From: an archaeon | GTDB lineage: Archaea; Nanobdellota; Nanobdellia; Pacearchaeales; GW2011-AR1 | Direction: 5' to 3' | Length of the DNA: 64,000 nt | Assembly: GCA_043821945.1 (NCBI GenBank) | Contig: JBDRCH010000002.1 | Span: 141 to 64,140, forward strand | Shown here: in pieces, positions 1 to 64,000 of the stretch | Layout of the letters: each line of letters begins with the position of its first letter | How positions within the stretch are numbered: the first letter of the stretch is position 1 | Notes under the pieces: generated by a model | The model's input: the letters and a program-made list of their open reading frames with translations, nothing else | Database searches by the model: none | Told to the model about the DNA's origin: nothing | Translations under genes and position numbers: made by a program

Positions 1-157
1 TTTCTTTTTTAGTAGTTATAATCATTTATATATAATCATCTTTTCTTATCGTTGTTAATATTAAATTTAAATTAAATTCCATAAGAAATCATACTGTGAG
101 AGATGTGTCTTTTGATGATTTTGAATCTTTGGAATTGAGTACATTATAAAAAAGAAA

Positions 158-1378
158 ATGGTTGGAGAACTTAATGAAATTTTTGATTCATTTGTAAATG
201 AAAGAGGGGTGTTTAAAGATAAGTCTATTCTGCAAACAAATCATAAACCTGAAGATATCCTTCATAGAATGGATCAAATTAAGCAAGTAGCTTCTATTCT
301 TGCTCCTGTTTTGAGAGGAGAGAGAACAAGTAATTTATTTCTTTATGGAAAAACAGGTACTGGAAAAACCCTTTCTATTAATTATGTTCGTGATGAACTT
401 CTTAAAAGAGCTAAACAAAATTCGAGTATTAATTTGAATATAATTTATCTTAATTGTAAACTAAAAAAGGTTTCAGATACAGAATATAGGATTTTGGCAG
501 AAATTATTAAAAAATTAAAAGGTAATGTTCCTACTACAGGTTTACCAACTGAGGCTGTTTATAGTAAGTTTATAGAGATAATTGATTCAAAAAAACAATT
601 ACTTGTATTAATTCTTGATGAAATTGATCAGACTACAAAGAAAATTTCAAGTGATTTTTTATATAATCTAACTAGACTCAATACTGAATTATCAAAAACT
701 CAAATTTGTATTGTTGGAATTAGTAATGATTTGACTTTTTTAGATGAAATTGATCCAAGAGTTAGAAGCTCTCTTTCTGAAGAAGAGATTATTTTCCCCC
801 CATACAATGCCTTGCAATTACAAGAGATTTTAAATAAAAGAGCAGAAGTAGCTTTTTTAGAGAAAGTTCTTCAAGAGGGTGTTGTTGCTAAATGCGCTGC
901 TTTTGCTGCAAGAGAGCATGGTGATGCAAGAAGAGCGATAGATCTATTAAGAATTGCTGGAGAATTAGCAGAGAGAGATAATTCAAAAAAGATTCTTCTA
1001 AAACATATTGATGAGGCTAATGAAAAAATTGAAAGAGATAAAATTTTAGATGTTATCCAATCAGAACCAAAACAATTTCAATTTGTTTTATATTCAATTA
1101 TTAAATTATCTGAAAAACAAAAAGAAAGCCCTATTTTTACAGGGGATATTTATAATTTTTATCAAGATTTATGCATAAAAAATAAATCAGAAGTTTTAAC
1201 CCAAAGAAGAGTTAGTGATATAATTCAAGAATTTGATATGTTAGGAATTATTAATGTAAGAGTTATTTCAAAAGGAAGGGGTGGAAGAATGAGAGAAATT
1301 AAATTAGCTATCACAAAAACTATTACTGAGAAAGCAAAAAGAATCATAGAAGATTCTTTAAATTGCTTTTATACTTAA
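158..1378 (+). CDS. cdc6: Orc1/Cdc6 replication initiator (AAA+ ATPase plus winged helix)
   Basis: 406 aa. Walker A GKTGTGKT, Walker B LVLILDEID, GDARRAIDLLR sensor region. Directly upstream of PolD genes. Confidence 0.9.
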   Translation: MVGELNEIFDSFVNERGVFKDKSILQTNHKPEDILHRMDQIKQVASILAPVLRGERTSNLFLYGKTGTGKTLSINYVRDELLKRAKQNSSINLNIIYLNCKLKKVSDTEYRILAEIIKKLKGNVPTTGLPTEAVYSKFIEIIDSKKQLLVLILDEIDQTTKKISSDFLYNLTRLNTELSKTQICIVGISNDLTFLDEIDPRVRSSLSEEEIIFPPYNALQLQEILNKRAEVAFLEKVLQEGVVAKCAAFAAREHGDARRAIDLLRIAGELAERDNSKKILLKHIDEANEKIERDKILDVIQSEPKQFQFVLYSIIKLSEKQKESPIFTGDIYNFYQDLCIKNKSEVLTQRRVSDIIQEFDMLGIINVRVISKGRGGRMREIKLAITKTITEKAKRIIEDSLNCFYT

Positions 1379-1379
1379 A

Positions 1380-2957
1380 ATGGATTCAAAAGAAATCTTG
1401 AATTTTTGTTTAAAAAAGGGTTTTTTGTTAGACAAAGAAATTTTAAATTTATTTAGTGAAACAGAAGATATAGAATCTGTAAAATTAATTCTCGAAAAGA
1501 TAACTCATTCTACTAGGCAAAAGATTATTACTAAGAGCTTTTTTTATAATAATAAAAATAATGTTAGTAACCTTTTTTCTAATCTTCCTGAAGAAAAACA
1601 AAAAAAACTTGAAAAATTAAAAATTAATCTTGGTTTAAGTATTGAAATTTCAAGTGAAGAAGAAATTAATGACTCTTTTAAAAAAACTCAAAATCTTCCG
1701 AAGAATGAAGGAGAATTTTTCAATTTGAAAATTATGACTTCAAATCTCATTGAAGGAAAAAAACTAGAAGTAGGGGATTTTGTTAAATATTTTAGAAATA
1801 GGTTCTCTAGGATGAGGGATGTCTTACAAGAACATTCTGAGTTAAATAATGTTGTTTCTATTAATAAAATATCTCATGAGAGACAAGGAATTTCAATTAT
1901 TGGACTTATTTCTGAAAAGAGGGTTACAAAGAACAAAAATATTATTTTTGAAGTAGAAGATTTAACAGGAAAAATTAAGATTTTAATAAATAAAGATAAA
2001 TCTGATCTTTATAAAAAGGCAGAAGAGATCTCTTTAGATAGTGTTATTGGTTTTAAGGGTTCTGGAAGCAGAGAATTTTTCTTTGCTAGTGATATTGTTT
2101 TTCCTGATTCAGTTATATTTGAAAGAAAAAATTCACCTGTTGAAGAATATACTTTATTTTTAGGAGATCTTCATTTTGGAAGTAAATTATTTTTAGAAAA
2201 GAATTTCTTAAAATTTATTGATTATTTAAATGGAAAGGTTCCTAATACTCCTGAAGTTGATAAAATTAAATATTTATTCATTGTTGGTGATTTAATCACC
2301 GGAGTGGGTGTTTATCCTGGCCAAGAAGAAGATTTGAAGATAAATGATCTTGAAGAGCAATTTATTCTTATTTCAGAATTATTATCTAAAATAAGAAAAG
2401 ATATTAAGATTATTATTTCGCCTGGAAACCATGAAGGAGTTAGACTTATGGAGCCCCAACCATTATTTGATGAAAAATATGCGTGGCCTCTTTATAATTT
2501 AAAAAATGTTGTTTTAACAGAAAATCCTTGCAATGTCAAAATAGGAATTCAAAAAAACTTTCCTGGTTTTGATATTTTGACTTATCATGGTTTTTCTTTT
2601 CCTTTTTATGCAAATAATGTTCCAAATTTAATGTTAAAAAAATCAATGAATAATCCAGAGGAAATTATGAAATATCTTTTGAAAAATCGACATTTAGCCC
2701 CTGTACATACATCTACCCAGTATTTTCCTTTTAATGAAAAAGATACTCATTTTATTGAAAATGTACCTGATATTTTTGTGTCTGCACACACTCATAAAAG
2801 TGCTGTTTCTTATTATAATAATATTTTAATTATCTCAACTTCTTGTTGGGAATCAATGACTCCTTATCAAGAGAAGTTTGGAAATAAACCAGATCATTGT
2901 AAAGTTCCAATGTTTAATTTAAAGACAAGAGCAATGAAAATTCTTGATTTTGAGTGA
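1380..2957 (+). CDS. polD1: DNA polymerase II (PolD) small subunit DP1
   Basis: 525 aa. Mre11/calcineurin-like phosphoesterase motifs GDLHFGS, VGDLITG, PGNHE and AHTH after an OB-like middle region. Confidence 0.85.
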   Translation: MDSKEILNFCLKKGFLLDKEILNLFSETEDIESVKLILEKITHSTRQKIITKSFFYNNKNNVSNLFSNLPEEKQKKLEKLKINLGLSIEISSEEEINDSFKKTQNLPKNEGEFFNLKIMTSNLIEGKKLEVGDFVKYFRNRFSRMRDVLQEHSELNNVVSINKISHERQGISIIGLISEKRVTKNKNIIFEVEDLTGKIKILINKDKSDLYKKAEEISLDSVIGFKGSGSREFFFASDIVFPDSVIFERKNSPVEEYTLFLGDLHFGSKLFLEKNFLKFIDYLNGKVPNTPEVDKIKYLFIVGDLITGVGVYPGQEEDLKINDLEEQFILISELLSKIRKDIKIIISPGNHEGVRLMEPQPLFDEKYAWPLYNLKNVVLTENPCNVKIGIQKNFPGFDILTYHGFSFPFYANNVPNLMLKKSMNNPEEIMKYLLKNRHLAPVHTSTQYFPFNEKDTHFIENVPDIFVSAHTHKSAVSYYNNILIISTSCWESMTPYQEKFGNKPDHCKVPMFNLKTRAMKILDFE

Positions 2958-3009
2958 TTATGTAATTGAGTGTAGAAATAGATAAAAGGAGAAGAGAATT
3001 TATTTTATA

Positions 3010-3981
3010 ATGGAAATGATTGATAGGGTTTATGGGAAAGAAGAAATTAAGGAAAGTGTTTTAATTGATTTAATTAATTCAAATGTTGTTCAAAGATTAA
3101 AAGGTATTTCTCAATTAGGAATGCCTGATGAATATTATCATAAAAAAGGTTATTCAAGATATGAGCATTCAATAGGTGTTTTGATTTTGCTGAGAAAATT
3201 AAACGCAGATTTAACTGAGCAAATAGCTGGCCTTTTACATGATGTTTCACATACTGCTTTTTCTCATGTTGTTGATTGGGTTTTAGGAGATCCTACTAAA
3301 GAAGATTACCAAGATAATCATTTTTCAGAGGTTTTTTTTAATTCAAATATCCCAAAAATTTTAGATAAGTATGGTTTTGATTCTTCGAAAATTTCTAATA
3401 TTGAAAGTTTTTCTTTATTAGAAAGAAGAGCTCCAAATTTGTGTGTTGATAGGATTGATTATACTTTGAGGGAGTTAGAATTTTTGGGAAAATCAGAAAT
3501 TGTAAAAAGAATATTAAATGATTTAACAACTAAAAACGGGCGAGTTGTATTTCAAGGTTTTAGAGTTGCAGAAGATTTTGCAAATGAATATATGAATCTT
3601 CAAAACGAACATTGGGCTGGAAATGAAGCAAGAGCAAGGTATTACATCTTAGCTAGTGTTTTAAAAAAAGGATTAGAAAATGAAATAATTAATGTGAATG
3701 ATTTTATGAGGACAGATAATGAGGTTATTCAATTATTAAAAGAGACTAATAATGATTATATTTTAAATGGGTTGAGTTTACTTAAAAATTCTTTGAAGGT
3801 TTTAGAAGATGAAAAGGGAATTGAATTAAAAAAGAAGTTTAGATATATTAACCCTGAAGTTTTAATAAAAAATAGAATTGTTCCTTTGACAGAAATTTCT
3901 TTTGATTATAGGAATTTTTTAAAAAAAACAGAAAAAAATTCTAAGAATTATAAAAAAGTAAATATTATCGGATTTTATTAA
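3010..3981 (+). CDS. HD-domain metal-dependent phosphohydrolase
   Basis: 323 aa. RYEHSIGV...GLLHDVSHTAFSH is a classic H...HD signature. Lies between the two PolD subunit genes. Confidence 0.7.
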   Translation: MEMIDRVYGKEEIKESVLIDLINSNVVQRLKGISQLGMPDEYYHKKGYSRYEHSIGVLILLRKLNADLTEQIAGLLHDVSHTAFSHVVDWVLGDPTKEDYQDNHFSEVFFNSNIPKILDKYGFDSSKISNIESFSLLERRAPNLCVDRIDYTLRELEFLGKSEIVKRILNDLTTKNGRVVFQGFRVAEDFANEYMNLQNEHWAGNEARARYYILASVLKKGLENEIINVNDFMRTDNEVIQLLKETNNDYILNGLSLLKNSLKVLEDEKGIELKKKFRYINPEVLIKNRIVPLTEISFDYRNFLKKTEKNSKNYKKVNIIGFY

Positions 3982-3982
3982 A

Positions 3983-6900
3983 ATGAATACTCAAAAATAT
4001 TTTAAAGAACTTGAAAAAAATGTTAAGAAAGTTTATGAGGTGGTTGGTGAAGCAAGAGCGAAGGGTTTAGATCCTGTTGATAAGGTGGAGATTCCCTTGG
4101 CAATGAGTATGGCTGAGAAGTGTGTTGAGTTGATTGCTACTGTTTATCCTCAGATGAGTGGCTGTGGTATTGATAAGAGAATGCTTGAATTAGAGGAAAA
4201 ATATGGTAAGCTTGATACAACAATTGTATTTATAATTGCTGAAGAAGTCGCAAAACAAAAATTTTGCAAGTTTAGGAGTTTATTAGAGGCAATTGATGCA
4301 GGAATTAGATTAGGTTTTGCTTATGCAACTATTGGTGTTGTAGCTTCTCCTATTGAAGGTTATACTGAATTGAAGATTGAAAAAACAAGAGAAGGGAAAG
4401 AATATTTCAAGGCTTATTTTTCAGGGCCAATAAGAAGTGCAGGAACAACTGCTTCTTGTGTTGTTTTAATGTTGATTGATTATTTGAGAGAATTATTTGG
4501 ATATGAAAGATATGATCCAAGCGAGGAAGAAATTAAAAGATATGTTACTGAGAACACTGATTATCATGAAAGAGTTACTAATTTGCAATATTTCCCTTTA
4601 GAAGAAGAAATGGAATTTTTAGCTAGACATTTACCTATTCAAATTGCCGGAGAGCCTACAGAAAGAATAGAAGTTTCTAATTATAAAAATCTGGATAGAG
4701 TTGAGACTAATTTTATTCGGGGAGGAATGTGTTTGATTTTTTCAGAAGGTTTGGCGCAAAAAGCCGCAAAAGGTTTTAGATTATTAAATAGTGCAAAGAA
4801 GAACGGAATTCATTCAACAGGTTTTGATTGGATCTCTGAATATCTTGAATTGCATGAAAAATTGACAAGTGCTAAGGGAAAGAGGGCTGGAGATAGTGTT
4901 CCAGTTTATATTAAAGATTTAGTTGCAGGAAGACCTGTTTTTGGACATCCATCAAGATCAGGTGGTTTTAGATTTAGATATGGAAGAGGAAGAGTTAGTG
5001 GTTTTAGTGCTGTTTCCTTGCATCCAGCTACAATGGCAATCACAGATTCTTTTATTGCTACAGGAACCCAATTAAAGATAGAAAAACCTACTAAGGGTTG
5101 CGTTACTACTGTTTGTGATGTGATTGAAGGACCTATTGTCAAGTTGATTAATGGGAGTGTAAAAAAACTCAAAAATCTTGAAGAAACAAAAAAAATCTAT
5201 TCTTCTGTTGAAGAAATTATTTATTTAGGAGATATTTTATTTCCTTTTAGTGATGTATTAAATAGAAATGCTTCATTACCTAAAGCAGGTTATGTTGAAG
5301 AGTGGTGGAATTTAGATTTAATGAAAAAAGGAGGTAAAGTTGAAGATTATTTTGATATTTCTTTTGAAGATGCTTTTCAAATAAGTAAAAAATATGAAAT
5401 TCCTTTACATCCCAGATTTATTTTTTATTGGACTGAAATAAATAAGGAGCAGTTTTTAGGATTAATTGAATGGTTGAAAAATTCAAGAATAGATAAGAAG
5501 ATTATTTTTCCATACAATAAAACAGAAAAAGAAAAATTTGAAAGAGGAAAAAGAGCACTTGAATTGTTGGGTGTTGAGCACGAGGTTACTATTGAAAATG
5601 TTGTTTTAAATGAAGAATATAGTAAGGCATTGTTTTTGAATCTAGGAATTGATTTGAAAGTATTAGAAAAAGAAAATTTTTTTCTTAGAGAAATTATCAA
5701 AGAAGAGAATTATAATCTTGATAAAAGTGTTTTGGAGATCCTTAATCTCTTTTCTAGTTTTGAAATAAAAGATAAGGCTGGAGATTTTATTGGTGCGAGA
5801 ATGGGAAGACCTGAAAAAGCTAAGCTTAGAAAATTGACTGGTAGCCCACATGTTTTATTTCCAGTAGGTGCAGAAGGAGGAAGGCTAAGAAGTTTACAGG
5901 CTGCTTGTGAGGTTGGTCATGTTAAAAGTAGTTTTCCGATTTATTTTTGTGAAAAATGTGGTAATGAAACAATTTACCCTCTTTGTGAGAATTGTGAAAC
6001 AAAAACTAAAAAGATGTTTTATTTTTATGATACTAAGGAAAAGAGTTTTGAAAAAATAAAAGAAGAATCTGAAAAAGAAGGACAACCCTATTGTTATCAA
6101 TCATTAGATATAAATCATTATTTTAATAAAGCAAAAGAAAAATTAGGTTTGATTAATCAAGAAATTCCTCTGTTGATAAAAGGAATTCGGGGAACATCTT
6201 CTGGGGAACATGTAATGGAAAATCTTGCAAAAGGAATTTTAAGAGCAACTTATGATCTGCAGGTTAATAAGGATGGAACAATTAGATTTGATGCGACTGA
6301 ATTACCTTTGGTTTCTTTTAAGCCTAAAGAAATATCTGTAGATGTGAAAAGGTTAAAAGAACTGGGTTATGAAAAAGATGTTTATGGAAAAGATCTTGTT
6401 GATGAAAATCAAATTTTAGAATTAAAACCTCATGATATTTTATTACCTAGTTCGCCTGAGACTCTTGATGAAAGAGCTGATGATGTTTTTATTAAAGTTT
6501 GTAATTTTGTGGATGATTTACTTGTTAGGTTTTATGGTTTAAAACCTTTTTATAATGTGAAAAAAAGAGGAGATTTAGTTGGAAAGTTGGGTGTTTGCAT
6601 GGCTCCTCATAATTGTGCAGGAGTTATTTGCAGATTTATTGGTTTTTCAAATTCTCTTGGTTTATTTGCAAGTCCTTATATGCATGCTGCAATTAGAAGA
6701 GATTGTGATGGTGATGAAGCTGCAATTATGCTCTTGGGAGATGTGTTATTAAATTTTTCAAGAAAGTTTTTACCTTCACATCGTGGAGGAACTCAAGATG
6801 CTCCTTTAGTTTTGAATGCAAAGATAAATGCTGGAGAAGTTGATGATGCTATTTTGGATTTTGAATTTGTTAATGAGTATCCTCTGGAACTTTATGAATT

Positions 6901-7456
6901 TGCAGAACGGAGAAAACACTCTTCTGAGGTCAAAGGAATTAGGATTGTCAAGGATATCTTGAGAGAAGGAGGAAATCCTTTCGTTGATGTTGGATTTACT
7001 CATAACACCTCTGATTTTAATAAAGGTGTTGTGTGTTCTTCTTACAAATTATTAGGAGCAATGTCTGAAAAAGTTCAACATCAAATGGAACTTGCTGAAA
7101 AACTTAGATCTGCTGATACTTCTGATACTGCAAGATTGATTATTGAAAGGCATTTTTTAAGAGATATGCGTGGTAATTTGAGGAAGTTTTCAATGCAGGG
7201 TTTTAGGTGTGTTGCTTGTAATGAAATTATGAGAAGACCCCCTCTGAGAGGAGTGTGTTCAAAGTGCAGAGGTAAAATAATATTTACAATCCATGAAGGG
7301 GGAATTAAAAAATATCTTGAACTTTCATTAGAGTTAGCTGAAAAATATAATCTGTCAAATTATCTTAAGCAAAGCATTGATTTGACAAAAAGATATATTG
7401 ATAGTATTTTTGGAAAGGAGTTGGAGAAACAGAAAAAGATTGAGGAGTGGTTTTGA
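3983..7456 (+). CDS. polD2: DNA polymerase II (PolD) large catalytic subunit DP2
   Basis: 1157 aa. Conserved GARMGRPEKA and RRDCDGDEAA motifs, internal and C-terminal Cys4 zinc clusters (CEKCGN..CENC; CVACN..CSKCRG). No intein-like insertion seen. Confidence 0.9.
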   Translation: MNTQKYFKELEKNVKKVYEVVGEARAKGLDPVDKVEIPLAMSMAEKCVELIATVYPQMSGCGIDKRMLELEEKYGKLDTTIVFIIAEEVAKQKFCKFRSLLEAIDAGIRLGFAYATIGVVASPIEGYTELKIEKTREGKEYFKAYFSGPIRSAGTTASCVVLMLIDYLRELFGYERYDPSEEEIKRYVTENTDYHERVTNLQYFPLEEEMEFLARHLPIQIAGEPTERIEVSNYKNLDRVETNFIRGGMCLIFSEGLAQKAAKGFRLLNSAKKNGIHSTGFDWISEYLELHEKLTSAKGKRAGDSVPVYIKDLVAGRPVFGHPSRSGGFRFRYGRGRVSGFSAVSLHPATMAITDSFIATGTQLKIEKPTKGCVTTVCDVIEGPIVKLINGSVKKLKNLEETKKIYSSVEEIIYLGDILFPFSDVLNRNASLPKAGYVEEWWNLDLMKKGGKVEDYFDISFEDAFQISKKYEIPLHPRFIFYWTEINKEQFLGLIEWLKNSRIDKKIIFPYNKTEKEKFERGKRALELLGVEHEVTIENVVLNEEYSKALFLNLGIDLKVLEKENFFLREIIKEENYNLDKSVLEILNLFSSFEIKDKAGDFIGARMGRPEKAKLRKLTGSPHVLFPVGAEGGRLRSLQAACEVGHVKSSFPIYFCEKCGNETIYPLCENCETKTKKMFYFYDTKEKSFEKIKEESEKEGQPYCYQSLDINHYFNKAKEKLGLINQEIPLLIKGIRGTSSGEHVMENLAKGILRATYDLQVNKDGTIRFDATELPLVSFKPKEISVDVKRLKELGYEKDVYGKDLVDENQILELKPHDILLPSSPETLDERADDVFIKVCNFVDDLLVRFYGLKPFYNVKKRGDLVGKLGVCMAPHNCAGVICRFIGFSNSLGLFASPYMHAAIRRDCDGDEAAIMLLGDVLLNFSRKFLPSHRGGTQDAPLVLNAKINAGEVDDAILDFEFVNEYPLELYEFAERRKHSSEVKGIRIVKDILREGGNPFVDVGFTHNTSDFNKGVVCSSYKLLGAMSEKVQHQMELAEKLRSADTSDTARLIIERHFLRDMRGNLRKFSMQGFRCVACNEIMRRPPLRGVCSKCRGKIIFTIHEGGIKKYLELSLELAEKYNLSNYLKQSIDLTKRYIDSIFGKELEKQKKIEEWF

Positions 7457-7503
7457 GTATTATAGATTAGCAATCTTTTAAAACTCTTTTTTTGTTTTGA
7501 TTT

Positions 7504-8544
7504 ATGGTTGTTTATGAAATTAAGATTTATGGGCGAGTTCAAGGAACTGGATTTAGGAAAAAGATAAAAAAGTTTTGTGATAATTTAAATTTAAATGGAA
7601 GTGTTGAGAATTTATCTAATGGAAGTGCTATAGTTTTTTTAGAATGTGATGAAATTTCTTTTGGAAAATTTAATAATTTTTTAAAATCAGGAAAGGGTTT
7701 AATTAAAGTAAATAATTTTGAATTTAAGAAAATAGATTATTCAGAGAATTTTAGCGGATTTAAAATAAAAAAAAGACAAAATTTTTTAATAGATCAAATT
7801 CAAAGTTTTGTTAATCTATTTAAATATTTCTTTGGTGTTGGTTATGTAAGAAATTATCTTCTAAAAATTCCTTCTCATGTAGCCATTATTCCTGATGGAA
7901 ATCGGAGATGGGCAAGGAGATTGGGAATGAATCCTAGTGAGGGGCATAAAAAATCTGCTCAAGAAGAAAGTTACAAGCCTCTTCTTGTAGAAGCTGAAAA
8001 ATTAGGAATTAAATATCTTAGTTTGTGGCTTTTTTCTACTGAAAATTGGAAGAGAAGCGAGGAAGAGAAAAAAGTTCTTTTTGATTTGTTGCTGAATTCT
8101 TTTGAGAATCTTAAAGAAAACTTTCATAAAAATAAAATTAGGTTTAGACATCTTGGAAGAAAAGATAGATTACCAAGAGAGCTTTTGGATAAACTCAATT
8201 TATTAGAGAAAGAGACTAAGAATTATTCTGTTTTTAATATTCAGTTTTTGATAGATTATGGAGGAAGAGATGAAATTTTGAGAGCTGTTAATAATATTAT
8301 TAAGAAAGAGAAAAAAATAGATGAAGAGGGATTTAAGAGATATCTTGATACAAAAAATGTTCCTGATCCTGATTTTATAATCCGAACTTCTGGTGAGAAA
8401 AGACTTTCTGGATTAATGCCTTATCAAGGAGTTTATTCTGAACTTTATTTTACAAGAAAACACTTTCCTTGTTTTAAACCTAGAGATTTAAGAAAGGCCG
8501 TCATGAGTTTTGGGAAAAGAGAAAGAAGATTTGGTGGAAAGTGA
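7504..8544 (+). CDS. uppS: Acylphosphatase-like domain fused to undecaprenyl/cis-prenyl diphosphate synthase
   Basis: N-terminus VYEIKIYGRVQGTGFRKK matches the acylphosphatase signature. From about aa 125, HVAIIPDGNRRWA, WLFSTENWKR and IRTSGEKRLSG are UppS motifs. Confidence 0.75.
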   Translation: MVVYEIKIYGRVQGTGFRKKIKKFCDNLNLNGSVENLSNGSAIVFLECDEISFGKFNNFLKSGKGLIKVNNFEFKKIDYSENFSGFKIKKRQNFLIDQIQSFVNLFKYFFGVGYVRNYLLKIPSHVAIIPDGNRRWARRLGMNPSEGHKKSAQEESYKPLLVEAEKLGIKYLSLWLFSTENWKRSEEEKKVLFDLLLNSFENLKENFHKNKIRFRHLGRKDRLPRELLDKLNLLEKETKNYSVFNIQFLIDYGGRDEILRAVNNIIKKEKKIDEEGFKRYLDTKNVPDPDFIIRTSGEKRLSGLMPYQGVYSELYFTRKHFPCFKPRDLRKAVMSFGKRERRFGGK

Positions 8545-8545
8545 A

Positions 8546-9733
8546 TTAAATCAAATATAAGATAATAGTCGGAATTAACAAACACCCCATCATATTTGTT
8601 CGACGTACTTTTAGTGAGATTGAATAAATCCCTGTTAGTGTAGAGATTGTTAACATTAAAACTCCTAAAAATCCTGAGACAAGAAATATAATTATTATTA
8701 AACTTAAGAGAATAATTATTGAAAGGGTTGTATAATTTATTTTTGTTATTTTTTGTGAAAAGAATTGTGTTAATATTTTTGTTAAAAAAAATGAAATTAT
8801 TCCTGATAGGAGAATCACCCCAAGAAGGAGAATTAAGATATTTGTTTCCAATTTTCCAATTATTTCTTGAACTGCAACTGCTGCACCTGTTCGAGTCTTT
8901 GAAATTATGTAAAGAGAAATAAATGAAAAACCCATAACCAAAGTGTTTGTTGCTCCGAGTAAAATTAGAAATCCTCTTTGATCGGTTTTTGCAATTGTGC
9001 TTCCGATAATTGCTGCTTGTCCTGCACCTAAGCCTGGAAGAAAACTGCATAAAGGAGAGGCAATTAATGAACCTAAGAATGGCTTTATTGAGGTTATTTT
9101 TGGTTTTGTTATTTTTTGTTCTGGAATTTGAATTTTATTTTTAATACTCATAACTAACATTGAACTGCCAAATAAACCAGTCAATAATGGGAGAAGGGGT
9201 TGGTTTAAGTTTGGAAAATTTAAAATAAGATATCCTAAAATTCCTGTAAGTAAGAACACAAAAAGAGATTTTATTTTTTTTCTTTCAAGAGATATTAGGG
9301 TAATTGAGATTAATATTAAAAAATAAGGAATTAATTTTCTAATGGATTCATAAATTTTAGAAATTATTAAAATTGAAGGAAATGCAATTAGAATTAAAAT
9401 AAAGATCGCTGCAAGACTTCCGTAACAAGTTAGAATTGTCGCTTCATAACCTAAACCTCTTTTGAGAAGTTCATGACCTGGTAAGATGGATAATTCAGTA
9501 TCTGTATCAGGGCAACCCAAAAATATTGAAGGAATAAAATCAATAAAAGTGTGGGCAATTGCCATTGCAACAATAAAAACACAGAAGTAAATCGAATTTA
9601 TTTGACTAAGAAATGAAACTGATAGAGAGACAAGAAAAACTCCAATTAAGTTTATATGAATTCCTGGGATTAGGCCTGTTAGAGTCCCGGCGAGAATACC
9701 TATGAAGAGTACGAGGGTAATTTGTATTAGCAT
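8546..9733 (-). CDS. Polytopic membrane protein, TctA/DUF112-like
   Basis: Many TM helices. GLIPGIHINLIG and SFLPGLGAGQAAIIGS resemble TctA motifs. Start moved to internal Met (MLIQITLV) to remove overlap with the divergent gene; the track start is 9835. Confidence 0.5.
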   Translation of the reverse strand: MLIQITLVLFIGILAGTLTGLIPGIHINLIGVFLVSLSVSFLSQINSIYFCVFIVAMAIAHTFIDFIPSIFLGCPDTDTELSILPGHELLKRGLGYEATILTCYGSLAAIFILILIAFPSILIISKIYESIRKLIPYFLILISITLISLERKKIKSLFVFLLTGILGYLILNFPNLNQPLLPLLTGLFGSSMLVMSIKNKIQIPEQKITKPKITSIKPFLGSLIASPLCSFLPGLGAGQAAIIGSTIAKTDQRGFLILLGATNTLVMGFSFISLYIISKTRTGAAVAVQEIIGKLETNILILLLGVILLSGIISFFLTKILTQFFSQKITKINYTTLSIIILLSLIIIIFLVSGFLGVLMLTISTLTGIYSISLKVRRTNMMGCLLIPTIILYLI

Positions 9734-9773
9734 TTTGGATACTTTTTTAAATGTTTTTTTCTTAAATAAATTT

Positions 9774-10559
9774 ATGTTGGATAAAGGATCTGTTGGAATT
9801 GGCATTATAATTGCTGTCGTGACTCTTTTGAGCATAGGGGGAGGTGTTCTTTTATTTAGGAGTGGAGAAAGTTTTGATGAATCAAAAGTGATTGAAGTTA
9901 ATTCAAATATAGAATCTTATAAGATCGAATCTAATTTTCAGATAGATTTTGATATAGGTTTTCAAGGTATACAAAGCTCTAGAAATTTTAATAAGATGGA
10001 GACTACTGGTTATGTGGATTTAAAAAATAAGAGACTTATTTTAGAAAGAATGCAGTCAGGAATAGAAGTTGAAATTGAAGATGGGAAAGAAAAAACAGAT
10101 GATTCTAGTTATAGGGGTAAAATGTTAGTTGAAAATAATCAGGTTACTGTTGAAGGGAGTAATTTTGATTCTGATGTTGAGGATATTTCTGGTTTAGATA
10201 AGTTTGAAGTAGTCTGGAGTAAACAACAAGATTATTTATTCAAATTATTAGGGATGGTTGAAGAAACAGAAATTGAGTCTAAAAAAATGGATGGGAAATA
10301 TTTAGTTGTTACTTATAAGCCCCCTTATGAATCTTTTTTGGATTTTGTTGACCCCCAATATTTTAGTATGGCTGAAGATGTGATTGAGGAACATTATCTT
10401 AAGATATGGATCGATAAAAATAACTTTGTTGTAAAAGACGAATTTTTTATGAATGTTAGTTTTGATTATTCAGGGGCCTCAATGGATTTGATGATGCATT
10501 TAATTAATGAAAGAACTGAAATTAACAAATATTTTTCTGATAAAGTTTTTGAGATATGA
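9774..10559 (+). CDS. Membrane-anchored/secreted hypothetical protein
   Basis: ATG at 9774 gives MLDKGSVGIGIIIAVVTLLSIGGGVLLF, an N-terminal anchor, followed by an acidic soluble domain. No recognised motifs. Confidence 0.5.
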   Translation: MLDKGSVGIGIIIAVVTLLSIGGGVLLFRSGESFDESKVIEVNSNIESYKIESNFQIDFDIGFQGIQSSRNFNKMETTGYVDLKNKRLILERMQSGIEVEIEDGKEKTDDSSYRGKMLVENNQVTVEGSNFDSDVEDISGLDKFEVVWSKQQDYLFKLLGMVEETEIESKKMDGKYLVVTYKPPYESFLDFVDPQYFSMAEDVIEEHYLKIWIDKNNFVVKDEFFMNVSFDYSGASMDLMMHLINERTEINKYFSDKVFEI

Positions 10560-10660
10560 ATAATTATGAAATTATTGAATTAGATAGCTTTTTTTGAGTT
10601 TTTGGAAATGATTTATTTTAATTTAGAAACATTTAATAATTAATCTTCTTTGTTGTTTTT

Positions 10661-11734
10661 ATGGATGTTGAAGAAAGGATGAAATTAATCAAAGAAGTTG
10701 GAGAAGAGATACTTGAAGAAAAGGAGTTAGAAGATCTTTTGTCTAAAGAAAAGAAGCTGATTGCTTATGATGGTTTTGAGCCTTCTGGAAGAATACATAT
10801 TGCACAGGGTCTTTTGAGAGCAATTAATGTGAATAAAATGATTAAAGCAGGTGTTACTTTTAAGATGCTTGTTGCGGATTGGCATGGTTGGGCAAATAAT
10901 AAGATGAGAGGGGATTTGGAAAAAATTCAGGTTGTTGGAAAATATTTTATTGAAGTATGGAAAGCGTGTGATATGGATTTGAAAAATGTAGAGTTTGTTT
11001 GGGCTTCTGATTTACTAAATAATCGAGAGTATTGGAAAACGGTTATGCAAGTTGCAAGAAACTCGACATTGAATCGTATTTTAAGAACTACTCAAATAAT
11101 GGGAAGGTCTGAGAAAGATAGTTTGCAGGCTTCACACATAATATATCCTTGTATGCAAGCAGCAGATATTTTTCACCTTGGAGCAAGGATAACTCAATTA
11201 GGAATGGATCAAAGAAAAGTTAATGTTTTAGCTAGAGAAATTGGAGAGAAGATTGGGTATTGGAAACCTGTTGTTGTGAGTCATCATATGTTAATGGGTC
11301 TTACTGCTCCAAAATCGGAAGCAGAGGGTGTTGAAAAATCAATAGAACAGAAAATGTCAAAATCAAATCCAGCTTCTTCTATTTTTATGACTGACACTGA
11401 AAAAGAAGTTGAGGATAAATTCAAGAAAGCATATTGTCCTGAAGGAAAAATTAAAGATAATCCTGTTTTGGAATATTGCAAATATATTATTTTTGAAAAG
11501 ATTGATAATTTTATCATTGAACGTGATGAGAAATTTGGAGGAGAAGTTGTTTTTAAAAATTATGAAGATCTTGAAAAATCTTACAAGAAAAAGGAAATTC
11601 ATCCTCTTGATTTAAAAAAAGCCTCTGCAAAATATATCAATGAATTATTAAATCCTATTCGTGAGCATTTTAAGAAAAATAAAAAAGCAAAAGAATTGCT
11701 TGAACAGGTTAATAGTTTTGAAGTTACAAGATGA
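10661..11734 (+). CDS. tyrS: Tyrosyl-tRNA synthetase (archaeal type)
   Basis: 357 aa. Class I motifs FEPSGRIHIAQG (HIGH-like) and KMSKS. Collinear with my recollection of M. jannaschii TyrRS (KKAYCP, FGG..., ELHP.DLK). Confidence 0.85.
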   Translation: MDVEERMKLIKEVGEEILEEKELEDLLSKEKKLIAYDGFEPSGRIHIAQGLLRAINVNKMIKAGVTFKMLVADWHGWANNKMRGDLEKIQVVGKYFIEVWKACDMDLKNVEFVWASDLLNNREYWKTVMQVARNSTLNRILRTTQIMGRSEKDSLQASHIIYPCMQAADIFHLGARITQLGMDQRKVNVLAREIGEKIGYWKPVVVSHHMLMGLTAPKSEAEGVEKSIEQKMSKSNPASSIFMTDTEKEVEDKFKKAYCPEGKIKDNPVLEYCKYIIFEKIDNFIIERDEKFGGEVVFKNYEDLEKSYKKKEIHPLDLKKASAKYINELLNPIREHFKKNKKAKELLEQVNSFEVTR

Positions 11735-11775
11735 ATTGTAGATATTTTTAAAAATGAAAGAAGTTTTATTAAGTT

Positions 11776-12114
11776 ATGAGGGATTTATCTGATAGATTTG
11801 GAGTGTTTATTCAGGATATTCAAGGAAGTGAAGTCGGTCAACAAATATTCTCTGTTTTTGATTGGATTAATAAAAAACCTTTAGGAGAATACCTCCCCTT
11901 TACATTAACAGGTCTTTTTGTGGGAAGTATTATTACTGGATATTTTATGACAAGATACAAAACTCCTCAAATTCTTCAATCAGATTTATCAAGAAATCCT
12001 CTGAATTTATTTGATAACTATGAAAATATTTTTACTGAGAATGATGATTTTTTTGAAAATATTATTCCAAAAGGTTTTAAAAAGAAAAATAATTATAATG
12101 AAAAACTGCATTAA
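11776..12114 (+). CDS. Hypothetical small membrane protein
   Basis: 112 aa with one predicted TM (LPFTLTGLFVGSIITGYFM). Confidence 0.35.
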   Translation: MRDLSDRFGVFIQDIQGSEVGQQIFSVFDWINKKPLGEYLPFTLTGLFVGSIITGYFMTRYKTPQILQSDLSRNPLNLFDNYENIFTENDDFFENIIPKGFKKKNNYNEKLH

Positions 12115-12115
12115 T

Positions 12116-13018
12116 TTATCTCGTCTTAAACTCCACAACATCTAAATCTTTTAATTTGTGTGCGAGTCCGACAATCTGGCCGGGGAATTTGCTTGAGGGC
12201 CCCCATATTTTTGTCTGTGTTATTGTTTTTGAAAAACCATGGAGAATCTTTTCAGCAGCTTCTTTAACTGTTGAATTTGGTTGCATGATAATTGGTTTTT
12301 TTGATTTTTCTTTTCCAGGTTCTTTTGTGTAAATTCTAATTTTATCAAATGTTTGAAAGATCTTATTTTTTAGTTCTCCTAAATCTTTATTTTCTTTTAG
12401 ATTTATAATAACAAAATTATATTTTTTTGATTCAAGTGTTGCTTTTATTTTTCTTTCATCTAATTTGTTTTTATTGTTAAAGACTATTATTTTTTTTGCT
12501 TGCGCTTTGTCTAGGAGAATTTGTATTTTATCTATTTCATCGAGAATATTAATTATTACTAGAATGGTGTCTGCAGAATTAGTGAGACTTTTATCGTAGT
12601 TTTCTGATTCTATTGCAGGATTTTCAATTAGCTGGAAGTTTACTGTTTCATAATTCATTATTCCTATAATCGGCTCCTTGTTTGTAAAAGGTATTTCTGA
12701 AATTTTTGGATTTGCATTTGTTAGATTATTGAGTAGGCTTGATTTTCCAGAATTTGTTTGGCCAATTATAACTACCTGGTGTTCTTGTTTTTTGATTCCT
12801 TTGAAGGTTGATTTACCTGATTTAGCTTTTTTTATAATTTCTTGCTCTAATTTTTTTCTTCTTGTTGTTAACTGTTGTCTTAAATTTTCTCCCCCCTTAT
12901 GTTTTGGAGCATGAGATATCATTTTTTTTAAAGCAGCTAATCTTTTTTCAAGGCTGTCTGCATCGTGATATTCTTTTTCTGCAGATACATATTCCGGATC
13001 ATTTACATTAATAGGCAT
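12116..13018 (-). CDS. DRG/Obg-like GTP-binding protein with C-terminal TGS-like domain
   Basis: P-loop GQTNSGKSSLLN. C-terminus HKLKDLDVVEF is TGS-like. Confidence 0.6.
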   Translation of the reverse strand: MPINVNDPEYVSAEKEYHDADSLEKRLAALKKMISHAPKHKGGENLRQQLTTRRKKLEQEIIKKAKSGKSTFKGIKKQEHQVVIIGQTNSGKSSLLNNLTNANPKISEIPFTNKEPIIGIMNYETVNFQLIENPAIESENYDKSLTNSADTILVIINILDEIDKIQILLDKAQAKKIIVFNNKNKLDERKIKATLESKKYNFVIINLKENKDLGELKNKIFQTFDKIRIYTKEPGKEKSKKPIIMQPNSTVKEAAEKILHGFSKTITQTKIWGPSSKFPGQIVGLAHKLKDLDVVEFKTR

Positions 13019-13059
13019 AATCTTTTAAGGATTTACCCTCTTAAAAATTTAATGAAGAA

Positions 13060-13521
13060 TTAGTTATAAAGAACAAGCATTTTCCTTAACTGTAAATCTT
13101 CTTTAGTTCTCATAAATTTTCCTGGAAAATCAAACCAAATTCTTTTAAAAAGATTTATTCTCATTGCTCTTATATGTCCAATCTGAGGGTCTTGAAGATA
13201 AATATTCTCATTGTCTATTCTCGAAATTACTGAATAATGACCATCGTCCTCAAAAAACCACCCTACAATTATTGCACATTTCTTTTTGAGATATTTTTTA
13301 ATCTCTTTTAAATCAGAATTTTCTTTTATAAATCCTTTGATTTTAAACTTCTTTGCAATTTTTAGTAGGTCTTCTAATTCTACACCTTCTCCTCTGCATG
13401 AACCTAATTTTACTAATTCATTCTCGGTTTTTTCAATTCCGAGATGATGCAAAGCCATTTTTAATGATGCTGGACCACACGAACCATCATATCCTTGTTG
13501 AAATGAACAATTCTTTAACAT
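13060..13521 (-). CDS. Peptidase C39-like (papain-fold cysteine peptidase) protein
   Basis: 153 aa. GSCGPASLKMAL is a catalytic-Cys context typical of the C39-like family, and the DGHYSVI His motif is retained. Confidence 0.55.
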   Translation of the reverse strand: MLKNCSFQQGYDGSCGPASLKMALHHLGIEKTENELVKLGSCRGEGVELEDLLKIAKKFKIKGFIKENSDLKEIKKYLKKKCAIIVGWFFEDDGHYSVISRIDNENIYLQDPQIGHIRAMRINLFKRIWFDFPGKFMRTKEDLQLRKMLVLYN

Positions 13522-14400
13522 TCATTTATGATGTTTGTGAGATTTATTAATCTTCTTATTAGAAAGTTCTATGAGCAAGTTTAATATCTCTTCAATTATT
13601 TTTTCTCTTGCGTTGTCAAAAAAACCTAGTCCTGGGCTTGAATTAACTTCAAGAACAAGCCATTTATCTTTCTTTTTGAATAAATCTATCCCGCAAACTT
13701 TTATCTTCATCACCTTTGTGACTTTTTTTACTATTTTTTGGAGATCTTTGTCAACCTTAAATTTTCTAAATCTTTCTGAAGAGGTTCCTGTATTTTTCCA
13801 GTTTGTGCTTTCTTTTATTATTGTTTGGACTATTTTTCCATTAATTACTGTGACCCTATAAGAAGAGGATTTTATGAACTCTTGTGCAATAATTGGAAGT
13901 CTTTCACATCCTTTTTTCCAAAATTTTTTTATTAAACTTATTGCTTGAGTTAAGTTATTTGCTTTTTCAACAAAATCTCCTCCACAACCTTCAATTCTTT
14001 TGAGTATAACTGGCCAACATCTAAAGTTTTTCAATTCTTTTTTTGCAAGGACAATACTTTCTGAAAGAAGTATTGTCCTTGGTGTTGGAATATTATGCTC
14101 TTTGCACTTGAGAAAAAAAATCCATTTGTCTTCAGTATAATAATAAATTTCTGAAGAATCAACAACTTTTTTCCCAAGTTCTTCAAGAGTTTTTACAAGT
14201 TCTATTGAAAATCCTTCTGCAGAATTATTGTAAATTATATCGCATCTTTTTGCTTTTTCTTCAATCTCTTTTTCATCAACACCCTTAGAAATGTTAAAAG
14301 GAATAAATTCTATCCCTTTTTTCTTTGCTACTTTTTCAAATGCTTTTTTGTCTTGTCCTTCTTCGATTCCCCAAAATATATATCCCACCCTCTTTTTCAT
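13522..14400 (-). CDS. ATP-grasp ligase, RimK-like
   Basis: 292 aa. WPVILKRIEGCGG, ...IAQEFI..., GIDLF...WLVLEVNSSPG match the RimK/ATP-grasp layout. Its stop abuts the start of the C39-like gene. Confidence 0.65.
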   Translation of the reverse strand: MKKRVGYIFWGIEEGQDKKAFEKVAKKKGIEFIPFNISKGVDEKEIEEKAKRCDIIYNNSAEGFSIELVKTLEELGKKVVDSSEIYYYTEDKWIFFLKCKEHNIPTPRTILLSESIVLAKKELKNFRCWPVILKRIEGCGGDFVEKANNLTQAISLIKKFWKKGCERLPIIAQEFIKSSSYRVTVINGKIVQTIIKESTNWKNTGTSSERFRKFKVDKDLQKIVKKVTKVMKIKVCGIDLFKKKDKWLVLEVNSSPGLGFFDNAREKIIEEILNLLIELSNKKINKSHKHHK

Positions 14401-14477
14401 TTGATAAATTAAAAAGGAGGATATTTAATCTTTTCCTATTAAGTTAAATCTTTATACCTTTTATTTTTATTATCTCC

Positions 14478-15257
14478 ATGAATAAGCAAGAACTTATAAA
14501 AAAAATAACCTCTAAGAAAGAATTTTCACAACTTCCTAAAAGAGATGTTGAATTGGCTTTGGAAAAATTTGACAAGGAGAGGAATTCGGATCATCAAAAG
14601 TTGAAACTAACAAGGAATTTTCTGAGAAATTTGTTCTCTTCTTTTTCAAGTAGGAAATTGTTGCAGGAAAATGTTTTAGATAAGGGCAAAGATCTTGAAT
14701 GGTTATTGAAAAAACATAAGTCAACCAAGGAAAGATTTGATTTTTATGAAGAGATTTATAGAAGATTTTTTTATGGAATAAAAAAAGTTAGTTTAATTGA
14801 TTTGGGTTCAGGAATAAATGGTTTGAGTTATAATTTTTTAAAAAAATATATTAATGAATATGTTGGAATTGAGGCTGTTGGTCAATTAGTGAATTTGAAT
14901 AATTATTTTTTTAAAAAAAATAGTCTAAAAAAAGCAATCACAATCCATCAGAGTTTGTTTGAATTAGATAGCATTAAGGAAATTGTTAATAATACAGAAA
15001 AACCGAGAGTTATCTTCTTGTTGAAAGTTATTGATTCTTTAGAATCAATGAACCGAAATTATTCTAAGGATTTGCTGAATGAATTATCCCCTTTAACTGA
15101 TAGGTTTGTTTTGAGTTTTGCTACTAAGAGTTTGGGAAACAGGAAGAAATTTTCTGCTCAGAGAGGGTGGATTGTAAAATTTGTTGAGGAAAATTTCAGG
15201 ATTATTGAGGATTTTGAACTTAACGGTGAGAGGTATATTGTTTTTTCTAAAAAGTAA
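14478..15257 (+). CDS. ArmA/Rmt (FmrO)-family 16S rRNA methyltransferase homolog
   Basis: 259 aa. By recollection, aligns block by block with ArmA: KKITSKKEF..., LLKKHKSTKERF, SAM-binding LIDLGSGINGL, VIFLLKVIDSLE, FVLSFATKSLG. Confidence 0.55.
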   Translation: MNKQELIKKITSKKEFSQLPKRDVELALEKFDKERNSDHQKLKLTRNFLRNLFSSFSSRKLLQENVLDKGKDLEWLLKKHKSTKERFDFYEEIYRRFFYGIKKVSLIDLGSGINGLSYNFLKKYINEYVGIEAVGQLVNLNNYFFKKNSLKKAITIHQSLFELDSIKEIVNNTEKPRVIFLLKVIDSLESMNRNYSKDLLNELSPLTDRFVLSFATKSLGNRKKFSAQRGWIVKFVEENFRIIEDFELNGERYIVFSKK

Positions 15258-15308
15258 AAATTTATAAGTTCTTATTTATTAGATCTATTAATTAAAGAAA
15301 GAGGTAAA

Positions 15309-15482
15309 ATGGCACAAGTACAAACACAACAATCTGTACAGAAAACAAATCAAGTTACTCAAAAACCAGTAACAGGCCAGAATCAACCTGTTGAAGAAAA
15401 GAAGATGAAATGGTGGATTTGGTTGATTATTGTTCTTTTGGTTGCAGGAATTGGATGGGGAGTTTATTATCTTTGGTTCTGA
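15309..15482 (+). CDS. Small Gln-rich single-pass membrane protein (not in ORF track)
   Basis: 57 codons, hand-translated: MAQVQTQQSVQKTNQ...KKMKWWIWLIIVLLVAGIGWGVYYLWF. GAGGT lies 5 nt upstream of the ATG. Confidence 0.45.
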   Translation: MAQVQTQQSVQKTNQVTQKPVTGQNQPVEEKKMKWWIWLIIVLLVAGIGWGVYYLWF

Positions 15483-15520
15483 ACAGAAAAATTTATAATT
15501 CTTATTTTTTTATTTAAATC

Positions 15521-15736
15521 ATGGATAAATTGGTTTGGGTAATTTTGATATTCCTTTTAATTGCGGGAATATTCTTGTATAAGGTTTATTTTGAAGAAGA
15601 TCTTGTTAAAAAAGAATTAATTAAAGCTGAAATTAATATAACTTTTTTTCAGGTATATTTATGGTTATGTGGGGGAATTTTTTTTGTGATTCTTTTTTTA
15701 ATCTTTTTTGAATTTTCTAAAAAACATACTTGGTAA
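15521..15736 (+). CDS. Small two-TM membrane protein
   Basis: 71 aa with two hydrophobic segments. Confidence 0.4.
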   Translation: MDKLVWVILIFLLIAGIFLYKVYFEEDLVKKELIKAEINITFFQVYLWLCGGIFFVILFLIFFEFSKKHTW

Positions 15737-15776
15737 TTAACATTATATTTATATAGTTCTTTGTTTAATTTTCCTT

Positions 15777-16982
15777 ATGAAAGAAAATTTTAAGAGAAAA
15801 ATCTTGAAAAATGGAATGACTATTGTTTTTGAAAAAAGAAGGGTTCCTGTTGTAAGTGTTGCTTTTGCTGTGAGAAATGGAGGAATTAATGAAGATTTGG
15901 GTGAAAAAGGAATCTCTCATTTTATTGAGCATATGTTATATAAAGGCACTCCAAGTAGGGATGCTAAGAAAGTTGCAGAAGAGATTGAAAAAAGAGGGGG
16001 GGAGATGAATGGATTTACAAGCGAAGAAATTACTGCTTATTGGTGTAAGATGCCTTCTAAACATTTGTATATTGCATTGGATGTTTTAAGCGATTTAATT
16101 AAAAATCCGAAATTTGATAAACAAGAATTAAAAAAAGAAAGAAAAGTAATCTTTGAAGAAATTAAGATGTGTCATGATAATCCTATGAGATATGTTTTTG
16201 ATGAAATTGGAAAATGTCTTTATGACATGGGTGCTACTAATGTTATTGGAACTTATGAAACTATGAATTCAATTGATAGGAAAAAAATTACAGAAAAATT
16301 TAACCAAATTTATAAGCCGAATAATATGATACTTGTTGTAACAGGTGATGCTGATTTTGATAACATTGTTAAATTTGCTGAAGAAAATTTTAATGAAGAT
16401 CAGGGAGAAATTCCGGAACAAGAGTTTAGTTTAATGAATGAAGAAAGAATTGAAAAAAGAAAGGGTATTGATCAAGCGAGTTTAGTTTTTGCTTATCATG
16501 TTCCCATTGCAAATGATAAAAAAAATTATTCTGCACAAGTTCTTAGCACCTTAATGGCTGGAGGATTGAGTTCAAGGTTATTTGCTGAAATTAGAGAAAA
16601 GAGAAATTTAGCCTATGCCGTTAAAGGAGGAGCCGAGATTAATAAAAGATTTGCTTATAATTTTATTTATGTAGGAACAATGAAAGAAAATGTTGGGCAA
16701 GTTAAAGAATTAATTTTAAAAGAATTTAAAAAAGTTGCACAAGATTTAGATGAGAAAGAACTTAATTCTATTAAAGAACAAATGATTGGGCAATGGCAGA
16801 TCAATATGGAAGATTCTCAAAGTCAGATGGTTGGTTTATTAGTTTCTGAAAATCAGGGGAATGCTAAAGATTTTTATGAATTTGAAAATAATATTCTAAA
16901 AGTTAGATTAGAAGATGTTAAGGAACTCGCAAAAAAAGTAAGGGAAGGGTTTAGTTTTTTTGCTTTGATTCCCGAGGAATGA
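15777..16982 (+). CDS. M16 (pitrilysin/insulinase) family zinc peptidase
   Basis: 401 aa. Inverted zinc motif HFIEHMLYKG (HxxEH) with a downstream Glu region. Confidence 0.8.
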   Translation: MKENFKRKILKNGMTIVFEKRRVPVVSVAFAVRNGGINEDLGEKGISHFIEHMLYKGTPSRDAKKVAEEIEKRGGEMNGFTSEEITAYWCKMPSKHLYIALDVLSDLIKNPKFDKQELKKERKVIFEEIKMCHDNPMRYVFDEIGKCLYDMGATNVIGTYETMNSIDRKKITEKFNQIYKPNNMILVVTGDADFDNIVKFAEENFNEDQGEIPEQEFSLMNEERIEKRKGIDQASLVFAYHVPIANDKKNYSAQVLSTLMAGGLSSRLFAEIREKRNLAYAVKGGAEINKRFAYNFIYVGTMKENVGQVKELILKEFKKVAQDLDEKELNSIKEQMIGQWQINMEDSQSQMVGLLVSENQGNAKDFYEFENNILKVRLEDVKELAKKVREGFSFFALIPEE

Positions 16983-17057
16983 GATCAGATGAATTTATTT
17001 CAAGGAATCCTTAAAATTTCCGCAAAAATTTATAAATGAATTTTTCGTTTTTATTTT

Positions 17058-17318
17058 ATGATAGGAAAAGACAGAAAATTAGTTGTATTTTCAATTTTGA
17101 CATCTCTTTTTTCAGGACTTTTTGGATTTGTGAATAGATTTGTTGAATCACTTGAAGAAATTGACGCAGAAATAGTTTTTATTACCGGAATTCTTCTGCT
17201 GGTCATTGTTATAATTCTCTTATTTTTTCTTGTTAAGAATCTAATCGGAAATATTTCTTTGTGGAGAATAAATAGGAAGAAAGTTATAAAAAAGAAAAAG
17301 AGAAGAAAAAAGAAATGA
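17058..17318 (+). CDS. Small membrane protein with poly-Lys/Arg tail
   Basis: 86 aa, two TM segments, C-terminus KKKKRRKKK. ATGA overlap with the next gene. Confidence 0.4.
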   Translation: MIGKDRKLVVFSILTSLFSGLFGFVNRFVESLEEIDAEIVFITGILLLVIVIILLFFLVKNLIGNISLWRINRKKVIKKKKRRKKK

Positions 17319-17842
17319 GATCTTTTATTTCAATAGATATTCCTGAAGATGTTCAAGAAGAAATTATAAAAATTCAAGAGCAATTGCCAGAATTTGTGGG
17401 GAAAAAAACAGAATGTAAAAATATTCATTTAACTTTGAAGTTTTTAGGAGAAGTTGATGAGCTTAAAGTAAATGAAATTAAAAGAAGGTTGAAAGAAATT
17501 AATTTTGAGAAATTTGAAGCTGAGATTGATTCTATTGGAGTTTTTTCTGAAAAATTTATTAGGATAATTTGGTTGCATTTGACGAATTGTGATAAACTGC
17601 AGAAAATAATTGATGGTGGATTAAAAGGGTTGTTTGAAAAAGAAAAAAGATTCATGAGTCATTTGACAATTGCAAGAGTTAAGAATATTAGAGATAAAAA
17701 GAAATTCTTAGATGAATTGAGAAATGTTAAACTTCCCGAGATGAGATTTAATGTCGATTATTTTGAGTTAAAGAGTTCTATCTTGAGAAAAGAAGGACCA
17801 GATTATTTTACAATTGAAAAATATAGATTAAAAAGTTTTTGA
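17315..17842 (+). CDS. 2'-5' RNA ligase / 2H phosphoesterase (LigT/ThpR)
   Basis: 175 aa with two HxT/S motifs (HLTLKFLG and HLTIARV). Confidence 0.75.
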   Translation: MRSFISIDIPEDVQEEIIKIQEQLPEFVGKKTECKNIHLTLKFLGEVDELKVNEIKRRLKEINFEKFEAEIDSIGVFSEKFIRIIWLHLTNCDKLQKIIDGGLKGLFEKEKRFMSHLTIARVKNIRDKKKFLDELRNVKLPEMRFNVDYFELKSSILRKEGPDYFTIEKYRLKSF

Positions 17843-17906
17843 GGTTTTATATAATTACTGGTAAGGAAAATATGTTTTCTATAATCTAATTTTTTAAAAA
17901 GAGTTT

Positions 17907-18158
17907 TTGATTAAAGTTATTTTAATGGTGAAGAGTGGATTAAAAGAATTGATTAATTCTGTAGGGGTTAAGTACTCTCAAGGCGGAATTATGGCTCTCG
18001 ATAAGTGGGCAAAACAATATGGTCCAGATTCAATTGAACAAGAAATTTACAATGTTATTTTAGAGATTAATAGTAAGGAAAGATTATTTGGGGGTTTGGA
18101 TCCTTTAACTAAGAAAGAAATATTTGATAAAATTAATACTTCTCTTCAAGCAACTTAA
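17907..18158 (+). CDS. Hypothetical protein
   Basis: 83 aa ORF with no motifs. Its 3' end overlaps the convergent nuclease gene. Confidence 0.3.
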   Translation: MIKVILMVKSGLKELINSVGVKYSQGGIMALDKWAKQYGPDSIEQEIYNVILEINSKERLFGGLDPLTKKEIFDKINTSLQAT

Positions 18159-18822
18159 ATATTTCAAATTTTTTACCAATTATTTTTTGCAATTCTTCTT
18201 GTGAAGCATTAAAGATCTTTTTTAGATTGGAGAATTCTTTTAGAAGTTTTTTTGATTTTTTTGGACCAATTCCGGGAAATCCTTCTAGGATAAACTGCAT
18301 TTGTTCTTGTTTATTTAGTATTCTTTTTTTAGCCCTAATTCCGTTCTCATTGGGTTTTTTTCTTGCAATTAAATTAATATACTTTGCAGTGTCTTTGTAA
18401 TCTTTTGTGAAAATTATTGGAATCTTGTGTTTGAGAACGATTGATAATAAAAAACCTCTAATAGAATTTGCATTTACACCCTTGTCATTTTCTTCATTAT
18501 ATAGTTCCTGTTCTTCAATTCCTTCTATCAGAATCAATTTATTCTGATATTGTTGAAGTTCTTCTATTTGGTTGAGCAATCTTTTATTTATCATTGAAGA
18601 TATAAAATCAGAAACTGTTTTTCTTTCAATTGCAATTTCTTTTACAAGATAATCTGCAACTTTTAATTCTTTAAATTCAATTTCAAAACCTAATGAAATT
18701 AGTTCAGAAGCAACTAATGAATTTTTCTCTCTATAATCAATTATAATCTTTTGTTTGGGATTTGCGTGCCCATTTTTGATTATTGTTTCTTTTTTTGTGA
18801 AGATGTTGTGGATTGTTTTCAT
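18133..18822 (-). CDS. XPF/ERCC4-type nuclease with HhH2 (Hef nuclease half)
   Basis: ERCC4 motifs VADYLV and IERKTVSDF. C-terminal helix-hairpin-helix GFPGIGPKKSKKLL. The ATG at 18822 overlaps the upstream stop as ATGA. Confidence 0.8.
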   Translation of the reverse strand: MKTIHNIFTKKETIIKNGHANPKQKIIIDYREKNSLVASELISLGFEIEFKELKVADYLVKEIAIERKTVSDFISSMINKRLLNQIEELQQYQNKLILIEGIEEQELYNEENDKGVNANSIRGFLLSIVLKHKIPIIFTKDYKDTAKYINLIARKKPNENGIRAKKRILNKQEQMQFILEGFPGIGPKKSKKLLKEFSNLKKIFNASQEELQKIIGKKFEIFKLLEEKY

Positions 18823-20363
18823 TTTAACTTCTTCTGTGATTCCCACTTAACGCCATTTGCTAAATCTTCTTTAATTGAGCTTATTGCAGAATGCATTTTT
18901 TTTTCCCTACTTCTTGAAACATAATAAAAAGATTCGTCTCGAGTGTTTTTTGTTATAAGGACTATTAATTTCCCTTTCATTAATCTTGCTGTTCTTCCTG
19001 CTCTTTGAATTGCTCGAATTGCAGAAGGTATTGGTTCATAGAATATAACTGTATTAACTTCAGGTATATCTAAACCTTCTTCTGCTATTGAAGTTGCAAC
19101 AAGCACATTTATTTTTCCTTCTGAGAATTCTTGAATCATTTTCTTTTGTTCTTTTTGGCTTAATCCACTGTCTTTCTTTTTTGCTTGTCCAACAAATATT
19201 TTGGCTTTTATTCCTTTTAATTCATTAAGTTTTTTTGCAATTGTTAAAGCACTATCTCTAAATTGGGTGAAGACAATTATTTTTATTTTTTCTTTGTTCT
19301 CTTTCTCTACAATTTCAACTAATTTTTGGATTTTCGGATGTTCCATTTTTTTTGCTAAAAGTTCATTTGATTGCATGAAAATGAAATTAAACTCCACTTT
19401 TTTTACAAGTTTCATAACCCCCTTGCTTTGTTTTTTTGCAGCTTGTTGGAATAGGTTTTTTAGATATTTGTTAAAGCTTTCAAGAGTCTGAGTCTCTAAG
19501 AGTTCTAATGCATGCTGAAGTTTAATTGCTTGAGCACAGGCACTTGCTCCGAGCATATAATTAAAATTTCTGTTTCCTCTGGACAGAGTTCCCATGATTT
19601 CTTTTTGTAATTGTATCAGCCTTGTTTTTGAAGATGGTCCAAAAAGAATTCTTCTTGTTTTTAATTCTTCTATATACTTATTTAATAATTCAGAAGTGAT
19701 GTGTTTAATTTCCTGAAATTCTGGGGGAAATTCAACAAATATTTTTTCAAATTCTAATTCTTGGAGATATTCTTTAACATCAAGACTTTCTCTTGTTCTT
19801 AATTCAACTTCTTCTATAGAAAGGTTTTTGCAGATTTCTTTTATCTTTGAAGCTTCACTTCCTGGCGAGGCTGTTAGACCCAAGATCTTTTGATTTTGTG
19901 CTTGTTTTAGATATTGCTGGGCTACATAGTTGTAATCATAATTTTTTATACATCGATGTGCCTCATCTTCAATTAATAAAGAGACTTCTTTTAGATCATA
20001 AAGCTTTTTTTTTAAATCATTTGCTACACATTGTGGGGTCGAGAAGATTATGTCTGCTGTTTGCCAGATTTTTTCCCGCTGTTCTGCCTTTATGACTCCT
20101 GTAAATAATTGCATGTCTGCAAACAATTCTGGAAGATATTTTTTAAAATAATCTAAGTGCTGTTCTGCTAATGGTTTGGTTGGAGCAAGAAAGACAATTT
20201 TTTGTTTTGGAAATTCTTCCATCCTCCTTATAGCAAGCATTAATGCAATGAGAGTTTTTCCAATTCCTGTAGGAAGCACAACTAAACAATTTTTCTTTAT
20301 ACAACTTTCAAGAATTTTTTGCTGGTATTTCCTTGGAGTAATTCCTTGTAGAAATTTAGACAT
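18819..20363 (-). CDS. Hef/FANCM-like superfamily 2 helicase (Hef helicase half)
   Basis: 514 aa. Motif I PTGIGKT, motif II EDEAH, TASPG, and motif VI QRAGRTAR. Confidence 0.8.
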   Translation of the reverse strand: MSKFLQGITPRKYQQKILESCIKKNCLVVLPTGIGKTLIALMLAIRRMEEFPKQKIVFLAPTKPLAEQHLDYFKKYLPELFADMQLFTGVIKAEQREKIWQTADIIFSTPQCVANDLKKKLYDLKEVSLLIEDEAHRCIKNYDYNYVAQQYLKQAQNQKILGLTASPGSEASKIKEICKNLSIEEVELRTRESLDVKEYLQELEFEKIFVEFPPEFQEIKHITSELLNKYIEELKTRRILFGPSSKTRLIQLQKEIMGTLSRGNRNFNYMLGASACAQAIKLQHALELLETQTLESFNKYLKNLFQQAAKKQSKGVMKLVKKVEFNFIFMQSNELLAKKMEHPKIQKLVEIVEKENKEKIKIIVFTQFRDSALTIAKKLNELKGIKAKIFVGQAKKKDSGLSQKEQKKMIQEFSEGKINVLVATSIAEEGLDIPEVNTVIFYEPIPSAIRAIQRAGRTARLMKGKLIVLITKNTRDESFYYVSRSREKKMHSAISSIKEDLANGVKWESQKKLK

Positions 20364-20404
20364 AGAATGAGAAAAGCCTTGTTGTATAAATAGTTTTATA
20401 TTGA

Positions 20405-21061
20405 TTACAAGATTATCAATGAACTAATTAACACAAATAAGACAATTGTGGCTAAAGTACCCCATAATAATTTGCTTCCAAAAAATATTTTGTTTCCATC
20501 TAATCCTGAAAAAGGAATTATGTTATAGAATGCATAATAGATATTTAATCTTGCGAAAGTAGGATAATTAATTAGATAACCAATTAGAGCAAATAGCAAG
20601 TTTGCGACTATACCTGCTGTTGCTATTAATCCAATGTGGAATTCTGGTATTTCTGAAAATGAATAGATTCCATGTCTTTTTGCTGCCCTATATATTTTAT
20701 GTTTCACTTCGAATACTATTGAAGCCATCCATGTTAAATAACCGAATGAAAATGCTGTTGTGATTATTGGTAAAAATGCTCCTGCTGGAAAAGGTTTTTT
20801 AAATTGTTTTGAGGGATGCGATCCTTTGAATCTCCAGAAAAGAACACCTAAACCTAATTGTTTTATTTCCCATAGTTTTAACTCTATTTCAGAATCTAAA
20901 AAATAACTCATCATTTTTTTTGCAAGAACATTTATGAGAATAATGAGGAAAATTGTGAAAAGGGTATAGACAAAGATTTTCCCTGATTTTATCAGACTTA
21001 TTGTGAAAGCAAGAATAATTGTTACTATAAAGATTATAGCGATTTCTTTTTTATTGAACAT
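20405..21061 (-). CDS. M50/site-2-protease-like membrane protein lacking HExxH
   Basis: 218 aa polytopic. Retains NIIPFSGLDGNKIF (NxxPxxxLDG motif) but has LAKKMM where HExxH is expected. Confidence 0.5.
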   Translation of the reverse strand: MFNKKEIAIIFIVTIILAFTISLIKSGKIFVYTLFTIFLIILINVLAKKMMSYFLDSEIELKLWEIKQLGLGVLFWRFKGSHPSKQFKKPFPAGAFLPIITTAFSFGYLTWMASIVFEVKHKIYRAAKRHGIYSFSEIPEFHIGLIATAGIVANLLFALIGYLINYPTFARLNIYYAFYNIIPFSGLDGNKIFFGSKLLWGTLATIVLFVLISSLIIL

Positions 21062-21156
21062 ATCTTATTGAGACAGTTGTTTTTTTTAAAGGTTGTTATT
21101 TATATTGTATATTGGCTCATGGAAAACTATTTAAATGAGTTTGATTAAATTTAATT

Positions 21157-21435
21157 ATGAGAATAAAAAAGATTTCAGAAGTCATAGGTCAGAAGGTTTT
21201 TACTGATTCTGGAGATTATTTTGGGGAAATAGAAGAGGCAAATTTATCTGAAAATAAAATTGAGGGGTGGAGAATAAAAGTTGGAGGCAGTATTGTTTCA
21301 TTAATTGGTGGAGCAAGAGGAGTAATAATTCCTCATCAATTTGTTAAAGCAATGAGTGATATTTGTTTGATAAATAAATCTGCCTTGCCAAATCCAGATT
21401 CAGATTTTGATGAGGTCCCTGAAGATCTTATATAA
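21157..21435 (+). CDS. PRC-barrel domain protein
   Basis: 92 aa. The pattern IGQKVFTDSGDYFGEIEEANLSENKIEGWRI is typical of PRC barrels. Confidence 0.5.
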   Translation: MRIKKISEVIGQKVFTDSGDYFGEIEEANLSENKIEGWRIKVGGSIVSLIGGARGVIIPHQFVKAMSDICLINKSALPNPDSDFDEVPEDLI

Positions 21436-21926
21436 TGGCTGAAACAATTTTTCAATATCCTATTGTCACACAATTTATTCTACCTTTTTTATTAATTTGG
21501 ACACTTGTATTCGCAATCTTACAAAAAACAAAACTTCTTGGTGAAAACAAACAACTTGATGCTATTATTGCCTTTGTAATTGGTTTAATTTTTGTAGGAG
21601 CTATTTTTCCAAAGATTGTTGTTGGAAATCTAATTTTATTTTTGACAGTTGCAATTGTAGTAATGTTTGTGGGTTTGTTGCTCTGGGGATTTATTTCTGG
21701 AGATAAACTTGATGCAAGCTTTTTGAAAAGCGGGGGAATAAAATGGGCAGCAGGAATTGCTGTTTTTATCGCAGTCACTATTGCTGTATTATGGGCAACA
21801 GGTGTAGAAATGACTGTCTTTGACTGGTTATTTAAGCAATCTTGGAGTCCAACATTCTGGACCAATTTCTTTTTTGTTGCAGCTATTATTGGTGTTTTGG
21901 TTGTTGTGTTAAAAAGTGCTAAATGA
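21435..21926 (+). CDS. Integral membrane protein (paralog A)
   Basis: 163 aa with 4-5 TM. Shares LPFLLIxxLVFxIL...NxxxxAIxAxxxGLI with the next gene. Confidence 0.5.
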   Translation: MAETIFQYPIVTQFILPFLLIWTLVFAILQKTKLLGENKQLDAIIAFVIGLIFVGAIFPKIVVGNLILFLTVAIVVMFVGLLLWGFISGDKLDASFLKSGGIKWAAGIAVFIAVTIAVLWATGVEMTVFDWLFKQSWSPTFWTNFFFVAAIIGVLVVVLKSAK

Positions 21927-21988
21927 ATTTCTTAGGTAATTAGTTTATTTTCAGAAACATATTTAAATCTGTTTTCATAAATGTTTAT

Positions 21989-22552
21989 ATGTTAAAAGAG
22001 ATGGTTTTACTTGCATGGTATGGAGAAGCTGGAGGAGGATTTGATACTCTGTTTTCTCAATGGGATTCTTTAGGAGTTTTTACATATTTACTTCCTTTTC
22101 TTTTGATATTTGCATTAGTATTTGGCATTTTATCTAAATTGAATCTTTTTGGCGATAACAGCAAAAAAATAAATGCCATTGTAGCCTTGGCAGTTGGTTT
22201 GATTGCTCTTAGAACAAATGCTGTTTCTGTGTTTTTTGCAGACATATTCCCAAGATTAGGAATCGCTTTAGCAGCTGTTTTAATATTTGTTATTGTTCTG
22301 GGTTTGTTTGGTGATGGGAAAAATAGGGGTTTAATGAATACGCTTATGTGGGCGGCTTTTGGAGTAGCAATTGTTATTCTTTTACAATCTACTGAAATGT
22401 TTGGAGGAGGAATCACAAGTATTTTTGCACTTATTCCTGGATGGATAGTTCCATTAATTGTCCTTATTGTTTTAATTGCAATTGTTACATCAGATAAAAA
22501 AAATAAGAATGATAATGAGAGTTTTCTTGCAAGAGCATTAAGAAGTAATTAA
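21989..22552 (+). CDS. Integral membrane protein (paralog B)
   Basis: 187 aa. Paralog of 21435..21926 by visible N-terminal similarity. Confidence 0.5.
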   Translation: MLKEMVLLAWYGEAGGGFDTLFSQWDSLGVFTYLLPFLLIFALVFGILSKLNLFGDNSKKINAIVALAVGLIALRTNAVSVFFADIFPRLGIALAAVLIFVIVLGLFGDGKNRGLMNTLMWAAFGVAIVILLQSTEMFGGGITSIFALIPGWIVPLIVLIVLIAIVTSDKKNKNDNESFLARALRSN

Positions 22553-23221
22553 TTATTTTTTAGTAGTTCTTTTTTTAGTAGTGGTTTCTCTAACAGAATG
22601 TGTTGCACCTTTAATTGCCTGATTAACAACTTTTCCAAATGAATCCTGCATCATTGACATTTCTTTTTTTATTGCATCTATGTTTTTCCCATAAGAACCA
22701 ACTTTGTTGAGTATTGCAAGTTGAAGAGCATCAATAAGAGTTTCTATTTTTTTGAGTCTCTGATCAATTGATTCTATTTTTGTGTTTGCGATTGTTTTAA
22801 ATTCATTTAATCCTTGAATTTGTTTCTCTGTTTTTTGCATATTTTTTGAAGAGACTTGTTCTGCAATTTCAATTATTGTATCTGTAGATGTTTGTTCTGA
22901 AGGATAATATTCATAATTTTCTTGAGGATAATTTTGTTCGGGGGGATAATATTCTTGGGGTTGTATTGGATAATCTTTTTGTAGATGAGGGGAGTAATCT
23001 GCTTCTCTTGTTTTTGGTGTGTAAGGATTTGGTGTTTGGGTTGTTGAGACAGGTTGTGGAACATACATTCCCTCTTCCGAAATAGCACTTTTTATTTTTG
23101 ATTGACTGAGAGCGTCATTTATATCTCTTTGAGAGACTTTTTTTTCTTGCAACGAGTTAATAATATCCCTTTCTTCCATTCCCTGATTTTTCATTTGCAT
23201 GACTTCTTCTAGAACTCCCAT
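22553..23221 (-). CDS. Hypothetical protein: N-terminal helical domain, P/Q/Y-rich linker, C-terminal coiled coil
   Basis: 222 aa. Low-complexity YPxQ repeats (PQEYYPPEQNYPQENYEYYPSEQ) followed by a heptad-like region. Confidence 0.45.
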   Translation of the reverse strand: MGVLEEVMQMKNQGMEERDIINSLQEKKVSQRDINDALSQSKIKSAISEEGMYVPQPVSTTQTPNPYTPKTREADYSPHLQKDYPIQPQEYYPPEQNYPQENYEYYPSEQTSTDTIIEIAEQVSSKNMQKTEKQIQGLNEFKTIANTKIESIDQRLKKIETLIDALQLAILNKVGSYGKNIDAIKKEMSMMQDSFGKVVNQAIKGATHSVRETTTKKRTTKK

Positions 23222-23260
23222 ATTAGGAAACCTCTTGATAAATTTATTTTATTTCTCATC

Positions 23261-23572
23261 TTATTTTAATGGCTGAAACATCTTTGCCTGTCTTGATAAA
23301 ATTTCTAAATCTTCTTTTCTCGCGAAGTTTGAAAACTCGCTCGCAATTATTTCTAAAAATGACTTTATTCTTTCTATATCTTGTTTTAATATTTCCATTT
23401 CTTTTTTTATTTCTAAAATCTTTTGAATATTTTGTTCTTTGGTTTCAATTAAATTTTGTCCTATCAAAAGTGTTCTGTCTTTTAGAATTCTTTGTTTTTC
23501 TTCTAAATCCCTTAACTTAGTATTAGTCTCACCAAAATTTTGATTTAGATAATTTCCTTGGTTCACTTCCAT
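23261..23572 (-). CDS. Small coiled-coil protein
   Basis: 103 aa, almost entirely heptad-like E/K/L/I sequence. Confidence 0.45.
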   Translation of the reverse strand: MEVNQGNYLNQNFGETNTKLRDLEEKQRILKDRTLLIGQNLIETKEQNIQKILEIKKEMEILKQDIERIKSFLEIIASEFSNFARKEDLEILSRQAKMFQPLK

Positions 23573-23676
23573 ATTATATAGAAATCAAAGGGGTTTAAAT
23601 TTGTTGTGATTTGTTTATACAAAAAGATTTAAACTTCTATTCTTTTACTTAATTAATTCCAAAAGAGGATTATAAG

Positions 23677-25965
23677 ATGCAATTCAAAAAAGATGACAAA
23701 CCTTATTCATATGATGTTCGTAGAGAGGGGAGCGAAGATGTTGTTTATGTAAATTATCTTGGACTCCCTTATGTGCCTAGTCTTTCTGATTATCCTGAAG
23801 TTATGGAAAGGACTATCGACCTTTTGATGGAGAATCCTCATGTTTCTAGAATTGTTTTTGTGCAGCAGAAAAATTATAATTATGATTTTCAAGAGACTGC
23901 TTTGCTTTTAGAGATTGCCCAAGTTTATGTTTATCTTGTTAAGCAAGAGAAAATTTTGTCTAAAGAAAAACTCATCACTAGTTTTGAGCAATTTTTCTCT
24001 CAAAGATACAATGAGATTTTTTCTTTCCTTTTCTTGTTAAAGCAGGATCCTGTTGCAGCGCATAGTGAACTGAAGAAATTGATAATTCAAGCTAAAATAT
24101 TTTTAGAGAAGATTTCTGGAAGTCATAAAACAGATCAATCAAATTACTTGAACCTTTTAGAAAAAGTAATGGGATTACTTGAAAAAACAAAATTGATTCA
24201 ACTGGCTAAACCTTATATGGGAAATTATCCAAAAAGAGACAGAGAAATTTATCAAAGAATTTTTAAGCCGGATGTAATCCCAAATTTTACTTTTACGAGG
24301 CTTGTTTCTGATCTGACTGAAGATGCTGAAATTGTTAATCAGTACGAGATTTTTGATGGAGATCATGATTCTTCTCTTGTAACAATCTTGAAAAAAAAGA
24401 ATGAATCCAAGTTTTTTTATCACTTGAATCCTCCAGAAAATTCTTTGAGTGAGGATCATAATATGCTTTTGAATCTTGCAAGAGGAGTTTTAATTGAACA
24501 CCAACCTCGAGCAGAAGAGTTTATAGATACAGATAGAACACGCCAGGTTTTTTTGAATATCTCTAAAGATTTGCTGAGAGATTTAGCTGATACAAAGGGA
24601 ATTAAATTAAATTATTCTGATTTGAATAAATTAGCTAAAATTCTTGTCAGGCATACAATTGGTTTTGGGCTTATTGAAGTTTTGCTTCAAGATGATAAAA
24701 TTCAGGATATTGTTTTGAATGCACCTATTTCAATGACAAATGTTTTTTTGAGGCATCAAAGCTATGACGAGTGTTTTACAAATATCCTTCCTAGTCAAGA
24801 AGATGTTGATTCATGGGCTGCTAAATTTAGGATGATCTCTGGAAGACCTCTTGATGAGGCTAATCCTATTCTTGACACTCAATTGGTTATTGGAAATATT
24901 AGAGCAAGAATTGCTATTGTGCAAAGACCTCTGTCTCCAGATGGATTATCTTATGCTATTCGAAGACACAGAGAAAATCCTTGGACTCTGCCTCTTTTTA
25001 TTAAAAATAAAATGTTGAATTCAATTGCTGCTGGTTTGTTTAGTTTTTTAATTGATGGTTCAAGAACATTTTTAGTTGCTGGAACAAGAAGTTCTGGAAA
25101 GACTTCTCTTCTCGGAAGTTTGATGTTAGAAATTATTTCAAAACACAGAGTAATTGTTTTAGAAGATACACTTGAACTTCCTGTTGAATCTATGAGAAAA
25201 TTGCATTATGATATTCTAAGAATGAAAGTCCGATCTGCTTTATTAAAGACAACAACAGAGATTTCAGCTTCAGAGGGGATAAGAACTTCTCTAAGATTAG
25301 GAGATAGTTCTTTGATTGTGGGTGAAATTCGAAGTGAAGAAGCTCTTGCTCTTTATGAAGCAATGAGGGTTGGAGCATTGGCAAATGTTGTTGCAGGTAC
25401 AATTCATGGTGCTTCTCCTTATGGTGTTTTTGATAGAGTTGTTAATGATCTTAATGTTCCTGCGACTTCATTTAAAGCAACTGATATTATTACTGTTTGT
25501 AATCCAGTAAAATCTCCAGATAGTCTGCATTCATGGAGGAGAGTTATGCAATTGTCAGAAGTCAGAAAACATTGGAAGGAAGATCCTTTGAGAGAAAATG
25601 GTTTTGTTGATTTGTTGAGGTATAATGTAGAAAAAGATGAATTAGAACCAACAGATGATTTGATTAATGGGGACAGCGAGATAATTAAAGGGGTTGCTTC
25701 TAATGTAAAAGGCTGGGCTGGAAACTGGGACGCTGTTTATGATAATATTTTGTTAAGAGCTAAAATAAAACAAGAGATTGTGGATGTTGCAGAAAAAACA
25801 GGCAACAATGAAATTTTAGAAGCCCAATTTAATACCCTTTCTAATCATTATTTTCATAAAATTTCTGATGAGATAAGACAGGAAATCGGACTTCCATGGA
25901 GTGAGAGAGTTTTTCCTGAATGGCAGAAGTGGTTGAAGGGAGAAGTTAAGAGGAGAGTTGTTTGA
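23677..25965 (+). CDS. Type II/IV secretion family ATPase (FlaI/PilB/VirB11-like) with long N-terminal extension
   Basis: 762 aa. Walker A AGTRSSGKTS, Walker B-like VIVLEDTLELP, His box GTIHGASP. Confidence 0.8.
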   Translation: MQFKKDDKPYSYDVRREGSEDVVYVNYLGLPYVPSLSDYPEVMERTIDLLMENPHVSRIVFVQQKNYNYDFQETALLLEIAQVYVYLVKQEKILSKEKLITSFEQFFSQRYNEIFSFLFLLKQDPVAAHSELKKLIIQAKIFLEKISGSHKTDQSNYLNLLEKVMGLLEKTKLIQLAKPYMGNYPKRDREIYQRIFKPDVIPNFTFTRLVSDLTEDAEIVNQYEIFDGDHDSSLVTILKKKNESKFFYHLNPPENSLSEDHNMLLNLARGVLIEHQPRAEEFIDTDRTRQVFLNISKDLLRDLADTKGIKLNYSDLNKLAKILVRHTIGFGLIEVLLQDDKIQDIVLNAPISMTNVFLRHQSYDECFTNILPSQEDVDSWAAKFRMISGRPLDEANPILDTQLVIGNIRARIAIVQRPLSPDGLSYAIRRHRENPWTLPLFIKNKMLNSIAAGLFSFLIDGSRTFLVAGTRSSGKTSLLGSLMLEIISKHRVIVLEDTLELPVESMRKLHYDILRMKVRSALLKTTTEISASEGIRTSLRLGDSSLIVGEIRSEEALALYEAMRVGALANVVAGTIHGASPYGVFDRVVNDLNVPATSFKATDIITVCNPVKSPDSLHSWRRVMQLSEVRKHWKEDPLRENGFVDLLRYNVEKDELEPTDDLINGDSEIIKGVASNVKGWAGNWDAVYDNILLRAKIKQEIVDVAEKTGNNEILEAQFNTLSNHYFHKISDEIRQEIGLPWSERVFPEWQKWLKGEVKRRVV

Positions 25966-26001
25966 GGAAGATTTAAATAAATTGATTTGTTTGGAAATAA
26001 A

Positions 26002-26199
26002 ATGAATTGGAATTTAAAGAATTTAATTGCAAAAGCAGAAGGAATTAATCCTGAAGATGTTACTGTGACATATATTCATGAGCAAAGAGAAAAAAATATT
26101 TATCCAAATGTAAGGTATGATTGCCCTGAAGAATTAATTTTGATGACAAGAAATGAATTTGATGAACTTGAGAAAGCTGTTTGGGAATGGGGAATATGA
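26002..26199 (+). CDS. Small acidic hypothetical protein
   Basis: ATG at 26002 (MNWNLKNLIAK...). Sits between the ATPase and the membrane protein. Confidence 0.35.
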   Translation: MNWNLKNLIAKAEGINPEDVTVTYIHEQREKNIYPNVRYDCPEELILMTRNEFDELEKAVWEWGI

Positions 26200-26252
26200 T
26201 TTTATTCTCCAGAACATTTATTAATTCTATTTTCATTTTTATGGGATAAAAG

Positions 26253-28436
26253 ATGGATGATGTAAGAGATATTATTTCAAAACATAGTGCAAGAATTGAA
26301 AATCAGATTAAAACTTCTAATTCTGAGAAGGTTAATTATAGCAAGGAGTATGAGCGTTTTAAGGGAGAGATGGCTCCTGAACTTACGCGATTTGAGAAAT
26401 GGTGCAAGAGTTTGGGAAATGTGATAAAATTAAAAGTTTCTGAAAAAGATAAAAATAGAATTAAAAGAGATATTGAAATTGCACATCTTGATATTGAACC
26501 TTGGCAAGCATTGGGCTTGAGTGTCATGACATTTATTAGTGTTTTTATAATTGGTTTTTTAATTTCTATTTCAATTGCTTTAATCAAGGGAAGCAAGGAA
26601 ATTGATTTTTTTGGAGGGACTATTTCAAATTTTCCTTTTTTGTTTTTTATTCTGATAATTGTTTTATCTATTTTTTTATTTTATTTTGTTAATGGTTATC
26701 CAAAAAGATTAGCAAGTAAATGGAGACTTAAAGCTTCGAGTCAGATGGTTCCTGCTATATTGTATATTGTTGTTTTTATGAGGCATACTCCTAATCTTGA
26801 AAAAGCAATTGCCTTTGCTTCGCAACATTTGCAGCCTCCTCTTGCTCTTGATTTTAAGAAAGTTTTTTATGATGTGGAAATTGGAAAATTTTCTACAATT
26901 AAAGAAAGCCTTGATAATTATCTTGAGAATTGGAGAGATTATTCTGTGGAATTCATTGAAGCTTTTCATTTGATTGAAAGCAGTTTGTTTGAACCTGATA
27001 ATTCAAGAAGAATAACTACCTTGGAGAAATCTCTTCAGGTTGTTCTTGATGGAGTTTATAATAAGATGTTGAGATTTACTCATAGTGTGAGAAGCCCTTT
27101 GGTTAATGTTTATATGCTCACTGTTGTATTACCTGTTTTAGGAATTGCACTCTTGCCTCTTGCTTCTGCAATGGTCGGGGGAATGATTCAATGGTACCAT
27201 GTTTTTATTCTATACACTCTTTTATTTCCATTTTTATCTTTTTATCTTACTGATAGAATTATGATGTTAAGACCGGGGGGTTATGGGGAAACAAAACTAC
27301 TTGAAAGAAATCCTCTTTATTATAAATATTCAAATAATAAATATTATCTAACTACTTTTTTGATTTGCCTTCCTTTTTTTATAATTGGTTTTTTACCTTT
27401 AATTTTTCAATATACCCCTATTCCAGGATTTTTGGGTTTGCAAAGTGATTATTCTTTTTCAGATTTTGGTTTGGGTTTTTTTGAAGGAAAACTTTTTGAT
27501 TTTAAAATTGATGGGAATAGAACTGTTGGTCCTTTTGGAATTGGAGCTTTAATTTTTGGAATGTTTATTCCATTTGGGGTAGCTTTGTTTTTTTCAATAG
27601 TTTATAAAAAGAAAACCCAGGAACTTATTGTAGAAAGAGAAAAAACTAAGCAACTGGAGAGTGAATTTAATAATTCTTTATTTCAATTAGGAAATAGAAT
27701 GGGAAATGGTATGCCTCCGGAACTTGTTTTTGGGAAAGTTGCAGAATCCTCTCGGGGTTTAAGAACCGAAGATTTTTTTCGAAGAGTTAATTATAATATT
27801 CAACAAATGGGAATGAGTGTTGATAGGGCTATTTTTGATCAGGAAAGAGGGGCTATTGTGTATTATCCTTCTGATCTTATTGCAACAAGCATGAGGGTTC
27901 TGATAGAATCTTCTAAAAAAGGTTTAAAAATTGCCGCATTAAGTCTTATGAGTATTTCTGAATATGTTAAGAATATACAGAAAATAACAGATAGGTTAAA
28001 GGACATGCTTGCAGAAGTTGTTTCTGACATGAAGAGTAATATGACTTTTTTAGCGCCACTGCTTTCAGGAATTGTTGTTGGTCTTGCTGCAATGATTGTT
28101 TTTATTTTGAATAAAATAGAATTAGATAAATTAGGAGAGGCAGGAACAATTGGTTTGGGAAGCTTAGAAAGTTTTGTTGGGCCTGACGGAATTTTTTCTA
28201 TTGTGAACATGATTCCACCTTATTATTTGCAGATTGCAATTGGTATTTATCTGATTCAGATAATTTTTATTTTAACAAGAACTCTTGTGACAGTTGATTC
28301 TGGTCAAGATAAACTTGAAAGAACAAACAAGGTCGGAAAAAATCTTACAAGAGGAATTTTGCTTTATTTTATCACTGCTTTATTATCAACTCTTGCGTTA
28401 TTTTTCTTGAGTTCAATTGTACTTGGAGGATTTTAG
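26253..28436 (+). CDS. Large polytopic membrane protein, putative pilus platform (FlaJ/TadC/PilC-like role)
   Basis: 727 aa with many TM helices separated by cytoplasmic helical regions. Position right after the secretion ATPase. Family assignment is by context only. Confidence 0.5.
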   Translation: MDDVRDIISKHSARIENQIKTSNSEKVNYSKEYERFKGEMAPELTRFEKWCKSLGNVIKLKVSEKDKNRIKRDIEIAHLDIEPWQALGLSVMTFISVFIIGFLISISIALIKGSKEIDFFGGTISNFPFLFFILIIVLSIFLFYFVNGYPKRLASKWRLKASSQMVPAILYIVVFMRHTPNLEKAIAFASQHLQPPLALDFKKVFYDVEIGKFSTIKESLDNYLENWRDYSVEFIEAFHLIESSLFEPDNSRRITTLEKSLQVVLDGVYNKMLRFTHSVRSPLVNVYMLTVVLPVLGIALLPLASAMVGGMIQWYHVFILYTLLFPFLSFYLTDRIMMLRPGGYGETKLLERNPLYYKYSNNKYYLTTFLICLPFFIIGFLPLIFQYTPIPGFLGLQSDYSFSDFGLGFFEGKLFDFKIDGNRTVGPFGIGALIFGMFIPFGVALFFSIVYKKKTQELIVEREKTKQLESEFNNSLFQLGNRMGNGMPPELVFGKVAESSRGLRTEDFFRRVNYNIQQMGMSVDRAIFDQERGAIVYYPSDLIATSMRVLIESSKKGLKIAALSLMSISEYVKNIQKITDRLKDMLAEVVSDMKSNMTFLAPLLSGIVVGLAAMIVFILNKIELDKLGEAGTIGLGSLESFVGPDGIFSIVNMIPPYYLQIAIGIYLIQIIFILTRTLVTVDSGQDKLERTNKVGKNLTRGILLYFITALLSTLALFFLSSIVLGGF

Positions 28437-28490
28437 TTAAGTTTATTAATTATATTTCTTTAATTTTTACATGTATAATAAAAGAGGGGT
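28434..28490 (+). promoter_or_regulatory. Repeated promoter/5' cassette, copy 1 (TATA-like TTTATTAA 29 nt before the ATG)
   Basis: ttagttaagtttattaatt...tttttacATGtataataaaagaggggtt is nearly identical to copy 2 at 29544. TTTATTAA at 28442, ATG at 28471. Confidence 0.55.
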
Positions 28491-29543
28491 TTGTCAACAG
28501 TCATTACTACCTTAATAATAATTCTTTTAGTTTTAGTAGCAACAGGAATTTTATGGGTGGTTGTTTCTAATTTAATTAATAGTAGTTCAGAACAAGTTCA
28601 ATTCCAGGGCTTAACAATTCGTTTGGAGGTGCAAAAAGTTTTGGTGGAGGATAGTGGCTCAATTGATGTTCTTGTAGAAAGATTATCTGGAAAAGGAGAT
28701 ATTACTGGAATAAAGTTTGTTGTTAGTGATGGAGTTAATTTTGAGAGTTTTGAGGAAGATACAACAATTAGTGAATTAAGTGAAGAGACTTTTACATTAG
28801 ATTATGAAGGAATTGTGAAAGGGATAACTGTTGCCCCTATTTTTGAATCAAAATCTGGAAAAGAGTTTGTTGGAAAGATTGTCAATAAAAAGGAATTCAC
28901 TAGTGAAGAAATTATTGAAAGTCTTGGGGGGGTCTCTTGGTGGAAGCTTGATGGAAATGCTAATGATGAAATTGGGGGAAATGGGGGTTCTTGTGGCGAT
29001 TGCCCTGAATTTATTGCAGATTTAGAAAGAGGAAAAGTTGCAAGTTTTGATTATACAAATAAAGAATTTATTTCTTTTGAGGATAATCTTGTTGATGTTA
29101 GTAATGATGATTTTAGTATTTCAATTTGGGTAAATTCTAGTGGGGGTAGCCCGATTATTAATCCTAGAATTTTTGGAATAAAAGGAGTTTATGGTCTTCA
29201 AATTTTGTGGTTGGATAAAAAAGATATTGGAGTAAGAATTGATAATGGGGGAGTTAATGTCCATAGATTACACACTACTTCAAATGTGATGGTTGATTCT
29301 GACCAATGGTATCATATTGTTTTAACAGTTTCTTCAGCAACAATTGATAAAATTTATGTTAATGGAGAAGATGAAAATTTAGAAGTTATCAGAAGCTATT
29401 CTGGAACAGGAGTATCTAGTATTGGGAGAGGACATAACAACCTCAATTATAATTGGAATGGTCTTATTGATGATGTTATAGTTTTTGATAGGGTATTGTC
29501 AGAAAAGGAAGTAGAAGCATTGTATAGATTAGATTCAAATTAA
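28491..29543 (+). CDS. Pilin-like protein with C-terminal LamG/concanavalin-like domain (5' end apparently frameshifted)
   Basis: Hydrophobic N-terminus STVITTLIIILLVLVATGILWVV. The region WWKLDGNANDEIGG...FSISIWV...WYHIVLT...GLIDDVIVFDRVLS is typical of LamG_3. The track start is a TTG. An upstream ATG (28471) encodes MYNKRGV in another frame. Confidence 0.6.
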   Translation: MSTVITTLIIILLVLVATGILWVVVSNLINSSSEQVQFQGLTIRLEVQKVLVEDSGSIDVLVERLSGKGDITGIKFVVSDGVNFESFEEDTTISELSEETFTLDYEGIVKGITVAPIFESKSGKEFVGKIVNKKEFTSEEIIESLGGVSWWKLDGNANDEIGGNGGSCGDCPEFIADLERGKVASFDYTNKEFISFEDNLVDVSNDDFSISIWVNSSGGSPIINPRIFGIKGVYGLQILWLDKKDIGVRIDNGGVNVHRLHTTSNVMVDSDQWYHIVLTVSSATIDKIYVNGEDENLEVIRSYSGTGVSSIGRGHNNLNYNWNGLIDDVIVFDRVLSEKEVEALYRLDSN

Positions 29544-29581
29544 TTAGTTAAGTTTATTAATTCTTTTTATTTGATTTTTAC
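29544..29581 (+). promoter_or_regulatory. Repeated promoter/5' cassette, copy 2
   Basis: TTTATTAA at 29553, 29 nt before the ATG at 29582. About 60 nt nearly identical to copy 1, including the first 7 codons. Confidence 0.55.
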
Positions 29582-29731
29582 ATGTATAATAAAAGAGGGG
29601 TTATTGCTGATTATCTTCCATGGTTGCTCATAGCTGTTGCTGTTCTTGCATTGCTAATTGCAACTATTTTTTTACTTAAGGAAAAAGGAATTTCTCTAAT
29701 TGATTCAATTAAAGAATTATTTAGGTCATAA
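29582..29731 (+). CDS. Mini pilin-like protein with class III signal peptide (not in ORF track)
   Basis: 49 codons, hand-translated: MYNKRGVIADYLPWLLIAVAVLALLIATIFLLKEKG... Confidence 0.5.
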   Translation: MYNKRGVIADYLPWLLIAVAVLALLIATIFLLKEKGISLIDSIKELFRS

Positions 29732-29732
29732 G

Positions 29733-29879
29733 ATGGATTTGACAATAACTCAGTTGATAAAAATAATTCTTGGGATTGTTGTAGTTGTTGCTGTGGTTGT
29801 TGGATTTGGATATTTTTTTAATGATTATGTCAAAGGATTTTTTGATGGTCTTCCAGGATTATTTTGGAGTTTAATATGA
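29733..29879 (+). CDS. Micro membrane protein (not in ORF track)
   Basis: 48 codons: MDLTITQLIKIILGIVVVVAVVVGFGYFFNDYVKGFFDGLPGLFWSLI. Its 3' end overlaps the next gene start. Confidence 0.4.
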   Translation: MDLTITQLIKIILGIVVVVAVVVGFGYFFNDYVKGFFDGLPGLFWSLI

Positions 29880-30442
29880 ACAGAAAAATAAAATCAAAGA
29901 TTTTGCATTATGATTTTTTTCCAAAAAATCGTAAGGGATTTTTATTAGCAGAAGAAACGTTGAAGATAATTATTGCTGTGATTTGTATTGGATTTTTAGT
30001 TTATTTTTTGACTTCACTTTATTTAAAGAATAAAGAGAACAAAGATTTTGAATTAGCAAAAGCTTCATTAGAGCATTTGGTTTGGGAAATAAATACTATG
30101 AAAGAGGGCGAATCAAGAGGGGTTGAGATTTATAATCCTAAGGGGTGGTGGATTAGTTCTTGGCCTTATGGAGATATTAGGCCTAATCAGTGTACAAATC
30201 TTAATTGGGAGAATTGTATTTGTATTTGTCCAAGTAATGATCCTTGGGATTCTGTCAAGACTTTTTTTAGTAGTGCTACAATGATTACAGAATCTGCTGA
30301 TAAATGTGATGATAAAGGTATATGTGTTGAGATTACAGAAGAATTTCTTGTGAAAAAAGATAATCAACAAACTATTATGAAGATAGTTGATCTCCCACTT
30401 AAACTTGAAATTAAGGGAGGAGTTATTTCAAAAGCAAAATGA
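29876..30442 (+). CDS. Cys-rich pilin-like protein
   Basis: ATG at 29876 gives MNRKIKSK...NRKGFLLAEETLKIIIAVICIGFLVYF. Mature part contains CTNLNWENCICICP...CDDKGICV. Confidence 0.5.
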   Translation: MNRKIKSKILHYDFFPKNRKGFLLAEETLKIIIAVICIGFLVYFLTSLYLKNKENKDFELAKASLEHLVWEINTMKEGESRGVEIYNPKGWWISSWPYGDIRPNQCTNLNWENCICICPSNDPWDSVKTFFSSATMITESADKCDDKGICVEITEEFLVKKDNQQTIMKIVDLPLKLEIKGGVISKAK

Positions 30443-30540
30443 ATCTTGATGAAGTGATAAAATATATAATCTGGATTGTAGTTTTTAGTTTGGCTTTGGG
30501 AGGTTTGTATTTTATGCTAAAGAAATTTGGTTTAATGTAA
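30439..30540 (+). CDS. Micro membrane protein (not in ORF track)
   Basis: 33 codons: MNLDEVIKYIIWIVVFSLALGGLYFMLKKFGLM. ATGA overlap with the upstream stop. Resembles 29733..29879. Confidence 0.4.
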   Translation: MNLDEVIKYIIWIVVFSLALGGLYFMLKKFGLM

Positions 30541-30541
30541 A

Positions 30542-31366
30542 ATGAAATTGATAAATAATAAAAGAGGTGAATTGACAACGCAACAAATAGTTGGTCTTAT
30601 TATCTTGATAATTAGTTTTGCAGTTATCTTGTTTTTTATATTTAGGTTGAATCTAGGTGAGATAACTAATAAAGAGATATGTCATAATTCTGTTGTTTTG
30701 AGAGATCAATCCAAATATGTTTCAGGTCCTATTGATTGCAGAACAAGTTATGTTTGTATTTCAGGAGGTGGAAAGTGTGATAATATGAATCCAACAATTA
30801 CTAAAAAGATTGATATGAAAAAAACAGATAATGAGGAAATTAAAAATGAAATTATGAAAGCAATTTCAGATGAAATGGTTGATTGTTGGTGGATGTTTGG
30901 TGAGGGGAAAGTTAATTATGTTAAGGGTATTACTTGGGAAGATGTATTTGGAGGGAATGTTTGTGCAATTTGTAGTATCATAAGGTTTGATGATAAAATA
31001 CAGGAAGGTCTTCGAGGAGAATCGATTGATTTGGAAAAGTTATATAATTTTATGAAAACTTATCCTAGCAAAAACGATAACAAATTTTATTATCTCTATA
31101 GGGATCTTGAGTCTAATCAAGATATGGAGATTTCTTTTGATAAAAAATATAGCATTTTAACAGGGATTGCGGGAATAAATGCTAAGGGAAAAGTTGGATC
31201 AGCTCTTTGGGATGTTATTAAGGCTCCCCTTTGGATTACTAAGGTTTTTAAAGATGAGGAAGAAGCTAAAAAAGAATTTCCTAATGAGGGTCCAATTCCT
31301 ATTAGAATATTTGATGATCAGAAACTTGAAGATTTTATGTGTGGCGAGTTCATCACAAAAGCATAA
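30542..31366 (+). CDS. Cys-rich pilin-like protein
   Basis: N-terminus MKLINNKRGELTTQQIVGLIILIISFAVILFFIF (KRG then hydrophobic helix). 274 aa with multiple Cys. Confidence 0.55.
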   Translation: MKLINNKRGELTTQQIVGLIILIISFAVILFFIFRLNLGEITNKEICHNSVVLRDQSKYVSGPIDCRTSYVCISGGGKCDNMNPTITKKIDMKKTDNEEIKNEIMKAISDEMVDCWWMFGEGKVNYVKGITWEDVFGGNVCAICSIIRFDDKIQEGLRGESIDLEKLYNFMKTYPSKNDNKFYYLYRDLESNQDMEISFDKKYSILTGIAGINAKGKVGSALWDVIKAPLWITKVFKDEEEAKKEFPNEGPIPIRIFDDQKLEDFMCGEFITKA

Positions 31367-31396
31367 TTTTATTAATTCTTTTTTTGTTTGTTGAAT
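31365..31396 (+). promoter_or_regulatory. Related promoter, copy 3 (TTTATTAATTC 29 nt before the ATG)
   Basis: tttattaattctt at 31368 and ATGtgtaaaagagggg at 31397 share the TATA-like box, spacing and aaaagagggg (KRG-coding) core with copies 1 and 2. Confidence 0.45.
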
Positions 31397-31798
31397 ATGT
31401 GTAAAAGAGGGGCGATACTAATTGAGAATGTTATTTTTATTGTTCTTAATTTGGTTTTTCTTTCGATTCTTTTTTTATTTGTGTTTTCTAAAATGGGGAG
31501 TGCTGCAATTTTAGAAGAAAGATATGCAAAAGAAATTGCCCTATTGATTGATGGCGCTAAACCAGGAATGAAAATTAGTTTGAATATTGAAAATGCATTA
31601 AATAAAAAAGATAAAAATTGGAATGGAAAAATAATTTCTATTCAAGATAATATTGTAACTGTTCGGCTTAGAGAAAAAGGGGGATATTCTTATTCATTCT
31701 TTAATGATGTTGATTTTGATAAACTTTATCATCTTTCCGAGAATGGAAATTATTTTGAGTTGAAAGTATTAAAAAAACAAAATGAAAAAGTGGAATAA
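31397..31798 (+). CDS. Pilin-like protein
   Basis: MCKRGAILIENVIFIVLNLVFLSILFLFVF has KRG followed by a hydrophobic segment. Confidence 0.5.
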   Translation: MCKRGAILIENVIFIVLNLVFLSILFLFVFSKMGSAAILEERYAKEIALLIDGAKPGMKISLNIENALNKKDKNWNGKIISIQDNIVTVRLREKGGYSYSFFNDVDFDKLYHLSENGNYFELKVLKKQNEKVE

Positions 31799-32333
31799 AA
31801 AAGGTGGAGACAAAGTAATGACCTTATACTGGTTTGCGATTTTATTTCTTGTAGCTGGAGCAATTGTCTATATGACTGCACTTTATTATGGAAAGCCATA
31901 TGATATTAGAGAAATTGAAGCGAATTTTTTAACAAATAAAGTTGCTGATTGTTTGAGTGAAGGAGGAAGATTAGTTGATAATTGGAGAGACATTAAGACT
32001 GAGAATTTTTTGCAGAAGTGTGGTTTGACTTTTAATGTTGAGGATACAGAAGGTTGGAAAGCGCAAGAGCAGTATTATGTGGAAGTGAATTTTCGTAAGT
32101 TTGATGGAAGTTCTGTTGAAAAAGAAAGTATTATTATTGGAAATAAAAATTTAAAAGATTTTTGTGATAAAGAAGGGGTTAATCTTCCTGTATGCTCTGA
32201 AAGAGAATTTTATGTTTTAGGTCCAAGAAATATTGGAGGAGAAGATAAACTTAAACTTGATACTGATGCAAATACTCAATATATAATTAAAATTAAATCA
32301 ATTGTTAGAAAGACAGAGAAAAATGTTCAATAA
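31782..32333 (+). CDS. Pilin-like protein
   Basis: MKKWNKKGGDKVMTLYWFAILFLVAGAIVYM. 183 aa. Confidence 0.45.
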   Translation: MKKWNKKGGDKVMTLYWFAILFLVAGAIVYMTALYYGKPYDIREIEANFLTNKVADCLSEGGRLVDNWRDIKTENFLQKCGLTFNVEDTEGWKAQEQYYVEVNFRKFDGSSVEKESIIIGNKNLKDFCDKEGVNLPVCSEREFYVLGPRNIGGEDKLKLDTDANTQYIIKIKSIVRKTEKNVQ

Positions 32334-32829
32334 AAAAGCACAAGTTGGTGAGACAATAACATGGTTTGTTGCAACAATAATTATAATTGTTATTTTAGCA
32401 ATTGCTATTTTTATTGTTTCATCGAGGATATTTGAGAATGATAAAGTATTGAAAGTAGAAAAGATAGATAGTGATTTACTTGTTACAAAAAGTTTGTTGG
32501 GTTATTTATTGACTGATAAGAATTATGATGGGTTTAAGGAAATTGAACTTTCTGAAGGAGTAATTGATTTTGATAATGCTTTTTTTGATTCAGTATTTAA
32601 TTTATATAAAAAAGAATATTCTTCTAATCAGGTTTTGTTTAGAATTAATTCAGAATATGAAAAATGGGAAGGATATTCTAAATCTGCAGGATTACCTAAC
32701 AAAATTTTACTCAATCGTGGAGGTTTGCCTTCTAATATGAGGGCAACTAAATTTTTTTATGAAAGTATAAATTTAAAAAATATTGGAGATAAAAAGAAAA
32801 ATACGATCATTGAATTAATGCTCAATTAA
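32323..32829 (+). CDS. Pilin-like protein
   Basis: The internal ATG gives MFNKKAQVGETITWFVATIIIIVILAIAIF. The track start at 32302 is less likely. Confidence 0.45.
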   Translation: MFNKKAQVGETITWFVATIIIIVILAIAIFIVSSRIFENDKVLKVEKIDSDLLVTKSLLGYLLTDKNYDGFKEIELSEGVIDFDNAFFDSVFNLYKKEYSSNQVLFRINSEYEKWEGYSKSAGLPNKILLNRGGLPSNMRATKFFYESINLKNIGDKKKNTIIELMLN

Positions 32830-32830
32830 A

Positions 32831-33148
32831 ATGAAAAACAAAATTAATAAGAGAGGAGATATTCCTGTGACAATTTTGGTAATTGGAGTTTTTGCAGTTT
32901 GCACACTTGCAATTTTAAGTTTTAAGTTTTTTGATATTAAGACAAATGAAGATTTTTATAAGATTATTGGAGCTTCTGAAGAAATGAATACTCAAATTCA
33001 GAAATATTATTTTTATGATAATGTTGAAGTTAGTGAAGGAAATATAGAAAAATTTTTGAATATTCAAAATGGTTTTCTTGAAATTGAAAAGAAGAATAAA
33101 GACAAAATAATTGTTAAAATTGAAATTCCTGTTTCTGGACTAAAATAA
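32831..33148 (+). CDS. Pilin-like protein
   Basis: MKNKINKRGDIPVTILVIGVFAVCTLAIL. 105 aa. Confidence 0.5.
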   Translation: MKNKINKRGDIPVTILVIGVFAVCTLAILSFKFFDIKTNEDFYKIIGASEEMNTQIQKYYFYDNVEVSEGNIEKFLNIQNGFLEIEKKNKDKIIVKIEIPVSGLK

Positions 33149-33182
33149 AAACATTTATAAATAATAATCTATTAATCAAAGC

Positions 33183-33515
33183 ATGTTGAATAAAAGAGGT
33201 CAGGGTTTGAGTACTAATGCTATTGTGTTGATTATCTTAGGGGTTGTTGTTTTAACTGTTATGATAATTGGATTTACAATGGGTTGGGACAGACTTGCAC
33301 CTTGGTTGTCAAGTGGAGATAATTTAGCTCAACTAAACACTGAATGTAAAACTGCTTGTGCTACACTTAGTACTGCTGATTTTTGTTCTAAACAAAAAAC
33401 TGTTAGGATTACTGAAGCTATAGGGAGTATTAATGATAAAGATAAAAAAACTTGTGATGCTTTATCAAAAGTTCCTGAAACTGGAGTTGATAAATGCCCA
33501 GCAATAACTTGTTAA
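33183..33515 (+). CDS. Cys-rich pilin-like protein (paralog pair member 1)
   Basis: MLNKRGQGLSTNAIVLIILGVVVLTVMIIGFTMGWDRLAPWL..., with 6 Cys in the mature part. Confidence 0.6.
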   Translation: MLNKRGQGLSTNAIVLIILGVVVLTVMIIGFTMGWDRLAPWLSSGDNLAQLNTECKTACATLSTADFCSKQKTVRITEAIGSINDKDKKTCDALSKVPETGVDKCPAITC

Positions 33516-33570
33516 TAAAATTTTCATTTTTCAAAACAATTTTAAACGCTTTTTCTTTTAATTAATTATT

Positions 33571-34038
33571 ATGATTGAAGCAAAACAAAAAACTAATAGA
33601 CAGAAAAATGATAAAAGTCTAAACATTGGGCTTATTGTGTTGATTATTCTGACAGTTTTAGTTTTGTTAGCTGTTTTAATTGGATTTACTTTTGGTTGGG
33701 ATAGTCTTGCTTTTTGGTTGCCAGGAGATAATCTTCTTGAAATTCAGGAACAATGCAATCTTGCTTGTTCTAAAAATGGTAATTCTTATGATTATTGTAT
33801 TGTTGAAAGGACATTGAAAACGAAAAATGAACTAAATCTTAGTTGTAAAGAATTTTTAGAACAAGGTTATGAAATAAATGATTGCACTGATTCTTGTGAT
33901 TGTGAGAATGTTGGGGGAATTTGGATTGCTCCTGAAAAAGGGGTATCTTGTGCAGCAATATTACCTTATGACAAAAAAGGAGAAAGAGTTGAATATATTT
34001 TTGCTGGTGCAGATAAAAAAGAGTGTTGTATTTATTAA
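33571..34038 (+). CDS. Cys-rich pilin-like protein (paralog pair member 2)
   Basis: ...KSLNIGLIVLIILTVLVLLAVLIGFTFGWDSLAFWLPGDNL.... Shares the GFTxGWDxLAxWL..GDNL...C..AC block with 33183..33515. 11 Cys. Confidence 0.6.
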   Translation: MIEAKQKTNRQKNDKSLNIGLIVLIILTVLVLLAVLIGFTFGWDSLAFWLPGDNLLEIQEQCNLACSKNGNSYDYCIVERTLKTKNELNLSCKEFLEQGYEINDCTDSCDCENVGGIWIAPEKGVSCAAILPYDKKGERVEYIFAGADKKECCIY

Positions 34039-34078
34039 ACACAAAAAATTTAAATTCTAATTATCTTAATTAATTATA

Positions 34079-34195
34079 ATGGCACATGCAGATTCTGAAA
34101 GGCGAAATAAGAGAAAGGATAAAAAGCGTGAAAAGAAAAAACATCCGTATAAGAAAGGTGGAAGACAAAGAACAATGAATGTGGGACAAAAATAG
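34079..34195 (+). CDS. Possible 38-aa highly basic peptide (not in ORF track)
   Basis: Hand-translated MAHADSERRNKRKDKKREKKKHPYKKGGRQRTMNVGQK. No homology recognised. Confidence 0.2.
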   Translation: MAHADSERRNKRKDKKREKKKHPYKKGGRQRTMNVGQK

Positions 34196-34225
34196 TTTTA
34201 TAAATTGTTTTTGCCAAGTTTATTT

Positions 34226-35047
34226 ATGGAAGAGGTGATTTTTTTATTTGTTTTGGCATTGGTCTGGATTATTTTTGCAAGTATTCAGGATTTGAAAAAA
34301 CGAGAAGTTGCAAATTGGATTAGTTTTTCTCTTATAATCTTTGCTCTTGGTTTTAGATTTTTTTATTCTCTTTTTTCTGAAAGTTTTGGATTTTTTTATC
34401 AGGGCTTAATTGGATTGGCAATATTTTTTATTCTTGGAAATTTACTTTATTATGGAAGAATGTTTGCAGGGGGTGATGCAAAATTAATGATTGCTTTAGG
34501 AACAGTTTTGCCTTTTTCTGAAAACTTTTTCATTAATCTGAAAGTATTCTTTAGTTTTATATTTATTTTTCTGCTTATTGGTGGAATTTACGGGTTAACC
34601 TTTAGTGTTTTTTTGAGTTTGAGAAATTTTAATGAATTTAAAAAACAGTTTTTTGACAGGCTGAAAAAAAATAAAAGATTTTCTTATTGTATTATGTTTG
34701 TTGGGATTGTTTTAATGGGGGTTGGATTTCTTGAGGGGTTGTTTTTTGTTTTAGGAATCATTGTTTTTGTTTTTCCTTATTTTTATTTTTATGCGAAATC
34801 AGTTGATGAATCTTGCATGATTAAAAGAATTAAATCAAGTGAGCTTACAGAAGGAGATTGGCTTTATGAAGATGTAAAAATAAATAATAAGATAATTAAA
34901 AAAAGTTGGGAAGGTCTTAATGCAAAAGATCTTGGATTAATCAAAAAACAAAATAAAGTCGTTTTAGTTAGACAAGGGATTCCTTTTGTCCCTGTTTTTT
35001 TAATTAGTTTTTTGGTATTGTTGTATTTATGGTTTAATGGAGTTTGA
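34226..35047 (+). CDS. Prepilin/preflagellin peptidase (A24 family, PibD/FlaK-like)
   Basis: Polytopic. First Asp context ASIQDLKKREVANW and second Asp motif FAGGDAKLMIALG. ATG at 34226; the track start at 34205 is a TTG. Confidence 0.75.
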   Translation: MEEVIFLFVLALVWIIFASIQDLKKREVANWISFSLIIFALGFRFFYSLFSESFGFFYQGLIGLAIFFILGNLLYYGRMFAGGDAKLMIALGTVLPFSENFFINLKVFFSFIFIFLLIGGIYGLTFSVFLSLRNFNEFKKQFFDRLKKNKRFSYCIMFVGIVLMGVGFLEGLFFVLGIIVFVFPYFYFYAKSVDESCMIKRIKSSELTEGDWLYEDVKINNKIIKKSWEGLNAKDLGLIKKQNKVVLVRQGIPFVPVFLISFLVLLYLWFNGV

Positions 35048-35052
35048 TTGTT

Positions 35053-35703
35053 TTAAGGAATTCTTCTTGGAAATTTTACTTTTGAATTTTTGATTTTTTT
35101 TACTCGTGGTTTTTTGATTACCTGCTTTTTTTCTAATTGTTTTTGAATTTCTTGAAGTTCTTTGGAACTTACATGATTTCTTGGAGAACCCATATTTTCA
35201 TTTCCATAAATAGGCAAGATATTAATTATTTCATGTCCAAATAAATTTGAAAAAGAAATAAGAACATCTTTTGGTTTGAATTTTGTTTTTATTTTTTTAG
35301 AAATTTTCTTAGCTAATGAAAACGCAGGTTGAGGAACTTTGTCCTCTGCGTCAATGTGTTTTTTTGGAATTATCATTGAATGAGCTTTGGAAATTGGATT
35401 TATCTCTAATATTGCGATTGCATCTTTGTTTTCATCTATTTTATAATATTGAATATCCCCTGAAACAATTGAACAAAAGATGCACTTAGTATGTTCTTGT
35501 CCAGAAGAGGAAGAAGTAAGTTGATTTTGGGGTGTTGAAGAATCTTCTTTAATCGAATTATTTTGCATAATAAACTCTTCTAACTGTTCTGCATTCATTG
35601 ATCTAATTGATTTCTTAATCTCTTCTTTGTTTTGGAGATTTGATGAGTCTATTTGAGAAAATATCTGTTGCTTAATATTTTCAATTTGATCTGGAGGTAA
35701 CAT
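35053..35703 (-). CDS. HIT-family-like protein with N-terminal Q/S-rich extension and degenerate histidine triad
   Basis: CIFCSIV...NPISKAHSMIIPKKH matches the HIT fold. The triad position reads GHEIINILP instead of HxHxHxx. Confidence 0.55.
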   Translation of the reverse strand: MLPPDQIENIKQQIFSQIDSSNLQNKEEIKKSIRSMNAEQLEEFIMQNNSIKEDSSTPQNQLTSSSSGQEHTKCIFCSIVSGDIQYYKIDENKDAIAILEINPISKAHSMIIPKKHIDAEDKVPQPAFSLAKKISKKIKTKFKPKDVLISFSNLFGHEIINILPIYGNENMGSPRNHVSSKELQEIQKQLEKKQVIKKPRVKKIKNSKVKFPRRIP

Positions 35704-35737
35704 AAAAAAATTAACAATCTTTCATTAATATATTTAA

Positions 35738-36010
35738 CTATCCAAAAGCCCTTCTCATATCACTAACTTCTGCAGAATTCACATTTTCTATTTGTCTTAA
35801 TGATTGTTCAATTGGTTCTAATTCATATTCTTCATCAAGTGAGAAACCAGCAATTACTGCTTTAAGTCCGAATGCAATAGGCTCTTCTTCAAACACGCAT
35901 TTTTCTCCTTTGTTTTCTTCGATGACCATCTTTGTTTTTTCTTTTATTTCTTCAAGATTTACATCTGGAGAAGTTGGCATTATTTTGATTTTTATTAAAG
36001 CAGTTCCCAT
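35738..36010 (-). CDS. Elongation factor 1-beta (aEF-1beta)
   Basis: 90 aa. IKIMPTSPDVNLEEIKEK...IAFGLKAV...VSDMRRAFG follows the typical archaeal EF-1beta layout. Confidence 0.8.
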   Translation of the reverse strand: MGTALIKIKIMPTSPDVNLEEIKEKTKMVIEENKGEKCVFEEEPIAFGLKAVIAGFSLDEEYELEPIEQSLRQIENVNSAEVSDMRRAFG

Positions 36011-36060
36011 AAATTATTTTAATTAAGAAGGTTTTTAAGATTTGCTATTTTCTTTTTTTT

Positions 36061-36474
36061 ATGTTTGAATTACTAAATCAAATTTTTATGAATTATGGGC
36101 TTTTTGGAATTTTTATTTTAATGTTTTTGAATATGCTTATTTTTATTCCTCCTAGCGAGATTATTCTTCCTCTTGCAGGGTTTTTTGCATATACTTCTGG
36201 AAGTTCTTTATTATTAGTTTTTGGAATTTCACTCCTTGCAAACTTTCTTGGCACTTATGTTTGGTACTTTATTGGAAGAAAGATCGGTTATAAGAGACTT
36301 TTGAAGATAAATTATTTTAAAAAAAGAGAGAAATCTCTTGATATAATTGCTAAAAAGTTCAGGAAAGATGAATCTTATTGGGTGGGAATTTTCAGGATTT
36401 TTCCATATTTTAGAGCAACTGTTTCTATTCCTGCGGGTATGGTTAAAATGCCTCATAAATATTTTGCAATTTAA
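36061..36474 (+). CDS. DedA/SNARE-associated family membrane protein, N-terminal part (ends at an in-frame TAA)
   Basis: PPSEIILPLAGFFA...GTYVWYFIGRKIGYKRL...RIFPYFRATVSIPAGMVKM is DedA-like. The ORF stops at TAA 36472-36474, but the same frame stays open to 36651. Confidence 0.6.
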   Translation: MFELLNQIFMNYGLFGIFILMFLNMLIFIPPSEIILPLAGFFAYTSGSSLLLVFGISLLANFLGTYVWYFIGRKIGYKRLLKINYFKKREKSLDIIAKKFRKDESYWVGIFRIFPYFRATVSIPAGMVKMPHKYFAI

Positions 36475-36486
36475 TCTTTAATTGGA

Positions 36487-36651
36487 ATGGGAATTTGGAC
36501 AAGTCTTTGGATTTTTTTAGGTTATTTATTTGGACAAAGTTTTTTTGAATATGAACTTTATGTCATGATTCCTTTTATTTTGGCTTTTATTTTTATAGCC
36601 TTTTTGTTTTATATAAAAATGATGAAACATTTGAAAAAAGAGGTCATTTAA
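36487..36651 (+). CDS. DedA C-terminal segment (same frame as 36061..36474)
   Basis: MGIWTSLWIFLGYLFGQSF...MIPFILAFIFIAFLF matches the expected last TM segments of DedA. Below the ORF-track length cutoff. Confidence 0.4.
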   Translation: MGIWTSLWIFLGYLFGQSFFEYELYVMIPFILAFIFIAFLFYIKMMKHLKKEVI

Positions 36652-36702
36652 TTCTTAAGTGAGTATCAAAATACTTATAAACAGGCAAGAATTTTTTTAA
36701 AG

Positions 36703-37638
36703 ATGGTTGAGGGGAATTATGAAAAAATATTGGTGAAAATTGCTCAAGCTTCTGGATTAGATAAAGAAGAGATAGATAGAAGAGTTGAGGCAAAGAGAGC
36801 AAAGTTGTCTGGTTTGATAAGTAAAGAAGGGGCGATGCAGATTATAGCTGCTGAACTTGGGATTTCTTTTGACAATGAGAAATTAAAAATAGATGAGTTG
36901 CTTCCTGGGATGAGAAAGGTGAATGTTATTGGAAAAGTTATTGGTCTGTCTCCTGTGAGAACTTTTGTTAGAAATGATAAAGAAGGGAAAGTGGTAAATT
37001 TGAGTATTGCTGATGAGACATCTAATGTTAAAGTTGTGTTGTGGGATGTTAATCATATTGAATTAATTGAAAAAGGAAATGTCAAGGAAGATAAAGTTGT
37101 TGAAATTTTGAATGCAGCTATGAGGGGAAATGAACTTCATTTAGGAAGTTTTTCTGAATTTAAATTGAGTAATGAGGTTTTGGATAAAGTGAATGTAGAA
37201 AAAGTTGTTCAAGAGAAAAATATAATTGATTTCAAAATGCCTGATAGTGTGGGGGTGAGAGCATTTATAGTTCAAACTTTTGAGCCAAGGTTTTATAATG
37301 TTTGTCCTGAATGCAAAAAGAAAGTAGGAGATGATTCTGTTTGTGAAGCTCATGGAAATATTGCTCCTGAAAAAAGAGCTGTTATGAATATTATTCTTGA
37401 TGATGGAACAGAATCAATCAGAACTGTTTTATTCCATGATAATTTATCTTCATTAGGATTAACTGATCTTGAAAATCCTGAAATGATTCTGCAGCAGAGA
37501 GAGAATCTTTTAGGAAAAGAAATGCTCTTTTCTGGAGATGTAAGAAATAACAGTTATTTCAATAATTCTGAGTTTATATTAGATCATGCAAAAGAGATAG
37601 ATCTAGATGAATTATTGGATAAAATAGAAAAGGCTTAA
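36703..37638 (+). CDS. Replication protein A-like ssDNA-binding protein (OB folds plus zinc ribbon)
   Basis: 311 aa. The OB-like block NVIGKVIGLSPVRTF...VVNLSIADETSNVKVVLWD and the CPECKKKV...C.AH zinc motif fit the archaeal RPA architecture. Confidence 0.6.
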   Translation: MVEGNYEKILVKIAQASGLDKEEIDRRVEAKRAKLSGLISKEGAMQIIAAELGISFDNEKLKIDELLPGMRKVNVIGKVIGLSPVRTFVRNDKEGKVVNLSIADETSNVKVVLWDVNHIELIEKGNVKEDKVVEILNAAMRGNELHLGSFSEFKLSNEVLDKVNVEKVVQEKNIIDFKMPDSVGVRAFIVQTFEPRFYNVCPECKKKVGDDSVCEAHGNIAPEKRAVMNIILDDGTESIRTVLFHDNLSSLGLTDLENPEMILQQRENLLGKEMLFSGDVRNNSYFNNSEFILDHAKEIDLDELLDKIEKA

Positions 37639-37662
37639 ATAGATAATTTTATTTTTTATTGG

Positions 37663-38256
37663 ATGTTTATAAAAAAGAGCCAGATATCTTTGTTGATGAT
37701 TAATGCTGTTTATTTATTAGCTGCGAGCATTTATTATATGTCTAGAAAAAATTATGAATTTGTGATGTATGTTGGAATTGTTGTTCTTTTGTTTATTATT
37801 ATTTTATTGACAAATAAAAGAATGAATTATCCAAATGTTGTGTTGATTGGTTTAAGTATTTGGGGAGCAATGCATATGCTTGGAGGAGTTAAAATTGGAG
37901 ATTCTGTTGTGTATGCTAAGATGTTAATTAATATTGTTGGGGAACCTTATAATATTTTGAAATATGATCAATTTGTGCACTTATTTGGTTTTGGAATTGC
38001 AACACTTGCAATGTTTGTTTTGTTCAAGCCTTTTTTGAAATTTCCTATTCAAAGGTGGACATCAATTTCAATTATCACTATTATGGCTGGTTTTGGAGTA
38101 GGTGCATTAAATGAGATGATTGAATTCACTGCTACGGTCTTAGTTCCTGAAACAGGTGTTGGAGGTTTTATTAATACTTCATTGGATTTAGTTGCTGATT
38201 TTGTTGGAGCTGTTTTTGCAATGATTTATATTAGAATTAAAAGAGGAGAGATTTAA
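37663..38256 (+). CDS. Integral membrane protein, unknown function
   Basis: 197 aa with about 6 TM segments. Confidence 0.45.
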   Translation: MFIKKSQISLLMINAVYLLAASIYYMSRKNYEFVMYVGIVVLLFIIILLTNKRMNYPNVVLIGLSIWGAMHMLGGVKIGDSVVYAKMLINIVGEPYNILKYDQFVHLFGFGIATLAMFVLFKPFLKFPIQRWTSISIITIMAGFGVGALNEMIEFTATVLVPETGVGGFINTSLDLVADFVGAVFAMIYIRIKRGEI

Positions 38257-38699
38257 TGGATTTTATAACAATTGTATTAATAATTGTTTTTTTGATTGGA
38301 TTAATCATTGCATTCTGGATTGGACAGAAAGTTGGGGGTTTTAGAAAACATAAAGAATGGGAGGCTGAGTTGCCAAGTTATCGAAAAGATGCAATAATTA
38401 GATCAAGAGCTGTTTTAGGAGGCCAGTTCTCTGAACAATTAGCACCTTTTTTACCTGATTTTCCTTATTCTCCTACTGAATGCAGATTTATTGGAAAGCC
38501 CATTGATTTAATTTGTTTTAATGGAATGGATGAAAAAAATATTAATGAAGTTGTTTTTGTTGAAGTTAAGAGTGGGAAGTCTAAATTAAGTTCTAGTGAG
38601 AAAAAACTTAAAGAAGCTATTGAGAAAAAGAAAGTAAAATGGGAAGAATATAGAATCCCAGAAGAGCTGACAGAAGGAAGAGAATTTGTTGAGGAATGA
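38256..38699 (+). CDS. Membrane-anchored endonuclease related to archaeal Holliday junction resolvase (COG4741-like)
   Basis: N-terminal TM, then RSRAVLGGQFSEQLAPFLPDFPY...CRFIGKPIDLICFNG...VVFVEVKSGKSKLS (PD-(D/E)xK-like D...E.K). Confidence 0.5.
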   Translation: MDFITIVLIIVFLIGLIIAFWIGQKVGGFRKHKEWEAELPSYRKDAIIRSRAVLGGQFSEQLAPFLPDFPYSPTECRFIGKPIDLICFNGMDEKNINEVVFVEVKSGKSKLSSSEKKLKEAIEKKKVKWEEYRIPEELTEGREFVEE

Positions 38700-38998
38700 T
38701 TATTATTTCTAAGAATATAAATGGTTATAAAGAGGAGAGAGTTTTATGGGTTATGGGAGATGTATCAGAAAGAATTAATAGAAACAACCATTTTAATAAA
38801 GCAAGAGAGTTATTTTATTCTTCGAGTTATTTGAGGGGAAAATTTTTGCTTGGTTTAATGGATGGAGAAGGGAAGGAGGTAAAAATTATTTGTAGCAGGG
38901 GTTATCAAAATTTATTGCATGAGAAAAATGCTACCCTTGAAAGAGGGGTTATTTGTGAGAGTTTGGGTGTGGAAATAAAAGAAAATCCTTTTAATTGA
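38696..38998 (+). CDS. Hypothetical protein
   Basis: 100 aa. ATGA overlap with the upstream gene. No motifs. Confidence 0.35.
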
Positions 38999-39000
38999 AG

Positions 39001-39966
39001 ATGGCAACTAAAAAAGAAAACAAAGAACCTGAGTTAACTGATCTTCCTGGAATTGGACCCGCTGTTGCTGCGAAGCTTGAGAGTGCAGGAGTTTTTGATA
39101 TGATGAGTTTGGCTGTAATGAGTCCTGCTACTCTTAGTGATGCTGCTGGAGTAAGTAGTGCTGTTGCAAGAAAAGCAATTCAAGCAGCAAGAACAATGTT
39201 GGATTTGGGTTTTACAGATGGTGTTGAATATGCAAAAAAAAGATCGAATGTGAGTTATATTACTACTGGAAGCAAGGAATTAGATAATTTACTGGGTGGA
39301 AAAGGTGTTGAGTCTAGGGCTATCACAGAAGCATTTGGTGCTTATGGTTCTGGTAAAACTCAACTTGGTTTGACTTTGGCTGTGAATGTTCAATTGCCTG
39401 AAGACAAAGGAGGAGCAAATGGCAAATCTGTTTTTATTGATACAGAAGGAACTTTTAGACCTTCAAGGATAAACCAAATTGCAGAAAAGTTAGGAGCTAA
39501 TCCTGAAAAGGTTTTGAAAAATATTCTGGTTGCAAGAGCATTTAATTCAGATCATCAAATGCTTCTTTTAGAAAAAGTTACTGAGATGATTAAGAATGGA
39601 GAGCCAATCAAATTATTAATTATTGATTCTTTGACTGCACATTTTAGAGCAGAGTTTGCTGGTAGAGGACAATTAGCAGATAGGCAGCAAAAATTAAATC
39701 GATATATGCATGACTTGATGAAATTAGCAGAAACTTATAATTTAGCTGTTTATGTAACTAATCAAGTTATGGCAAATCCTGCTCAATTATTTGGAGATCC
39801 AACAACTGCAATTGGAGGAAATATTGTTGGTCATGCTTCAACTTATAGAATGTATTTACGAAGAGGAAAACAAGGTTCAAGAGTTGCAAAATTAATTGAT
39901 AGTCCAAATTTACCTGACAACGAAGCTGTATTTTGGGTCACAGAAGGGGGAGTTTGTGATGGTTAA
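39001..39966 (+). CDS. radA: DNA repair and recombination protein RadA
   Basis: N-terminal Hh[13 protein letters not shown], Walker [10 protein letters not shown], Walker B LLIIDSL. ATG at 39001. Confidence 0.9.
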
Positions 39967-39976
39967 TGAAATATAA

Positions 39977-40303
39977 ATGGGATTAATTAAATATTTGATT
40001 AAAGATAGGAATAGTTCTACTTTTGATATTGATAAACTAATGGAATTTCCTGATGAAGAATTTATGAATTTACATATTCAAAGTTGGAATGATTATTATT
40101 CTAATTATGTTAGAACAACAGGAAATAAACCTCTTTGTGATAAATGTAAAAAGGAAGTGAATCCATTCGAAGAACTGAATGAGGAACCAGAAGGTATATT
40201 TCATATTAATTGTTTTAGAGATACATACCTCGGTAAAAAAAATAATTTTTCTGAAAAAAAACAGAAATATTTTGAGAGGATTATTAGGGTTTTTGCTAAT
40301 TAG
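39977..40303 (+). CDS. Hypothetical protein with CxxC...C motif
   Basis: 108 aa. CDKCKK...HINC. Confidence 0.35.
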   Translation: MGLIKYLIKDRNSSTFDIDKLMEFPDEEFMNLHIQSWNDYYSNYVRTTGNKPLCDKCKKEVNPFEELNEEPEGIFHINCFRDTYLGKKNNFSEKKQKYFERIIRVFAN

Positions 40304-40955
40304 CTTTTTCTTCTAAAAATTTGTTAATAGCATTTATTACTTCTTGAAAAGTTTCATCTGGTGTTTGTTCTGGATTTGCACAAACAATATCGATTATATT
40401 TCCTTTGTTTTTGTAAAAATCAATTAAGGGCTCTGTGTTTTCTCTATAAACTCTTAATCTCTCTTGGATAACTTTTGGCTTGTCGTCGTCTCTTTGAATG
40501 ATTTCTCCCTCACAATCATCACAAACTCCTTCTTGTTTTGGATTCATTCCTCTTAAATTATATATCTTTCCACATTTTGAACAACAAATTCTTGAGCATA
40601 ATCTTTCAATTATAACTTCTTCTGTGACATCCATATTGATTATTAAATCCATTTCAGTTATTTCAGAAAGCTGTTCTGCTTGAGGAATTGTTCGTGGAAA
40701 TCCGTCGAGAATAAAACCCTTTTTACAATCTTCTTGTTCAATTCTTTGTTTAAGCATTTCAATGACAATTTCATCTGGGACAAGTAAACCTTTGTCCATA
40801 AATTCTTTTGCTTTTTGACCTATTTCTGTTGCTTGTTCTATGTTTTGTCTAAATAATTCCCCTGTTGAAATATGCGGAATTCCAAATTTAGGTGCAACTC
40901 TTGAGGCTGCTGTCCCTTTTCCAGAACCTGGTGGACCTAAAAATATTTTTTTCAT
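40296..40955 (-). CDS. adk: Adenylate kinase (long, zinc-lid type)
   Basis: GPPGSGKGT P-loop, ISTGELFR, LDGFPRT, and lid Cys4 CSKCGK...CDDCEG. Confidence 0.85.
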   Translation of the reverse strand: MKKIFLGPPGSGKGTAASRVAPKFGIPHISTGELFRQNIEQATEIGQKAKEFMDKGLLVPDEIVIEMLKQRIEQEDCKKGFILDGFPRTIPQAEQLSEITEMDLIINMDVTEEVIIERLCSRICCSKCGKIYNLRGMNPKQEGVCDDCEGEIIQRDDDKPKVIQERLRVYRENTEPLIDFYKNKGNIIDIVCANPEQTPDETFQEVINAINKFLEEKAN

Positions 40956-41141
40956 TATTCTTGTTGAAAATTTTCCTTTATAAAATTTGTTATAGAATTT
41001 TTTTAAATTTATTTTTATAATCTTTTATCTTTGTAAAATATTTAAGCTCCTCGACGGAAAATTAAAATTTTTTGAAAAATTATTAGAGAAAAAGATTTAT
41101 AAACCCTTTTTTCTATAATATAATTATTAAAAAGGGGAAAG

Positions 41142-42953
41142 ATGGTTAACAAAAAAATTTGTTTGTTTATTCTTTGTGGAATGTTTTTGGTTATTTGTAG
41201 TTATGGAATTCCTGCAGCAACAAGTAGTGTTAATATAACTACTCCTACTAATTATTCAAATTATTCATATTGGATACATGATTTCAATATAACTTTTGCT
41301 GCAGGAGATTTGAATCCTACTGCTGTCAATGCAACTATTTATTATAATGCTTCTGGAGGATGGACTGCAATAGGAACTCTCACTACTTGTTCAAATAGTT
41401 CTACTGTGGGAAATTGTACAGGAAATCTTTCAATTGCTTCTATTCCTGAAGGAAAATATGCAATTAATGCAACAATAGTTAATGCATCTAACTCTGCAAT
41501 CTATGCAAATTATACTAATTATATGATCACTATTGATCGTTCTGCACCAACAACTATTACTTATTATAATACCACTACTGAAATTTATAAAAATAGTATG
41601 ACTTTGAATATAACTGCTACTGATTTGCTTTCAATTATTGATTCAGTTTATTTTAATGTAACAAACTCAAGTGGGACACAAGAACTTTTTAATAAAGGAG
41701 TTAGATCAGGCAGTACTTATAGTTATTATTTAAATATTCAGAATCTTACTAATGGAAATTACACTGTAACTCCTTATGTTAATGATACTGTAAACAATAC
41801 AAATAGTTCTTCATCTATAGTGGTTCAAATAGATAATAGTAGTGTTCCTTATATAGGGGAGTTTGTCAATACAGTTGATTATGGAAATTATACTACGGGG
41901 ATTATTACTTTAAATGTAAGTGTAGCTGATGCAGCAGTTAGTTCTGTTTATTTCAATGTTTCTCATTTCCATAATGGAACTCAAATGAATTGGACAAAAG
42001 GCGGAGTTAGTTCTACTGGAAGTCGTTATTATAATATGAGTTTAGATATTACAAATTATCCTGATGGATTGTATAATGTTACAATTTATGCAAATGATAC
42101 AACAGCAAGTGCAAACAATTCAGAGAGTATTAGATTTAGAGTTGATCAAACAGGTCCAAGTGTTGGAGTAGCAAGGTCTGCTTATACAAGAACATCACTC
42201 ACACTTGCGGTTAGTGTTGTTGACGCAAGTAATATCACTCAAGTATGTACTTCAAGTAGAAGTGGTGCAACTATAACAATAAGTGATGGTGGGAGTCAAG
42301 TTCTAACAGAAACTGGTTTAAGTTGTAGTACTAGTTATAGTTATATTGTTTCTTGTACTGATTCATTAGGCAATACAGGTTCTTCAACAACTGTTTCTTA
42401 TTCAACAGATGCTTGTGCTGGAGGAAGTAGTTCTGGTGGTGGAGGTGGAGGAAGTACAACTTCAACTTGGTCACACACATATTCAGTTAGTGATTCTGAC
42501 TTTGGGAATGGATATACTAAGCAACTTGCTAGCAAAGAAAGAATGACTATTAAACTTGGAACTCAGATACACACTATTGGTGTTAAGAGTTTGACAGAAA
42601 CTGCAGCTACTATTGAAATTTCAAGTAATCCTGTAATGATTACCTTGGATGTTGGAGGAGAAGCTAAAGTAGATTTAGATGAAGATGGTTATTATGATTT
42701 AAAAGTAAATCTTCTTGGGATTACAAACAATAAAGCAGATGTTAAAATATTAAAGATCTATCAAGAAGTTCCAGAAGGAGGAGAAGCTGTTTCAACTACC
42801 GGAGAAGTTACACCTATTACTCCTACTGAGTCTGAAGAAAATGGAGAGTCTGAAGAAAATGTAGAGAAAGGCACTTTAAGATGGTGGTTTATTATTATCG
42901 GTGCAATAGTTGTTATAGCAATTGTGGTAGCAGTTGTTAAGAAAAAAAAATAA
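41142..42953 (+). CDS. Cell-surface glycoprotein candidate (S-layer/adhesin-like), C-terminally anchored
   Basis: 603 aa. N-terminal signal/TM, very dense N-x-S/T sequons, repeated YFNV(T/S) modules, poly-Gly linker, acidic stalk, C-terminal TM WWFIIIGAIVVIAIVVAVV plus KKKK. Confidence 0.6.
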   Translation: MVNKKICLFILCGMFLVICSYGIPAATSSVNITTPTNYSNYSYWIHDFNITFAAGDLNPTAVNATIYYNASGGWTAIGTLTTCSNSSTVGNCTGNLSIASIPEGKYAINATIVNASNSAIYANYTNYMITIDRSAPTTITYYNTTTEIYKNSMTLNITATDLLSIIDSVYFNVTNSSGTQELFNKGVRSGSTYSYYLNIQNLTNGNYTVTPYVNDTVNNTNSSSSIVVQIDNSSVPYIGEFVNTVDYGNYTTGIITLNVSVADAAVSSVYFNVSHFHNGTQMNWTKGGVSSTGSRYYNMSLDITNYPDGLYNVTIYANDTTASANNSESIRFRVDQTGPSVGVARSAYTRTSLTLAVSVVDASNITQVCTSSRSGATITISDGGSQVLTETGLSCSTSYSYIVSCTDSLGNTGSSTTVSYSTDACAGGSSSGGGGGGSTTSTWSHTYSVSDSDFGNGYTKQLASKERMTIKLGTQIHTIGVKSLTETAATIEISSNPVMITLDVGGEAKVDLDEDGYYDLKVNLLGITNNKADVKILKIYQEVPEGGEAVSTTGEVTPITPTESEENGESEENVEKGTLRWWFIIIGAIVVIAIVVAVVKKKK

Positions 42954-43029
42954 TTTTTTATAAAATTTTATTTATATCAAAAGATTTATTAAGAAAATAA
43001 TTCTGAAATTACTGAGAACAAAAAATAAA

Positions 43030-43707
43030 ATGTATAAAAAATATATTGAATCAAGATTCAGGCAAATTAAATGGTTTAGAGTTATTAATAAGATATTTTC
43101 ATATACTGAGCAAGAGAGAGTATTAAAAACTTGTGTTGAGTTTGTTCAGATGAATAAGATTGATGGAGATTATTTGGAATTTGGTGTTTTTGAAGGAAAA
43201 AATTTTGCAAGAGTTTATAATTTTTTCAAGAATATTGGAGGAACAAAAGATAGGATGTTTTATGCGTTTGATAGTTTTGAAGGATTGCCTGAAATTAAAG
43301 GATTGGATAATTGTTCAAAACAATTTACAGAAAGTCAATATTCTTGTGGAGTTAATAAATTTAAATATTTAATATCCAAAAAAGGAATTGATCTAAATCA
43401 TGTGAAGATCATTGAAGGATGGTTTGATAAAACTTTAAATAAAAAATTAAAAGACGATTTAAAGATAAAAAAATCTTCTATAATATTTATTGATTGTGAT
43501 TTATATGAATCAACAATTCCTGTTTTGAATTTTATAACTGATTATATTCAAGATGGAACAATTATTATTTTTGATGATTATTTTTGTTTTAACGGAAATC
43601 CTAACAAAGGAGAAAGAAAAGCGTTTGATGATTGGCTTAAAAAAATCCCTCCTTTCAAGCAACTCCTTTTCAACAATATAAATGGCATGGTAAGTGCTTT
43701 ATTTTGA
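43030..43707 (+). CDS. TylF/macrocin-O-methyltransferase-like SAM-dependent methyltransferase
   Basis: DGDYLEFGVFEGKNF (SAM site) and IDCDLYEST...IIIFDDY are typical of the TylF family. Confidence 0.5.
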   Translation: MYKKYIESRFRQIKWFRVINKIFSYTEQERVLKTCVEFVQMNKIDGDYLEFGVFEGKNFARVYNFFKNIGGTKDRMFYAFDSFEGLPEIKGLDNCSKQFTESQYSCGVNKFKYLISKKGIDLNHVKIIEGWFDKTLNKKLKDDLKIKKSSIIFIDCDLYESTIPVLNFITDYIQDGTIIIFDDYFCFNGNPNKGERKAFDDWLKKIPPFKQLLFNNINGMVSALF

Positions 43708-43767
43708 ATAAGGTTATTAAGAAAAAGAAATAATAAACTATTTAACTTCTTTTAATCTTTATTTTGA

Positions 43768-45015
43768 ATGGACCAACAAATTGATTTTAATAATGTTCTA
43801 ATTGCAGATTTGCATATTCATTCTAGATTTTCTCGAGCATGTAGCACTTCAATAACAATACCTAATTTAGTTAAATGGGCAAGAATTAAAGGAATTGGTC
43901 TTCTTGGAACAGGTGATTTTACTCACCCTATTTGGTTTGAGGAAATAAAAAAAGAATTGATGAGTAATTCTAAAGAGTTTTATTATTATAATGATAATGA
44001 AGGAAGATTCCCTTTTATAATCAGTGGAGAAATTTCTTTAATTTATACTCAAGAAAAAGGGAGGAGGGTGCATTTAGTATTATTAGTTCCTTCAATAGAT
44101 GTTGCTGAGAAAATTAATTCTTATTTAGACACAAAAGGTCGCAGAGATTATGATGGTCGTCCTATTTTTAAGATTAGCTGTGAAGATTTTGCAAGAGATA
44201 TGATGCAGATTTCTCAATATATTGAAATAATCCCTGCACATATCTGGACTCCTTGGTTTGGAATTTTTGGAAGCAATTCAGGATTTGATAGTTTAAGAGA
44301 AGCATTTGGAAATCAATTTGATAATATTCACGCAATTGAAACTGGTATGAGTTCAGATCCTGAAATGAACTGGAGGATAAAAGAATTAGAGAATAAATCT
44401 ATTGTAAGTTTTAGTGATGCACATAGTTTTTGGCCATTTAGATTGGGAAGAGAAGCAACTATTTTTAGAAAATGCGATTCTTATAATGAATTGGTCAGGC
44501 AGATTAGAGAGAATGATTTTATTGGAACTATTGAAGTAGATCCTGCTTATGGAAAATATCATGTTGATGGACATAGGAGTTGCAAGTATTCTTGTTTGCC
44601 TGAAAAAACTAGAGAATTAAATGGAATTTGTCCTATTTGTAAAGGAAAATTAGTTATTGGTGTTGAACACAGGGTTGAAAATTTGGCAAAAGAGGAGAGT
44701 GAACATAAAAATAAAAAACTTTTTTACAAAATTTTGCCTTTGCAGGAAGTGATTTCTCTTTATTTTGGAAATGGAATGAATAGTAAGAAAGTTTGGGAGA
44801 TTTATAATTTATTAATTAAAGAATTTGAGAATGAATTTAATATTCTATTTAATGTTAGTGAGAGAGAATTAAAAAGAACTATTGAAAAAAGATTAATTGA
44901 ATTGATTTTAAGGAATCGTGAAGGAAAAATAAAAGTTAAGCCTGGTTATGATGGAGAATATGGTGTTGCTCAATTAGATATTGGAGAAAAGCAGAAGAAA
45001 TTGTTTAGATTATAA
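43768..45015 (+). CDS. PHP-domain protein with zinc ribbon, endonuclease Q-like (COG1379)
   Basis: 415 aa. ADLHIHSRFSRA PHP start, DAHS, and CKYSC...CPICKGKL zinc ribbon. Architecture matches EndoQ. Confidence 0.55.
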   Translation: MDQQIDFNNVLIADLHIHSRFSRACSTSITIPNLVKWARIKGIGLLGTGDFTHPIWFEEIKKELMSNSKEFYYYNDNEGRFPFIISGEISLIYTQEKGRRVHLVLLVPSIDVAEKINSYLDTKGRRDYDGRPIFKISCEDFARDMMQISQYIEIIPAHIWTPWFGIFGSNSGFDSLREAFGNQFDNIHAIETGMSSDPEMNWRIKELENKSIVSFSDAHSFWPFRLGREATIFRKCDSYNELVRQIRENDFIGTIEVDPAYGKYHVDGHRSCKYSCLPEKTRELNGICPICKGKLVIGVEHRVENLAKEESEHKNKKLFYKILPLQEVISLYFGNGMNSKKVWEIYNLLIKEFENEFNILFNVSERELKRTIEKRLIELILRNREGKIKVKPGYDGEYGVAQLDIGEKQKKLFRL

Positions 45016-45133
45016 TAAATTATTTTTTGTCTTAAAAAATTTATAATGGGCATTACTTGTTGGCTTTTTGCATGTTGGGCAATTGTTTTTTAGAGTGTAC
45101 TTTTTACAAGATAAACATTTTTTAAGAAGCATT

Positions 45134-45556
45134 TTAATTAAATGATTTTGAATCAAGATTTAGGAAATATTCTTTTAATCTTGTATTCATATTTTCTGTG
45201 AAGTATTTATTTGCTTCAGTTGGATTTATCCATTTTAATTCTGTTAAACCATTTTGAGGTTTTTCTTCTCCTGCAAAAATTTCACATAAGAAATAAACTA
45301 TAAATGTGTGGGGTTCTTCTTTTGGAATCCTAGCAAATATTGATCCTAGGTTTTTTACTTTATATCCTGTTTGTTCTTTAATTTTTTCTTTTAGTTTTTT
45401 ATCTAAATCATCTTTTTGCTTTAATCTTGCTCCTGGAAAACACCATCCTCCTGAAGATGATGGATCTAAATTTCCTTTTCCAATCAGTATTTTTTTATCT
45501 CTTGGATTGTAAATCATTCCTACTAAAACTACTTTGAAATTATCATACTCTTCCAT
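45134..45556 (-). CDS. NUDIX hydrolase family protein
   Basis: 140 aa. WCFPGARLKQKDDLDKKLKEKIKEQTGY is a divergent Nudix box. Confidence 0.5.
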   Translation of the reverse strand: MEEYDNFKVVLVGMIYNPRDKKILIGKGNLDPSSSGGWCFPGARLKQKDDLDKKLKEKIKEQTGYKVKNLGSIFARIPKEEPHTFIVYFLCEIFAGEEKPQNGLTELKWINPTEANKYFTENMNTRLKEYFLNLDSKSFN

Positions 45557-45621
45557 AAATCTAATGGTTTTAGATGGTATTTAAAGATTATGCTTTTTTG
45601 TAATCTTTGAATAGTGAGTAA

Positions 45622-46332
45622 TTATTTTTCTTTAACACTAAATTCTACGCCTAACTTTTTTGACTTATCTGCAATGCTTTTTAGAATTTCTTTTAATTGA
45701 TTATCAGCTTTTTTAATGTCTTCTGCTTGATTCTTTATAGAATATTTTCCTGCTGAAATGTATTTTATTTCTACTTCTTTAATATTCCCTAATATTTCTT
45801 TGATCAAACTTAATCCATTGGATTTTGTTGTAGTCAGTTTTATCTCTCTTTTTAGAATAGCTTTTTTTTGCTTTTGATTTTTTAATATATCTAATATTTT
45901 TTTTGCATCTTCTTTTCCAAGGAGATTTTCTATCTCTTTTGAATTCTCCTTTGCTTTTTGAAGAAAATTATAAAGTGTGTTTTGTTTTAATATACCTTGG
46001 ATTATTTCTTCTGCTTTTTTCCCTAAAATACTATTTAATACACTTTCAGAACTCTTCTCTTGTTTGTATTGTTCTTTTATTTCTTTTTCTTCTTTTTGCG
46101 TTACTCTTCTTAATGAGAGATTTATTTTTTCATCGGAAATTCTTAGAACTTTACAAACTATTTTTTTCTTAGGAACAACATAATCTCTTAGATTTCTTAT
46201 TCTTCCAGGAGCTATTTCACTTAGGATTATATTTCCTTCACCATTTCCATCTATTTTTACAAATACAACTGTTCCAACTATTCGATCAACAGTGCACATT
46301 ACAACATCCCCAACTTCTAATTGTTCTGTCAT
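45622..46332 (-). CDS. Translation initiation factor 2 alpha subunit (aIF-2alpha), short
   Basis: N-terminal S1 domain GDVVMCTVDRIVGTVVFV...ILSEIAPGRIRNLRDYV...KVLRISDEKINLSLRRV, then a helical region. Confidence 0.6.
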   Translation of the reverse strand: MTEQLEVGDVVMCTVDRIVGTVVFVKIDGNGEGNIILSEIAPGRIRNLRDYVVPKKKIVCKVLRISDEKINLSLRRVTQKEEKEIKEQYKQEKSSESVLNSILGKKAEEIIQGILKQNTLYNFLQKAKENSKEIENLLGKEDAKKILDILKNQKQKKAILKREIKLTTTKSNGLSLIKEILGNIKEVEIKYISAGKYSIKNQAEDIKKADNQLKEILKSIADKSKKLGVEFSVKEK

Positions 46333-46372
46333 GATATATTTAGAAATAAGTCTATTTTAAAGGTTGTGATAT

Positions 46373-47704
46373 TTAAATTCTAACAATTTCAACTTCTAGA
46401 TTTCTCTTTAATTTGTTTATGAATTCTTGTTCTTTTTCTTGAGGGATTATACAACCCGCAGCGTTTTTATGCCCTCCTATCTCTCCCCCGATTATTTCAA
46501 TTACACTATTTAAGATTTCTCTAACATTTTTACCATTTCTTCCGACATTTCTTGCAGATACTTTTATCTTATCATCATAGTATGCCATTGTTGTTATAAT
46601 CGTTCCTTCCTCATATAATGAAGAATTTGAGAGAATACTTGCTACTGTTCCAATCATTGTCTCTCTGATGTTATTTTTTGCATTAATTATCACAAATCCT
46701 TTTCCATTTATTTTTTCTGTTTCATTTGCGAATTTCAATCCTGAAACTAAAAGCTGTTTGTATTTTGCGTGTATTAATTCTGCTTTTTTTCTTGCTTCTG
46801 GTATTTCCATACAAAGTTTTAATGCTAAGCTGGTTTCTCCGAATCTTGAGCAGGCATTTATCTTTGCACTTAATTCTCTTGCATCTTCTAATTTATTAAA
46901 AAGTTTTATTAGAAAGATATCTCCTATCATCTCGTTGTGTTTTGCTTTGGGGTTTCTTAGAGTCACGGCAGTAATTAATCTTTCCATTTCTTCTTGGGTT
47001 AATTCTATTAAACTTTTGTATCCTGTTTTTGAAGGTTTTAATTCTGCTTCTCTTAGTAATTCCAATACTCCTTTTGTGTCTCCAGTAATTCCTGGAATAA
47101 AAGGACTTGAACAAAATTCAAGAGTTCTATTTAAAGGTCTTGTCGATGGATAAATAAGAAGACCCCTTCTTTTTTGAACTTCTCCATCATTTAATATACC
47201 GTTATTTAATGTATCTATTTCTTTTTCTAATTGATCCCCTATCATCCCTAATATTGCCAACTTTGCAAATTTTTTGCTGTTAGGATTAATTTCCTTGCAA
47301 AAGAGATAGGTTAATCCAGAAGCACTAATTCTTTGCCCATTATTTACTTTGGGATTGATAATATTAATTCCTTTTGGAATTTCTTGATGTATTTCATGGT
47401 GGTCTATTATGAAAATATTCTTTAATCTCGCTTCTTTAATATGATCTAGACTGCTTGAAGCCAAATCTAAAAAGAGAATTTTTTTATTTTTTGGTAATGA
47501 GTAAATAAATTCTTGTTCAAGACTTTTGATAATCTTTACCGAAAATTTTTTATCCAATTCTTTTAATGTTTTTATCATTATTGCTGCAGAGGTAATTCCA
47601 TCGGTATCAAAGTGACTTATAATTTCAATTTCATCATTATCTTCAAGAAATTTCTTGCTAATGATTTTTATTTCTGTTTTTAATAAATTTACCTCTCTTT
47701 GCAT
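46373..47704 (-). CDS. RecJ/GAN-like DHH-family phosphoesterase
   Basis: 443 aa. HFDTDGITS, DHH motif IIDHHE, and DHHA1 GGHKNAAG. Confidence 0.65.
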   Translation of the reverse strand: MQREVNLLKTEIKIISKKFLEDNDEIEIISHFDTDGITSAAIMIKTLKELDKKFSVKIIKSLEQEFIYSLPKNKKILFLDLASSSLDHIKEARLKNIFIIDHHEIHQEIPKGINIINPKVNNGQRISASGLTYLFCKEINPNSKKFAKLAILGMIGDQLEKEIDTLNNGILNDGEVQKRRGLLIYPSTRPLNRTLEFCSSPFIPGITGDTKGVLELLREAELKPSKTGYKSLIELTQEEMERLITAVTLRNPKAKHNEMIGDIFLIKLFNKLEDARELSAKINACSRFGETSLALKLCMEIPEARKKAELIHAKYKQLLVSGLKFANETEKINGKGFVIINAKNNIRETMIGTVASILSNSSLYEEGTIITTMAYYDDKIKVSARNVGRNGKNVREILNSVIEIIGGEIGGHKNAAGCIIPQEKEQEFINKLKRNLEVEIVRI

Positions 47705-47731
47705 TTTAAAATTTATTCAAAATCAATTAAT

Positions 47732-48106
47732 TTATTGAACATTAAAATATTTTTTCAGTTTCCTAAATTGTGCAAATACCCTATCTTTTTCTCTCATTGC
47801 TCTTTTATCTTGCTTGTTTTTTTCATAATGTTCTTTGATTCTCTCTAATTTTTTTTCAACATTTTTTAAATCAGGGTTTATATATTTTTTATTGTCTTTT
47901 AAAATTTTAGAAATTTTCTTTTTATAGTTTTTTGAATGGACATTTTGTTTTTTTAATTCTTCACCGATTTTTTCACTTGTTAACTCTTTTTCAGCTAGTT
48001 CTAAAACTTTTTTTTCAAATTCTAATTGGGAAATCTTCTTTGGTTTTTTTATATTCCCCCCTTCATCTTGTTTTTCTTCTAATTCTATTCCTGTTTTTTT
48101 TGCCAT
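47732..48106 (-). CDS. Ribosomal protein uS15 (S15P/S13e), divergent
   Basis: C-terminus LERIKEHYEKNKQDKRAMREKDRVFAQFRKLKKYF fits the S15 pattern L..ri..L..H...N.kD......L......rL..Y. The middle region resembles the archaeal S15 N-domain. Confidence 0.5.
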   Translation of the reverse strand: MAKKTGIELEEKQDEGGNIKKPKKISQLEFEKKVLELAEKELTSEKIGEELKKQNVHSKNYKKKISKILKDNKKYINPDLKNVEKKLERIKEHYEKNKQDKRAMREKDRVFAQFRKLKKYFNVQ

Positions 48107-48184
48107 TTAATAAGTTGTAATTTTTGATTTTTAAAGTTTTGCTATATCTGAAAGATATTTAAATAATAATAAACTAAATAGGGT

Positions 48185-48982
48185 ATGGGGAAAGTAATTG
48201 GTGTTATTAGTTTGAAGGGTGGTGTTGGAAAAACTTCTGTGGTTACTGCTCTTGGGGACTCTATTGCTAATTTCAATAAGAAAGTTTTATTGATCGATGG
48301 AAATCTATCTGCCCCTAATTTGGGCTTATATTTGGATATTATTAATCCAAAAGTAACTCTTCATGACGTTTTAGCTAGAAAAGCAAATATCAGTGAAGCT
48401 GTTTATGGTCTTGATAATTTAGATGTTATTCCTTCAGGGCTTTTTAGTAATTTAGAAGTTAACCCTTTTTTATTAAGAGATAAAATAAAAGATCTGAAAA
48501 GGAAATACGATTCAATAATTATTGATTCTTCTCCTTCACTGGGTAATGAAACTCTTGCAGTAATGCTAGCTTCTGATAGGCTTATTGTTGTGACAACCCC
48601 TGATTATCCTACTTTAAGCACAACCCTGAAAGCTATTAAATTAGCCAAACAGAGAGGAACTAAGATAGATGGATTAATTATTAATAAGGCATATGGTAAA
48701 AAATTTGAATTGTCTTTTGAAGATATAGAAAGCACTTTAGAAGTGCCTGTTTTGGCGGTTATTCCTTATGATATTAATGTGTTGAAGGCTTTATCTGAGT
48801 TTACTCCTTCTACAAGTTCTAAGCCTAAATCAAAAGCTAGTGAGGAGTATAAACATCTTGGAGCTATTTTAATTGGGGAAAAGTATAAGGCATCTAAATT
48901 AAAGAGATTGGATAAATGGATCAATCCTAAAAGACAAGAGATTAATCGAGAAGTTTATTATAGGAGTGTTTTTGGGAATTAG
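48185..48982 (+). CDS. MinD/ParA-family P-loop ATPase
   Basis: Deviant Walker A SLKGGVGKTS and IIDSSPSL. Confidence 0.7.
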   Translation: MGKVIGVISLKGGVGKTSVVTALGDSIANFNKKVLLIDGNLSAPNLGLYLDIINPKVTLHDVLARKANISEAVYGLDNLDVIPSGLFSNLEVNPFLLRDKIKDLKRKYDSIIIDSSPSLGNETLAVMLASDRLIVVTTPDYPTLSTTLKAIKLAKQRGTKIDGLIINKAYGKKFELSFEDIESTLEVPVLAVIPYDINVLKALSEFTPSTSSKPKSKASEEYKHLGAILIGEKYKASKLKRLDKWINPKRQEINREVYYRSVFGN

Positions 48983-49023
48983 CATCAAAAGTCTTAAAAA
49001 TAGAATTCTTCTTTTGTTGTTAG

Positions 49024-49137
49024 AGCCCCATAGTTCAGTGGTCAAGAATACTAGCCTTTGGCGCAAAATGCACGCATCTTGGGTTCATCGCTTTGCGAAG
49101 AAAGCTAGGGACCCAGGTTCGAATCCTGGTGGGGCTA
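49024..49137 (+). tRNA. tRNA-Gln(UUG) with a 41-nt canonical BHB intron (49062..49102)
   Basis: Acceptor AGCCCCA/TGGGGCT (A1:U72), D arm GTTC/GAAT, anticodon stem CTAGC/GCTAG, loop CT-TTG-G...A, T arm CCAGG-TTCGAAT-CCTGG. Intron forms helix-bulge(GGC)-4 bp-bulge(AAA)-helix. No encoded CCA. Confidence 0.8.
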
Positions 49138-49262
49138 TAGGATAAAATGTTCTACATCTGGCAAGACTATTTGATTTGAACTTTCCAGATTCGAGAGTTA
49201 GATATAAAATCCTCACTCGTCTGTTATTGAATGTTTGAAGCGAACGAATTCAAGTGAGCTAT

Positions 49263-49865
49263 TTAACCCTTATATCTTCCCCTCTTTTCAACCGCTTTAA
49301 GTCTTTCAAGAACTATTTTTGAGTTTTTAGATTTCTTGTATCCTTTTAAAACTTCTTTAAATAATTCTTCTGCATGTCTGAAATGTTTTGCAACAAGTGC
49401 TTGTTTTAGAAGATGAATATCAACAGCTTTGTCTTCGTGTTTTCCATTAAAATATCCGAGACCAAAATCTATTAAGTATATCTTGTTTTCAAATAAAATA
49501 ATATTACTTGTTGTGAGATCTCCGTGAATAATATCTTGGTCATGAAGTTTTGCAATATCTGTTCCAATTTGCTTTAGAATTTGCTTTTGTTTTTTTATAG
49601 GAAGTTCATCAAGGTGTTCTGAGAGTTTTTTTCCTTTGATGTAGGGAAGAATTAATTTGTGTTCTTGAATTTCAATTGGAAACGGGCAATTAATATTTTG
49701 TGAAGCTTTGGTTAGTAGTTTTGCTTCTGAGCGAGTTCTTCTTTTTCTAATCGTTTTATCTAATTTAGGAATTCTATATGATTTTGTGATTCTGTCTTTT
49801 GTGATAATGCCTTTTGAAAGAATTATTTTTGCTTCTGCTCCTTGGGCTATTATTTTTTGAGTCAT
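49263..49865 (-). CDS. bud32: Bud32/PRPK-type kinase (KEOPS subunit)
   Basis: 200 aa. IAQGAEAKII, KSYRIPKLD...RRTRSEAKLL, HGDLTTSNII, and IDFGL. Confidence 0.8.
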   Translation of the reverse strand: MTQKIIAQGAEAKIILSKGIITKDRITKSYRIPKLDKTIRKRRTRSEAKLLTKASQNINCPFPIEIQEHKLILPYIKGKKLSEHLDELPIKKQKQILKQIGTDIAKLHDQDIIHGDLTTSNIILFENKIYLIDFGLGYFNGKHEDKAVDIHLLKQALVAKHFRHAEELFKEVLKGYKKSKNSKIVLERLKAVEKRGRYKG

Positions 49866-49915
49866 ATATATTTCATTGTAATTATCTTTAAATAGTTTTT
49901 ATTTATTGACATCTT

Positions 49916-50225
49916 ATGAATGTTATAAATATGAATTTTGAAGGTATGAATATATCTAATGTAATAAGAATTGCTGGATCCTTAGATAGTTTTTTGGTTT
50001 CGAAAAACTATCGAACCATAGGAGATTCTCCTGATCTCAAGGAGAACCCAAGAACATTAGTATATGAGAATAAAGAATCAAGAGTTAGAATTAGTAAATA
50101 CTGCCACTTTTTTTAATTCAACTAGTGCAAATATTAGAGTAGATGTTCTTGATGATTATGGAACTGTTGATGCAAGAGAAAACGAAGCCTATAAACTTCG
50201 TGAAGCAGTAAAAAATTCTTCTTAA
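49916..50225 (+). pseudogene. Possible frameshifted small gene (two overlapping frames joined at a T7 run)
   Basis: The 66-aa ORF ends at 50116. A second frame continues NSTSANIRVDVLDDYGTVDARENEAYKLREAVKNSS to 50225. The frames switch at cacttttttta (about 50107-50114). Confidence 0.2.
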
Positions 50226-51589
50226 AATCTCATCTTTTTCCCTTTCATAAATTTCTTTGCCATTTTCATCATTTGTTTTTGGCTCATCCCTTTTTCTGGA
50301 TCAATTTCTGTTTGAGATTTAATCATTTCATTTAGCATATCATATTGTTTTAGAAGTGAGCGAATTTCAGAATTGTTTACTCCTGCACCTTGAGCAATTC
50401 TTGAAATTCTGGAAGTTTGTTTTTTTAAAATTTCTGGATTATCTTTTTCTTCTGGGGTCATTGATTTTATAATATGCTCCCATTTTGCAATTTTTTGCTG
50501 TTGCGTGTCCATTAAATTTTCTGGAATTTTTGCATTGCCTAAACCAGGAATCATTCCCTTAATTTTATCAAATCCACCTAAAGAATTCATTGATTTGATT
50601 TGTTCCACGACATCATCAAGAGTGAGTTTTCCTTCTTCAAGGCGTTTTTGTATTTTCTTTTGTTGTTTTTCATCTGTTGCTGATTTGATTTTTTCTATTA
50701 GCGATTGTAGATCCCCCATTCCAAGAAGTCTTGAGAGAAATGATTTTGGATTAAATTCTTCAAGGTCATTTATTTTTTCACCTGTTGTTATAAAATAAAC
50801 TGGTGCAGAAGTTTCTGCACAGGCTGTCAAAGCCCCTCCTGCTTTTGCAGAAGAATCCATCCTTGTAATAATAACTCCTGAAATATCCACTGCTTCTTTG
50901 AATTCCTGGGCTTGTTTTTTTGCTGCTTGACCAATATCAGCAGGCATTACTAAAATTGATTCTGTGGGATTTATTTCTTTACTTAAAGATTTTATTTCTT
51001 TTTCTAATTCTTTATCTAAATTGTGGCGTCCAGCAGTGTCGATTAGAATTAAATTGTAATCCTTTAATTGTTTTTCAAGTTTTTTCCATGTTTTAACCGC
51101 ATCATTTTCTTCTAAATCAATAAAATAATTTAATTTGTTTTTTTCAGCCAATTGTTTTAGTTGTTCCTTTGCTGCTGGTCTGTGCACATCTAAACCAATT
51201 AAGGCGACTTTTTTCCCACGTTTTGCATAGTAATTTCCTAATTTGGCAATTGTAGTTGTTTTACCCGCCCCATATAATCCAAGAAGGATAATTCTATTTT
51301 GTTTTGAATTTAATTTTAATTGTTTGTATTCCCCAAGAATATTCACAAGTCCATCATGTAAGAGTTTTATTATATGTTCTTTTTTTTCTATTTCTTTTAT
51401 TCTTTCATCTAGTGCTACTTTTTTTATCTTATCACTTAATTGTTTAACTAAGATAATATTTACATCTGCTTCTATAAGTGCTCTTTGCAGGTCTCTTACA
51501 ATTGAATCAACTAGGTTTTTGTCTAGAAATATAGCATTAGCTAGTTTGTTTGTTGCTTTTTTTAACACTTCTCCTAGTTTTTCTAGCAT
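50222..51589 (-). CDS. srp54: Signal recognition particle protein SRP54
   Basis: 455 aa. NG domain GLYGAGKTTT, DTAGR, and TRMD, with a Met-rich C-terminal M domain. Confidence 0.9.
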   Translation of the reverse strand: MLEKLGEVLKKATNKLANAIFLDKNLVDSIVRDLQRALIEADVNIILVKQLSDKIKKVALDERIKEIEKKEHIIKLLHDGLVNILGEYKQLKLNSKQNRIILLGLYGAGKTTTIAKLGNYYAKRGKKVALIGLDVHRPAAKEQLKQLAEKNKLNYFIDLEENDAVKTWKKLEKQLKDYNLILIDTAGRHNLDKELEKEIKSLSKEINPTESILVMPADIGQAAKKQAQEFKEAVDISGVIITRMDSSAKAGGALTACAETSAPVYFITTGEKINDLEEFNPKSFLSRLLGMGDLQSLIEKIKSATDEKQQKKIQKRLEEGKLTLDDVVEQIKSMNSLGGFDKIKGMIPGLGNAKIPENLMDTQQQKIAKWEHIIKSMTPEEKDNPEILKKQTSRISRIAQGAGVNNSEIRSLLKQYDMLNEMIKSQTEIDPEKGMSQKQMMKMAKKFMKGKKMRF

Positions 51590-51590
51590 T

Positions 51591-52415
51591 TTAATCTATT
51601 TTTAAATTGTCTAGAGGGCTTTTAATATTTTCTAAATCTGATTTTGCTATGTGGGTATAGATTTGCGTTGTTCTTAAGTTTTTGTGACCGAGTAGTTTTT
51701 GAATTTTTCTTATGTCAATTCCTGCTTCAAGAAGGTGAGTGGCAAACGAATGCCTTAATACATGGGGGCGTATCTTTCTTTGTAAAACTTTTTTGGAAGA
51801 TTTTTCTATTATTTTTTCAATTGTTTTTGAAGAATATTTTTTATTTCTATTTGATTCAAAAAGATAATTTTTAGGAGATTCTTTTAATAAATGAGTTAAA
51901 AGTTCTTTTTCTAAACTTTTTGGAAAAAGGGTTATCCTGTCTTTTTTCCCTTTTCCTTGACGCACAATTAAGACTTTTCTTTCTATATCTATATCTTTGG
52001 GTTTAAGATTTAGGAGTTCTGAAACTCTTAAGCCTCCTGCATACATTAATTTTATCATAAGCTTATGTTTTTTATTGGTGATTGAATGGATAATTTTTTT
52101 TGTTTGTTCTTTATTTAGAACTTCTGGAATTTTTGACTCTCTTTTGTAATTTGGAAGATCAAATTCTTGAGATTTTCCAAGAAGATTAAATAGTAATTTT
52201 AGGACAGCATATTTTTGTTTTATGTAGCTTGTACTTTGTTTTTTATTAATTGCATTTAAAATATACTCCTTAACATCATTATTTGAGATATTATTAGAAC
52301 TTTTAAGAAAATCACTTATGATTAAATTATATGATTTTATTGTTTTTTGAGAGAAATTATGTAGTTTTAAGTAATTCTCATATTCATTTTTAATAGAACT
52401 TACTTCTTTATTCAT
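51591..52415 (-). CDS. xerA: Tyrosine recombinase, XerA-like
   Basis: 274 aa. GLRVSEL (Arg), HVLRHSFATHLL (HxxR), and LGHKNLRTTQIYTH (catalytic Tyr). Confidence 0.75.
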   Translation of the reverse strand: MNKEVSSIKNEYENYLKLHNFSQKTIKSYNLIISDFLKSSNNISNNDVKEYILNAINKKQSTSYIKQKYAVLKLLFNLLGKSQEFDLPNYKRESKIPEVLNKEQTKKIIHSITNKKHKLMIKLMYAGGLRVSELLNLKPKDIDIERKVLIVRQGKGKKDRITLFPKSLEKELLTHLLKESPKNYLFESNRNKKYSSKTIEKIIEKSSKKVLQRKIRPHVLRHSFATHLLEAGIDIRKIQKLLGHKNLRTTQIYTHIAKSDLENIKSPLDNLKID

Positions 52416-52482
52416 ACATAATATAATGAATAAATCTTTATATAATTTTTGGAAAAGTTCGATTAAAAGTTGTTAGTTTCAA

Positions 52483-52495
52483 TCAGCCGAGGGCA
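52483..52495. repeat. Left arm of a perfect 13-bp GC-rich inverted repeat (tcagccgagggca)
   Basis: Exact reverse complement of 53305..53317. Lies 35 nt upstream of the ORF start at 52531. Confidence 0.9.
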
Positions 52496-52530
52496 CAATG
52501 CTTATATACTTCTTAACTATTTTTTAATTT

Positions 52531-53304
52531 ATGAAGGTTAATTTTTTTGAGGAATTTCCTAATGAGGAAAATTTAGAAAAGCTAAAACTAATAAATTTTC
52601 CATCATTAATCTATGTAGCCGCCAAGTCTTTAGAAGAATTCAATCATATCAAAAAGAAAATCTTAAGTATTAATTCAAAAGTCGAAGTAGGATACTGGCC
52701 AATTCTAGAGAAATCTTATTGGTTTTCGCCATTCTCATACACTTTTGAATTAAAAAAATTATATGATGATTTGCTCAAAAATAAAAAAGATAAATCTCTT
52801 AAAATTTTGATTGATTTAGAACTTCCTTTTTTGAGTCCAAAATTATTTTTTTGGAATCTGTTTTCTTTTTTCAAAAATAAAAAACTTATTAAGAAAATCT
52901 TTACAGATTCAAAAAAATTGAATATCCAAATCTTAACTGCTGAATACCCAATTCCAAGTAAAATAGTTCAAAAGAAATTTGAGTGGCTAGGTGTTTCTTA
53001 TCCTATAAGAAAATATCCCCATAAGAAGATAGTAATGTTTTATTCAAGTATGATTAAAAATAAATTTCTTTTAAAAAAAATAAAACAATATATTACTAAA
53101 CGTTCTTTGGAATTGGGTAAAAATCTTCAGATTGGTTTAGGAACTATTGCGATTGGAATTCTGGGAAATGAACCAATTTTAAAACCTGAAAATTTGGACA
53201 AGGATTTATCTTTTTGTAAAAAAAATAAAATTGATTCTGTAGTAATATTCAGACTTGGCGGCCTTAATAATTTATACCTCAAAAAAATTAAAAAATACTT
53301 ATAA
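52531..53304 (+). CDS. Hypothetical protein bracketed by an inverted repeat
   Basis: 257 aa, Lys-rich, no recognised motifs. The stop codon directly abuts the right repeat arm. Confidence 0.5.
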   Translation: MKVNFFEEFPNEENLEKLKLINFPSLIYVAAKSLEEFNHIKKKILSINSKVEVGYWPILEKSYWFSPFSYTFELKKLYDDLLKNKKDKSLKILIDLELPFLSPKLFFWNLFSFFKNKKLIKKIFTDSKKLNIQILTAEYPIPSKIVQKKFEWLGVSYPIRKYPHKKIVMFYSSMIKNKFLLKKIKQYITKRSLELGKNLQIGLGTIAIGILGNEPILKPENLDKDLSFCKKNKIDSVVIFRLGGLNNLYLKKIKKYL

Positions 53305-53317
53305 TGCCCTCGGCTGA
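53305..53317. repeat. Right arm of the 13-bp inverted repeat (tgccctcggctga)
   Basis: Exact reverse complement of 52483..52495. Confidence 0.9.
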
Positions 53318-53516
53318 CTTTGGATTTTTCCTTCGGAACGTTGCACTAAAATCCAACCCCTCCAAGTATTCGGGGGGAACTAACAGGGCTTAAAGGGTTC
53401 GCTCGTCGGCACGCTGCGCTCTCGCCTATCGGCTCGGGGCAATTAACAGGGCTTATGAGGAAATTTGCGAGCCGAGCAAATTTCCCAAATTTCTTCCGCT
53501 TCGCTCCAGAAACTTT
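53305..53516. ncRNA. GC-rich non-coding island: candidate structured RNA, identity and strand unresolved
   Basis: About 210 nt convergent intergenic region, much more GC-rich than its surroundings (as is the tRNA). Hairpins TTGGATTTT/AAAATCCAA and GGAAATTTGC-gagccga-GCAAATTTCC. Direct repeat aacagggctta x2. No ORF. Confidence 0.35.
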
Positions 53517-54650
53517 TCACAACCCTAATTTTTCAATAAATTTCTTCTTATCAAATACTTCAATATCATCGTATTCTTGACCTATGCCCAAGTAGAGAAT
53601 TGGTTTTTTTGTGATATAACCTACTGATAAAGCTGTTCCTCCTTTTTCGTCGATGTCTGCTTTTGTTAGAATTATCCCATCAATGCCAATGCTCCAGTCA
53701 AAGCTTTTTACTTGTTCAATTGCGTCGTTTCCTGTTAAACTTTCTCCAACATATATTTTTGTGTCTGGTTTTGTTACTTTTGAAATTTTTTCTATTTCTT
53801 TTAATAAATTTTTTGAAGTGTGCATTCTTCCTGCTGTATCAATCAACACACAATTGATAAAATTCTTTTTTGCGTATTTTATTGCATCAAAACCTACTGC
53901 TGCTGGATCAGATCCATATCCTTGTGAAATTACTTTCACATCTAATTTTTCTCCGTGCTTTTTTAATTGTTCAATTGAAGCTGCTCTAAATGTGTCTGCT
54001 GCAGCAAGAACACAAGATATGTTTTGTTTTTTAAGCGATTCTGCAATCTTTGCAAGTGTTGTTGTTTTTCCTGTACCATTTATTCCACAAAATAAAATAA
54101 CATAAGGTTCTTTTGATTCTTTGGATTTTTCTTTTATTTTTTCAACTAAATCAAAAGGTTCAATTAATATCTCATTGATTATTTCTTTAAATAAATCTTT
54201 AATTTCTTCTTCTATTTCTTTTTTTAATAATTCTTTTCCAATTATTTTTTCTTTTAATTCTTGGATCATTTTTTCAGTTACTTCTAATGCAACATTATTC
54301 TCTAAAAGTAACATTTCAAGTTCTTCTGAATAAACTTCGAATTCTTTATCAGTTATTTTTATCTTATTTATTTTTGAAGTAACTTGTTTAAAGAATGATT
54401 TTTTATCTTTTTTAATATCTGAAAGAGTTTCTTTTTTTTCAGAAGAGGAGACCTCTTTTATTAATTTTTCCTCTATTTGTTTTATTTGATCTAAATCTGG
54501 CTCAAATTTAAGGAATCCAACATTATATCTTGTTTGAGGGATTATCTCTTTAGGAACTTCTTCTTCATGTTCTTCATCAAATTTTTCTTCTGATTTTTCA
54601 GATACTTTTTTTGCCCAATTGCTAAGTTTTTCTTTTAGTGATTTAAACAT
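53517..54650 (-). CDS. ftsY: SRP receptor FtsY
   Basis: 377 aa. Acidic N-terminus, NG domain GINGTGKTTT, DTAGR, TKAD. Confidence 0.9.
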   Translation of the reverse strand: MFKSLKEKLSNWAKKVSEKSEEKFDEEHEEEVPKEIIPQTRYNVGFLKFEPDLDQIKQIEEKLIKEVSSSEKKETLSDIKKDKKSFFKQVTSKINKIKITDKEFEVYSEELEMLLLENNVALEVTEKMIQELKEKIIGKELLKKEIEEEIKDLFKEIINEILIEPFDLVEKIKEKSKESKEPYVILFCGINGTGKTTTLAKIAESLKKQNISCVLAAADTFRAASIEQLKKHGEKLDVKVISQGYGSDPAAVGFDAIKYAKKNFINCVLIDTAGRMHTSKNLLKEIEKISKVTKPDTKIYVGESLTGNDAIEQVKSFDWSIGIDGIILTKADIDEKGGTALSVGYITKKPILYLGIGQEYDDIEVFDKKKFIEKLGL

Positions 54651-54730
54651 AATTTGAAGAGATAAAAGATATTTATAATCTTAACTAATCTTACAATAAT
54701 CTTTTTATAGGGTATTTTGCTTTTTAGTTT

Positions 54731-54991
54731 ATGAAGCTAAAAAAAGTTGATTTTTATAAGGGTGTTAAGGATGATTTTGCTGATTTATTAATCAATCATG
54801 AAGTTAGAGTCAGAAATGCTTTGAAGAAAAATTTAGAAAAATTAGCTTTTATTAGGGATTTTCATAAAGGATGGGTTATCGGAATTATTTCTGATATAGA
54901 AGATATTTTTGTTTATACCATGAAAGATACTGAAGGAAAATCTTTGAGTTTACATTATAATGATATGAGCAGTTTTTATCTTGTTAGTTAA
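54731..54991 (+). CDS. Hypothetical protein
   Basis: 86 aa ORF with no motifs. Confidence 0.3.
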   Translation: MKLKKVDFYKGVKDDFADLLINHEVRVRNALKKNLEKLAFIRDFHKGWVIGIISDIEDIFVYTMKDTEGKSLSLHYNDMSSFYLVS

Positions 54992-55106
54992 TTTTTATTG
55001 ATTTGTGGAATACAAATTCTTATAAATAATAGGTATCTTATATTCATATGAAAACAAAATCGAAAATTTTTTATTTAATTAAATTTAAACAAGAAAGTAA
55101 ATCTAA

Positions 55107-56351
55107 ATGAAAGGTATATTAGTGATAATCGATGGGATGGGGGATTTGCCTTGTGTTCAACTTGAGGGTCAAACACCTTTAGAAGTAGCAAAGACCCCTA
55201 ATCTTGATTTTTTAGCTACAAGAGGTGAGATGGGTGTGATGTATCCTGTTAAACCAGGATTTGTGCCAGAATCTGATGAAGCAATTGTTTCTATTTTTGG
55301 AAATAATTTAATCTCAAGTACAAGAGGACAATTAGAAGCAAGAGGAGTTGGTTTGAAATTAACAAGAGGGGATCTTGCTTTGAGAACTAATTTTGCAACA
55401 ATTGATTCTGAGAAAGAAGGAAATATTCTTGATAGAAGATCAGGACGAACCTTAACAACTGCTGAAGCTGAATTTCTTGCTAAATCATTGAACAATAAGA
55501 TTAAACTTTCTTGTAAATTTGATTTTGAACCAACAATTCAACATAGAGGGGTTTTGGTTTTTAGGGGTGGTTTTTCAGATAATTTTATTCCAAATGATAT
55601 AACTTATACTCAAGGAAAACTTTTAGGAAATGATAAAATTCGACCTTGCAAACCTTCTGATGATGAAGAGAATTCTCAATACACTGTTAATGTTGTTAAT
55701 GAATTTTTGAGTCAAGCTCATGAAATTTTAGATAAGCACCCAATTAATGAAGAAAGAAGAAAGAGGGGTTTAATGCCAGCTAATTATCTTCTTGTTAGAA
55801 GTCCTGGAATTGAAATTCCAAAGTTAAAATTTTATAAGAAATGGGTTTCACCAAGTTATATGCCTCTTGAAATAGGTTTTTCTCATATCAGTGGAATGCA
55901 AGTTTTTTCTTTTGAATATCCTAAACTAATTGGTTTAGATGCTTATCAAAATTTATACGATGGTTTGAAAAAAGCATGTAGTTTTAATATAAAAATTTTG
56001 AAAAAAACCTACAAGCAATTTGATTATGCTTATGTTCATATTAAAGAGACAGATCTCCCAGGTCATGATAATAAGCCTGTTGAGAAAAAAATGATGTTAG
56101 AATATATTGACAAAACTTTGTTTAAATTCTTGAGGAAATTTGCTCCTCCTAAAAAAATCAAAGTTGTTGTCACTGCAGATCATTCAACCCCTTGTAAATT
56201 AAAAGCACATTCGTCGGATTCTGTTCCTGTTTTGTTTTATAATGATTCTCCCCCTAAAGAGAAAAAATTCTGTGAAAGAGAAGCTAGAAAAGGAACTTTG
56301 GGGAGAATTATGGGAAATGATTTGTTAAGCAAAGTGGGATTTGTCAAATAA
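55107..56351 (+). CDS. apgM: 2,3-bisphosphoglycerate-independent phosphoglycerate mutase, archaeal type
   Basis: 414 aa. ILVIIDGMGD, IKETDLPGHD, and VVVTADHSTP are metalloenzyme-superfamily motifs. Confidence 0.75.
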   Translation: MKGILVIIDGMGDLPCVQLEGQTPLEVAKTPNLDFLATRGEMGVMYPVKPGFVPESDEAIVSIFGNNLISSTRGQLEARGVGLKLTRGDLALRTNFATIDSEKEGNILDRRSGRTLTTAEAEFLAKSLNNKIKLSCKFDFEPTIQHRGVLVFRGGFSDNFIPNDITYTQGKLLGNDKIRPCKPSDDEENSQYTVNVVNEFLSQAHEILDKHPINEERRKRGLMPANYLLVRSPGIEIPKLKFYKKWVSPSYMPLEIGFSHISGMQVFSFEYPKLIGLDAYQNLYDGLKKACSFNIKILKKTYKQFDYAYVHIKETDLPGHDNKPVEKKMMLEYIDKTLFKFLRKFAPPKKIKVVVTADHSTPCKLKAHSSDSVPVLFYNDSPPKEKKFCEREARKGTLGRIMGNDLLSKVGFVK

Positions 56352-56458
56352 AAAGATGGTTAGTAAAAGAGATGAAAATTTTATTAGAAAATTTGTTGAA
56401 TTATATATTTAAAAAATTGATTTAGATTTACAATTGAAGATGAACAATATAGAAAATA

Positions 56459-56495
56459 TAAATATTCTGGTAAAAACATGAAAATATTTTTGGGA
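56459..56495. repeat. Intergenic repeat family, copy A
   Basis: aaatattctggtaaaaacatgaaaatatttttggga differs from copy B by 1 nt over about 37 nt. Confidence 0.8.
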
Positions 56496-56505
56496 AATCA
56501 AAACT

Positions 56506-57990
56506 TTATGGGTTGATATTATTTGTAATTACATCATTTCCTTCATCAGTATCTCCTGGTGCAGAACCATCATTTCCAACAACTTCATTACTTCCAGTGT
56601 CTCTCTCATCAATCACATTATTTTCTTCGTGTCCTCCAGAAGCAACATCTGTTTTAACTTCAGGCTTTAGATTATCATCTCCAGAGCTTTCTCCTTCTTC
56701 TACAACAACATTCTGAACATCTTGTTTTCCTTCACCAATTCCAGAAGTTCCAGGAGCAAAAGTTCTTTCTGCTATCTGTTCTTTAATCTGATTCATTTCT
56801 TGTTTTATCTCATTTACCATCGTTCTACCTTCAGTACCATTAACATCAATTTTATTTTGTTCTGATTTATTTTCAAATTCATCAATAGTATTTTTAACTT
56901 CTTTTCCAATAATATAATTTATTAAACCTTCCTCATTTTCAACCATTGTAATTTTACCACATTTTTCTTCTAAAAAAACATCGCCATCAAAACATTGAGG
57001 AATTGATTCCCTCATTGTGGGTATTGAACCTTCTTTCCCACATTTATTTCTTGTTCCTATAAAATTCCCATATTCATCCCAATCCTTTTCTGTTTCTTTA
57101 AACTTATCATATTGCCTACATTCTGGTTTGTCATTCTCATTCCAACATTCTTCAGGAACACAATCTGAAGGTGTTTCTCCCCATAACATCTGCTCTTCTT
57201 TTGCTCTGAACAAATTCATCAAAAACTTCGGAACAAAACTTTCTGCTTTCGGAACATTCAAAGAGTTTAATTCATTACAAGCACCTTCATCATCTTGATA
57301 TTCACATTTAAGTGCAAGAGCAACCATTTTTTCACACTTTATTTTTTCTTCATCATCAAAATTATTTTCACAATTGCAAGTTCCAGGATCATCTATACAA
57401 CTTCTAATCTCCAACATTAATTTAACAAACATTCTTTCTTGCAAATCTCTTAATTTTTCTAAATCCTCTTTAAGTGGTTCAGGTGCAGTTTCAGGATTGC
57501 ATTCCTCATCTTTTAACATTAAAGCAAAATCTTCTTTCGCTAATTCACTACAATACTCATAAGTTTTTTCAGTAAGAACAGCTGTAAGCTGTGTTTTTTC
57601 CTCTTCTAAAATATATTCATCAAAATACTCTAGAAGAGTTTCATCTTTATTTACTTTATTAACTATTTCTTCAGTACTGGATTTAACTTCTTCGGAAGTA
57701 TCTAAAGAAACTTTTTCCTGCACAATCTGAAGCTTTTCTTTTGCATTTTCTAAATTTTTAATAGCTTTTTCTTTTTCTTGATTTTGAACATTAATCATCG
57801 CAGAATTAACTTCTTTTTCTCTTATCTCTAATGCCAACTGAACTTTACTATCTCCTCCTGAAAAAGTTAATTTAACACTATCAACAAATCTACTAAACCC
57901 TAAATAAGTTTGGGATTGTTCCTGAGCAAGAACTAAAGGTGAAACTAATAATATCCCTAATAAAACTAAAACTATCACTTCTTTTTTCAT
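56506..57990 (-). CDS. Secreted Cys-rich, highly acidic coiled-coil protein
   Basis: Signal peptide MKKEVIVLVLLGILLVSPLVLAQ, E/K coiled-coil region, central Cys-rich block (20 Cys), and an acidic low-complexity C-terminus. Confidence 0.55.
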   Translation of the reverse strand: MKKEVIVLVLLGILLVSPLVLAQEQSQTYLGFSRFVDSVKLTFSGGDSKVQLALEIREKEVNSAMINVQNQEKEKAIKNLENAKEKLQIVQEKVSLDTSEEVKSSTEEIVNKVNKDETLLEYFDEYILEEEKTQLTAVLTEKTYEYCSELAKEDFALMLKDEECNPETAPEPLKEDLEKLRDLQERMFVKLMLEIRSCIDDPGTCNCENNFDDEEKIKCEKMVALALKCEYQDDEGACNELNSLNVPKAESFVPKFLMNLFRAKEEQMLWGETPSDCVPEECWNENDKPECRQYDKFKETEKDWDEYGNFIGTRNKCGKEGSIPTMRESIPQCFDGDVFLEEKCGKITMVENEEGLINYIIGKEVKNTIDEFENKSEQNKIDVNGTEGRTMVNEIKQEMNQIKEQIAERTFAPGTSGIGEGKQDVQNVVVEEGESSGDDNLKPEVKTDVASGGHEENNVIDERDTGSNEVVGNDGSAPGDTDEGNDVITNNINP

Positions 57991-58073
57991 TAATTATTTA
58001 AGAAAATATATTATAAAAACCTATCTTTTAATAAAAAGTTTTGAAAATTCCTAATAATTCCCACACTTTTTCA

Positions 58074-58119
58074 ATAGTTATTTAAATATTCTGGTAAAAA
58101 CATGATAATATTTTTGGGA
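58074..58119. repeat. Intergenic repeat family, copy B
   Basis: atagttatttaaatattctggtaaaaacatgataatatttttggga. Its 5' half matches copy C and its 3' half matches copy A. Confidence 0.8.
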
Positions 58120-58132
58120 TTTTGTTATTGAA

Positions 58133-58603
58133 CTAGATCCATCTTCTAACTTTTTTCTTATATTCAAGATATTTTTTGCCAAATTTCTTTTCCATATTTT
58201 TTTCTTCAATAGGAATAACTGTTTTATCAGTTAAGACAATAAAGATAATTGGAATGATAAATGTTGAAATAGAACCAAGAAGTATCGCTACCCCCATAAA
58301 TGTTAAAGCCATTCCTAAATAAGTTGGATTTCTTGTAAATTTGAATGGGCCATCAGATACAAATTTTGAAGGCATGGCATTTGGGCCTATTGTTGTTTTT
58401 TCTTTTCTAAATCTATCTGCAACCCAAACCCAATTCAAATACAGCCCAATCAATATCAAAGGAATTCCCGTTAATGTATAAGGATAGATTATTATCTTTT
58501 TTATGGGGAATAAGTAATAAAGAGCAATTTGTGCAATTATGAAAATCCAAAACAAATCTGGGACAGTCGTTTTTTTCATATTACAACAATTAAAAGAAAA
58601 CAT
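58133..58603 (-). CDS. ICMT/PEMT-like membrane methyltransferase family protein
   Basis: Polytopic. GPFKFTRNPTYLGMAL is typical of isoprenylcysteine carboxyl / phospholipid methyltransferase-like proteins. Confidence 0.5.
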   Translation of the reverse strand: MFSFNCCNMKKTTVPDLFWIFIIAQIALYYLFPIKKIIIYPYTLTGIPLILIGLYLNWVWVADRFRKEKTTIGPNAMPSKFVSDGPFKFTRNPTYLGMALTFMGVAILLGSISTFIIPIIFIVLTDKTVIPIEEKNMEKKFGKKYLEYKKKVRRWI

Positions 58604-58655
58604 TTATAAAAATCTACCTGTTATAAAAAACCCGAATTATTATTGAGAATTTAGC

Positions 58656-58684
58656 ATAGTTATTTAAATATTCTGGTAAAAAAA
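58656..58684. repeat. Intergenic repeat family, copy C (5' half only)
   Basis: atagttatttaaatattctggtaaaaa is identical to the first 27 nt of copy B. Located in a divergent intergenic region. Confidence 0.8.
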
Positions 58685-58731
58685 TCACAAAAGAATTAAG
58701 AAATTATCTAGTATTATTTAATAATATTGGG

Positions 58732-58959
58732 GTGTTGTATGAAATTTTCAATAAAATTCTTAAGAAAAAAATAAAAGAAGAAGTTGTGTTAAATAGTAAA
58801 TTTGAGTTTTTTTTAGAATGGGTTTTTGATAAATTGAACAAAGAAAAAATAATCCGTGAAAATGATTATGAAAAATTAAAGGACTGGCTTAGTAAGTTTG
58901 ATTTAGAACCCATCAATTTAAATTATGGTGGTTTGACGGGTCTATTTAATTTTAACTAA
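58732..58959 (+). CDS. Hypothetical protein
   Basis: 75 aa ORF with no motifs. Confidence 0.3.
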   Translation: MLYEIFNKILKKKIKEEVVLNSKFEFFLEWVFDKLNKEKIIRENDYEKLKDWLSKFDLEPINLNYGGLTGLFNFN

Positions 58960-59011
58960 CCTCGTTTTCTACTATAGTAATCATTAAAAATCATTCAACC
59001 CTTTAAAAATT

Positions 59012-59566
59012 ATGATAACTTACAATGATATTTACGAAGCTTCTAGAAAAGAGAGATATTCTGATCAGTTGCAAAAATTATCTAAATCTTTTATTGTTGA
59101 TGTTGCTGATTATTTGAAGGAAAAAAGAGAAATTGCTTCTAAAGAAGATACTGGTATATCTGATGTTATTGTTAAAACAAAAAAACAACTTGAAAATGCT
59201 ACGACTCTTTTTAATGAGTTGATTTTGAGAAGGAGAAAAAAAATTTTGAATTTAGTTTTGATTGCAGTTGAGACAGGAATTTCTAGGCAGGATTTTGATA
59301 ATATGCTCACTTTAGAAAAAGAATTATTTGAGAATTTGATTAGTTGTATGAAATCCTCTGATATTAGTTTTAATGAAATTCTTAATGGAAAAAATAAAGA
59401 AGAAACTAAAAATGAATTGATAATTTTTAAGGAAGATGTTGAAGAATTTGTTGATCTTGATGGTCAGAAGATGGGGCCTTATTTAAAAGATCAGATTGCA
59501 AATATCCCTAAGGAAATTGCTAAGATTCTAATTGATGATGATAAGGCAGAGATTCTAGAAAGATAG
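59012..59566 (+). CDS. GINS-like replication factor (Gins51/Gins15-like), tentative
   Basis: 184 aa. N-terminal helical pattern ...ERYSDQLQKLSKSFIVDVADYLKEK...ELILRRRKKILNLVLIA resembles archaeal GINS. Confidence 0.4.
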   Translation: MITYNDIYEASRKERYSDQLQKLSKSFIVDVADYLKEKREIASKEDTGISDVIVKTKKQLENATTLFNELILRRRKKILNLVLIAVETGISRQDFDNMLTLEKELFENLISCMKSSDISFNEILNGKNKEETKNELIIFKEDVEEFVDLDGQKMGPYLKDQIANIPKEIAKILIDDDKAEILER

Positions 59567-59744
59567 TTAGGAGTGTTTATATTAAATCAAATCAAAGATT
59601 TTCATTGTTCTCTCAAGGATTGAACGAAACATTTAAATAGTTTAATGAATATGTATTCATAACAAGAATCAAAGATTCTTATGATGTCCGAGATTAATTT
59701 CGAGCATAACTAAATTAAGTGTTTTAGATACTAGGAGAACTAAA

Positions 59745-59966
59745 ATGCCTGAACAAGATCAAACAGGGCCTTTGGGACAAGGACCTATGACTGGAAGAGG
59801 ATTTGGTAGTTGTAGAGGGTTCAGAAGAGGATTTGGAAGAGGATTTTTTGTTAGTGGGCAATTGAATCTTACTTCAGAACAAGAGAAGAAAATCCTTGAA
59901 GCAGAACTTGCTGAACTTGAAACAGAGAAAAAAGAACTAGAGAGTGCATTGAAAAAAGTTAAATAG
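59745..59966 (+). CDS. DUF5320-like protein
   Basis: MPEQDQTGPLGQGPMTGRGFGSCRG matches the DUF5320 N-terminal signature. C-terminal coiled coil. Confidence 0.6.
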   Translation: MPEQDQTGPLGQGPMTGRGFGSCRGFRRGFGRGFFVSGQLNLTSEQEKKILEAELAELETEKKELESALKKVK

Positions 59967-59984
59967 TTTTTTTCTTTTAACAAA

Positions 59985-60260
59985 ATGCCAAGACCATGTA
60001 TTAGAAGAAAAGTTAGAGGGAAACCTTGTGCAAATTATTTTAAACCAGCTGGAGCGAGATTAAAAAATTTAGATGAAATTGTGTTAACTCTTGCTGAATT
60101 TGAAGCAATTCGTCTTGTTGATTTAGATGAAATAGAACAAGGAGAAGCAGGAAAGATGATGGGAATTTCTCAGCCGACTTTTTCTCGATTGTTGAAGAGT
60201 GCTAGAAAGAAAATTTCTGAATCAATTATTAAAGGAAAAGCAATTAGGATTGAGAGTTAA
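59985..60260 (+). CDS. DUF134 (UPF0251) predicted DNA-binding protein
   Basis: MPRPCIRRKV...YFKPAG...LTLAEFEAIRLVDLDEIEQGEAGKMMGISQPTFSRLLKSARKKI is the typical DUF134 HTH layout. Confidence 0.75.
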   Translation: MPRPCIRRKVRGKPCANYFKPAGARLKNLDEIVLTLAEFEAIRLVDLDEIEQGEAGKMMGISQPTFSRLLKSARKKISESIIKGKAIRIES

Positions 60261-60290
60261 ATTTATTAACTTTGAAGAATATGTTTTTGC

Positions 60291-60488
60291 ATGAATAATG
60301 TAAGTAGAACAATAACTGGGATAAGTATGATTGTAATTGGTTTATCTCTAGTGATAGCTTCATTTTTTTGGTTTGTTCTTTTGATTTATGGAATACCTAT
60401 TTTTGTTATTGGAATTTTTATTTTTTTAAATAAAAAAGAAGATGTTATTGAAGAAATAAATATGAAAGGGGGTAAGAAGAATGAGTGA
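60291..60488 (+). CDS. Small two-TM membrane protein
   Basis: 65 aa. Overlaps the next gene by 8 nt. Confidence 0.4.
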   Translation: MNNVSRTITGISMIVIGLSLVIASFFWFVLLIYGIPIFVIGIFIFLNKKEDVIEEINMKGGKKNE

Positions 60489-60807
60489 GGTAATTGTAAC
60501 AACGAGTAATGAAGTTCCTGGAATGAAAGTTGTAAAAGTTTTAGGGGTTGTTAGAGGAAGCACTGTTAGGGCAAGAAATATCGGAAGAGATATTGGTGCT
60601 GGTTTTAAGAATCTTGTTGGAGGAGAGATAAAAACTTATACTGACATGACTGCTCAATCGAGAGATGAGGCCTTTAACAGAATGATTAATTCTGCGATTG
60701 AGATTGGTGCTGATGCTGTGATAGGAATGAGATTTTCAACTTCAATGGTAATGCAGGGTGCTTCAGAAATGTTAGCTTATGGAACTGCTGTTAAATTAGG
60801 AAAGTGA
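60481..60807 (+). CDS. YbjQ/UPF0145 family protein
   Basis: 108 aa. VTTSNEVPG...VLGVVRG...GGEIKTY...R.EAF.RM...A.EIGADAVIGMRF. Confidence 0.8.
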   Translation: MSEVIVTTSNEVPGMKVVKVLGVVRGSTVRARNIGRDIGAGFKNLVGGEIKTYTDMTAQSRDEAFNRMINSAIEIGADAVIGMRFSTSMVMQGASEMLAYGTAVKLGK

Positions 60808-60840
60808 TTCTTGTGAATCTTTTATTTTTTATCTGTTTAT

Positions 60841-60858
60841 ACATACATAATAAGTAAT
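60841..60858. repeat. 18-nt direct repeat, copy 1 (acatacataataagtaat)
   Basis: Identical to 60893..60910, which runs into the start codon of the giant ORF. Confidence 0.8.
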
Positions 60859-60892
60859 TATTATAATTATCGGAAGTTTTATAATACTTATT

Positions 60893-60910
60893 ACATACAT
60901 AATAAGTAAT
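60893..60910. repeat. 18-nt direct repeat, copy 2, overlapping the ATG at 60908
   Basis: Same 18-mer as 60841..60858. Confidence 0.8.
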
Positions 60911-63900
60911 GGGAAGAACTCGATTAGCAAAAGCTGTAGCTGGAGAATTAAAAGAAAGAATAAAGGTTTCTGAAAAAAGAAAAAGAGAATTAATACTTTA
61001 TCTACAAAGACTAAAAGAGATCTACTCAAAAGGAAAGATTTCTTATTCAAAACATATAGAAATAATTTATTCTAAAAGAGATGGAAAAACAATTAACGAA
61101 TGGATAGAATACTATGATCAAGAGATAATATCCTGTGAACAAAAATTAAAGAAACAAAAGAAGAAGATTATCCAAAGATATATCTTGTTGGGTTTTTTTT
61201 CTATTGTTCTAATCTCTTTTTTGTTTTACATTCGTCCAACTTTAATTGGATTTGTCACACAAGAACAAGAATTTACACAATCATTAAATTTTGAATCAAA
61301 TCAATCAACAATCTATGAATGGTTGCTTGAAAATCAAGGGACTTTATTTTCTGTGAAATTATCTGGACTAATAGAAGGAAGTGGAGAAGTTAAAATATAT
61401 CTGGATGATCTATTGATTTTAGATAGCTCTAAAATAAAAAAAATAAAAGGAATTACAGGACAGATTGTTGATGAAGAAAATAAAGGAACTTCTGATTTTT
61501 TTAAAAAGTTTTTTGGTTTTTTTAAAATTGTTGGTAGAGTTGTTGGAGAAACAGAAGTGAAAATCAATGAATCTTTTGATGTAAAAGAAGAGACTAATGA
61601 ATCATATTCAGACATAAACGAGGAGATTCTAGAAGATTCGAGTCCTTCCCAAGAATCTCCTCTCTCTGAAAAAGAAGAACCTCTAAGAGAGATTGAAATA
61701 AGAGAATTTAGTGGTTTATGTGAAGAGACTTGTGATCTTTCTATATTTAATTTAAATAAATCTTCATATTTACTGAGAATAGAAATCTCAAATTCAAAAT
61801 TAATATTGAATGAAATAAAATACAAAACCCTCCCTGAAATAATAACAGAAGATATAACTAAAATTAGAGTAGATGAAGAGGTAACTGAAATCATAACTAA
61901 AAGAAATGCAACCGAAATCACAACAAGAGAAGATATAAGTGAAATCATAGCAGAAGAAAATGTAATAATTAAAACTCAACAATATCCAGCAGTTATTGGG
62001 CAACCTGTGAAGTGGAAAAAGAATGTTGAATTGTTAGAACAGGGAATTGTAAGAGTTAAAGTTCCAAAACAAGCTGAAAATATAACTGTGAATAAACTTT
62101 CAAATTCAGAAATAAAAGAAGAAGCTCCAGAAGATTCGAGTCCTTCCTTGGAGCCTTCTTCTTCTGAAAAACAAATATCAAATTTTAAAATAACTGGGAA
62201 AATTATTTCTAATGAGAGGAAAAGTTCTTTTTTTGATTTTTTCAAAAATCTTTTTTCAAAAATAACTGGAAGAGCAGTTGATATTGAAGATACAGAAGAA
62301 TTTAAAGAAATTATTATTGAAGATAATGCAAAAAATTATGAAATTGAATATGAAACCCCTGCACCTTATGCAATTGAAGAATTGACTGAAATAGGTAAAA
62401 GAGTAAAAATTGTTGGTCCAGAGTATGTTCATTATGAAAATGTTTTGTCATTTACTGAATTAAGTGAGGATCTGAATATTGATGATTCTTCTCGTGTGAA
62501 AATTTATTGGGTTGAGAATGAGAGTTATATTCCAATTCAGAATATTGAAGACAGAGATTCAAATGGGATTTATGATTATATTGAATGGATTGCTCCTGTT
62601 TTAAGCAATCAGACTTTTGAAATAGGGATAGTTATAATTAATGCAGAACATCTTAACCCAGGGAGAAAATTTATTGAAAATATTTATGATTATGTCAAAG
62701 AGGTGGATAATTTAACTTATACTATTCCAAAAAATAATTATGTAAGAGCATATTTTGAAAAAGATTTGATTTCTGGAAATGTTATAGATATCTATGTTCA
62801 CGGTACAGAACAAGCAACAATAGAAGTTTATGAAAAGGATTCTGACTTTGTTGTGGGAAAAATAGAAAATATAACAACTGGGATATATTATATTGAATTA
62901 AATCACACTGAATATCAATCAGTATTTGACTTGAAATCTATTGGAGGGGATGTTGTTTACGATTATATTCATGATGCCTCTAGTATTACTGAAAATGGTT
63001 TTGGCCCTTTTGCACAAACTCCAATAAATATAGGACAGGAAACAACAGTTAATCTTCAGGTTACCACAACAGGAAGATGGAGTGGAACTATTTTTTTAGA
63101 AACAACAGCAGATTCTCAAATAACAACTTCTTGTGGAAGCAATCAAGTAAATTTAACTGGTTGTAGTATTACTGCTGGCTGTAGTTGTGCAGCAGATTAT
63201 ACAGTTTCATGCACTAACATAAATGCTGCAATGACAATAACATGGACAGTTAGGGGATGTACTTTAGGAGCATCTACTTATAGAGGAGGGTGGACAGGGG
63301 ATCAAAGCGGAAATGGTGCGATAACTGCGAATTTGCAAGTTAAAGCACCAGATTTTACTTATCCTACATTTTCTTCTTTTACAGAAACTCCTGCAGATTC
63401 ACCAATATATTCTCAAGGAGCGACATATGAATTTAACACAACTATTGCAGACACAAATGGAACAGTATGGATACAATTTGATGGGAGTAATCGTACTGCA
63501 ACTAATTTGTCAACAGATATTTATAATTGGACAAAAAGAGATCTATCAGCAGGAGTTCATTCTTATAATTGGGGTGCTTATGGAAGTGGAACAGACCATA
63601 ATCTCAATACGAGTTTAATTTATGATTATACTATTAACCAAGCAGTTCCTCAAGGTTCAATCTCAGGAATTTCTCCTATAGAATATCCTGCTTTAGGAAA
63701 TGTTGAAGGAAGTGAAAGTAACATGGGAGATGATAATGTCGGTTATGGTTTGTTCAGGGATGGAGCAAGTGTAACAAATCCAGATAATACAATTATTTTT
63801 GGGGCGGGAACTTATAATTATATTTATAATGCAACTGCTGGAACAAATTACACTACTAATTCAAGCATAGGAGTATTCACTTTGATAGTGAACAAAAATT

Positions 63901-64000
63901 CTTCATTAGTTTTGGATTTAAGTGCTAGCACTCCAATAGAATATGGGGATACAACAGATTTTACTGGTTCAGGTTGTCCATCTGAATTATCTTGTTCATT
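60908..64000 (+). CDS. Giant membrane-anchored surface protein, 5' partial (continues past the window end); absent from the ORF track
   Basis: Hand-translated codon by codon from ATG 60908 to the last base with no stop (over 1030 codons). N-terminal basic coiled region, TM RYILLGFFSIVLISFLFYI, repeated modules, and a Cys- and sequon-rich distal part. Confidence 0.75.

What the first reader, a model, noticed from the sequence alone, without database searches (positions are those of the whole stretch)
23677..35047. About 11.5 kb type IV pilus-like locus with an unusually large pilin complement
One co-oriented block on the + strand. It encodes a 762-aa FlaI/PilB-type ATPase with a long N-terminal extension, a 727-aa polytopic membrane protein, and about 10 proteins with (K/R)G followed by a hydrophobic helix (class III signal peptide-like). 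An A24 prepilin peptidase closes the block. The pilin-like set is heterogeneous: one carries a LamG/lectin-like domain, several are Cys-rich, and one is only 49 aa. No archaellum-specific genes are visible (FlaB-type archaellins, FlaC-H). An adhesive or surface-interaction fibre seems more likely than a motility organelle. In a small-genome archaeon this could be a cell-cell attachment apparatus, but that is inference.
Basis: partly seen in the sequence, partly recalled or inferred. Interest (0 to 1): 0.7.

Follow-up and report, generated by a model that had tools for sequence, protein, structure and literature searches.

The report
Conserved pilus operon of Pacearchaeota
This is a real, complete type IV pilus-like gene cluster that nearly all relatives of this tiny-genome archaeon keep almost unchanged, and in some relatives its pilus subunits carry enzymes that cut bacterial cell walls, which suggests the fibre is used to contact bacteria.

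Summary
Window 23677-35047 (+) holds a secretion ATPase (762 aa), a 727-aa membrane protein that I show to be a divergent PilC/GspF/TadC-type platform, 10-11 pilin-like genes and an A24 prepilin peptidase with both catalytic Asp. The host is a low-GC Pacearchaeota-type DPANN archaeon. The ATPase groups with archaeal GspE, CpaF/TadA and FlaI, not VirB11. No archaellum genes are present.

The "large, heterogeneous" pilin set is mostly the standard set of this lineage. Nine families in fixed order recur in 22-31 of 32 species-level relatives, except the leaderless p59 (15). Only the LamG gene, the 70-aa ORF and the p155 duplicate are specific to this genome. The 49-aa protein is a helix-only, Flp/EpdE-like subunit with its own conserved promoter-like box, and is my candidate for the main fibre subunit.

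New points:
- The LamG gene lies in a 1111-bp insertion flanked by 59-nt repeats, and its leader is out of frame.
- The pilins are depleted in N-glycosylation sites and several are Cys-rich.
- In seven related loci, pilin-like subunits are fused to peptidoglycan hydrolases (SLT, Amidase_2, Glucosaminidase).

Verdict: a lineage-specific variant of a known kind, most likely an adhesive host-contact fibre with exchangeable lectin or muramidase subunits.

The parts
23677..25965 (+). Secretion (assembly) ATPase, 762 aa. It has a ~290-aa N-terminal region, about 180 aa longer than FlaI, and a helical C-terminal extension.
   Evidence: Pfam T2SSE; NCBIfam TadA and FlaI about 1e-36. PDB sequence matches: afGspE 2OAP 3e-25, CpaF 4e-22, FlaI 3e-13, VirB11 2e-6. 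Foldseek top hits are afGspE, FlaI and CpaF. Walker A G469-K475, E496-D497, G549-E550-R552 and H577 are invariant in 44 homologues. Homologues are 76-82% identical and almost all exactly 762 aa. The N-terminal 308 aa have no PDB sequence match.
25987..26199 (+). 70-aa ORF in the variable slot between ATPase and platform. Probably cargo, not a machine part.
   Evidence: Found in 1 of 32 related loci. In relatives this slot is empty or holds unrelated genes, such as toxin-antitoxin pairs, type I R-M genes, membrane proteins and secreted enzymes.
26253..28436 (+). Platform protein, 727 aa, about 8 TM helices. A divergent single-gene PilC/GspF/TadC/FlaJ homologue with two cytoplasmic helical domains.
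   Evidence: No direct Pfam or NCBIfam hit. However, 18 of 53 diverse family members hit Pfam T2SSF, best 3e-10. The family profile's top PDB hit is the GspF cytoplasmic domain, on the motif LFQLGNR..G.P.E. AlphaFold model pLDDT 86.7, pTM 0.85. Foldseek: EpsF/OutF cytoplasmic domains with probability 0.96-1.0, TM 0.67-0.74, rmsd about 3 A. Present in 32 of 32 loci at 67% median identity.
28433..28491 (+). Left copy of a 59-nt direct repeat: stop codon of the preceding gene, TATA-like box, and ATG plus 6 codons (MYNKRGV). The right copy is 29544-29602. Together they bracket a 1111-bp LamG insertion.
   Evidence: the repeat finder family D6: 93% identity, spacing 1111. Pairwise alignment.
28491..29543 (+). 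Accessory pilin-like protein with a C-terminal LamG/ConA-like lectin domain (350 aa from TTG). Its ATG leader (28471) is 1 nt out of frame with the body.
   Evidence: Laminin_G_3 1e-19. The TafC hit covers the LamG part only. The leader frame reads MYNKRGVCQQSLLP*, while the body frame reads **KRG|LSTVITTL. The L023 homologue has an intact leader, NNRG|LSTIVATLL. Present in 1 of 32 related loci, so it occupies a variable slot.
29582..29731 (+). p49: helix-only mini-pilin (mature ~43 aa). Candidate main fibre subunit, Flp/EpdE-like.
   Evidence: Family motif is K[KR]G|[IV][IV]x[DE]YLPW, then a TM helix, then the amphipathic helix LK.KG.SLIDKIKNLF. Found in 29 of 32 loci at 58% identity. A TATA-like box lies 26-33 nt upstream of the start codon in 79% of 62 orthologues, against 2-15% for most other genes.
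29733..29879 (+). p59 (48 aa): small conserved membrane protein without a leader (M.ELTI.QLIK...).
   Evidence: Consensus. Found in 15 of 32 loci by tblastn and in 34 ORF hits. Its start matches the PGAP call.
29876..30442 (+). p192 (188 aa): Cys-rich pilin-like protein, leader NRKG|FLLAEETLK (Glu at +5).
   Evidence: Found in 30 of 32 loci. 7 Cys. The L088 relative carries a Glucosaminidase domain.
30542..31366 (+). p274: largest core pilin-like protein, 8 Cys, leader NKRG|ELTTQQIV, conserved CWWMFGEGK motif.
   Evidence: Found in 31 of 32 loci.
31397..31798 (+). p136 (133 aa): pilin-like protein, leader CKRG|AILIEN (Glu at +5).
   Evidence: Found in 31 of 32 loci. Promoter-like box in 54% of orthologues. 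The L016 and L011 orthologues carry a C-terminal SLT domain.
31782..32333 (+). p183: pilin-like protein, 4 Cys, leader NKKG|GDKVMTLYWF.
   Evidence: Found in 30 of 32 loci. The L003 orthologue has an inserted Amidase_2 domain and the L080 orthologue an inserted SLT domain.
32323..32829 (+). p175 (168 aa): pilin-like protein, leader NKKA|QVGETITW.
   Evidence: Found in 22 of 32 loci.
32831..33148 (+). p105: pilin-like protein, leader NKRG|DIPVTILV.
   Evidence: Found in 28 of 32 loci.
33183..33515 (+). p110: small pilin with 6 Cys, leader NKRG|QGLSTNAI. Alternative candidate for the main subunit.
   Evidence: Found in 28 of 32 loci. Promoter-like box in 48% of orthologues.
33571..34038 (+). p155: genome-specific divergent duplicate of p110 (10 Cys) with a degenerate cleavage site (DKS).
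   Evidence: Paralogy E=1e-15. 91-nt DNA repeat D3. In relatives both queries hit the same single gene.
34205..35047 (+). A24 prepilin (class III signal) peptidase, 280 aa. The real start may be the ATG at 34226.
   Evidence: Pfam Peptidase_A24 1e-12; NCBIfam FlaK 3e-11, below its cut-off. D29 and G89-G90-D91 are conserved at 95% or more in 42 orthologues. Found in 32 of 32 loci.
21157..23572 (.). Conserved neighbours that are possible but unproven accessory parts: PRC-barrel protein (21157-21435 +), two paralogous membrane proteins (21435-21926 and 21989-22552, +), and two coiled-coil proteins (22553-23221 and 23261-23572, -).
   Evidence: Found in 31 of 32 close loci. The two membrane and two coiled-coil genes keep the same arrangement next to the ATPase in distant loci: L086, L088 and the P0418 locus. 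No family hits.

Best explanation
The block is the complete, chromosomally fixed type IV filament (T4P-like) assembly operon of a Pacearchaeota-type DPANN archaeon.

Shown by the evidence:
- A GspE/TadA/FlaI-family ATPase with intact nucleotide-binding motifs.
- A single-gene PilC/GspF-type platform.
- An A24 aspartic peptidase.
- Eight to ten substrates with conserved [KR][GA]-hydrophobic leaders.

Inferred mechanism:
- The peptidase removes the short leaders.
- The ATPase and platform lift the hydrophobic N-terminal helices out of the membrane into a helical fibre.
- The bulk subunit is most likely the helix-only 43-residue p49, comparable to Flp of bacterial Tad pili or EpdE of Methanococcus.
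- The Cys-rich, non-glycosylated p192, p274, p136, p183, p175, p105 and p110 form a fixed priming or tip complex.
- One variable position directly after the platform gene carries an exchangeable functional subunit. Here it is a LamG lectin, currently with an out-of-frame leader.

Inferred function: a non-motile adhesive fibre for contact with other cells. In seven related genomes the same subunit families are fused to murein hydrolases, so the partner surface is plausibly a bacterial cell wall.

The confidence given (0.85) is for the identification as a type IV filament assembly system. Adhesion or host contact as the function is about 0.6.
For: Core parts:
- ATPase family and motifs.
- Platform: transitive T2SSF hits in 18 of 53 members, profile hit to GspF, confident model with the GspF cytoplasmic-domain fold.
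- Peptidase: catalytic D29 and the GGD91 motif are conserved.
- Leaders: nine consecutive ORFs, with the motif conserved in orthologue families.

Selection and conservation:
- The ATPase (74% median identity) and platform (67%) are more conserved than neighbouring housekeeping genes: RPA 61%, EF-1beta 53%, HIT 46%.
- Gene order is fixed in 44 loci.

p49 as bulk subunit:
- It is the most conserved pilin (58%).
- It lacks a globular domain.
- 79% of orthologues have a TATA-like box at leaderless-mRNA distance.

Surface function:
- LamG domain.
- SLT, Amidase_2 and Glucosaminidase domains on four different pilin scaffolds in seven loci, all at or above Pfam cut-offs.

Not an archaellum:
- No archaellin or Arl/Fla accessory genes.
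- Only one secretion ATPase in the window.
Against: - No filament has been seen. Expression is unknown.
- None of the pilins hits any Pfam or NCBIfam pilin family, including Flp and Class_IIIsignal. Their pilin nature therefore rests on the N-terminal motif, context and conservation.
- The identity of the major subunit is an inference. p110 is an alternative.
- The window's own genes carry no murein hydrolase, and its LamG gene lacks an in-frame leader.
- The ATPase model is only moderately confident (pLDDT 65).
- The hydrolase fusions occur in a minority of loci: 7 of about 60 with a readable pilin region.
Confidence: 0.85

Rival explanations
1. A short pseudopilus or 'functionalised' type IV machine, like a T2SS or the Sulfolobus bindosome. 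Under this reading it does not build a long fibre. It pushes or anchors class III signal-peptide proteins (lectins, muramidases) at the cell surface for substrate capture or secretion.
For: - A fixed set of about eight minor-pilin-like proteins resembles the GspG-K pseudopilus logic.
- Enzymes and a lectin carry class III-type leaders in the locus.
- NCBIfam BasE is hit at 5e-20.
- The 2026 preprint 10.64898/2026.04.22.720090 proposes such functionalised machines in archaea.
Against: - The BasE score is 72 bits against a cut-off of 1000.
- No substrate-binding proteins are in the locus.
- The helix-only p49, with its own promoter-like box, looks like a bulk fibre subunit.
- The two readings are not mutually exclusive.
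Confidence: 0.2
2. A DNA-uptake (competence-type) pilus that feeds a nucleotide-scavenging lifestyle.
For: - The organism has a small genome and the motor is extremely conserved.
- Castelle et al. 2021 (PMC8204110) propose that the Pacearchaeota with the most limited metabolism live on scavenged nucleotides. Type IV pili of small-genome CPR bacteria have been proposed to take up DNA (my own knowledge, not tested here).
Against: - No ComEC/ComEA-like or DNA-binding pilin was detected in the locus.
- There is no retraction ATPase.
- The accessory domains are lectin and murein hydrolases, which point to cell surfaces rather than DNA.
Confidence: 0.08
3. An archaellum, that is, a rotary swimming organelle.
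For: NCBIfam FlaI 6e-36 and FlaK 3e-11. FlaI is among the top structural matches.
Against: - Both scores are far below the equivalog cut-offs: 124 against 550, and 43 against 330.
- No archaellin (PF01917) and no ArlF, G, H, X or CDE genes in the window or in 10-kb flanks of orthologous loci.
- The ATPase has large extra domains, which the 2026 preprint associates with non-motility systems.
Confidence: 0.02
4. A conjugative or type IV secretion-like DNA or protein transfer system (VirB11 and VirB6 type).
For: Weak NCBIfam hits to TrbB (4e-20) and VirB11 (2e-17).
Against: - These hits are much weaker than those to TadA, FlaI, afGspE and CpaF.
- The membrane protein is T2SSF-like.
- An A24 peptidase and class III leaders are present.
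- The locus sits in a conserved housekeeping context in every relative, not on a mobile element.
Confidence: 0.01

Closest known systems
Archaeal type IV filament 'System 2' (Makarova et al. 2016 clade 2; Sivabalasarma & Albers 2026), e.g. Haloferax PilB/PilC loci and the Archaeoglobus fulgidus GspE (PDB 2OAP) locus
   Same: - The ATPase has extended N- and C-terminal regions.
- The platform is encoded by a single gene.
- There are several class III pilins plus a pilin-like protein without a leader, with membrane proteins nearby and adhesin-like accessory proteins.
- afGspE is the best sequence and fold match to the ATPase.
- Makarova 2016 notes nanoarchaeal ATPases in this clade.
   Different: - None of the pilins matches PilA or any known pilin family.
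- The platform escapes Pfam T2SSF.
- The peptidase is encoded inside the operon.
- The set of nine pilin-like families is fixed, in a fixed order.
- arCOG membership could not be tested here.
Epd pilus of Methanococcus maripaludis (archaeal System 1)
   Same: - An operon of about 11 genes with its own dedicated prepilin peptidase.
- Several essential minor pilins.
- A major pilin that lacks a globular domain.
- A class III-leader protein with a sugar-binding domain.
   Different: - Epd has two separate platform genes; this locus has one 727-aa gene.
- The Epd ATPase lacks the long extensions.
- There is no detectable sequence relation between the pilins.
Bacterial Tad/Flp pilus (TadA/CpaF, TadB/C, Flp, TadV)
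   Same: - CpaF is the second-best solved relative of the ATPase.
- p49 resembles Flp: about 43 mature residues, helix only, and an acidic-Tyr pair just after the cleavage site (G|xxx[DE]Y here, G|xxxxEY in Flp by my recollection).
   Different: - No Pfam Flp hit in 37 family members.
- TIGR03819 scores 127 bits against a cut-off of 373.
- One platform gene instead of two.
- No secretin or outer-membrane parts.
- Many more pilin-like genes.
Extracellular murein lytic transglycosylase proteins of Pacearchaeota and Woesearchaeota (Castelle et al. 2021, PMC8204110) and archaeal peptidoglycan hydrolases (PMC12352652)
   Same: SLT, amidase and glucosaminidase domains in archaea that make no murein, interpreted in the literature as tools against bacterial walls.
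   Different: Here the hydrolase domains sit on small class III-leader pilin-like subunits inside the conserved pilus operon. They are not on giant stand-alone proteins. I found no paper in the held library describing this linkage.

Membership tests
Type IV filament (T4P/TFF) superfamily | Hexameric secretion ATPase of the GspE/PilB/TadA/FlaI family with Walker A/B, Asp and His boxes | tested here: met
   Pfam T2SSE 3e-13. PDB afGspE 3e-25, CpaF 4e-22. Fold match. Motif residues invariant in 44 homologues.
Type IV filament (T4P/TFF) superfamily | Polytopic platform protein of the PilC/GspF/TadC/FlaJ (T2SSF) family | tested here: met
   The window protein itself has no hit. However, 18 of 53 family members hit PF00482, and the model contains the EpsF/OutF cytoplasmic-domain fold with TM 0.67-0.74.
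Type IV filament (T4P/TFF) superfamily | A24 aspartic prepilin peptidase with two catalytic Asp (second one in GxGD) | tested here: met
   PF01478 1e-12. D29 and GGD91 conserved at 95% or more in 42 orthologues.
Type IV filament (T4P/TFF) superfamily | Substrates with class III signal peptides (short charged leader, G/A at -1, hydrophobic helix) | tested here: met
   Home-made FlaFind-like scan. Motif conserved in orthologue alignments. The published FlaFind/PilFind programs were not available.
Type IV filament (T4P/TFF) superfamily | An assembled filament on the cell | not testable with these tools
   Needs microscopy or proteomics.
Archaellum | Archaellin genes (PF01917) and ArlF/G/H plus ArlX or ArlCDE | tested here: not met
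   No such Pfam or NCBIfam hits in the locus or its flanks. None in the flanks of orthologous loci.
Archaellum | ATPase reaches the NCBIfam FlaI equivalog cut-off | tested here: not met
   124 bits against a cut-off of 550.
Bacterial Tad/Flp pilus | Flp-family pilin (Pfam Flp_Fap) and TadA equivalog | tested here: not met
   No Flp hit in 37 p49 family members at E<=1. TIGR03819 scores 127 bits against 373.
Bacterial Tad/Flp pilus / archaeal System 1 (Epd) | Two separate platform genes (TadB + TadC; EpdJ + EpdK) | tested here: not met
   A single 727-aa gene in all 32 loci.
Archaeal TFF System 2 | Extended ATPase, single platform gene, several pilins including leaderless pilin-like proteins | tested here: met
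   These are descriptive criteria taken from the preprint.
Archaeal TFF System 2 | Membership of the defining arCOGs, or placement in clade 2 of the ATPase tree | not testable with these tools
   No arCOG or MacSyFinder models, and no reference ATPase sequences, were available.
Conjugative T4SS (VirB11/VirB6) | VirB11 equivalog ATPase, VirB6/TrbL membrane protein, VirB4/VirD4 | tested here: not met
   VirB11 scores 63 bits against a cut-off of 250. The membrane protein is T2SSF-like. No such genes among the locus and flank ORFs scanned.
Sulfolobus bindosome (Bas) | BasE/BasF pair plus class III-leader substrate-binding proteins | tested here: not met
   BasE scores 72 bits against a cut-off of 1000. 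No substrate-binding protein domains in the locus.

The most novel reading that the evidence does not exclude
Pacearchaeota-type archaea use this invariant, non-glycosylated, disulfide-rich type IV fibre as a cross-domain contact organelle. A modular subunit at the tip (lectin, lytic transglycosylase, amidase or glucosaminidase, depending on the lineage) binds and locally opens the peptidoglycan of a bacterial host or prey. If so, the long-unknown partners of this large DPANN clade would be bacteria, and the pilus operon would be the attachment and penetration device.
Probability: 0.3. Interest if true: 0.85.

Novelty: new variant of a known kind. Interest (0 to 1): 0.58.

Why it matters
Pacearchaeota and Woesearchaeota are among the most abundant uncultured archaea, and their partners are unknown. 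Three results bear on that.

- **Conservation.** One pilus operon is kept nearly unchanged across the clade and is more conserved than neighbouring housekeeping genes. That marks it as central to their lifestyle.
- **Annotation.** The work gives a parts list for about ten gene families now annotated as "hypothetical", and shows that the 727-aa "hypothetical" membrane protein is the platform.
- **A testable hypothesis.** Murein hydrolases have been repeatedly fused to pilin-like subunits in relatives. This gives a specific, testable idea of what the fibre touches, namely bacterial walls. It may also explain why many archaeal peptidoglycan hydrolases lack a recognised Sec/Tat signal peptide.

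For this window alone, the locus is an ordinary member of that clade-wide system, with a lectin module in the variable slot.

Tried and rejected
- Direct Pfam and NCBIfam searches of the platform, all core pilins and the five conserved upstream genes gave nothing significant. A faint FlaC_arch hit on the 222-aa coiled-coil protein (E=0.09) was dismissed as coiled-coil noise.
- Scanning 37 p49 family members against Pfam found no Flp or Class_IIIsignal match.
- The NCBIfam TafC hit of the LamG protein covers only the shared LamG domain. It does not indicate Tat-fimbriae.
- The diverse platform alignment A1 could not seed a locus search because it has no conserved stretch. A single-protein search was used instead.
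- The whole-chain Foldseek search of the platform gave only poor global E-values, because only cytoplasmic domains of GspF-type proteins are in the PDB. The domain-level matches were used.
- The ATPase N-terminal 308 residues have no PDB sequence relative. The ATPase model has low confidence in the core, so I make no claim about the fold of the extension.
- The sigma-70 promoter and terminator scan was at background level and is irrelevant for an archaeon. There are no tRNA genes in the window.
- Three of the four distant platform homologues whose contigs I fetched to test neighbour conservation keep the ATPase-platform-pilin layout (L086, L088 and the P0418 locus). In three further platform homologues (L084, L085, L087) the platform gene is not next to an ATPase. 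The operon layout is therefore not universal across the wider family.
- I considered the upstream PRC-barrel, membrane and coiled-coil genes as pilus accessories but could not decide. PRC-barrel proteins are also known archaeal division factors (my own knowledge), so they are listed only as candidates.

Full report
**What is in the sequence**

The window is AT-rich (about 29% GC). It carries archaeal housekeeping genes: Orc1/Cdc6, both PolD subunits, a class I Tyr/Trp-type tRNA synthetase (Pfam tRNA-synt_1b) and EF-1beta by Pfam; a Hef-like helicase, an RPA-like OB-fold protein and RadA read from their sequences and the Pfam labels of their orthologues. Exact look-ups identify it as a 64-kb contig of an NCBI 'MAG: archaeon' with locus tags ABH811_xxxxx. 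The closest relatives are labelled Pacearchaeota, Woesearchaeota or Nanoarchaeota.

Between 23677 and 35047 all real genes are on the + strand:
- a 762-aa ATPase
- a 70-aa ORF
- a 727-aa membrane protein
- a 350-aa LamG protein
- ten small genes, labelled here by the ORF length: p49, p59, p192, p274, p136, p183, p175, p105, p110 and p155
- a 280-aa A24 peptidase

My refined start codons coincide exactly with the public PGAP calls, which name all the core small proteins 'hypothetical'.

**Check of the observation**

The ATPase hits Pfam T2SSE (3e-13) and NCBIfam TadA and FlaI (about 1e-36). The FlaI model aligns only from residue 289. This confirms a long N-terminal extension and also a C-terminal one. 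The peptidase hits Peptidase_A24 (1e-12) and the LamG protein hits Laminin_G_3 (1e-19).

A FlaFind-like scan of every ORF in the window found nine consecutive ORFs from 29582 to 34038 with a short basic leader, [KR][GAS], and a strongly hydrophobic helix. The remaining ~52 kb holds only one other credible case, at 9702-10559.

**The two large proteins**

*ATPase.* By sequence it is closest to Archaeoglobus GspE (2OAP, 3e-25) and Caulobacter CpaF (4e-22). FlaI follows (3e-13), and VirB11 is far behind (2e-6). A Foldseek search with the AlphaFold model gives the same order. The Walker A, acidic, GE(I/V)R and His-box residues are invariant in 44 homologues.

*Membrane protein.* It has no direct Pfam or NCBIfam hit. 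An exhaustive search found 1025 family representatives. Of 53 diverse members, 18 hit Pfam T2SSF, best 3e-10. The family profile's best PDB hit is the GspF cytoplasmic domain, on the conserved LFQLGNR..G.P.E motif. A confident model (pLDDT 86.7, pTM 0.85) contains a domain that superposes on EpsF/OutF cytoplasmic domains (probability up to 1.0, TM 0.67-0.74, rmsd about 3 A).

It is therefore a divergent single-gene PilC/GspF/TadC/FlaJ-type platform.

**Peptidase and substrates**

In 42 orthologues the peptidase keeps D29 and the G89-G90-D91 motif, the two catalytic aspartates of A24 enzymes. Orthologue alignments show that each pilin family keeps its own cleavage-site motif:

| Family | Conserved site |
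|---|---|
| p49 | K[KR]G\|[IV][IV]x[DE]YLPW |
| p192 | KKG\|FLLAEETLK |
| p274 | KKG\|ELTTQQIV |
| p136 | K.G\|.IL.EN |
| p183 | KKG\|.DKILS.YWF |
| p175 | KKA\|QVGET.TW |
| p105 | K.G\|DIPVTILV |
| p110 | KRG\|QGLSTNAI |

p59 has no leader. p155 is a local, divergent duplicate of p110 with a degenerate site. None of these proteins hits any known pilin family.

**Comparison across genomes**

A scan of one genome per species returned 80 related loci. In the 32 loci with full flanks:
- The ATPase (74% median identity), platform (67%) and peptidase (56%) are present in all 32.
- p49, p192, p274, p136, p183, p105 and p110 are present in 28-31, p175 in 22, and the leaderless p59 in 15.
- The LamG gene and the 70-aa ORF each occur in only one.

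Gene order is the same in 44 loci. The usual distance from platform to peptidase is 4.0-4.5 kb. It is 5.8 kb here because of the LamG insertion and the p110 duplication.

The 'unusually large' complement is therefore the norm for this clade. The motor is more conserved than the adjacent housekeeping genes RPA, EF-1beta and HIT, and nearly all ATPase homologues are exactly 762 residues long. That argues for strong selection.

The gap between ATPase and platform is an insertion hot spot for unrelated cargo: toxin-antitoxin pairs, a type I R-M system, membrane proteins and secreted enzymes.

**The LamG gene**

It lies in a 1111-bp segment bracketed by 59-nt direct repeats (28433-28491 and 29544-29602, 93% identity). 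Each repeat holds the stop codon of the preceding gene, a TATA-like box and the first seven codons, MYNKRGV.

In the LamG copy this leader is one nucleotide out of frame with the body. The ATG frame stops after 14 codons. The body frame reads stop-stop-KRG-LSTVITTL and can start only at the TTG that encodes that Leu. A fragmentary homologue in L023 has an intact leader, NNRG|LSTIVATLL.

As sequenced, the lectin subunit lacks a cleavable leader. I cannot tell whether this is a real mutation, slippage at the A4/G4 runs or an assembly error.

**Which subunit makes the fibre**

p49 is the most conserved pilin. Its mature form is about 43 residues and consists only of the hydrophobic helix plus a short amphipathic helix. 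A TATA-like box lies 26-33 nt upstream of its start codon in 79% of 62 orthologues. The figures are 66% for the peptidase gene, 54% for p136 and 48% for p110, against 2-15% for the other genes.

This suggests separate, probably strong, leaderless transcription. By analogy with the globular-domain-less EpdE and Flp pilins, I take p49 as the likely bulk subunit. p110 is the alternative. This step is inference.

**Properties of the pilins**

Several are Cys-rich. They also avoid N-glycosylation sequons:
- The ten core proteins have 1 NxS/T site against 8.8 expected from shuffles (P about 0.001).
- 22 other window proteins have 55 against 55.4 expected.
- The S-layer-like 603-aa protein at 41142-42953 has 32 against 13 expected.
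- The depletion holds in orthologue families, with observed/expected ratios of 0.18-0.45.

From general knowledge, archaeal pilins are usually heavily N-glycosylated. These appear to be kept bare and are probably stabilised by disulfides instead.

**Clues to function from relatives**

In seven related loci, class III-leader pilin-like subunits carry peptidoglycan hydrolase domains, all at or above Pfam thresholds:

| Locus | Subunit | Domain | Pfam E-value |
|---|---|---|---|
| L013, L051 | pilin-like gene directly after the platform (the LamG slot) | SLT | ~1e-12 |
| L016, L011 | p136 orthologue, C-terminal fusion | SLT | 4e-5, 3e-6 |
| L080 | p183 orthologue, inserted | SLT | 2e-4 |
| L003 | p183 orthologue, inserted | Amidase_2 | 2.5e-17 |
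| L088 | p192-like protein | Glucosaminidase | 1.3e-19 |

The SLT copies keep the ES and GLMQ signature motifs. Three enzyme classes on four scaffolds imply repeated independent recruitment.

The literature already notes murein lytic transglycosylases in Pace- and Woesearchaeota and proposes bacterial hosts (PMC8204110, PMC9723730). It also notes that peptidoglycan hydrolases are prominent in Nanoarchaeota and that only 32% of archaeal ones carry a recognised Sec/Tat signal peptide (PMC12352652). I found no paper in the held library that links them to pilin subunits. The window itself has no such domain. Its variable slot holds a lectin instead.

**Neighbours**

Upstream lie a PRC-barrel gene, two paralogous membrane-protein genes and two divergently transcribed coiled-coil genes (21157-23572). 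These are present in 31 of 32 close loci. The two membrane and two coiled-coil genes keep the same arrangement beside the ATPase in distant loci whose platform is only about 30-50% identical. They have no family hits. They may be accessory parts, but a role in cell division is equally possible, so I list them only as candidates.

**Comparison with known systems**

DPANN type IV pilus islands made largely of 'dark-matter' pilins have been described in general terms (PMC6393860). The archaeal TFF classification lists DPANN members in Systems 1 and 4A.
- Shared with System 2: an extended ATPase, a single platform gene and a leaderless pilin-like protein. The ATPase's best solved relative is afGspE.
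- Shared with the Epd system: an in-operon peptidase, a helix-only pilin and a sugar-binding class III protein.
- Shared with Tad/Flp: the CpaF-like ATPase and the Flp-like mini-pilin.

It fails the tested membership criteria for the archaellum, Tad/Flp, Epd (two platform genes), the bindosome and the conjugative T4SS. I therefore file it as a lineage-specific variant of the archaeal type IV filament family, probably nearest System 2.

**Verdict**

The locus is not peculiar to this genome. It is the clade-wide, strongly conserved pilus operon of Pacearchaeota-type archaea, here with a lectin cassette in the variable slot.

The most likely function is an adhesive, non-motile host-contact fibre with a fixed minor-pilin complex and an exchangeable functional subunit. 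My confidence is about 0.85-0.9 for 'type IV filament machine' and about 0.6 for adhesion or host contact. The reading that it targets bacterial cell walls is supported only by relatives, and I put it at about 0.3.

Noticed in passing
window 28433-28491 and 29544-29602 (with 28471-28515): A 59-nt direct repeat (93% identity, spacing 1111 bp) brackets the LamG gene. It duplicates the promoter-like box and the first 7 codons of p49. In the LamG copy the ATG leader is 1 nt out of frame with the gene body.
   Followed up: yes
L003 18096-19319; L080 16072-17178; L088 15190-16266; L013 12349-13107; L051 2508-3233; L016 11096-12088; L011 10618-11628: In seven orthologous loci, pilin-like subunits with class III-type leaders are fused to peptidoglycan hydrolase domains (SLT x5, Amidase_2, Glucosaminidase). 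The fusions sit on four different pilin scaffolds.
   Followed up: yes
window 29582-34038 versus 41142-42953: The core pilins are strongly depleted in N-glycosylation sequons (1 against 8.8 expected; orthologue families 0.18-0.45 of expectation). The S-layer-like 603-aa protein with Ig-like domains and a C-terminal anchor is enriched (32 against 13). 22 other proteins are neutral.
   Followed up: yes
window 21157-23572: A PRC-barrel gene, two paralogous 4-5 TM membrane-protein genes and two divergently transcribed coiled-coil genes lie upstream of the ATPase. The last four keep their place beside the ATPase even in distant loci (L086, L088). No family hits; they could be pilus accessories or division proteins.
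   Followed up: partly
window 25966-26252 and the equivalent slot in L001-L083: The ATPase-platform intergenic slot is an insertion hot spot. It ranges from 20 bp to 9.8 kb and holds toxin-antitoxin pairs, a type I restriction-modification system (L029), ~335-aa membrane proteins, a chondroitinase-B-like secreted protein (L005) and other genes. The window's 70-aa ORF is one such non-conserved item.
   Followed up: partly
window 28442, 29553, 31368, 33154 (each 29 nt before an ATG): TTTATTAA or TTTATAAA boxes sit exactly 29 nt upstream of the start codons of the LamG leader, p49, p136 and p110. This suggests internal promoters with leaderless transcripts. The geometry is conserved in 79%, 54% and 48% of p49, p136 and p110 orthologues.
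   Followed up: yes
window 9702-10559 (probable start at 9774, MLDKG|SVGIGIII): A stand-alone ~260-aa protein with a class III-like leader, far from the operon. No Pfam hit. It could be an additional substrate of the peptidase.
   Followed up: no
window 48185-48982: A MinD/ParA-type ATPase, recognised by eye from its deviant Walker A motif (GVISLKGGVGKTS); no family search was run on it. It lies 13 kb downstream. MinD-like ATPases are reported to accompany some archaeal type IV systems, but no linkage was tested.
   Followed up: no
L084, L085, L087: In some more distant members of the platform family the gene stands alone, with no adjacent secretion ATPase or pilin string. The operon layout is therefore not universal across the wider family.
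   Followed up: partly
L001/L002 1-2552: The Hef-like helicase next to the orthologous locus carries an intein with a LAGLIDADG endonuclease. The window's copy (18819-20363, 514 aa) does not.
   Followed up: no

Follow-up and report, generated by a model that had tools for sequence, protein, structure and literature searches.

A probable integron-like gene-cassette row linked to a XerA-family recombinase gene in a Pacearchaeales archaeon

Introduction

In integrons, the gene of a tyrosine recombinase (IntI, with its specific extra domain near patch III) is transcribed away from a row of promoterless cassettes, which lie in one orientation and depend on a common Pc. Insertion takes place at a conserved site beside the recombinase promoter, and the attC sites of the cassettes form imperfect hairpins built as R''(..TAAC)-L''-variable loop-L'-R'(GTTA..), with R-to-L box spacers of ~5 nt and with a structure that is kept more than the sequence. 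Cassette content differs among close relatives, and cargo is common to both domains. Archaeal integrons and integrase-less attC clusters have been described, among them genomes of Pacearchaeales and Woesearchaeales that have 2-4 attCs but lack IntI (Ghaly et al. 2022, PMC9668308).

The CTX phage, a bacterial system, brings whole phage genomes to dif by means of two recombinases, XerCD; its single-stranded attP folds as a forked hairpin and is complete, with a dif-like core, only upon folding, and successive elements integrate one behind another at a single site. The pdif modules of Acinetobacter plasmids are discrete gene modules with Xer-type sites, the two sites that flank a module being mutually inverted; they are plasmid-borne and use XerC/XerD on 28-bp duplex sites without folded modules. 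The classical archaeal dif, the partner of XerA, is a single-copy site in the terminus region and does not lie beside xerA (Cortez et al. 2010, PMC2958812).

The region between xerA and ftsY of the archaeal genome studied here recalls each of these systems in part. With integrons it has in common the direction of recombinase transcription, the conserved insertion site (with a probable crossover at G|TT of a GTTA... box), the variable content, the cross-domain cargo and, as it appears from relatives, the hairpin order of cassette sites that are kept in structure more than in sequence. In contrast to integrons, the recombinase is a XerA-type protein of 274 aa without the IntI-specific domain, the cassettes seem to bring their own promoters and can face either way, the units bear conserved extra 5' modules (A, B and others), the R-to-L spacers measure 2-3 nt, and complementarity runs for 9-15 nt past R''/R' as cassette-specific repeats that are a whole cassette apart once integrated. 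A Xer-family enzyme, a dif-like core, tandem elements and a site that would be completed only by single-strand folding are reminiscent of CTX phage; here, however, we deal with Archaea, one Xer-type enzyme and a single-gene unit. With the pdif modules it shares discrete gene units that would have Xer-type sites at their two ends, mutually inverted. As for archaeal XerA/dif, the recombinase passes the XerA equivalog model and one junction allows a reading in which a 6-bp spacer separates 11-bp arms that are imperfect inverted copies, but the sites form rows directly upstream of xerA and bound gene cassettes. We consider it probable (roughly 0.7) that the region holds a minimal row of gene cassettes belonging to a site-specific recombination system, which follows an integron-like logic and is tied to a XerA-family recombinase.

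Results

The window (the whole analysed stretch of 64,000 nucleotides) had been described, from its letters, as holding an ORF within an inverted repeat, followed by a structured GC-rich island. This anatomy is borne out throughout. The 13-mer TCAGCCGAGGGCA (left arm, 52483..52495, + strand) has its perfect reverse complement at 53305..53317 (right arm, + strand), and the window holds no third copy, even when up to two mismatches are tolerated (0.14 expected). Between them lies the 257-aa ORF (52531-53304), the right arm beginning at 53305, straight past the stop codon. The GC content is 0.47-0.58 at 53300-53500 against ~0.28 in the surroundings, and 53305-53516 lacks any ORF of at least 50 aa. 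All of the hairpins claimed for the island (TTGGATTTT/AAAATCCAA, CCCC../GGGG.. and, at 53459-53485, GGAAATTTGC/GCAAATTTCC) were found, as was the direct repeat AACAGGGCTTA (53382-53392 and 53445-53455). Pfam identifies the flanking genes as those of SRP54 and FtsY (the latter at 53517-54650, - strand), and the neighbouring recombinase scores above the cut-off of the XerA model in NCBIfam. As a whole, the island has an ordinary fold energy relative to expectation (z = -0.8 and -0.1); it is covariation, and not fold energy, that speaks for structure.

Three readings of this arrangement had been put forward in the original prediction. The first, SRP RNA or another known ncRNA, found no support, since no Rfam family matches either strand of the island. 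The archaeal SRP RNA model (RF01857; helices 2-6 and 8 with the conserved motifs of helix 8) has no match in 52380-53620 on either strand at E up to 10, nor does the RNase P RNA covariance model (RF00373; P4 and the conserved CR regions) match in the island; the SRP RNA candidate and the RNase P RNA of this genome lie on contigs other than that of the island (G000:C8:2044-2306, 64 bits, E 8e-15, and G000:C4:2506-2808, 136 bits and above the cut-off, respectively). An island tRNA, be it plain, split or interrupted by an intron, was likewise rejected (ARAGORN reports none, no tRNA model matches, and the flanks of the arms are un-tRNA-like), and a group II intron match (D1-D4, E 0.6) is noise. 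The second reading, an RNA helix split by an ORF insertion, is likewise unsupported: the arms are the two ends of a cassette and would pair only with that cassette circular or looped out. A BHB-type processing stem around the ORF does not fit in its geometry, which is that of a 13-bp helix, an AA opposite a 62-nt branch and a 9-bp helix. The third reading, a mobile cassette with terminal inverted repeats beside a tyrosine recombinase, is essentially right according to the comparative data.

The island is made up of two units, with modules A and B, of a conserved and strongly covarying folded element. Module A (53317..53385, + strand), a two-hairpin module that ends in CTAACA, scores 86.3 bits with covariance model R1. 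Its helix P1 is the TTGGATTTT/AAAATCCAA pairing with an inner TTCC-TTC-GGAA hairpin, and P2 is CCCC-TCCAAGTATTC-GGGG. Among 43 distinct copies, 96% of the cells are paired and compensatory changes occur in 16 of the 17 pairs; double changes occupy 99 cells, compared with 24 after shuffling (none of 500 shuffles reaches 99), and sliding the partners lowers pairing to 63% or less. The R''-like arm GGAACTAAC, an AG and the L''-like GGCTTAAAGGG occupy 53376..53397 (+ strand) and include the first AACAGGGCTTA copy; in relatives, GGGCTTAAAGGG pairs with CCCTTAAGCCC, after which GATGTTA follows.

Module B (..CACGCTGCGCTCTCGCCTATCGGCTCGGGGCAA; 53398..53442, + strand) is a second type of 5' module, stretches of which are 91-100% identical in many relatives, and it precedes TTAACAG at the equivalent position in L016, L018, L019 and L025. 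The second R''/L'' half-site, TTAACAG GGCTTATGAGG, lies at 53443..53460 (+ strand); in the copy from G156 (L012), the pairing partner of GATTATGAG is CTCATAATC, with GCGATGTTA right behind the latter. The variable inner part of unit B (53459..53512, + strand) comprises the hairpin at 53459-53485 and a second one, TTTCT..GC-TTC-GC..AGAAA, at 53490-53512, and relatives carry compensated versions of the unit B hairpins (GGAAAAATGC/GCATTTTTCC and GAGAAATGGC/GCCATTTCTC). The distal boundary of the variable region (53513..53540) overlaps the stop and last codons of ftsY. The sequence TCACAACCCYAATYTTTCAATAAA is the conserved ftsY 3' end in G239, where it does not lie beside a unit, so that the 3' half of unit B is degenerate at best here; an intact 3' half was rejected, as the sequence in question encodes the conserved FtsY C-terminus. 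Unit A of the window is without its own L'-GATGTTA half. With both units incomplete, the cassette row in the window may be decayed and immobile.

The element is by no means confined to this genome. Pieces of the island match 84 of the 201 genomes of the order, with several copies in each, 0.7-6 kb apart and on one strand, and in a phylum-wide sample of 301 genomes, 114 have a match to the module A model. The folded element is carried by ~40% of related genomes, in same-strand cassette rows whose first unit adjoins a XerA-family recombinase gene. Its sites in relatives follow the attC-type order R''(RYYYAAC)-L''-loop-L'-R'(GTTRRRY) with the corresponding pairing (ACTTAAC..GTTAAGA, GTTTAAC..GTTAAAC and GGGCTTAAAGGG/CCCTTAAGCCC), with shorter spacers, extra 5' modules and a stem that continues past R.

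On the xerA side, the sequence AAGTTCGATTAAAAGTTGTTA (52455..52475, + strand) resembles half of a conserved, attI-like insertion site, with a crossover that we infer to lie in or next to G52472|TTA. It is equally spaced from the xerA TATA box in G239, G241, G112 and G200, and divergence sets in right after GTTA in each. Indeed, AAGTTCGATTAAAAGKTGTTA beside xerA is common to five genomes, among which the sequence past GTTA is unrelated. Judging from these alignments, the integron feature of an attI-type site adjoining the integrase gene, with cassettes inserted at G|TT, appears to have its counterpart here. The attI-like 18-mer is not a common motif of the family, being found in 11 of 81 genomes with one mismatch allowed; the present genome has 3-4 occurrences.

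A simple rule describes the cassette ends. At the 5' end of the present cassette lies the R'-like arm GTTAGTTTCAA (52472..52482, + strand), complementary to GGAACTAAC at 53376-53384, and in all cassettes examined GTTAnnnnCAA directly precedes the cassette-specific repeat. In ~17 cassettes at 9 loci, the 9-15 nt after GTTAnnnnCAA are reverse-complemented exactly 0.5-5.4 kb downstream, where the complement abuts a folded module that opens with ACTYT and closes with ..TAACAG. The repeat sequence is individual to each cassette (for example TTTTTGAGAATGCC, TTGCAAATTCTC, TTAAATCGGACTTTG and GGACTCTGGGGCAAA), and a downstream control gave almost no matches. The R'/R'' arms co-vary too (TTATATTC/GAATATAA). 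Co-variation of the arms in relatives, on which the original prediction had been made to hinge, is a feature of the family. Two tandem 120-bp empty units occupy the corresponding site in L025.

The recombinase gene (274 aa; 51591..52415, - strand) is transcribed away from the cassette and encodes a XerA-family tyrosine recombinase (Pfam Phage_integrase, 1.1e-42). Its best model is the XerA equivalog NF040815 (230.1 bits, cut-off 220), which the row-linked homologues of L025 and L027 likewise pass. Integron-integrase models stay below their cut-offs (TIGR02249, 176 vs 265; NF011946, 115 vs 435), with matches that are split and leave ~40-45 profile positions unmatched, and a protein of 274 aa leaves no space for the extra domain of IntI. 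The present assembly, which is 78% complete, yielded no other full Xer-like gene; the near-closed G112 and G037 also have one, and many relatives have 2-4. Several sites are present here, and they adjoin xerA.

Homologues of the recombinase (42-79% identity) head rows in L024, L025, L027, L028, L031, L032 and L036, where in every case transcription leads out of the row and all units share one polarity. This polarity tracks xerA and is independent of the cargo genes, which are found on both strands (as in G239, G149 and others). In the closest relative, G239, the order is srp54 (84%)-xerA (79%)-8.8 kb-ftsY (79%)-orf86-apgM, the 8.8 kb holding at least five units and other small genes, compared with 1.1 kb from xerA to ftsY in the present window. 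There, srp54-xerA and ftsY are kept, and other cassettes lie between them. Furthermore, the contigs of many relatives end 100-250 bp upstream of xerA.

The cassette cargo (52531..53304, + strand) has no Pfam or NCBIfam family in profile searches. The AlphaFold model of the 257-aa protein (pLDDT 94.9) predicts a TIM-barrel, i.e. a (beta/alpha)8 barrel resembling glycoside hydrolases, the best structural matches being the PgaB C-terminal domain, Cwp19 and GH18/GH20 enzymes (TM ~0.6). A TATA-like box, GCTTATATAC (52500..52509, + strand), is situated ~26 nt before the ATG and inside the cassette, where it probably acts as the cassette's own promoter; a matching layout lies upstream of cassette genes in relatives. 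The cargo gene has spread across domains: together with ~70 nt upstream (including the GTTAGTTYC arm), it is 88-90% identical at the nucleotide level to copies on bacterial contigs. These are its closest relatives, the nearest archaeal homologue being 81% identical and likewise followed by module A. None of the bacterial copies keeps a bracketing inverted repeat. A 257-aa ORF beside a unit in G071 proved to be unrelated to the present one.

Discussion

The cassette would extend from T52473 (TTAGTTTCAA and the left arm) through its own promoter, the 257-aa gene, the right arm and module A to GGAACTAACAG at ~53386. Its two ends are complementary over ~25 nt (TTAGTTTC with GGAACTAA, plus 13-mer with 13-mer). 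Were the cassette circular, or looped out in single-stranded DNA, these ends would pair in a long stem from which module A would protrude as a side branch, and the recombination site so folded would resemble the attC of integrons or the single-stranded, folded attP of CTX phage. The Xer-type enzyme encoded next to it may then recombine such a site with AAGTTCGATTAAAAGTTG|TTA, the conserved site near the promoter of the enzyme gene; the circle junction in such a model would read ..GGAACTAACAG-(N)-TTAGTTTCAATCAGCC... The joined ends fold at -29 kcal/mol under DNA parameters, compared with -13 to -14 for a non-cognate end. Since the extended stem cannot form locally in the integrated state, the folding model needs a single-stranded or circular intermediate. 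The rest of the GC-rich island (module B, TTAACAG and the hairpins), abutting the ftsY stop codon, would constitute a second unit, either a remnant or the terminal site of the row.

It may be asked whether the units are small structured ncRNA genes of ~70-200 nt, several per genome, with the 13-mer acting in a long-range RNA pairing or as an mRNA processing stem. Strong covariation in three helices, conserved loops (TCCAAGTATTC, CGTTGCACT), a tRNA-like richness in GC and the lack of any annotation or Rfam family would suit such genes. However, the module A alignment contains only four G-U cells among ~690 pairs, and one-sided changes are also almost absent. The loops of the island strand are strongly biased, C-TTC-G occurring 50 times against two C-GAA-G, with 14 T-TGC-A and six C-TAC-G. 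Such TTC, TGC and TAC triloops are unremarkable in RNA, whereas their complements are GNA triloops, the type known from stable DNA mini-hairpins such as d(GCGAAGC); the complementary strand is thus the one that bears them. The scarcity of G-U pairs and these complementary-strand loops favour folded DNA over RNA. In addition, the units sit exactly where the sequences of the genomes part, their tandem rows are tied to a recombinase gene with a polarity that is fixed despite the orientation of neighbouring genes, and cassette-specific repeats stand as far as 5.4 kb apart, all of which renders the ncRNA reading improbable. A transposon or MITE-like element, with terminal inverted repeats, a passenger gene and a transposase encoded elsewhere, deserves very little credence: a single gene is indeed bracketed by a perfect 13-bp inverted repeat, and its homologues occur in many different contexts, but there is neither a target-site duplication (left flank AAAAGTTG, right flank CAGGGCTT) nor a transposase nearby, the units are arranged head to tail at one locus beside a tyrosine recombinase, and it is the subterminal repeat that varies among cassettes while the outer arm is constant.

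The presence of a promoter and gene between inverted repeats, a tyrosine recombinase alongside and two mutually inverted junction spacers (TTGTTA and TAACAG) could also bring to mind an invertible, phase-variable segment that the recombinase flips between its arms. As promoter and gene are both inside, flipping would have no obvious effect; moreover, relatives carry different cassettes here and not one cassette in both orientations, and successive short-form sites in rows are direct repeats, which leaves this reading scarcely plausible. We consider it unlikely, though with a real share of the probability, that XerA acts on ordinary duplex dif-like sites (arm, 6-bp spacer, arm), in the manner of Xer-exploiting elements or the Acinetobacter pdif modules, to which hairpins and inverted repeats are accessory or incidental. 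The left junction, TCGATTAAAAG-TTGTTA-GTTTCAATCAG, has an 11-6-11 layout with arms complementary at 7 of 11 positions, divergence between genomes begins exactly past the 6-bp spacer, and the short-form junctions GAAACTAA-CARNGA-TTAGTTTC are simple palindromic cores. The XerA of P. abyssi also recombines duplex dif without partners (PMC2958812). Yet the module-side arm of module A units is only 8 bp and attains full length only once the module loops out, the loops are strand-asymmetric, and co-variation extends to the cassette-specific repeats outside the arms, implying that pairing is under selection. This duplex alternative differs from the folding model in the reactive form of the DNA only, and the conclusion on cassette and recombinase is common to both.

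Beyond the cassette row itself, a wider proposal can be advanced tentatively, and we hold it to be possible but not the likelier outcome: that the DPANN class containing Pacearchaeales and Woesearchaeales has an undescribed gene-capture platform. In it, a XerA-type recombinase without the IntI domain would move self-promoted single-gene cassettes by way of strand-folded sites, of which the cassette-specific repeat would form the stem and modules A, B and others the branches. The cassettes would be exchanged between such archaea and ultra-small (CPR-like) bacteria that occur alongside them, as is suggested by bacterial contigs on which the present cargo gene and the arm before it recur with ~90% identity.

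In practical terms, the units indicate where assemblies of these metagenome-assembled genomes break and where loci are hypervariable, and their annotation as RNA genes should be avoided. If the adjacent Xer-type enzyme does move the cassettes, the site architecture (a cassette-specific stem, branch modules and GNA-triloop mini-hairpins) would be a new example of a structure-specific DNA recombination site. In that case, genome-reduced archaea would have seen integron-like gene capture emerge, or survive, on another recombinase chassis. The locus would then represent a gene-exchange hot spot in host-dependent organisms with genomes of ~0.5-1 Mb and would provide a concrete and testable path by which DPANN archaea and CPR bacteria could exchange genes.

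Inverted Repeat, ORF, and Island in the Window

The two 13-mers lie at 52483-52495 and 53305-53317, with no other copy in the window even when up to two mismatches are allowed (chance expectation 0.14), and they enclose the predicted 257-aa ORF (52531-53304), the right arm starting one base past its stop codon. The island that follows (53305-53516) holds no ORF of 50 aa or more, and is GC-rich, at 0.47-0.58 over 53300-53500 against ~0.28 in its surroundings. It contains every hairpin listed in the original prediction, as well as the direct repeat AACAGGGCTTA at 53382-53392 and 53445-53455; its overall fold energy is not exceptional. The neighbours are, as had been proposed, SRP54, FtsY, and a tyrosine recombinase (XerA family, minus strand, 51591-52415).

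The suggestion that the island encodes the SRP RNA or another known ncRNA was not borne out. The sole match at Rfam gathering thresholds is an intron-containing tRNA outside the island (49024-49137; 57.7 bits with the tRNA model, and missed by ARAGORN), a permissive Rfam scan of both strands of 52380-53620 returned only noise, and none of 19 loci matching the island in relatives contains any Rfam family. SRP RNA and RNase P RNA were both rejected for the island, since it has no Rfam match and the same assembly (490 kb in 14 contigs, 78% complete) carries both elsewhere: an RNase P RNA scoring 136 bits on contig 4, and on contig 8 (G000:C8:2044-2306; 64 bits, E 8e-15) a divergent SRP RNA candidate that would escape standard annotation, the Rfam gathering score being 96.5 bits.

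A Family of Structured Units

DNA searches matched pieces of the island in 84 of 201 genomes of the same order, and these matches resolve into two distinct parts: module A (window 53317-53399) and module B (~53410-53519). Several copies per genome are common, on the same strand and spaced 0.7-6 kb apart. Aligned copies share a conserved 5' module ending in GAAACTAACAG, followed by either a long or a short form. The long form is a long hairpin, comprising GGGCTTAAAGGG, ~90 nt of small hairpins, and CCCTTAAGCCC, closed by GATGTTAnnnnCAAT; in the short form, the 5' module runs straight into GATTAnnnnCAAT.

Scanned with a covariance model of module A, 114 of 301 genomes sampled phylum-wide gave matches, with one to six clustered copies each; all 114 belong to one class but are spread over many of its families. 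Among 43 distinct copies, 96% of cells are paired and compensatory changes occur in 16 of 17 pairs, with 99 double-change cells observed where shuffling gives 24 (none of 500 shuffles was as high). Sliding the partners by one column reduces pairing to 63% or less. Near-identical units with identical flanks of more than 200 nt were also seen in five genomes of four genera (loci L007-L011; G087, G075, G189, G015, and G149), a similarity suggesting that lineages have recently exchanged entire cassette ends.

The 13-mer as a Complementary Cassette End

In the window, GTTAGTTTCAA abuts the left arm on its 5' side and module A abuts the right arm on its 3' side; the module ends in GGAACTAAC, which is complementary to GTTAGTTTC when one G-T pair is allowed. 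Wherever a module-A unit has sufficient flanking sequence, the 9-15 nt directly 5' of the module recur as an exact reverse complement 0.8-5.4 kb upstream, and this partner always begins directly after (G/A)TTAnnnnCAA; a downstream control search for these units gave almost no matches. The reciprocal scan, from GTTAnnnnCAA sites in four rows (same-strand series of cassettes beginning beside a xerA gene), revealed the same rule for units with other module types; there, ACTYT always comes next after the match and opens a module that ends in TAACAG. Because some 17 cassettes obey this rule, we regard the 13-mer as the portion of two mutually complementary cassette ends that is specific to each cassette. 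The question of whether the arms co-vary in relatives is thereby answered: each of these cassettes has its own repeat pair, and the inner arms also co-vary (TTATATTC with GAATATAA).

A Variable Locus Headed by a Xer Recombinase

The closest relative (G239) has the order srp54 (84%)-xerA (79%)-ftsY (79%)-orf86-apgM, with 8.8 kb between xerA and ftsY compared to 1.1 kb in the window. At least five long-form units occupy this interval, along with other small genes encoded on both strands; no homologue of the 257-aa gene is among them. Five genomes carry AAGTTCGATTAAAAG(T/G)TGTTA at a constant distance from the xerA TATA box, and the bases right after GTTA differ: GTTTCAATCAGCC in the window, and TGTGCAATATTAC, TACGCAATTAAAT, AACGAAATTTTTT, and TACGCAATTCAAA in the others. 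This constant-then-divergent junction is the mark that recombination within or beside G|TTA would leave, the exact crossover base being an estimate. At one relative's insertion site beside xerA (L025, 3380-3620), two tandem gene-less 120-bp units, each bounded by AACACTGA|TTATATTCAAT, may be empty cassettes. In the window, the far-end TCACAACCCYAATYTTTCAATAAA is just the conserved 3' end of ftsY, so that unit B has no good 3' half. Unit A, for its part, has no L'-GATGTTA of its own. With these halves missing, the window row may be partly decayed. Another exact copy of AAAAGTTCGATTAAAAGTTGTT, the left half that is conserved at the insertion site, lies in an intergenic position on contig 11 (G000:C11:11364-11385, minus strand), with a near copy directly past a stop codon on contig 14 (G000:C14:23363-23384). 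Neither adjoins a recombinase or unit, and they might serve as secondary sites or represent a regulatory motif.

The product of 51591-52415 scores 230 bits with the NCBI equivalog model for archaeal XerA, above its cut-off of 220, and fails the integron-integrase models, hits to which split around the IntI-specific-domain region. In every multi-unit locus examined, a Xer homologue (42-79% identity) stands at the head of the row and is always transcribed away from it, and unit polarity relative to the gene is constant. In a family-wide search, contigs often stop 100-250 bp upstream of the xerA homologue, the expected assembly outcome of a repetitive or population-variable region. One full Xer-like gene is present in the 78%-complete source assembly and in each of two near-closed genomes (G112 and G037), and two to four in many relatives. 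A 36-aa fragment on contig 5 (G000:C5:18806-18913), 58% identical to the C-terminus of the Xer-type recombinase, may be the remnant of a second copy.

Folded DNA, RNA, or Duplex

RNA helices usually tolerate G-U pairs and one-sided changes, which are near-absent in module A (4 cells of ~690). The small hairpins are triloops and not UUCG tetraloops, with C-TTC-G (50), T-TGC-A (14), and C-TAC-G (6) on the strand shown against two of C-GAA-G, so that the complementary strand bears GAA, GCA, and GTA loops, which belong to the GNA class of the very stable DNA mini-hairpin d(GCGAAGC). As unit polarity also tracks xerA and not the cargo genes, these features together favour units that act as folded DNA rather than RNA, the reactive form being a putative one. 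In a DNA-parameter model, the joined cassette ends would fold at -29 kcal/mol, giving an outer stem of 13 bp, both hairpins of module A, and an AACTAA/TTAGTT hairpin, compared to -13 to -14 kcal/mol when the start of another cassette is swapped in. A purely double-stranded mechanism is a live rival to folded DNA, and one alternative reading of the junction is as a dif-like duplex site, TCGATTAAAAG-TTGTTA-GTTTCAATCAG.

The Cargo Protein and Its Spread

Profile searches placed the 257-aa protein in no Pfam or NCBIfam family. At least 471 homologues occur in DPANN archaea and Patescibacteria-type bacteria, with E7, E8, D95, E97, N116, and R241 conserved. AlphaFold predicts a confident (β/α)8 (TIM) barrel (pLDDT 94.9), whose best structural neighbours (TM ~0.6) are the PgaB C-terminal glycoside hydrolase domain, Cwp19, SleL, and GH18/GH20 enzymes; polysaccharide hydrolysis is a plausible role, though only a guess.

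The homologues most similar to the 257-aa protein (88-89% amino-acid, 88-90% nucleotide identity) are encoded on contigs that also carry dnaG of the bacterial type, rpoD, obg, and DUF5671/DUF5652 genes; these contigs are bacterial, and probably from ultra-small (CPR-like) organisms. The likeness persists (72%) over some 70 nt upstream of the gene, a stretch that includes the promoter region and the GTTAGTTYC arm. The nearest archaeal copy has 81% nucleotide identity, and after it come, once more, TGCCCTCGCTGA, module A, and CTAACAA|TAGTTATGTCTAAT. Judged from these identities, the gene shows a recent cross-domain transfer, which does not by itself show that the bacteria run the same cassette system. 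The bacterial copies lie in a variable rpoD-obg stretch with its own, different repeats, and the bracketing inverted repeat is not kept around them. That stretch (L041 3500-5000; L042/L076, L076 6900-13900) differs in gene content between two close relatives, its repeats being ~100 nt long and ending in GGTTCTAAC-ATT-GTTCACGATACGGAGC before a terminator-like hairpin. It may be a separate cassette-like region of ultra-small bacteria; the 10 kb around it hold no recombinase.

Comparison with Known Systems

Archaeal integrons and integrase-less attC clusters have been reported previously, including two to four attCs without IntI in Pacearchaeales/Woesearchaeales genomes (Ghaly et al., PMC9668308). 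The present rows share the logic of the integron but differ from it in several ways: the enzyme is of the Xer type and lacks the IntI domain, the cassettes carry their own promoters and lie in either orientation, there are conserved branch modules, and the stem reaches into cassette-specific repeats which integration splits. In CTX phage integration, a Xer enzyme acts on a folded single strand; this would be the nearest mechanistic analogue, if the strand is likewise folded here, as we infer.

What the first reader, a model, noticed from the sequence alone, without database searches (positions are those of the whole stretch)
60908..64000. Giant surface-protein ORF missing from the supplied ORF track; listed ORFs in this region are shadows (three antisense, one out-of-frame same-strand)
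The frame starting at ATG 60908 is open to the last base of the window (over 1030 codons by manual translation), so a stop-delimited ORF finder drops it. The track shows only 60829..61050(-), 61334..61948(-), 61800..62003(-), 61976..62245(-) and 63427..63618(+), which all lie inside or against this frame. The protein has a basic cytoplasmic N-terminus and one TM anchor (RYILLGFFSIVLISFLFYI). Two related modules lie about 166 aa apart: ITGQIVD...SDFFKKFFGFFKIVGRVVGE...EDSSPSQESP and ITGKIIS...SSFFDFFKNLFSKITGRAVD, the latter preceded by EDSSPSLEPS. They are marked by a 19-nt identical DNA repeat at 61630-61648 and 62128-62146. The distal region is rich in Cys and N-x-S/T sequons. This is a likely adhesin or cell-envelope giant protein.
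Basis: seen in the sequence. Interest (0 to 1): 0.6.

Follow-up and report, generated by a model that had tools for sequence, protein, structure and literature searches.

The report
Giant surface protein with DNA-binding tail
The open frame is a real gene for a 1,617-residue glycosylated surface protein of a tiny DPANN archaeon; it ends, on the next contig, in two DNA-binding modules that probably control the gene's own promoter from the membrane, a design not found in the papers searched.

Summary
ATG 60909 opens a frame that runs off the window and the contig. Its codon usage matches the genome mean. The five listed ORFs score as shadows.

The only end-overlap in the assembly (66 nt, in frame) joins contig C2 to C3 and gives a 1,617-aa protein. 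Three relatives align over its full length at 41-42% identity.

Inferred layout:
- a cytoplasmic helical N-domain (aa 1-90) and TM1
- about 1,300 aa of Ig-like domains, with N-x-S/T sequons enriched 2.3-fold
- an unusually short second hydrophobic segment followed by a polybasic cluster
- a strongly conserved tandem sigma-70-region-4-type HTH tail

Two identical 19-bp repeats bracket the TATA box. They occur nowhere else in the genome, and four relatives keep them, three at the same 52-nt spacing and one at 54 nt.

In other Nanoarchaeota the tandem HTH is a small soluble protein. Its gene sits directly upstream of genes whose products start with the same N-domain (21 of 21 strong hits adjacent or fused).

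Best reading: a membrane-tethered, self-regulating surface sensor or adhesin, laid out like a fused sigma/anti-sigma pair. DNA binding and tail topology are inferred, not shown.

The parts
60840..60858 (+). Distal operator-like repeat TACATACATAATAAGTAAT, upstream of the TATA box (-69..-51 from the ATG)
   Evidence: An exact 19-mer occurs twice in the 490-kb genome, both times here, with no other copy at up to 3 mismatches. It is conserved at the same position in four relatives' giant-gene promoters, while the sequence further upstream is not.
60878..60885 (+). TATA-box-like TTTATAAT, 24-31 nt upstream of the ATG. There is no Shine-Dalgarno sequence, so the mRNA is probably leaderless.
   Evidence: Read from the sequence. 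The TTTATAA block is conserved between the two repeats in all five aligned promoters. The transcription start is inferred, not mapped.
60892..60910 (+). Proximal operator-like repeat, identical to the distal one and 52 nt from it. Its last two bases are the first two of the start codon.
   Evidence: The spacing is 52 nt in the L016, G146 and G338 loci and 54 nt in G020. In each genome the two copies share the same lineage-specific variant.
60909..64000 (+). Window part (aa 1-1030) of the giant gene. The ORF continues through the 66-nt C2/C3 overlap to a stop at C3:1794, for 1,617 aa in all.
   Evidence: the only end-overlap in the assembly, and a unique sequence. Full-length relatives P0004, P0005 and P0006 align at 41-42% identity over 100% of the joined protein.
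60909..61178 (+). Conserved cytoplasmic N-domain (aa 1-90), a lysine-rich helical hairpin with no known family
   Evidence: AF2 gives helices 2-40, 46-53 and 62-107 at pLDDT 83-92. There is no Pfam or PDB match. With profile A6, 21 of 21 strong hits in other genomes are adjacent to, or fused with, a tandem-HTH of this family.
61179..61232 (+). TM1 signal anchor (aa 91-108, YILLGFFSIVLISFLFYI), preceded by KLKKQKKKIIQR, which predicts N-in topology
   Evidence: Sequence. AF2 helix 62-107 runs through it. The positive-inside argument is an inference.
61266..61832 (+). First beta-sandwich domain (aa 120-172 plus 264-308, including CEETC), split by disordered linker 1 (aa 181-261; 61449-61691). 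Linker 1 carries ITGQIV, SDFFKKFFGFFKIVGRVVGE and EDSSPSQESP.
   Evidence: AF2 strands and pLDDT. In G155 the same domain is an uninterrupted separate 149-aa protein.
61602..61676 (+). Copy 1 of the 75-nt direct repeat (EDSSPS region, linker 1)
62100..62174 (+). Copy 2 of the 75-nt direct repeat (EDSSPS region, linker 2), 76% identical with a 19-nt identical core
62103..62294 (+). Disordered linker 2 (aa 399-462) with EDSSPSLEPS, KITGKIIS and SSFFDFFKNLFSKITGRAVD. The ITG...FF...ITGxA pattern is in the family consensus.
   Evidence: pLDDT below 50. Family consensus. The same F-x-D-[WF]-F-K-K-[VI]-T-G motif follows the signal peptide of the downstream paralog in three genomes.
62301..62978 (+). 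Best-conserved ectodomain block of the 'head' (aa 465-690, YEIEYETPAPY...IEVYE...FDLK), all-beta
   Evidence: 28 of 32 homologs cover it. It holds many of the invariant columns in the alignments. pLDDT is mostly 53-89. There is no Pfam family. Foldseek finds only generic Ig/MG-domain arrays.
63006..64000 (+). Start of the variable middle cassette (aa ~700-1150, Cys- and sequon-rich Ig-like repeats), shared only with the closest relatives
   Evidence: Only 8-11 of 32 homologs cover aa 701-1150. Other members carry LamG, beta-helix, Big_13 or MAM domains here. pLDDT is low.
61334..61948 (-). Largest of the shadow ORFs (204 aa antisense). The others are 60829-61050(-), 61800-62003(-), 61976-62245(-) and 63427-63618(+).
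   Evidence: It scores 0.223 bits/codon against 0.422 for the giant frame over the same span. The other four score -0.39 to 0.24.

Best explanation
The frame is the 5' two-thirds of one intact gene of a Pacearchaeota-type DPANN archaeon. It encodes a 1,617-aa membrane protein.

Shown:
- It is coding.
- It belongs to a large family in which a constant 'head' (N-domain, TM1, aa 110-700) and a constant 'tail module' (two Ig-like domains, a short hydrophobic segment, a polybasic cluster, a tandem HTH) frame a variable middle cassette.
- The tail is a sigma-70-region-4-type HTH pair.
- The gene's promoter carries two identical, conserved 19-bp repeats around the TATA box.
- In relatives where the HTH is a separate soluble protein, its gene directly precedes a gene whose product starts with the same N-domain.

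Inferred:
- Both ends of the protein are cytoplasmic and the glycosylated ectodomain forms a giant loop outside the cell.
- The tail binds the two repeats. The proximal one covers the probable transcription start, so the likely effect is negative autoregulation that ties synthesis to the number of molecules already in the membrane.
- The N-domain is the tail's conserved partner and holds or modulates it, as an anti-sigma domain holds sigma region 4. Events at the variable ectodomain, such as contact with a host cell or surface, shedding or clustering, could then change expression of the operon.
- Whether the tail acts while tethered or after cleavage is open.
For: Coding and join:
- Codon score 0.416 against a genome mean of 0.409.
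- The only contig-end overlap in the assembly is 66 nt, in frame and unique.
- P0004, P0005 and P0006 align end to end with the joined protein.

Family architecture:
- BLASTP coverage per 50-aa bin is 20-31 of 32 homologs over aa 1-250, dips to 17 at aa 251-300, is 20-29 over aa 301-700, 8-11 over aa 701-1150, and 22-29 over aa 1151-1617.

Tail:
- Pfam Sigma70_r4_2 scores 27.0 bits against a cut-off of 25.7 on our tail alone, and matches 15 of 15 tails with a best E of 3.9e-11.
- 19 of 22 full proteins match.
- AF2 gives two three-helix units at pLDDT 81-90.
- Tail column identity is 55% against 15-25% for whole-protein alignments.

Topology:
- Sequons observed/expected are 1613/721 in ectodomains, 24/25.8 in tails and 8/6.7 in N-domains across 22 homologs.
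- Stand-alone homologs have no signal peptide or TM.
- A polybasic cluster follows the hydrophobic segment in all 26 aligned sequences.

Cis sites:
- The 19-mer occurs twice, only here.
- The 12-mer core is expected 0.6 times and is seen twice, both here.
- The sites sit at the same positions in four other giant promoters, 52 nt apart in three of them and 54 nt in G020, and the two copies co-vary within each genome.
- The same core lies upstream of stand-alone HTH genes in distant genomes.

Partner:
- All 21 N-domain hits with E <= 2e-8 in 32 genomes are next to a tandem-HTH gene (17, usually overlapping it) or fused with one (4).
- The minimal partner is a 116-aa protein made of N-domain plus TM only.
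Against: - The second membrane crossing is doubtful. Only 8-14 hydrophobic residues (8-12 in most) follow the conserved W-x-I-R/K. AF2 models WTIRI as the last beta-strand of the Ig domain and predicts no helix there. The secreted paralogs end exactly at that strand. Other membrane anchors in the same operon are about 19-21 residues long.
- No binding of tail to DNA, or of tail to N-domain, was tested.
- About half of the stand-alone HTH genes I inspected are followed by other kinds of membrane protein, so the N-domain is not the only partner.
- The join rests on a 66-nt overlap inside an Ig-like repeat region, and extra repeats could have been collapsed there. Read mapping was unavailable.
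- The transcription start is not mapped.
Confidence: 0.6

Rival explanations
1. The protein is a plain structural surface protein or adhesin with a passenger regulator. The giant does not signal. The HTH is the operon's ordinary autoregulator that became fused to the end of the first gene. It works as a soluble factor after routine cleavage or internal initiation, and neither the ectodomain nor the N-domain influences it.
For: In most of the phylum the HTH is a free ~160-220-aa protein. The same operator core precedes those free genes. G224 has both a free copy and a fused copy at one locus. The paralogs end where the giant reads on, which suggests the fusion arose by loss of a stop.
Against: The fusion has persisted across many diverged lineages, with the tail always at the extreme C-terminus of proteins from about 300 to 5,900 aa. 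The hydrophobic-plus-polybasic junction is itself conserved. The invariable pairing of the N-domain with the HTH (21 of 21) is unexplained if the membrane protein is irrelevant to the regulator.
Confidence: 0.17
2. The tail is extracellular. There is no second membrane crossing, and the polybasic cluster and HTH pair sit at the distal tip of the surface protein. There they bind extracellular DNA or polyanionic host surfaces, much as ComEA binds DNA outside bacteria.
For: The hydrophobic segment is too short for a normal TM helix, and AF2 does not model one. These organisms probably scavenge nucleotides (Castelle et al. 2021, PMC8204110, abstract).
Against: Sequon enrichment stops at the junction: tails show 24 observed against 25.8 expected, while ectodomains show 2.2-fold enrichment. 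The tail's K/E/I/L-rich composition matches the cytoplasmic N-domain, not the ectodomain. Free homologs have no export signal. Conserved, co-varying sites at the gene's own promoter argue for an intracellular DNA target.
Confidence: 0.07
3. The join is an assembly artefact. C2 and C3 are not neighbours, or repeats are missing between them, so the window's ORF ends differently and the HTH tail belongs to another gene.
For: The break lies within Ig-like repeats. P0006 lacks the repeat unit that spans the junction. No reads could be laid.
Against: This is the only end-overlap among the 14 contigs. It is 66 nt, in frame and unique in the genome. The head on C2 and the tail module on C3 are each single-copy in the genome, apart from the short secreted paralog. 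They co-occur in one polypeptide in most relatives.
Confidence: 0.05

Closest known systems
Transmembrane transcription regulators (TTRs): ToxR, TcpP and CadC in bacteria, ArnR/ArnR1 in Sulfolobus (survey: Demey et al. 2023, PMC10269533)
   Same: One polypeptide combines a DNA-binding HTH on the cytoplasmic side, membrane anchoring and an extracytoplasmic part. Regulation from the membrane is possible because there is no nucleus.
   Different: The classical cases (from my own knowledge) are small proteins with an N-terminal DNA-binding domain and one TM. Here the HTH pair is C-terminal, behind a ~1,300-aa glycosylated Ig-domain loop held by two anchors. The second anchor is abnormally short. 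A further conserved cytoplasmic N-domain is present. The apparent target is the protein's own promoter. The survey's text does not mention DPANN or sigma-type domains.
ECF sigma / anti-sigma pairs (e.g. SigW-RsiW, FecI-FecR) with regulated intramembrane proteolysis
   Same: A region-4-type HTH is present. In the split relatives the regulator gene comes first and overlaps a gene for a membrane protein with a ~90-aa cytoplasmic N-domain, one TM and an outside domain. A site-2 protease homolog exists in the genome.
   Different: There is no sigma region 2 and no bacterial RNA polymerase, so this is not a sigma factor. The N-domain matches no anti-sigma family. In this lineage the two partners are one polypeptide. 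No proteolysis is shown.
'Sigma-70' protein families reported in DPANN (fam00359; Castelle et al. 2021, PMC8204110)
   Same: These are probably the same genes. That paper reports sigma-70-classified families, mainly in Woesearchaeota, found no anti-sigma factor and called the control mechanism unclear.
   Different: Identity with fam00359 could not be checked, because the term is absent from the supplements held. Here the proteins are shown to be region-4-only tandem HTHs tied to, or fused with, giant surface-protein genes.
Membrane-tethered transcription factors of eukaryotes (Notch, SREBP, ATF6)
   Same: A large extracellular or luminal part and a transcription-factor part lie in one membrane protein. 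SREBP also has a hairpin topology with both ends on the cytoplasmic side (from my own knowledge).
   Different: There is no sequence or fold relationship, and release by cleavage is not shown here.
Giant surface proteins of DPANN episymbionts (e.g. SPEARE proteins of Nanohaloarchaeum antarcticus; from my own knowledge)
   Same: Very large, variable, multi-domain surface proteins in tiny-genome archaea, thought to mediate host contact.
   Different: To my knowledge those carry no cytoplasmic HTH tail and no conserved N-domain or operator system. No homology was tested.

Membership tests
Pfam PF08281 Sigma70_r4_2 (region-4-type HTH domain) | Score at or above the curated gathering cut-off (25.7 bits) | tested here: met
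   The tail alone scores 27.0 bits, E 3.4e-6, and 15 of 15 family tails match with a best E of 3.9e-11. On the 597-aa piece the score is 22.6 bits, below the cut-off. 19 of 22 full-length relatives match.
Sigma-70 family sigma factor | Region 2 (core-binding and -10 recognition) together with region 4, in an organism with a bacterial RNA polymerase | tested here: not met
   No Sigma70_r2 hit in any Pfam or NCBIfam scan. The NCBIfam SigX4 match covers only region 4 and scores 22 bits against a cut-off of 323. The genome is archaeal, as shown by Gins51 and a 114-nt tRNA that probably carries an intron.
Transmembrane transcription regulator (as defined by Demey et al. 2023) | A predicted DNA-binding domain and at least one TM region in one protein | tested here: met
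   TM1 is at aa 91-108. The HTH pair is shown. This holds only if the C2/C3 join is right.
Transmembrane transcription regulator | The DNA-binding domain is cytoplasmic and regulates a promoter | tested here: inconclusive
   For: the sequon test, soluble free homologs and conserved promoter repeats. Against: the very short second hydrophobic segment.
ECF sigma / anti-sigma module | The regulator gene is followed by, and often overlaps, a gene for a membrane protein with a cytoplasmic N-terminal domain, one TM and an outside domain | tested here: met
   This applies to the split relatives. All 21 strong N-domain hits are adjacent (17) or fused (4).
ECF sigma / anti-sigma module | Anti-sigma domain fold or sequence family (ASD, zf-HC2, RskA) in the N-domain | tested here: not met
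   There are no Pfam hits beyond coiled-coil noise and no PDB sequence hit. AF2 shows a long helical hairpin, not a four-helix ASD.
Archaeosortase-type C-terminal sorting signal (PGF-CTERM, PACE-CTERM) | Motif, TM helix and basic cluster at the extreme C-terminus, with a match to the NCBIfam models | tested here: not met
   The hydrophobic-plus-basic junction resembles such a signal, but 186 conserved residues follow it. There is no NCBIfam hit.
   TM1 signal anchor. Beta-sandwich arrays have only generic Ig/FN3/MG matches. Sequons are 55 observed against 23.4 expected.
   No ligand-binding family was detected in this member. Relatives carry LamG, MAM or beta-helix cassettes in the variable slot.
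Substrate of regulated intramembrane proteolysis | A site-2 protease is present and the TM segment is cleaved | tested here: inconclusive
   A Peptidase_M50 homolog exists on contig C11, but the same search found one in all 14 control genomes. Cleavage is not testable.

The most novel reading that the evidence does not exclude
Nanoarchaeota (Pace- and Woesearchaeota) have an archaeal counterpart of sigma/anti-sigma signalling built from different parts. A tandem region-4-type HTH protein is held at the membrane by a dedicated ~90-aa cytoplasmic N-domain of giant, hypervariable surface proteins. It is let go, or repositioned, when the ectodomain meets its target, for instance a host cell. It then acts on a conserved pair of 18-19-bp sites at the operon promoter. 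In the Pacearchaeota lineage of this window the two partners are fused into one polypeptide that senses outside and regulates its own gene inside. This would also explain the 'sigma-70 genes without anti-sigma factors' reported in DPANN.
Probability: 0.3. Interest if true: 0.8.

Novelty: new variant of a known kind. Interest (0 to 1): 0.66.

Why it matters
DPANN archaea have tiny genomes, very few recognisable regulators, and depend on contact with other cells. How they sense that contact is unknown.

This family is large. An exhaustive search found about 2,000 clusters at 50% identity, and the tail is present in 156 of 301 sampled genomes of the phylum. It links the most variable and largest surface proteins of these organisms to a conserved DNA-binding module and a conserved promoter element.

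If the model holds, it gives a directly testable outside-in signalling route in uncultivated episymbionts, with a defined protein fragment and a defined 19-bp site. It would also reinterpret genes that have been read as bacterial sigma factors in archaea.

In practice, ORF finders that drop frames open at contig ends, and assemblies that break inside such genes, hide this family.

Tried and rejected
- Pfam and NCBIfam on the window part gave nothing.
- PDB sequence-profile searches with the whole tail-module alignment, the tail alone and the N-domain gave no significant hit. The best was an archaeal HTH regulator, 8hno, at E 0.11.
- Foldseek on both AF2 models returned only generic Ig/FN3/macroglobulin-domain arrays with TM-scores of 0.1-0.2, so no specific function can be assigned to the ectodomain. 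The third fold search was not used because it could only re-rank those hits.
- Wider regulon: the operator core at up to 1 mismatch occurs 6 times in the genome against 19 expected by chance, so there is no sign of other targets.
- Paralogs of the head, N-domain or tail elsewhere in this genome: none, apart from the secreted paralog of the last two Ig domains.
- Upstream DUF134 HTH gene as a partner: rejected, because it is not conserved next to the ortholog.
- Archaeosortase-type sorting signal: rejected.
- True sigma factor: rejected, because there is no region 2.
- Link to fam00359 of Castelle et al.: could not be verified.
- Loci from other genomes were not copied to the Python box, so neighbourhoods were compared by coordinates.
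Full report
**1. The observation**

- Translation from 60908 is full of stops, while translation from 60909 is clean.
- The identical 19-nt core of the internal repeat lies at 61631-61649 and 62129-62147. It sits within a 75-nt repeat that is 76% identical.

I trained a codon log-odds model on 129 long ORFs of the same genome. The giant frame scores 0.416 bits/codon, against a genome mean of 0.409 and SD of 0.091. The five listed ORFs score -0.39 to +0.24 and lose to the giant frame over every shared span.

**2. Where the gene ends**

The window is C2:141-64140 of a 490-kb, 14-contig, ~30% G+C genome. Gins51 and a 114-nt tRNA that probably carries an intron mark the genome as archaeal. The named homologs are Pacearchaeota or Nanoarchaeota.

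The frame is still open at the contig end. Contig C3 begins with a 5'-open frame of 597 aa whose first 22 residues equal the last 22 of C2. The DNA overlap is 66 nt and exact. It is the only end-overlap among all contig ends, and its sequence occurs nowhere else.

The joined ORF is 1,617 aa and stops at C3:1794. Three relatives of 1,546-1,671 aa align with it end to end at 41-42% identity. The break lies inside Ig-like repeats, so a collapsed repeat cannot be excluded.

**3. Anatomy**

| Residues | Feature | Evidence |
|---|---|---|
| 1-90 | Lys-rich helical hairpin, pLDDT 83-92, running into TM1 | |
| 91-108 | TM1 | |
| 120-172 + 264-308, 352-396, 465-690 | Beta-sandwich domains | |
| ~700-1150 | Low-confidence, Cys- and sequon-rich Ig-like repeats | |
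| 1166-1424 | Two well-modelled Ig-like domains; the last strand is WTIRI | |
| 1425-1431 | ILLVALTY, then RKRKK | |
| to 1617 | A helical stretch and two three-helix HTH units, pLDDT 81-90 | |

The first linker interrupts a domain that is uninterrupted in a relative.

On its own the tail passes the Pfam Sigma70_r4_2 cut-off (27.0 against 25.7 bits), and all 15 family tails match. No region 2 is present anywhere. Foldseek gives only generic Ig/FN3/MG arrays for the ectodomain.

**4. The family**

The word-indexed search gave 105 relatives of 900-2,800 aa. BLASTP of our protein against 32 of them shows three zones:
- a constant head, aa 1-700: 20-31 of 32 cover most 50-aa bins, with a dip to 17 at aa 251-300
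- a variable middle, aa 701-1150: 8-11 of 32 cover it, and other members carry LamG, beta-helix, Big_13 or MAM domains there
- a constant tail module, aa 1151-1617: 22-29 of 32 cover it

An exhaustive phmmer search with the 185-aa tail found 2,004 cluster representatives at E <= 1e-3 and 1,444 at E <= 1e-10. Their lengths run from 157 to 5,919 aa. In nearly all of the long proteins listed the tail is C-terminal.

**5. Topology**

The second hydrophobic segment is the weak point.
- Across 26 sequences, only 8-14 hydrophobic residues (8-12 in most) follow the conserved W-x-I-R/K, and then a polybasic cluster begins.
- AF2 models no helix there.
- The secreted paralogs stop exactly at that strand.

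Three results still argue for a cytoplasmic tail.
- N-x-S/T sequons are enriched 2.2-fold over composition in ectodomains (1613 observed against 721 expected). They are not enriched in tails (24 against 25.8) or in N-domains (8 against 6.7).
- Free homologs of the tail lack any signal peptide or TM.
- The apparent DNA target is intracellular (section 6).

I therefore take N-in/C-in as likely but unproven.

**6. A conserved cis element at the gene's own promoter**

The 19-mer TACATACATAATAAGTAAT occurs at 60840-60858 and at 60892-60910. It has no other copy in the genome at up to 3 mismatches. Its 12-nt core is expected 0.6 times by chance.

The two copies bracket a TATA-like TTTATAAT at 60878-60885. 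The proximal copy ends in the first two bases of the ATG, and there is no Shine-Dalgarno sequence. The mRNA is therefore probably leaderless, with the proximal site covering the transcription start.

I aligned our promoter with four relatives' giant-gene promoters, whose proteins are about 40% identical. Only the two sites and the TATA block are conserved. The spacing is 52 nt in three of the relatives and 54 nt in the fourth. The two copies within each genome share that genome's own variant. The same core also lies, usually as a pair, upstream of stand-alone HTH genes in distant genomes.

Earlier notes of this scan had proposed such sites in other genomes. The test here is independent of them. 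No wider regulon is visible.

**7. Split versions and the N-domain**

In a sample of 301 genomes of the phylum, 156 carry the tail. In most it is a separate ORF of 150-220 aa, often in several copies.

In all six such loci that I read, the HTH gene is the first gene of an operon and usually overlaps a gene for a membrane or surface protein.

I built a profile of our N-domain plus TM1 (A6) and searched 32 genomes with it. There were 21 distinct hits at E <= 2e-8. Seventeen lie immediately downstream of a tandem-HTH gene and four are in one ORF with an HTH tail. The partners range from a 116-aa protein made of N-domain plus TM only to ORFs of 9,180 and 10,022 aa.

The N-domain matches no known family.

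The gene order, the overlap and the partner's topology mirror ECF sigma/anti-sigma operons. The fusion in our lineage then reads as a Rosetta-stone link between the two. Physical interaction is inferred only.

**8. Operon**

Downstream on C3, three genes follow:
- A 319-aa secreted paralog, 68% identical to aa ~1164-1420. It carries a signal peptide followed by GFSDWFKKVTGQAS.
- A 185-aa protein with a C-terminal TM.
- A 560-aa Ig-domain protein with a C-terminal TM.

The same order is found next to P0006 and in G224. The giant-plus-paralog pair recurs in at least nine relatives.

**9. Comparison and novelty**

The protein meets the formal definition of a transmembrane transcription regulator (PMC10269533) but differs from the classical cases in every detail. 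It is not a sigma factor. Castelle et al. (PMC8204110) reported sigma-70-classified families in DPANN and found no anti-sigma factor. Those are probably these genes, but I could not verify it. Three literature searches found no description of the fusion, the operator or the N-domain pairing.

I rate it a new variant of a known kind. Within this scan the family has already been met in five other genomes.

**10. Verdict**

| Claim | Confidence |
|---|---|
| Real gene, and a member of the family | ~0.95 |
| Contig join | ~0.9 |
| Cytoplasmic tail acting on the two promoter repeats | ~0.6 |
| Anti-sigma-like role of the N-domain | ~0.3 |

Noticed in passing
L001 (contig C3) 1819-2778; also L016 14653-15603 and L020 5647-6663(-): The ~320-aa secreted paralog of the giant's last two Ig domains starts, in three distant genomes, with a signal peptide followed by a conserved F-(S/L)-D-(W/F/I)-F-(K/R/N)-K-(V/I)-T-G motif. 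It ends exactly at the W-x-I-x strand where the giant continues into its hydrophobic segment. The same motif occurs internally in the giant's linker 2. Its role is unknown; it could be a docking peptide or a processing site.
   Followed up: partly
whole genome, e.g. C3:3411-5093, C12, C14: At least six other predicted secreted proteins of this genome have an x-T-G-x-A-(V/I) motif right after the signal-peptide hydrophobic core (for example EITGEAVTGKAT, AVTGNAVN, SMTGSAIK). This looks like a lineage-specific feature of exported proteins.
   Followed up: no
contig ends of C5, C7, C10 and C14: Several other contigs end or begin inside long open frames with surface-protein composition: C5 1061 aa 3'-open, C7 603 aa, C10 696 and 307 aa, C14 411 aa. 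Giant surface genes seem to be the main cause of assembly breaks in this genome, and ORF lists that need a stop codon miss them.
   Followed up: no
G313:C28:8238 onward and G255:C2:147424 onward: In other Nanoarchaeota, the partner genes that start with the same N-domain reach open frames of 9,180 and 10,022 aa.
   Followed up: no
window 59985-60260 and 60481-60807: Just upstream lie a DUF134 protein, itself with weak sigma-70-region-4-like HTH matches, and a YbjQ-family protein. Neither is conserved next to the ortholog, so they are probably unrelated to the giant gene.
   Followed up: partly
window 49024-49137: The only Rfam hit in the window is a 114-nt tRNA match, which probably contains an intron.
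   Followed up: no
window 61334-61948 (-): The 204-aa antisense ORF has a mildly positive codon score (0.22 bits/codon). It is in the phase-locked antisense frame, a reminder that long shadow ORFs in AT-rich genomes can look weakly coding.
   Followed up: yes
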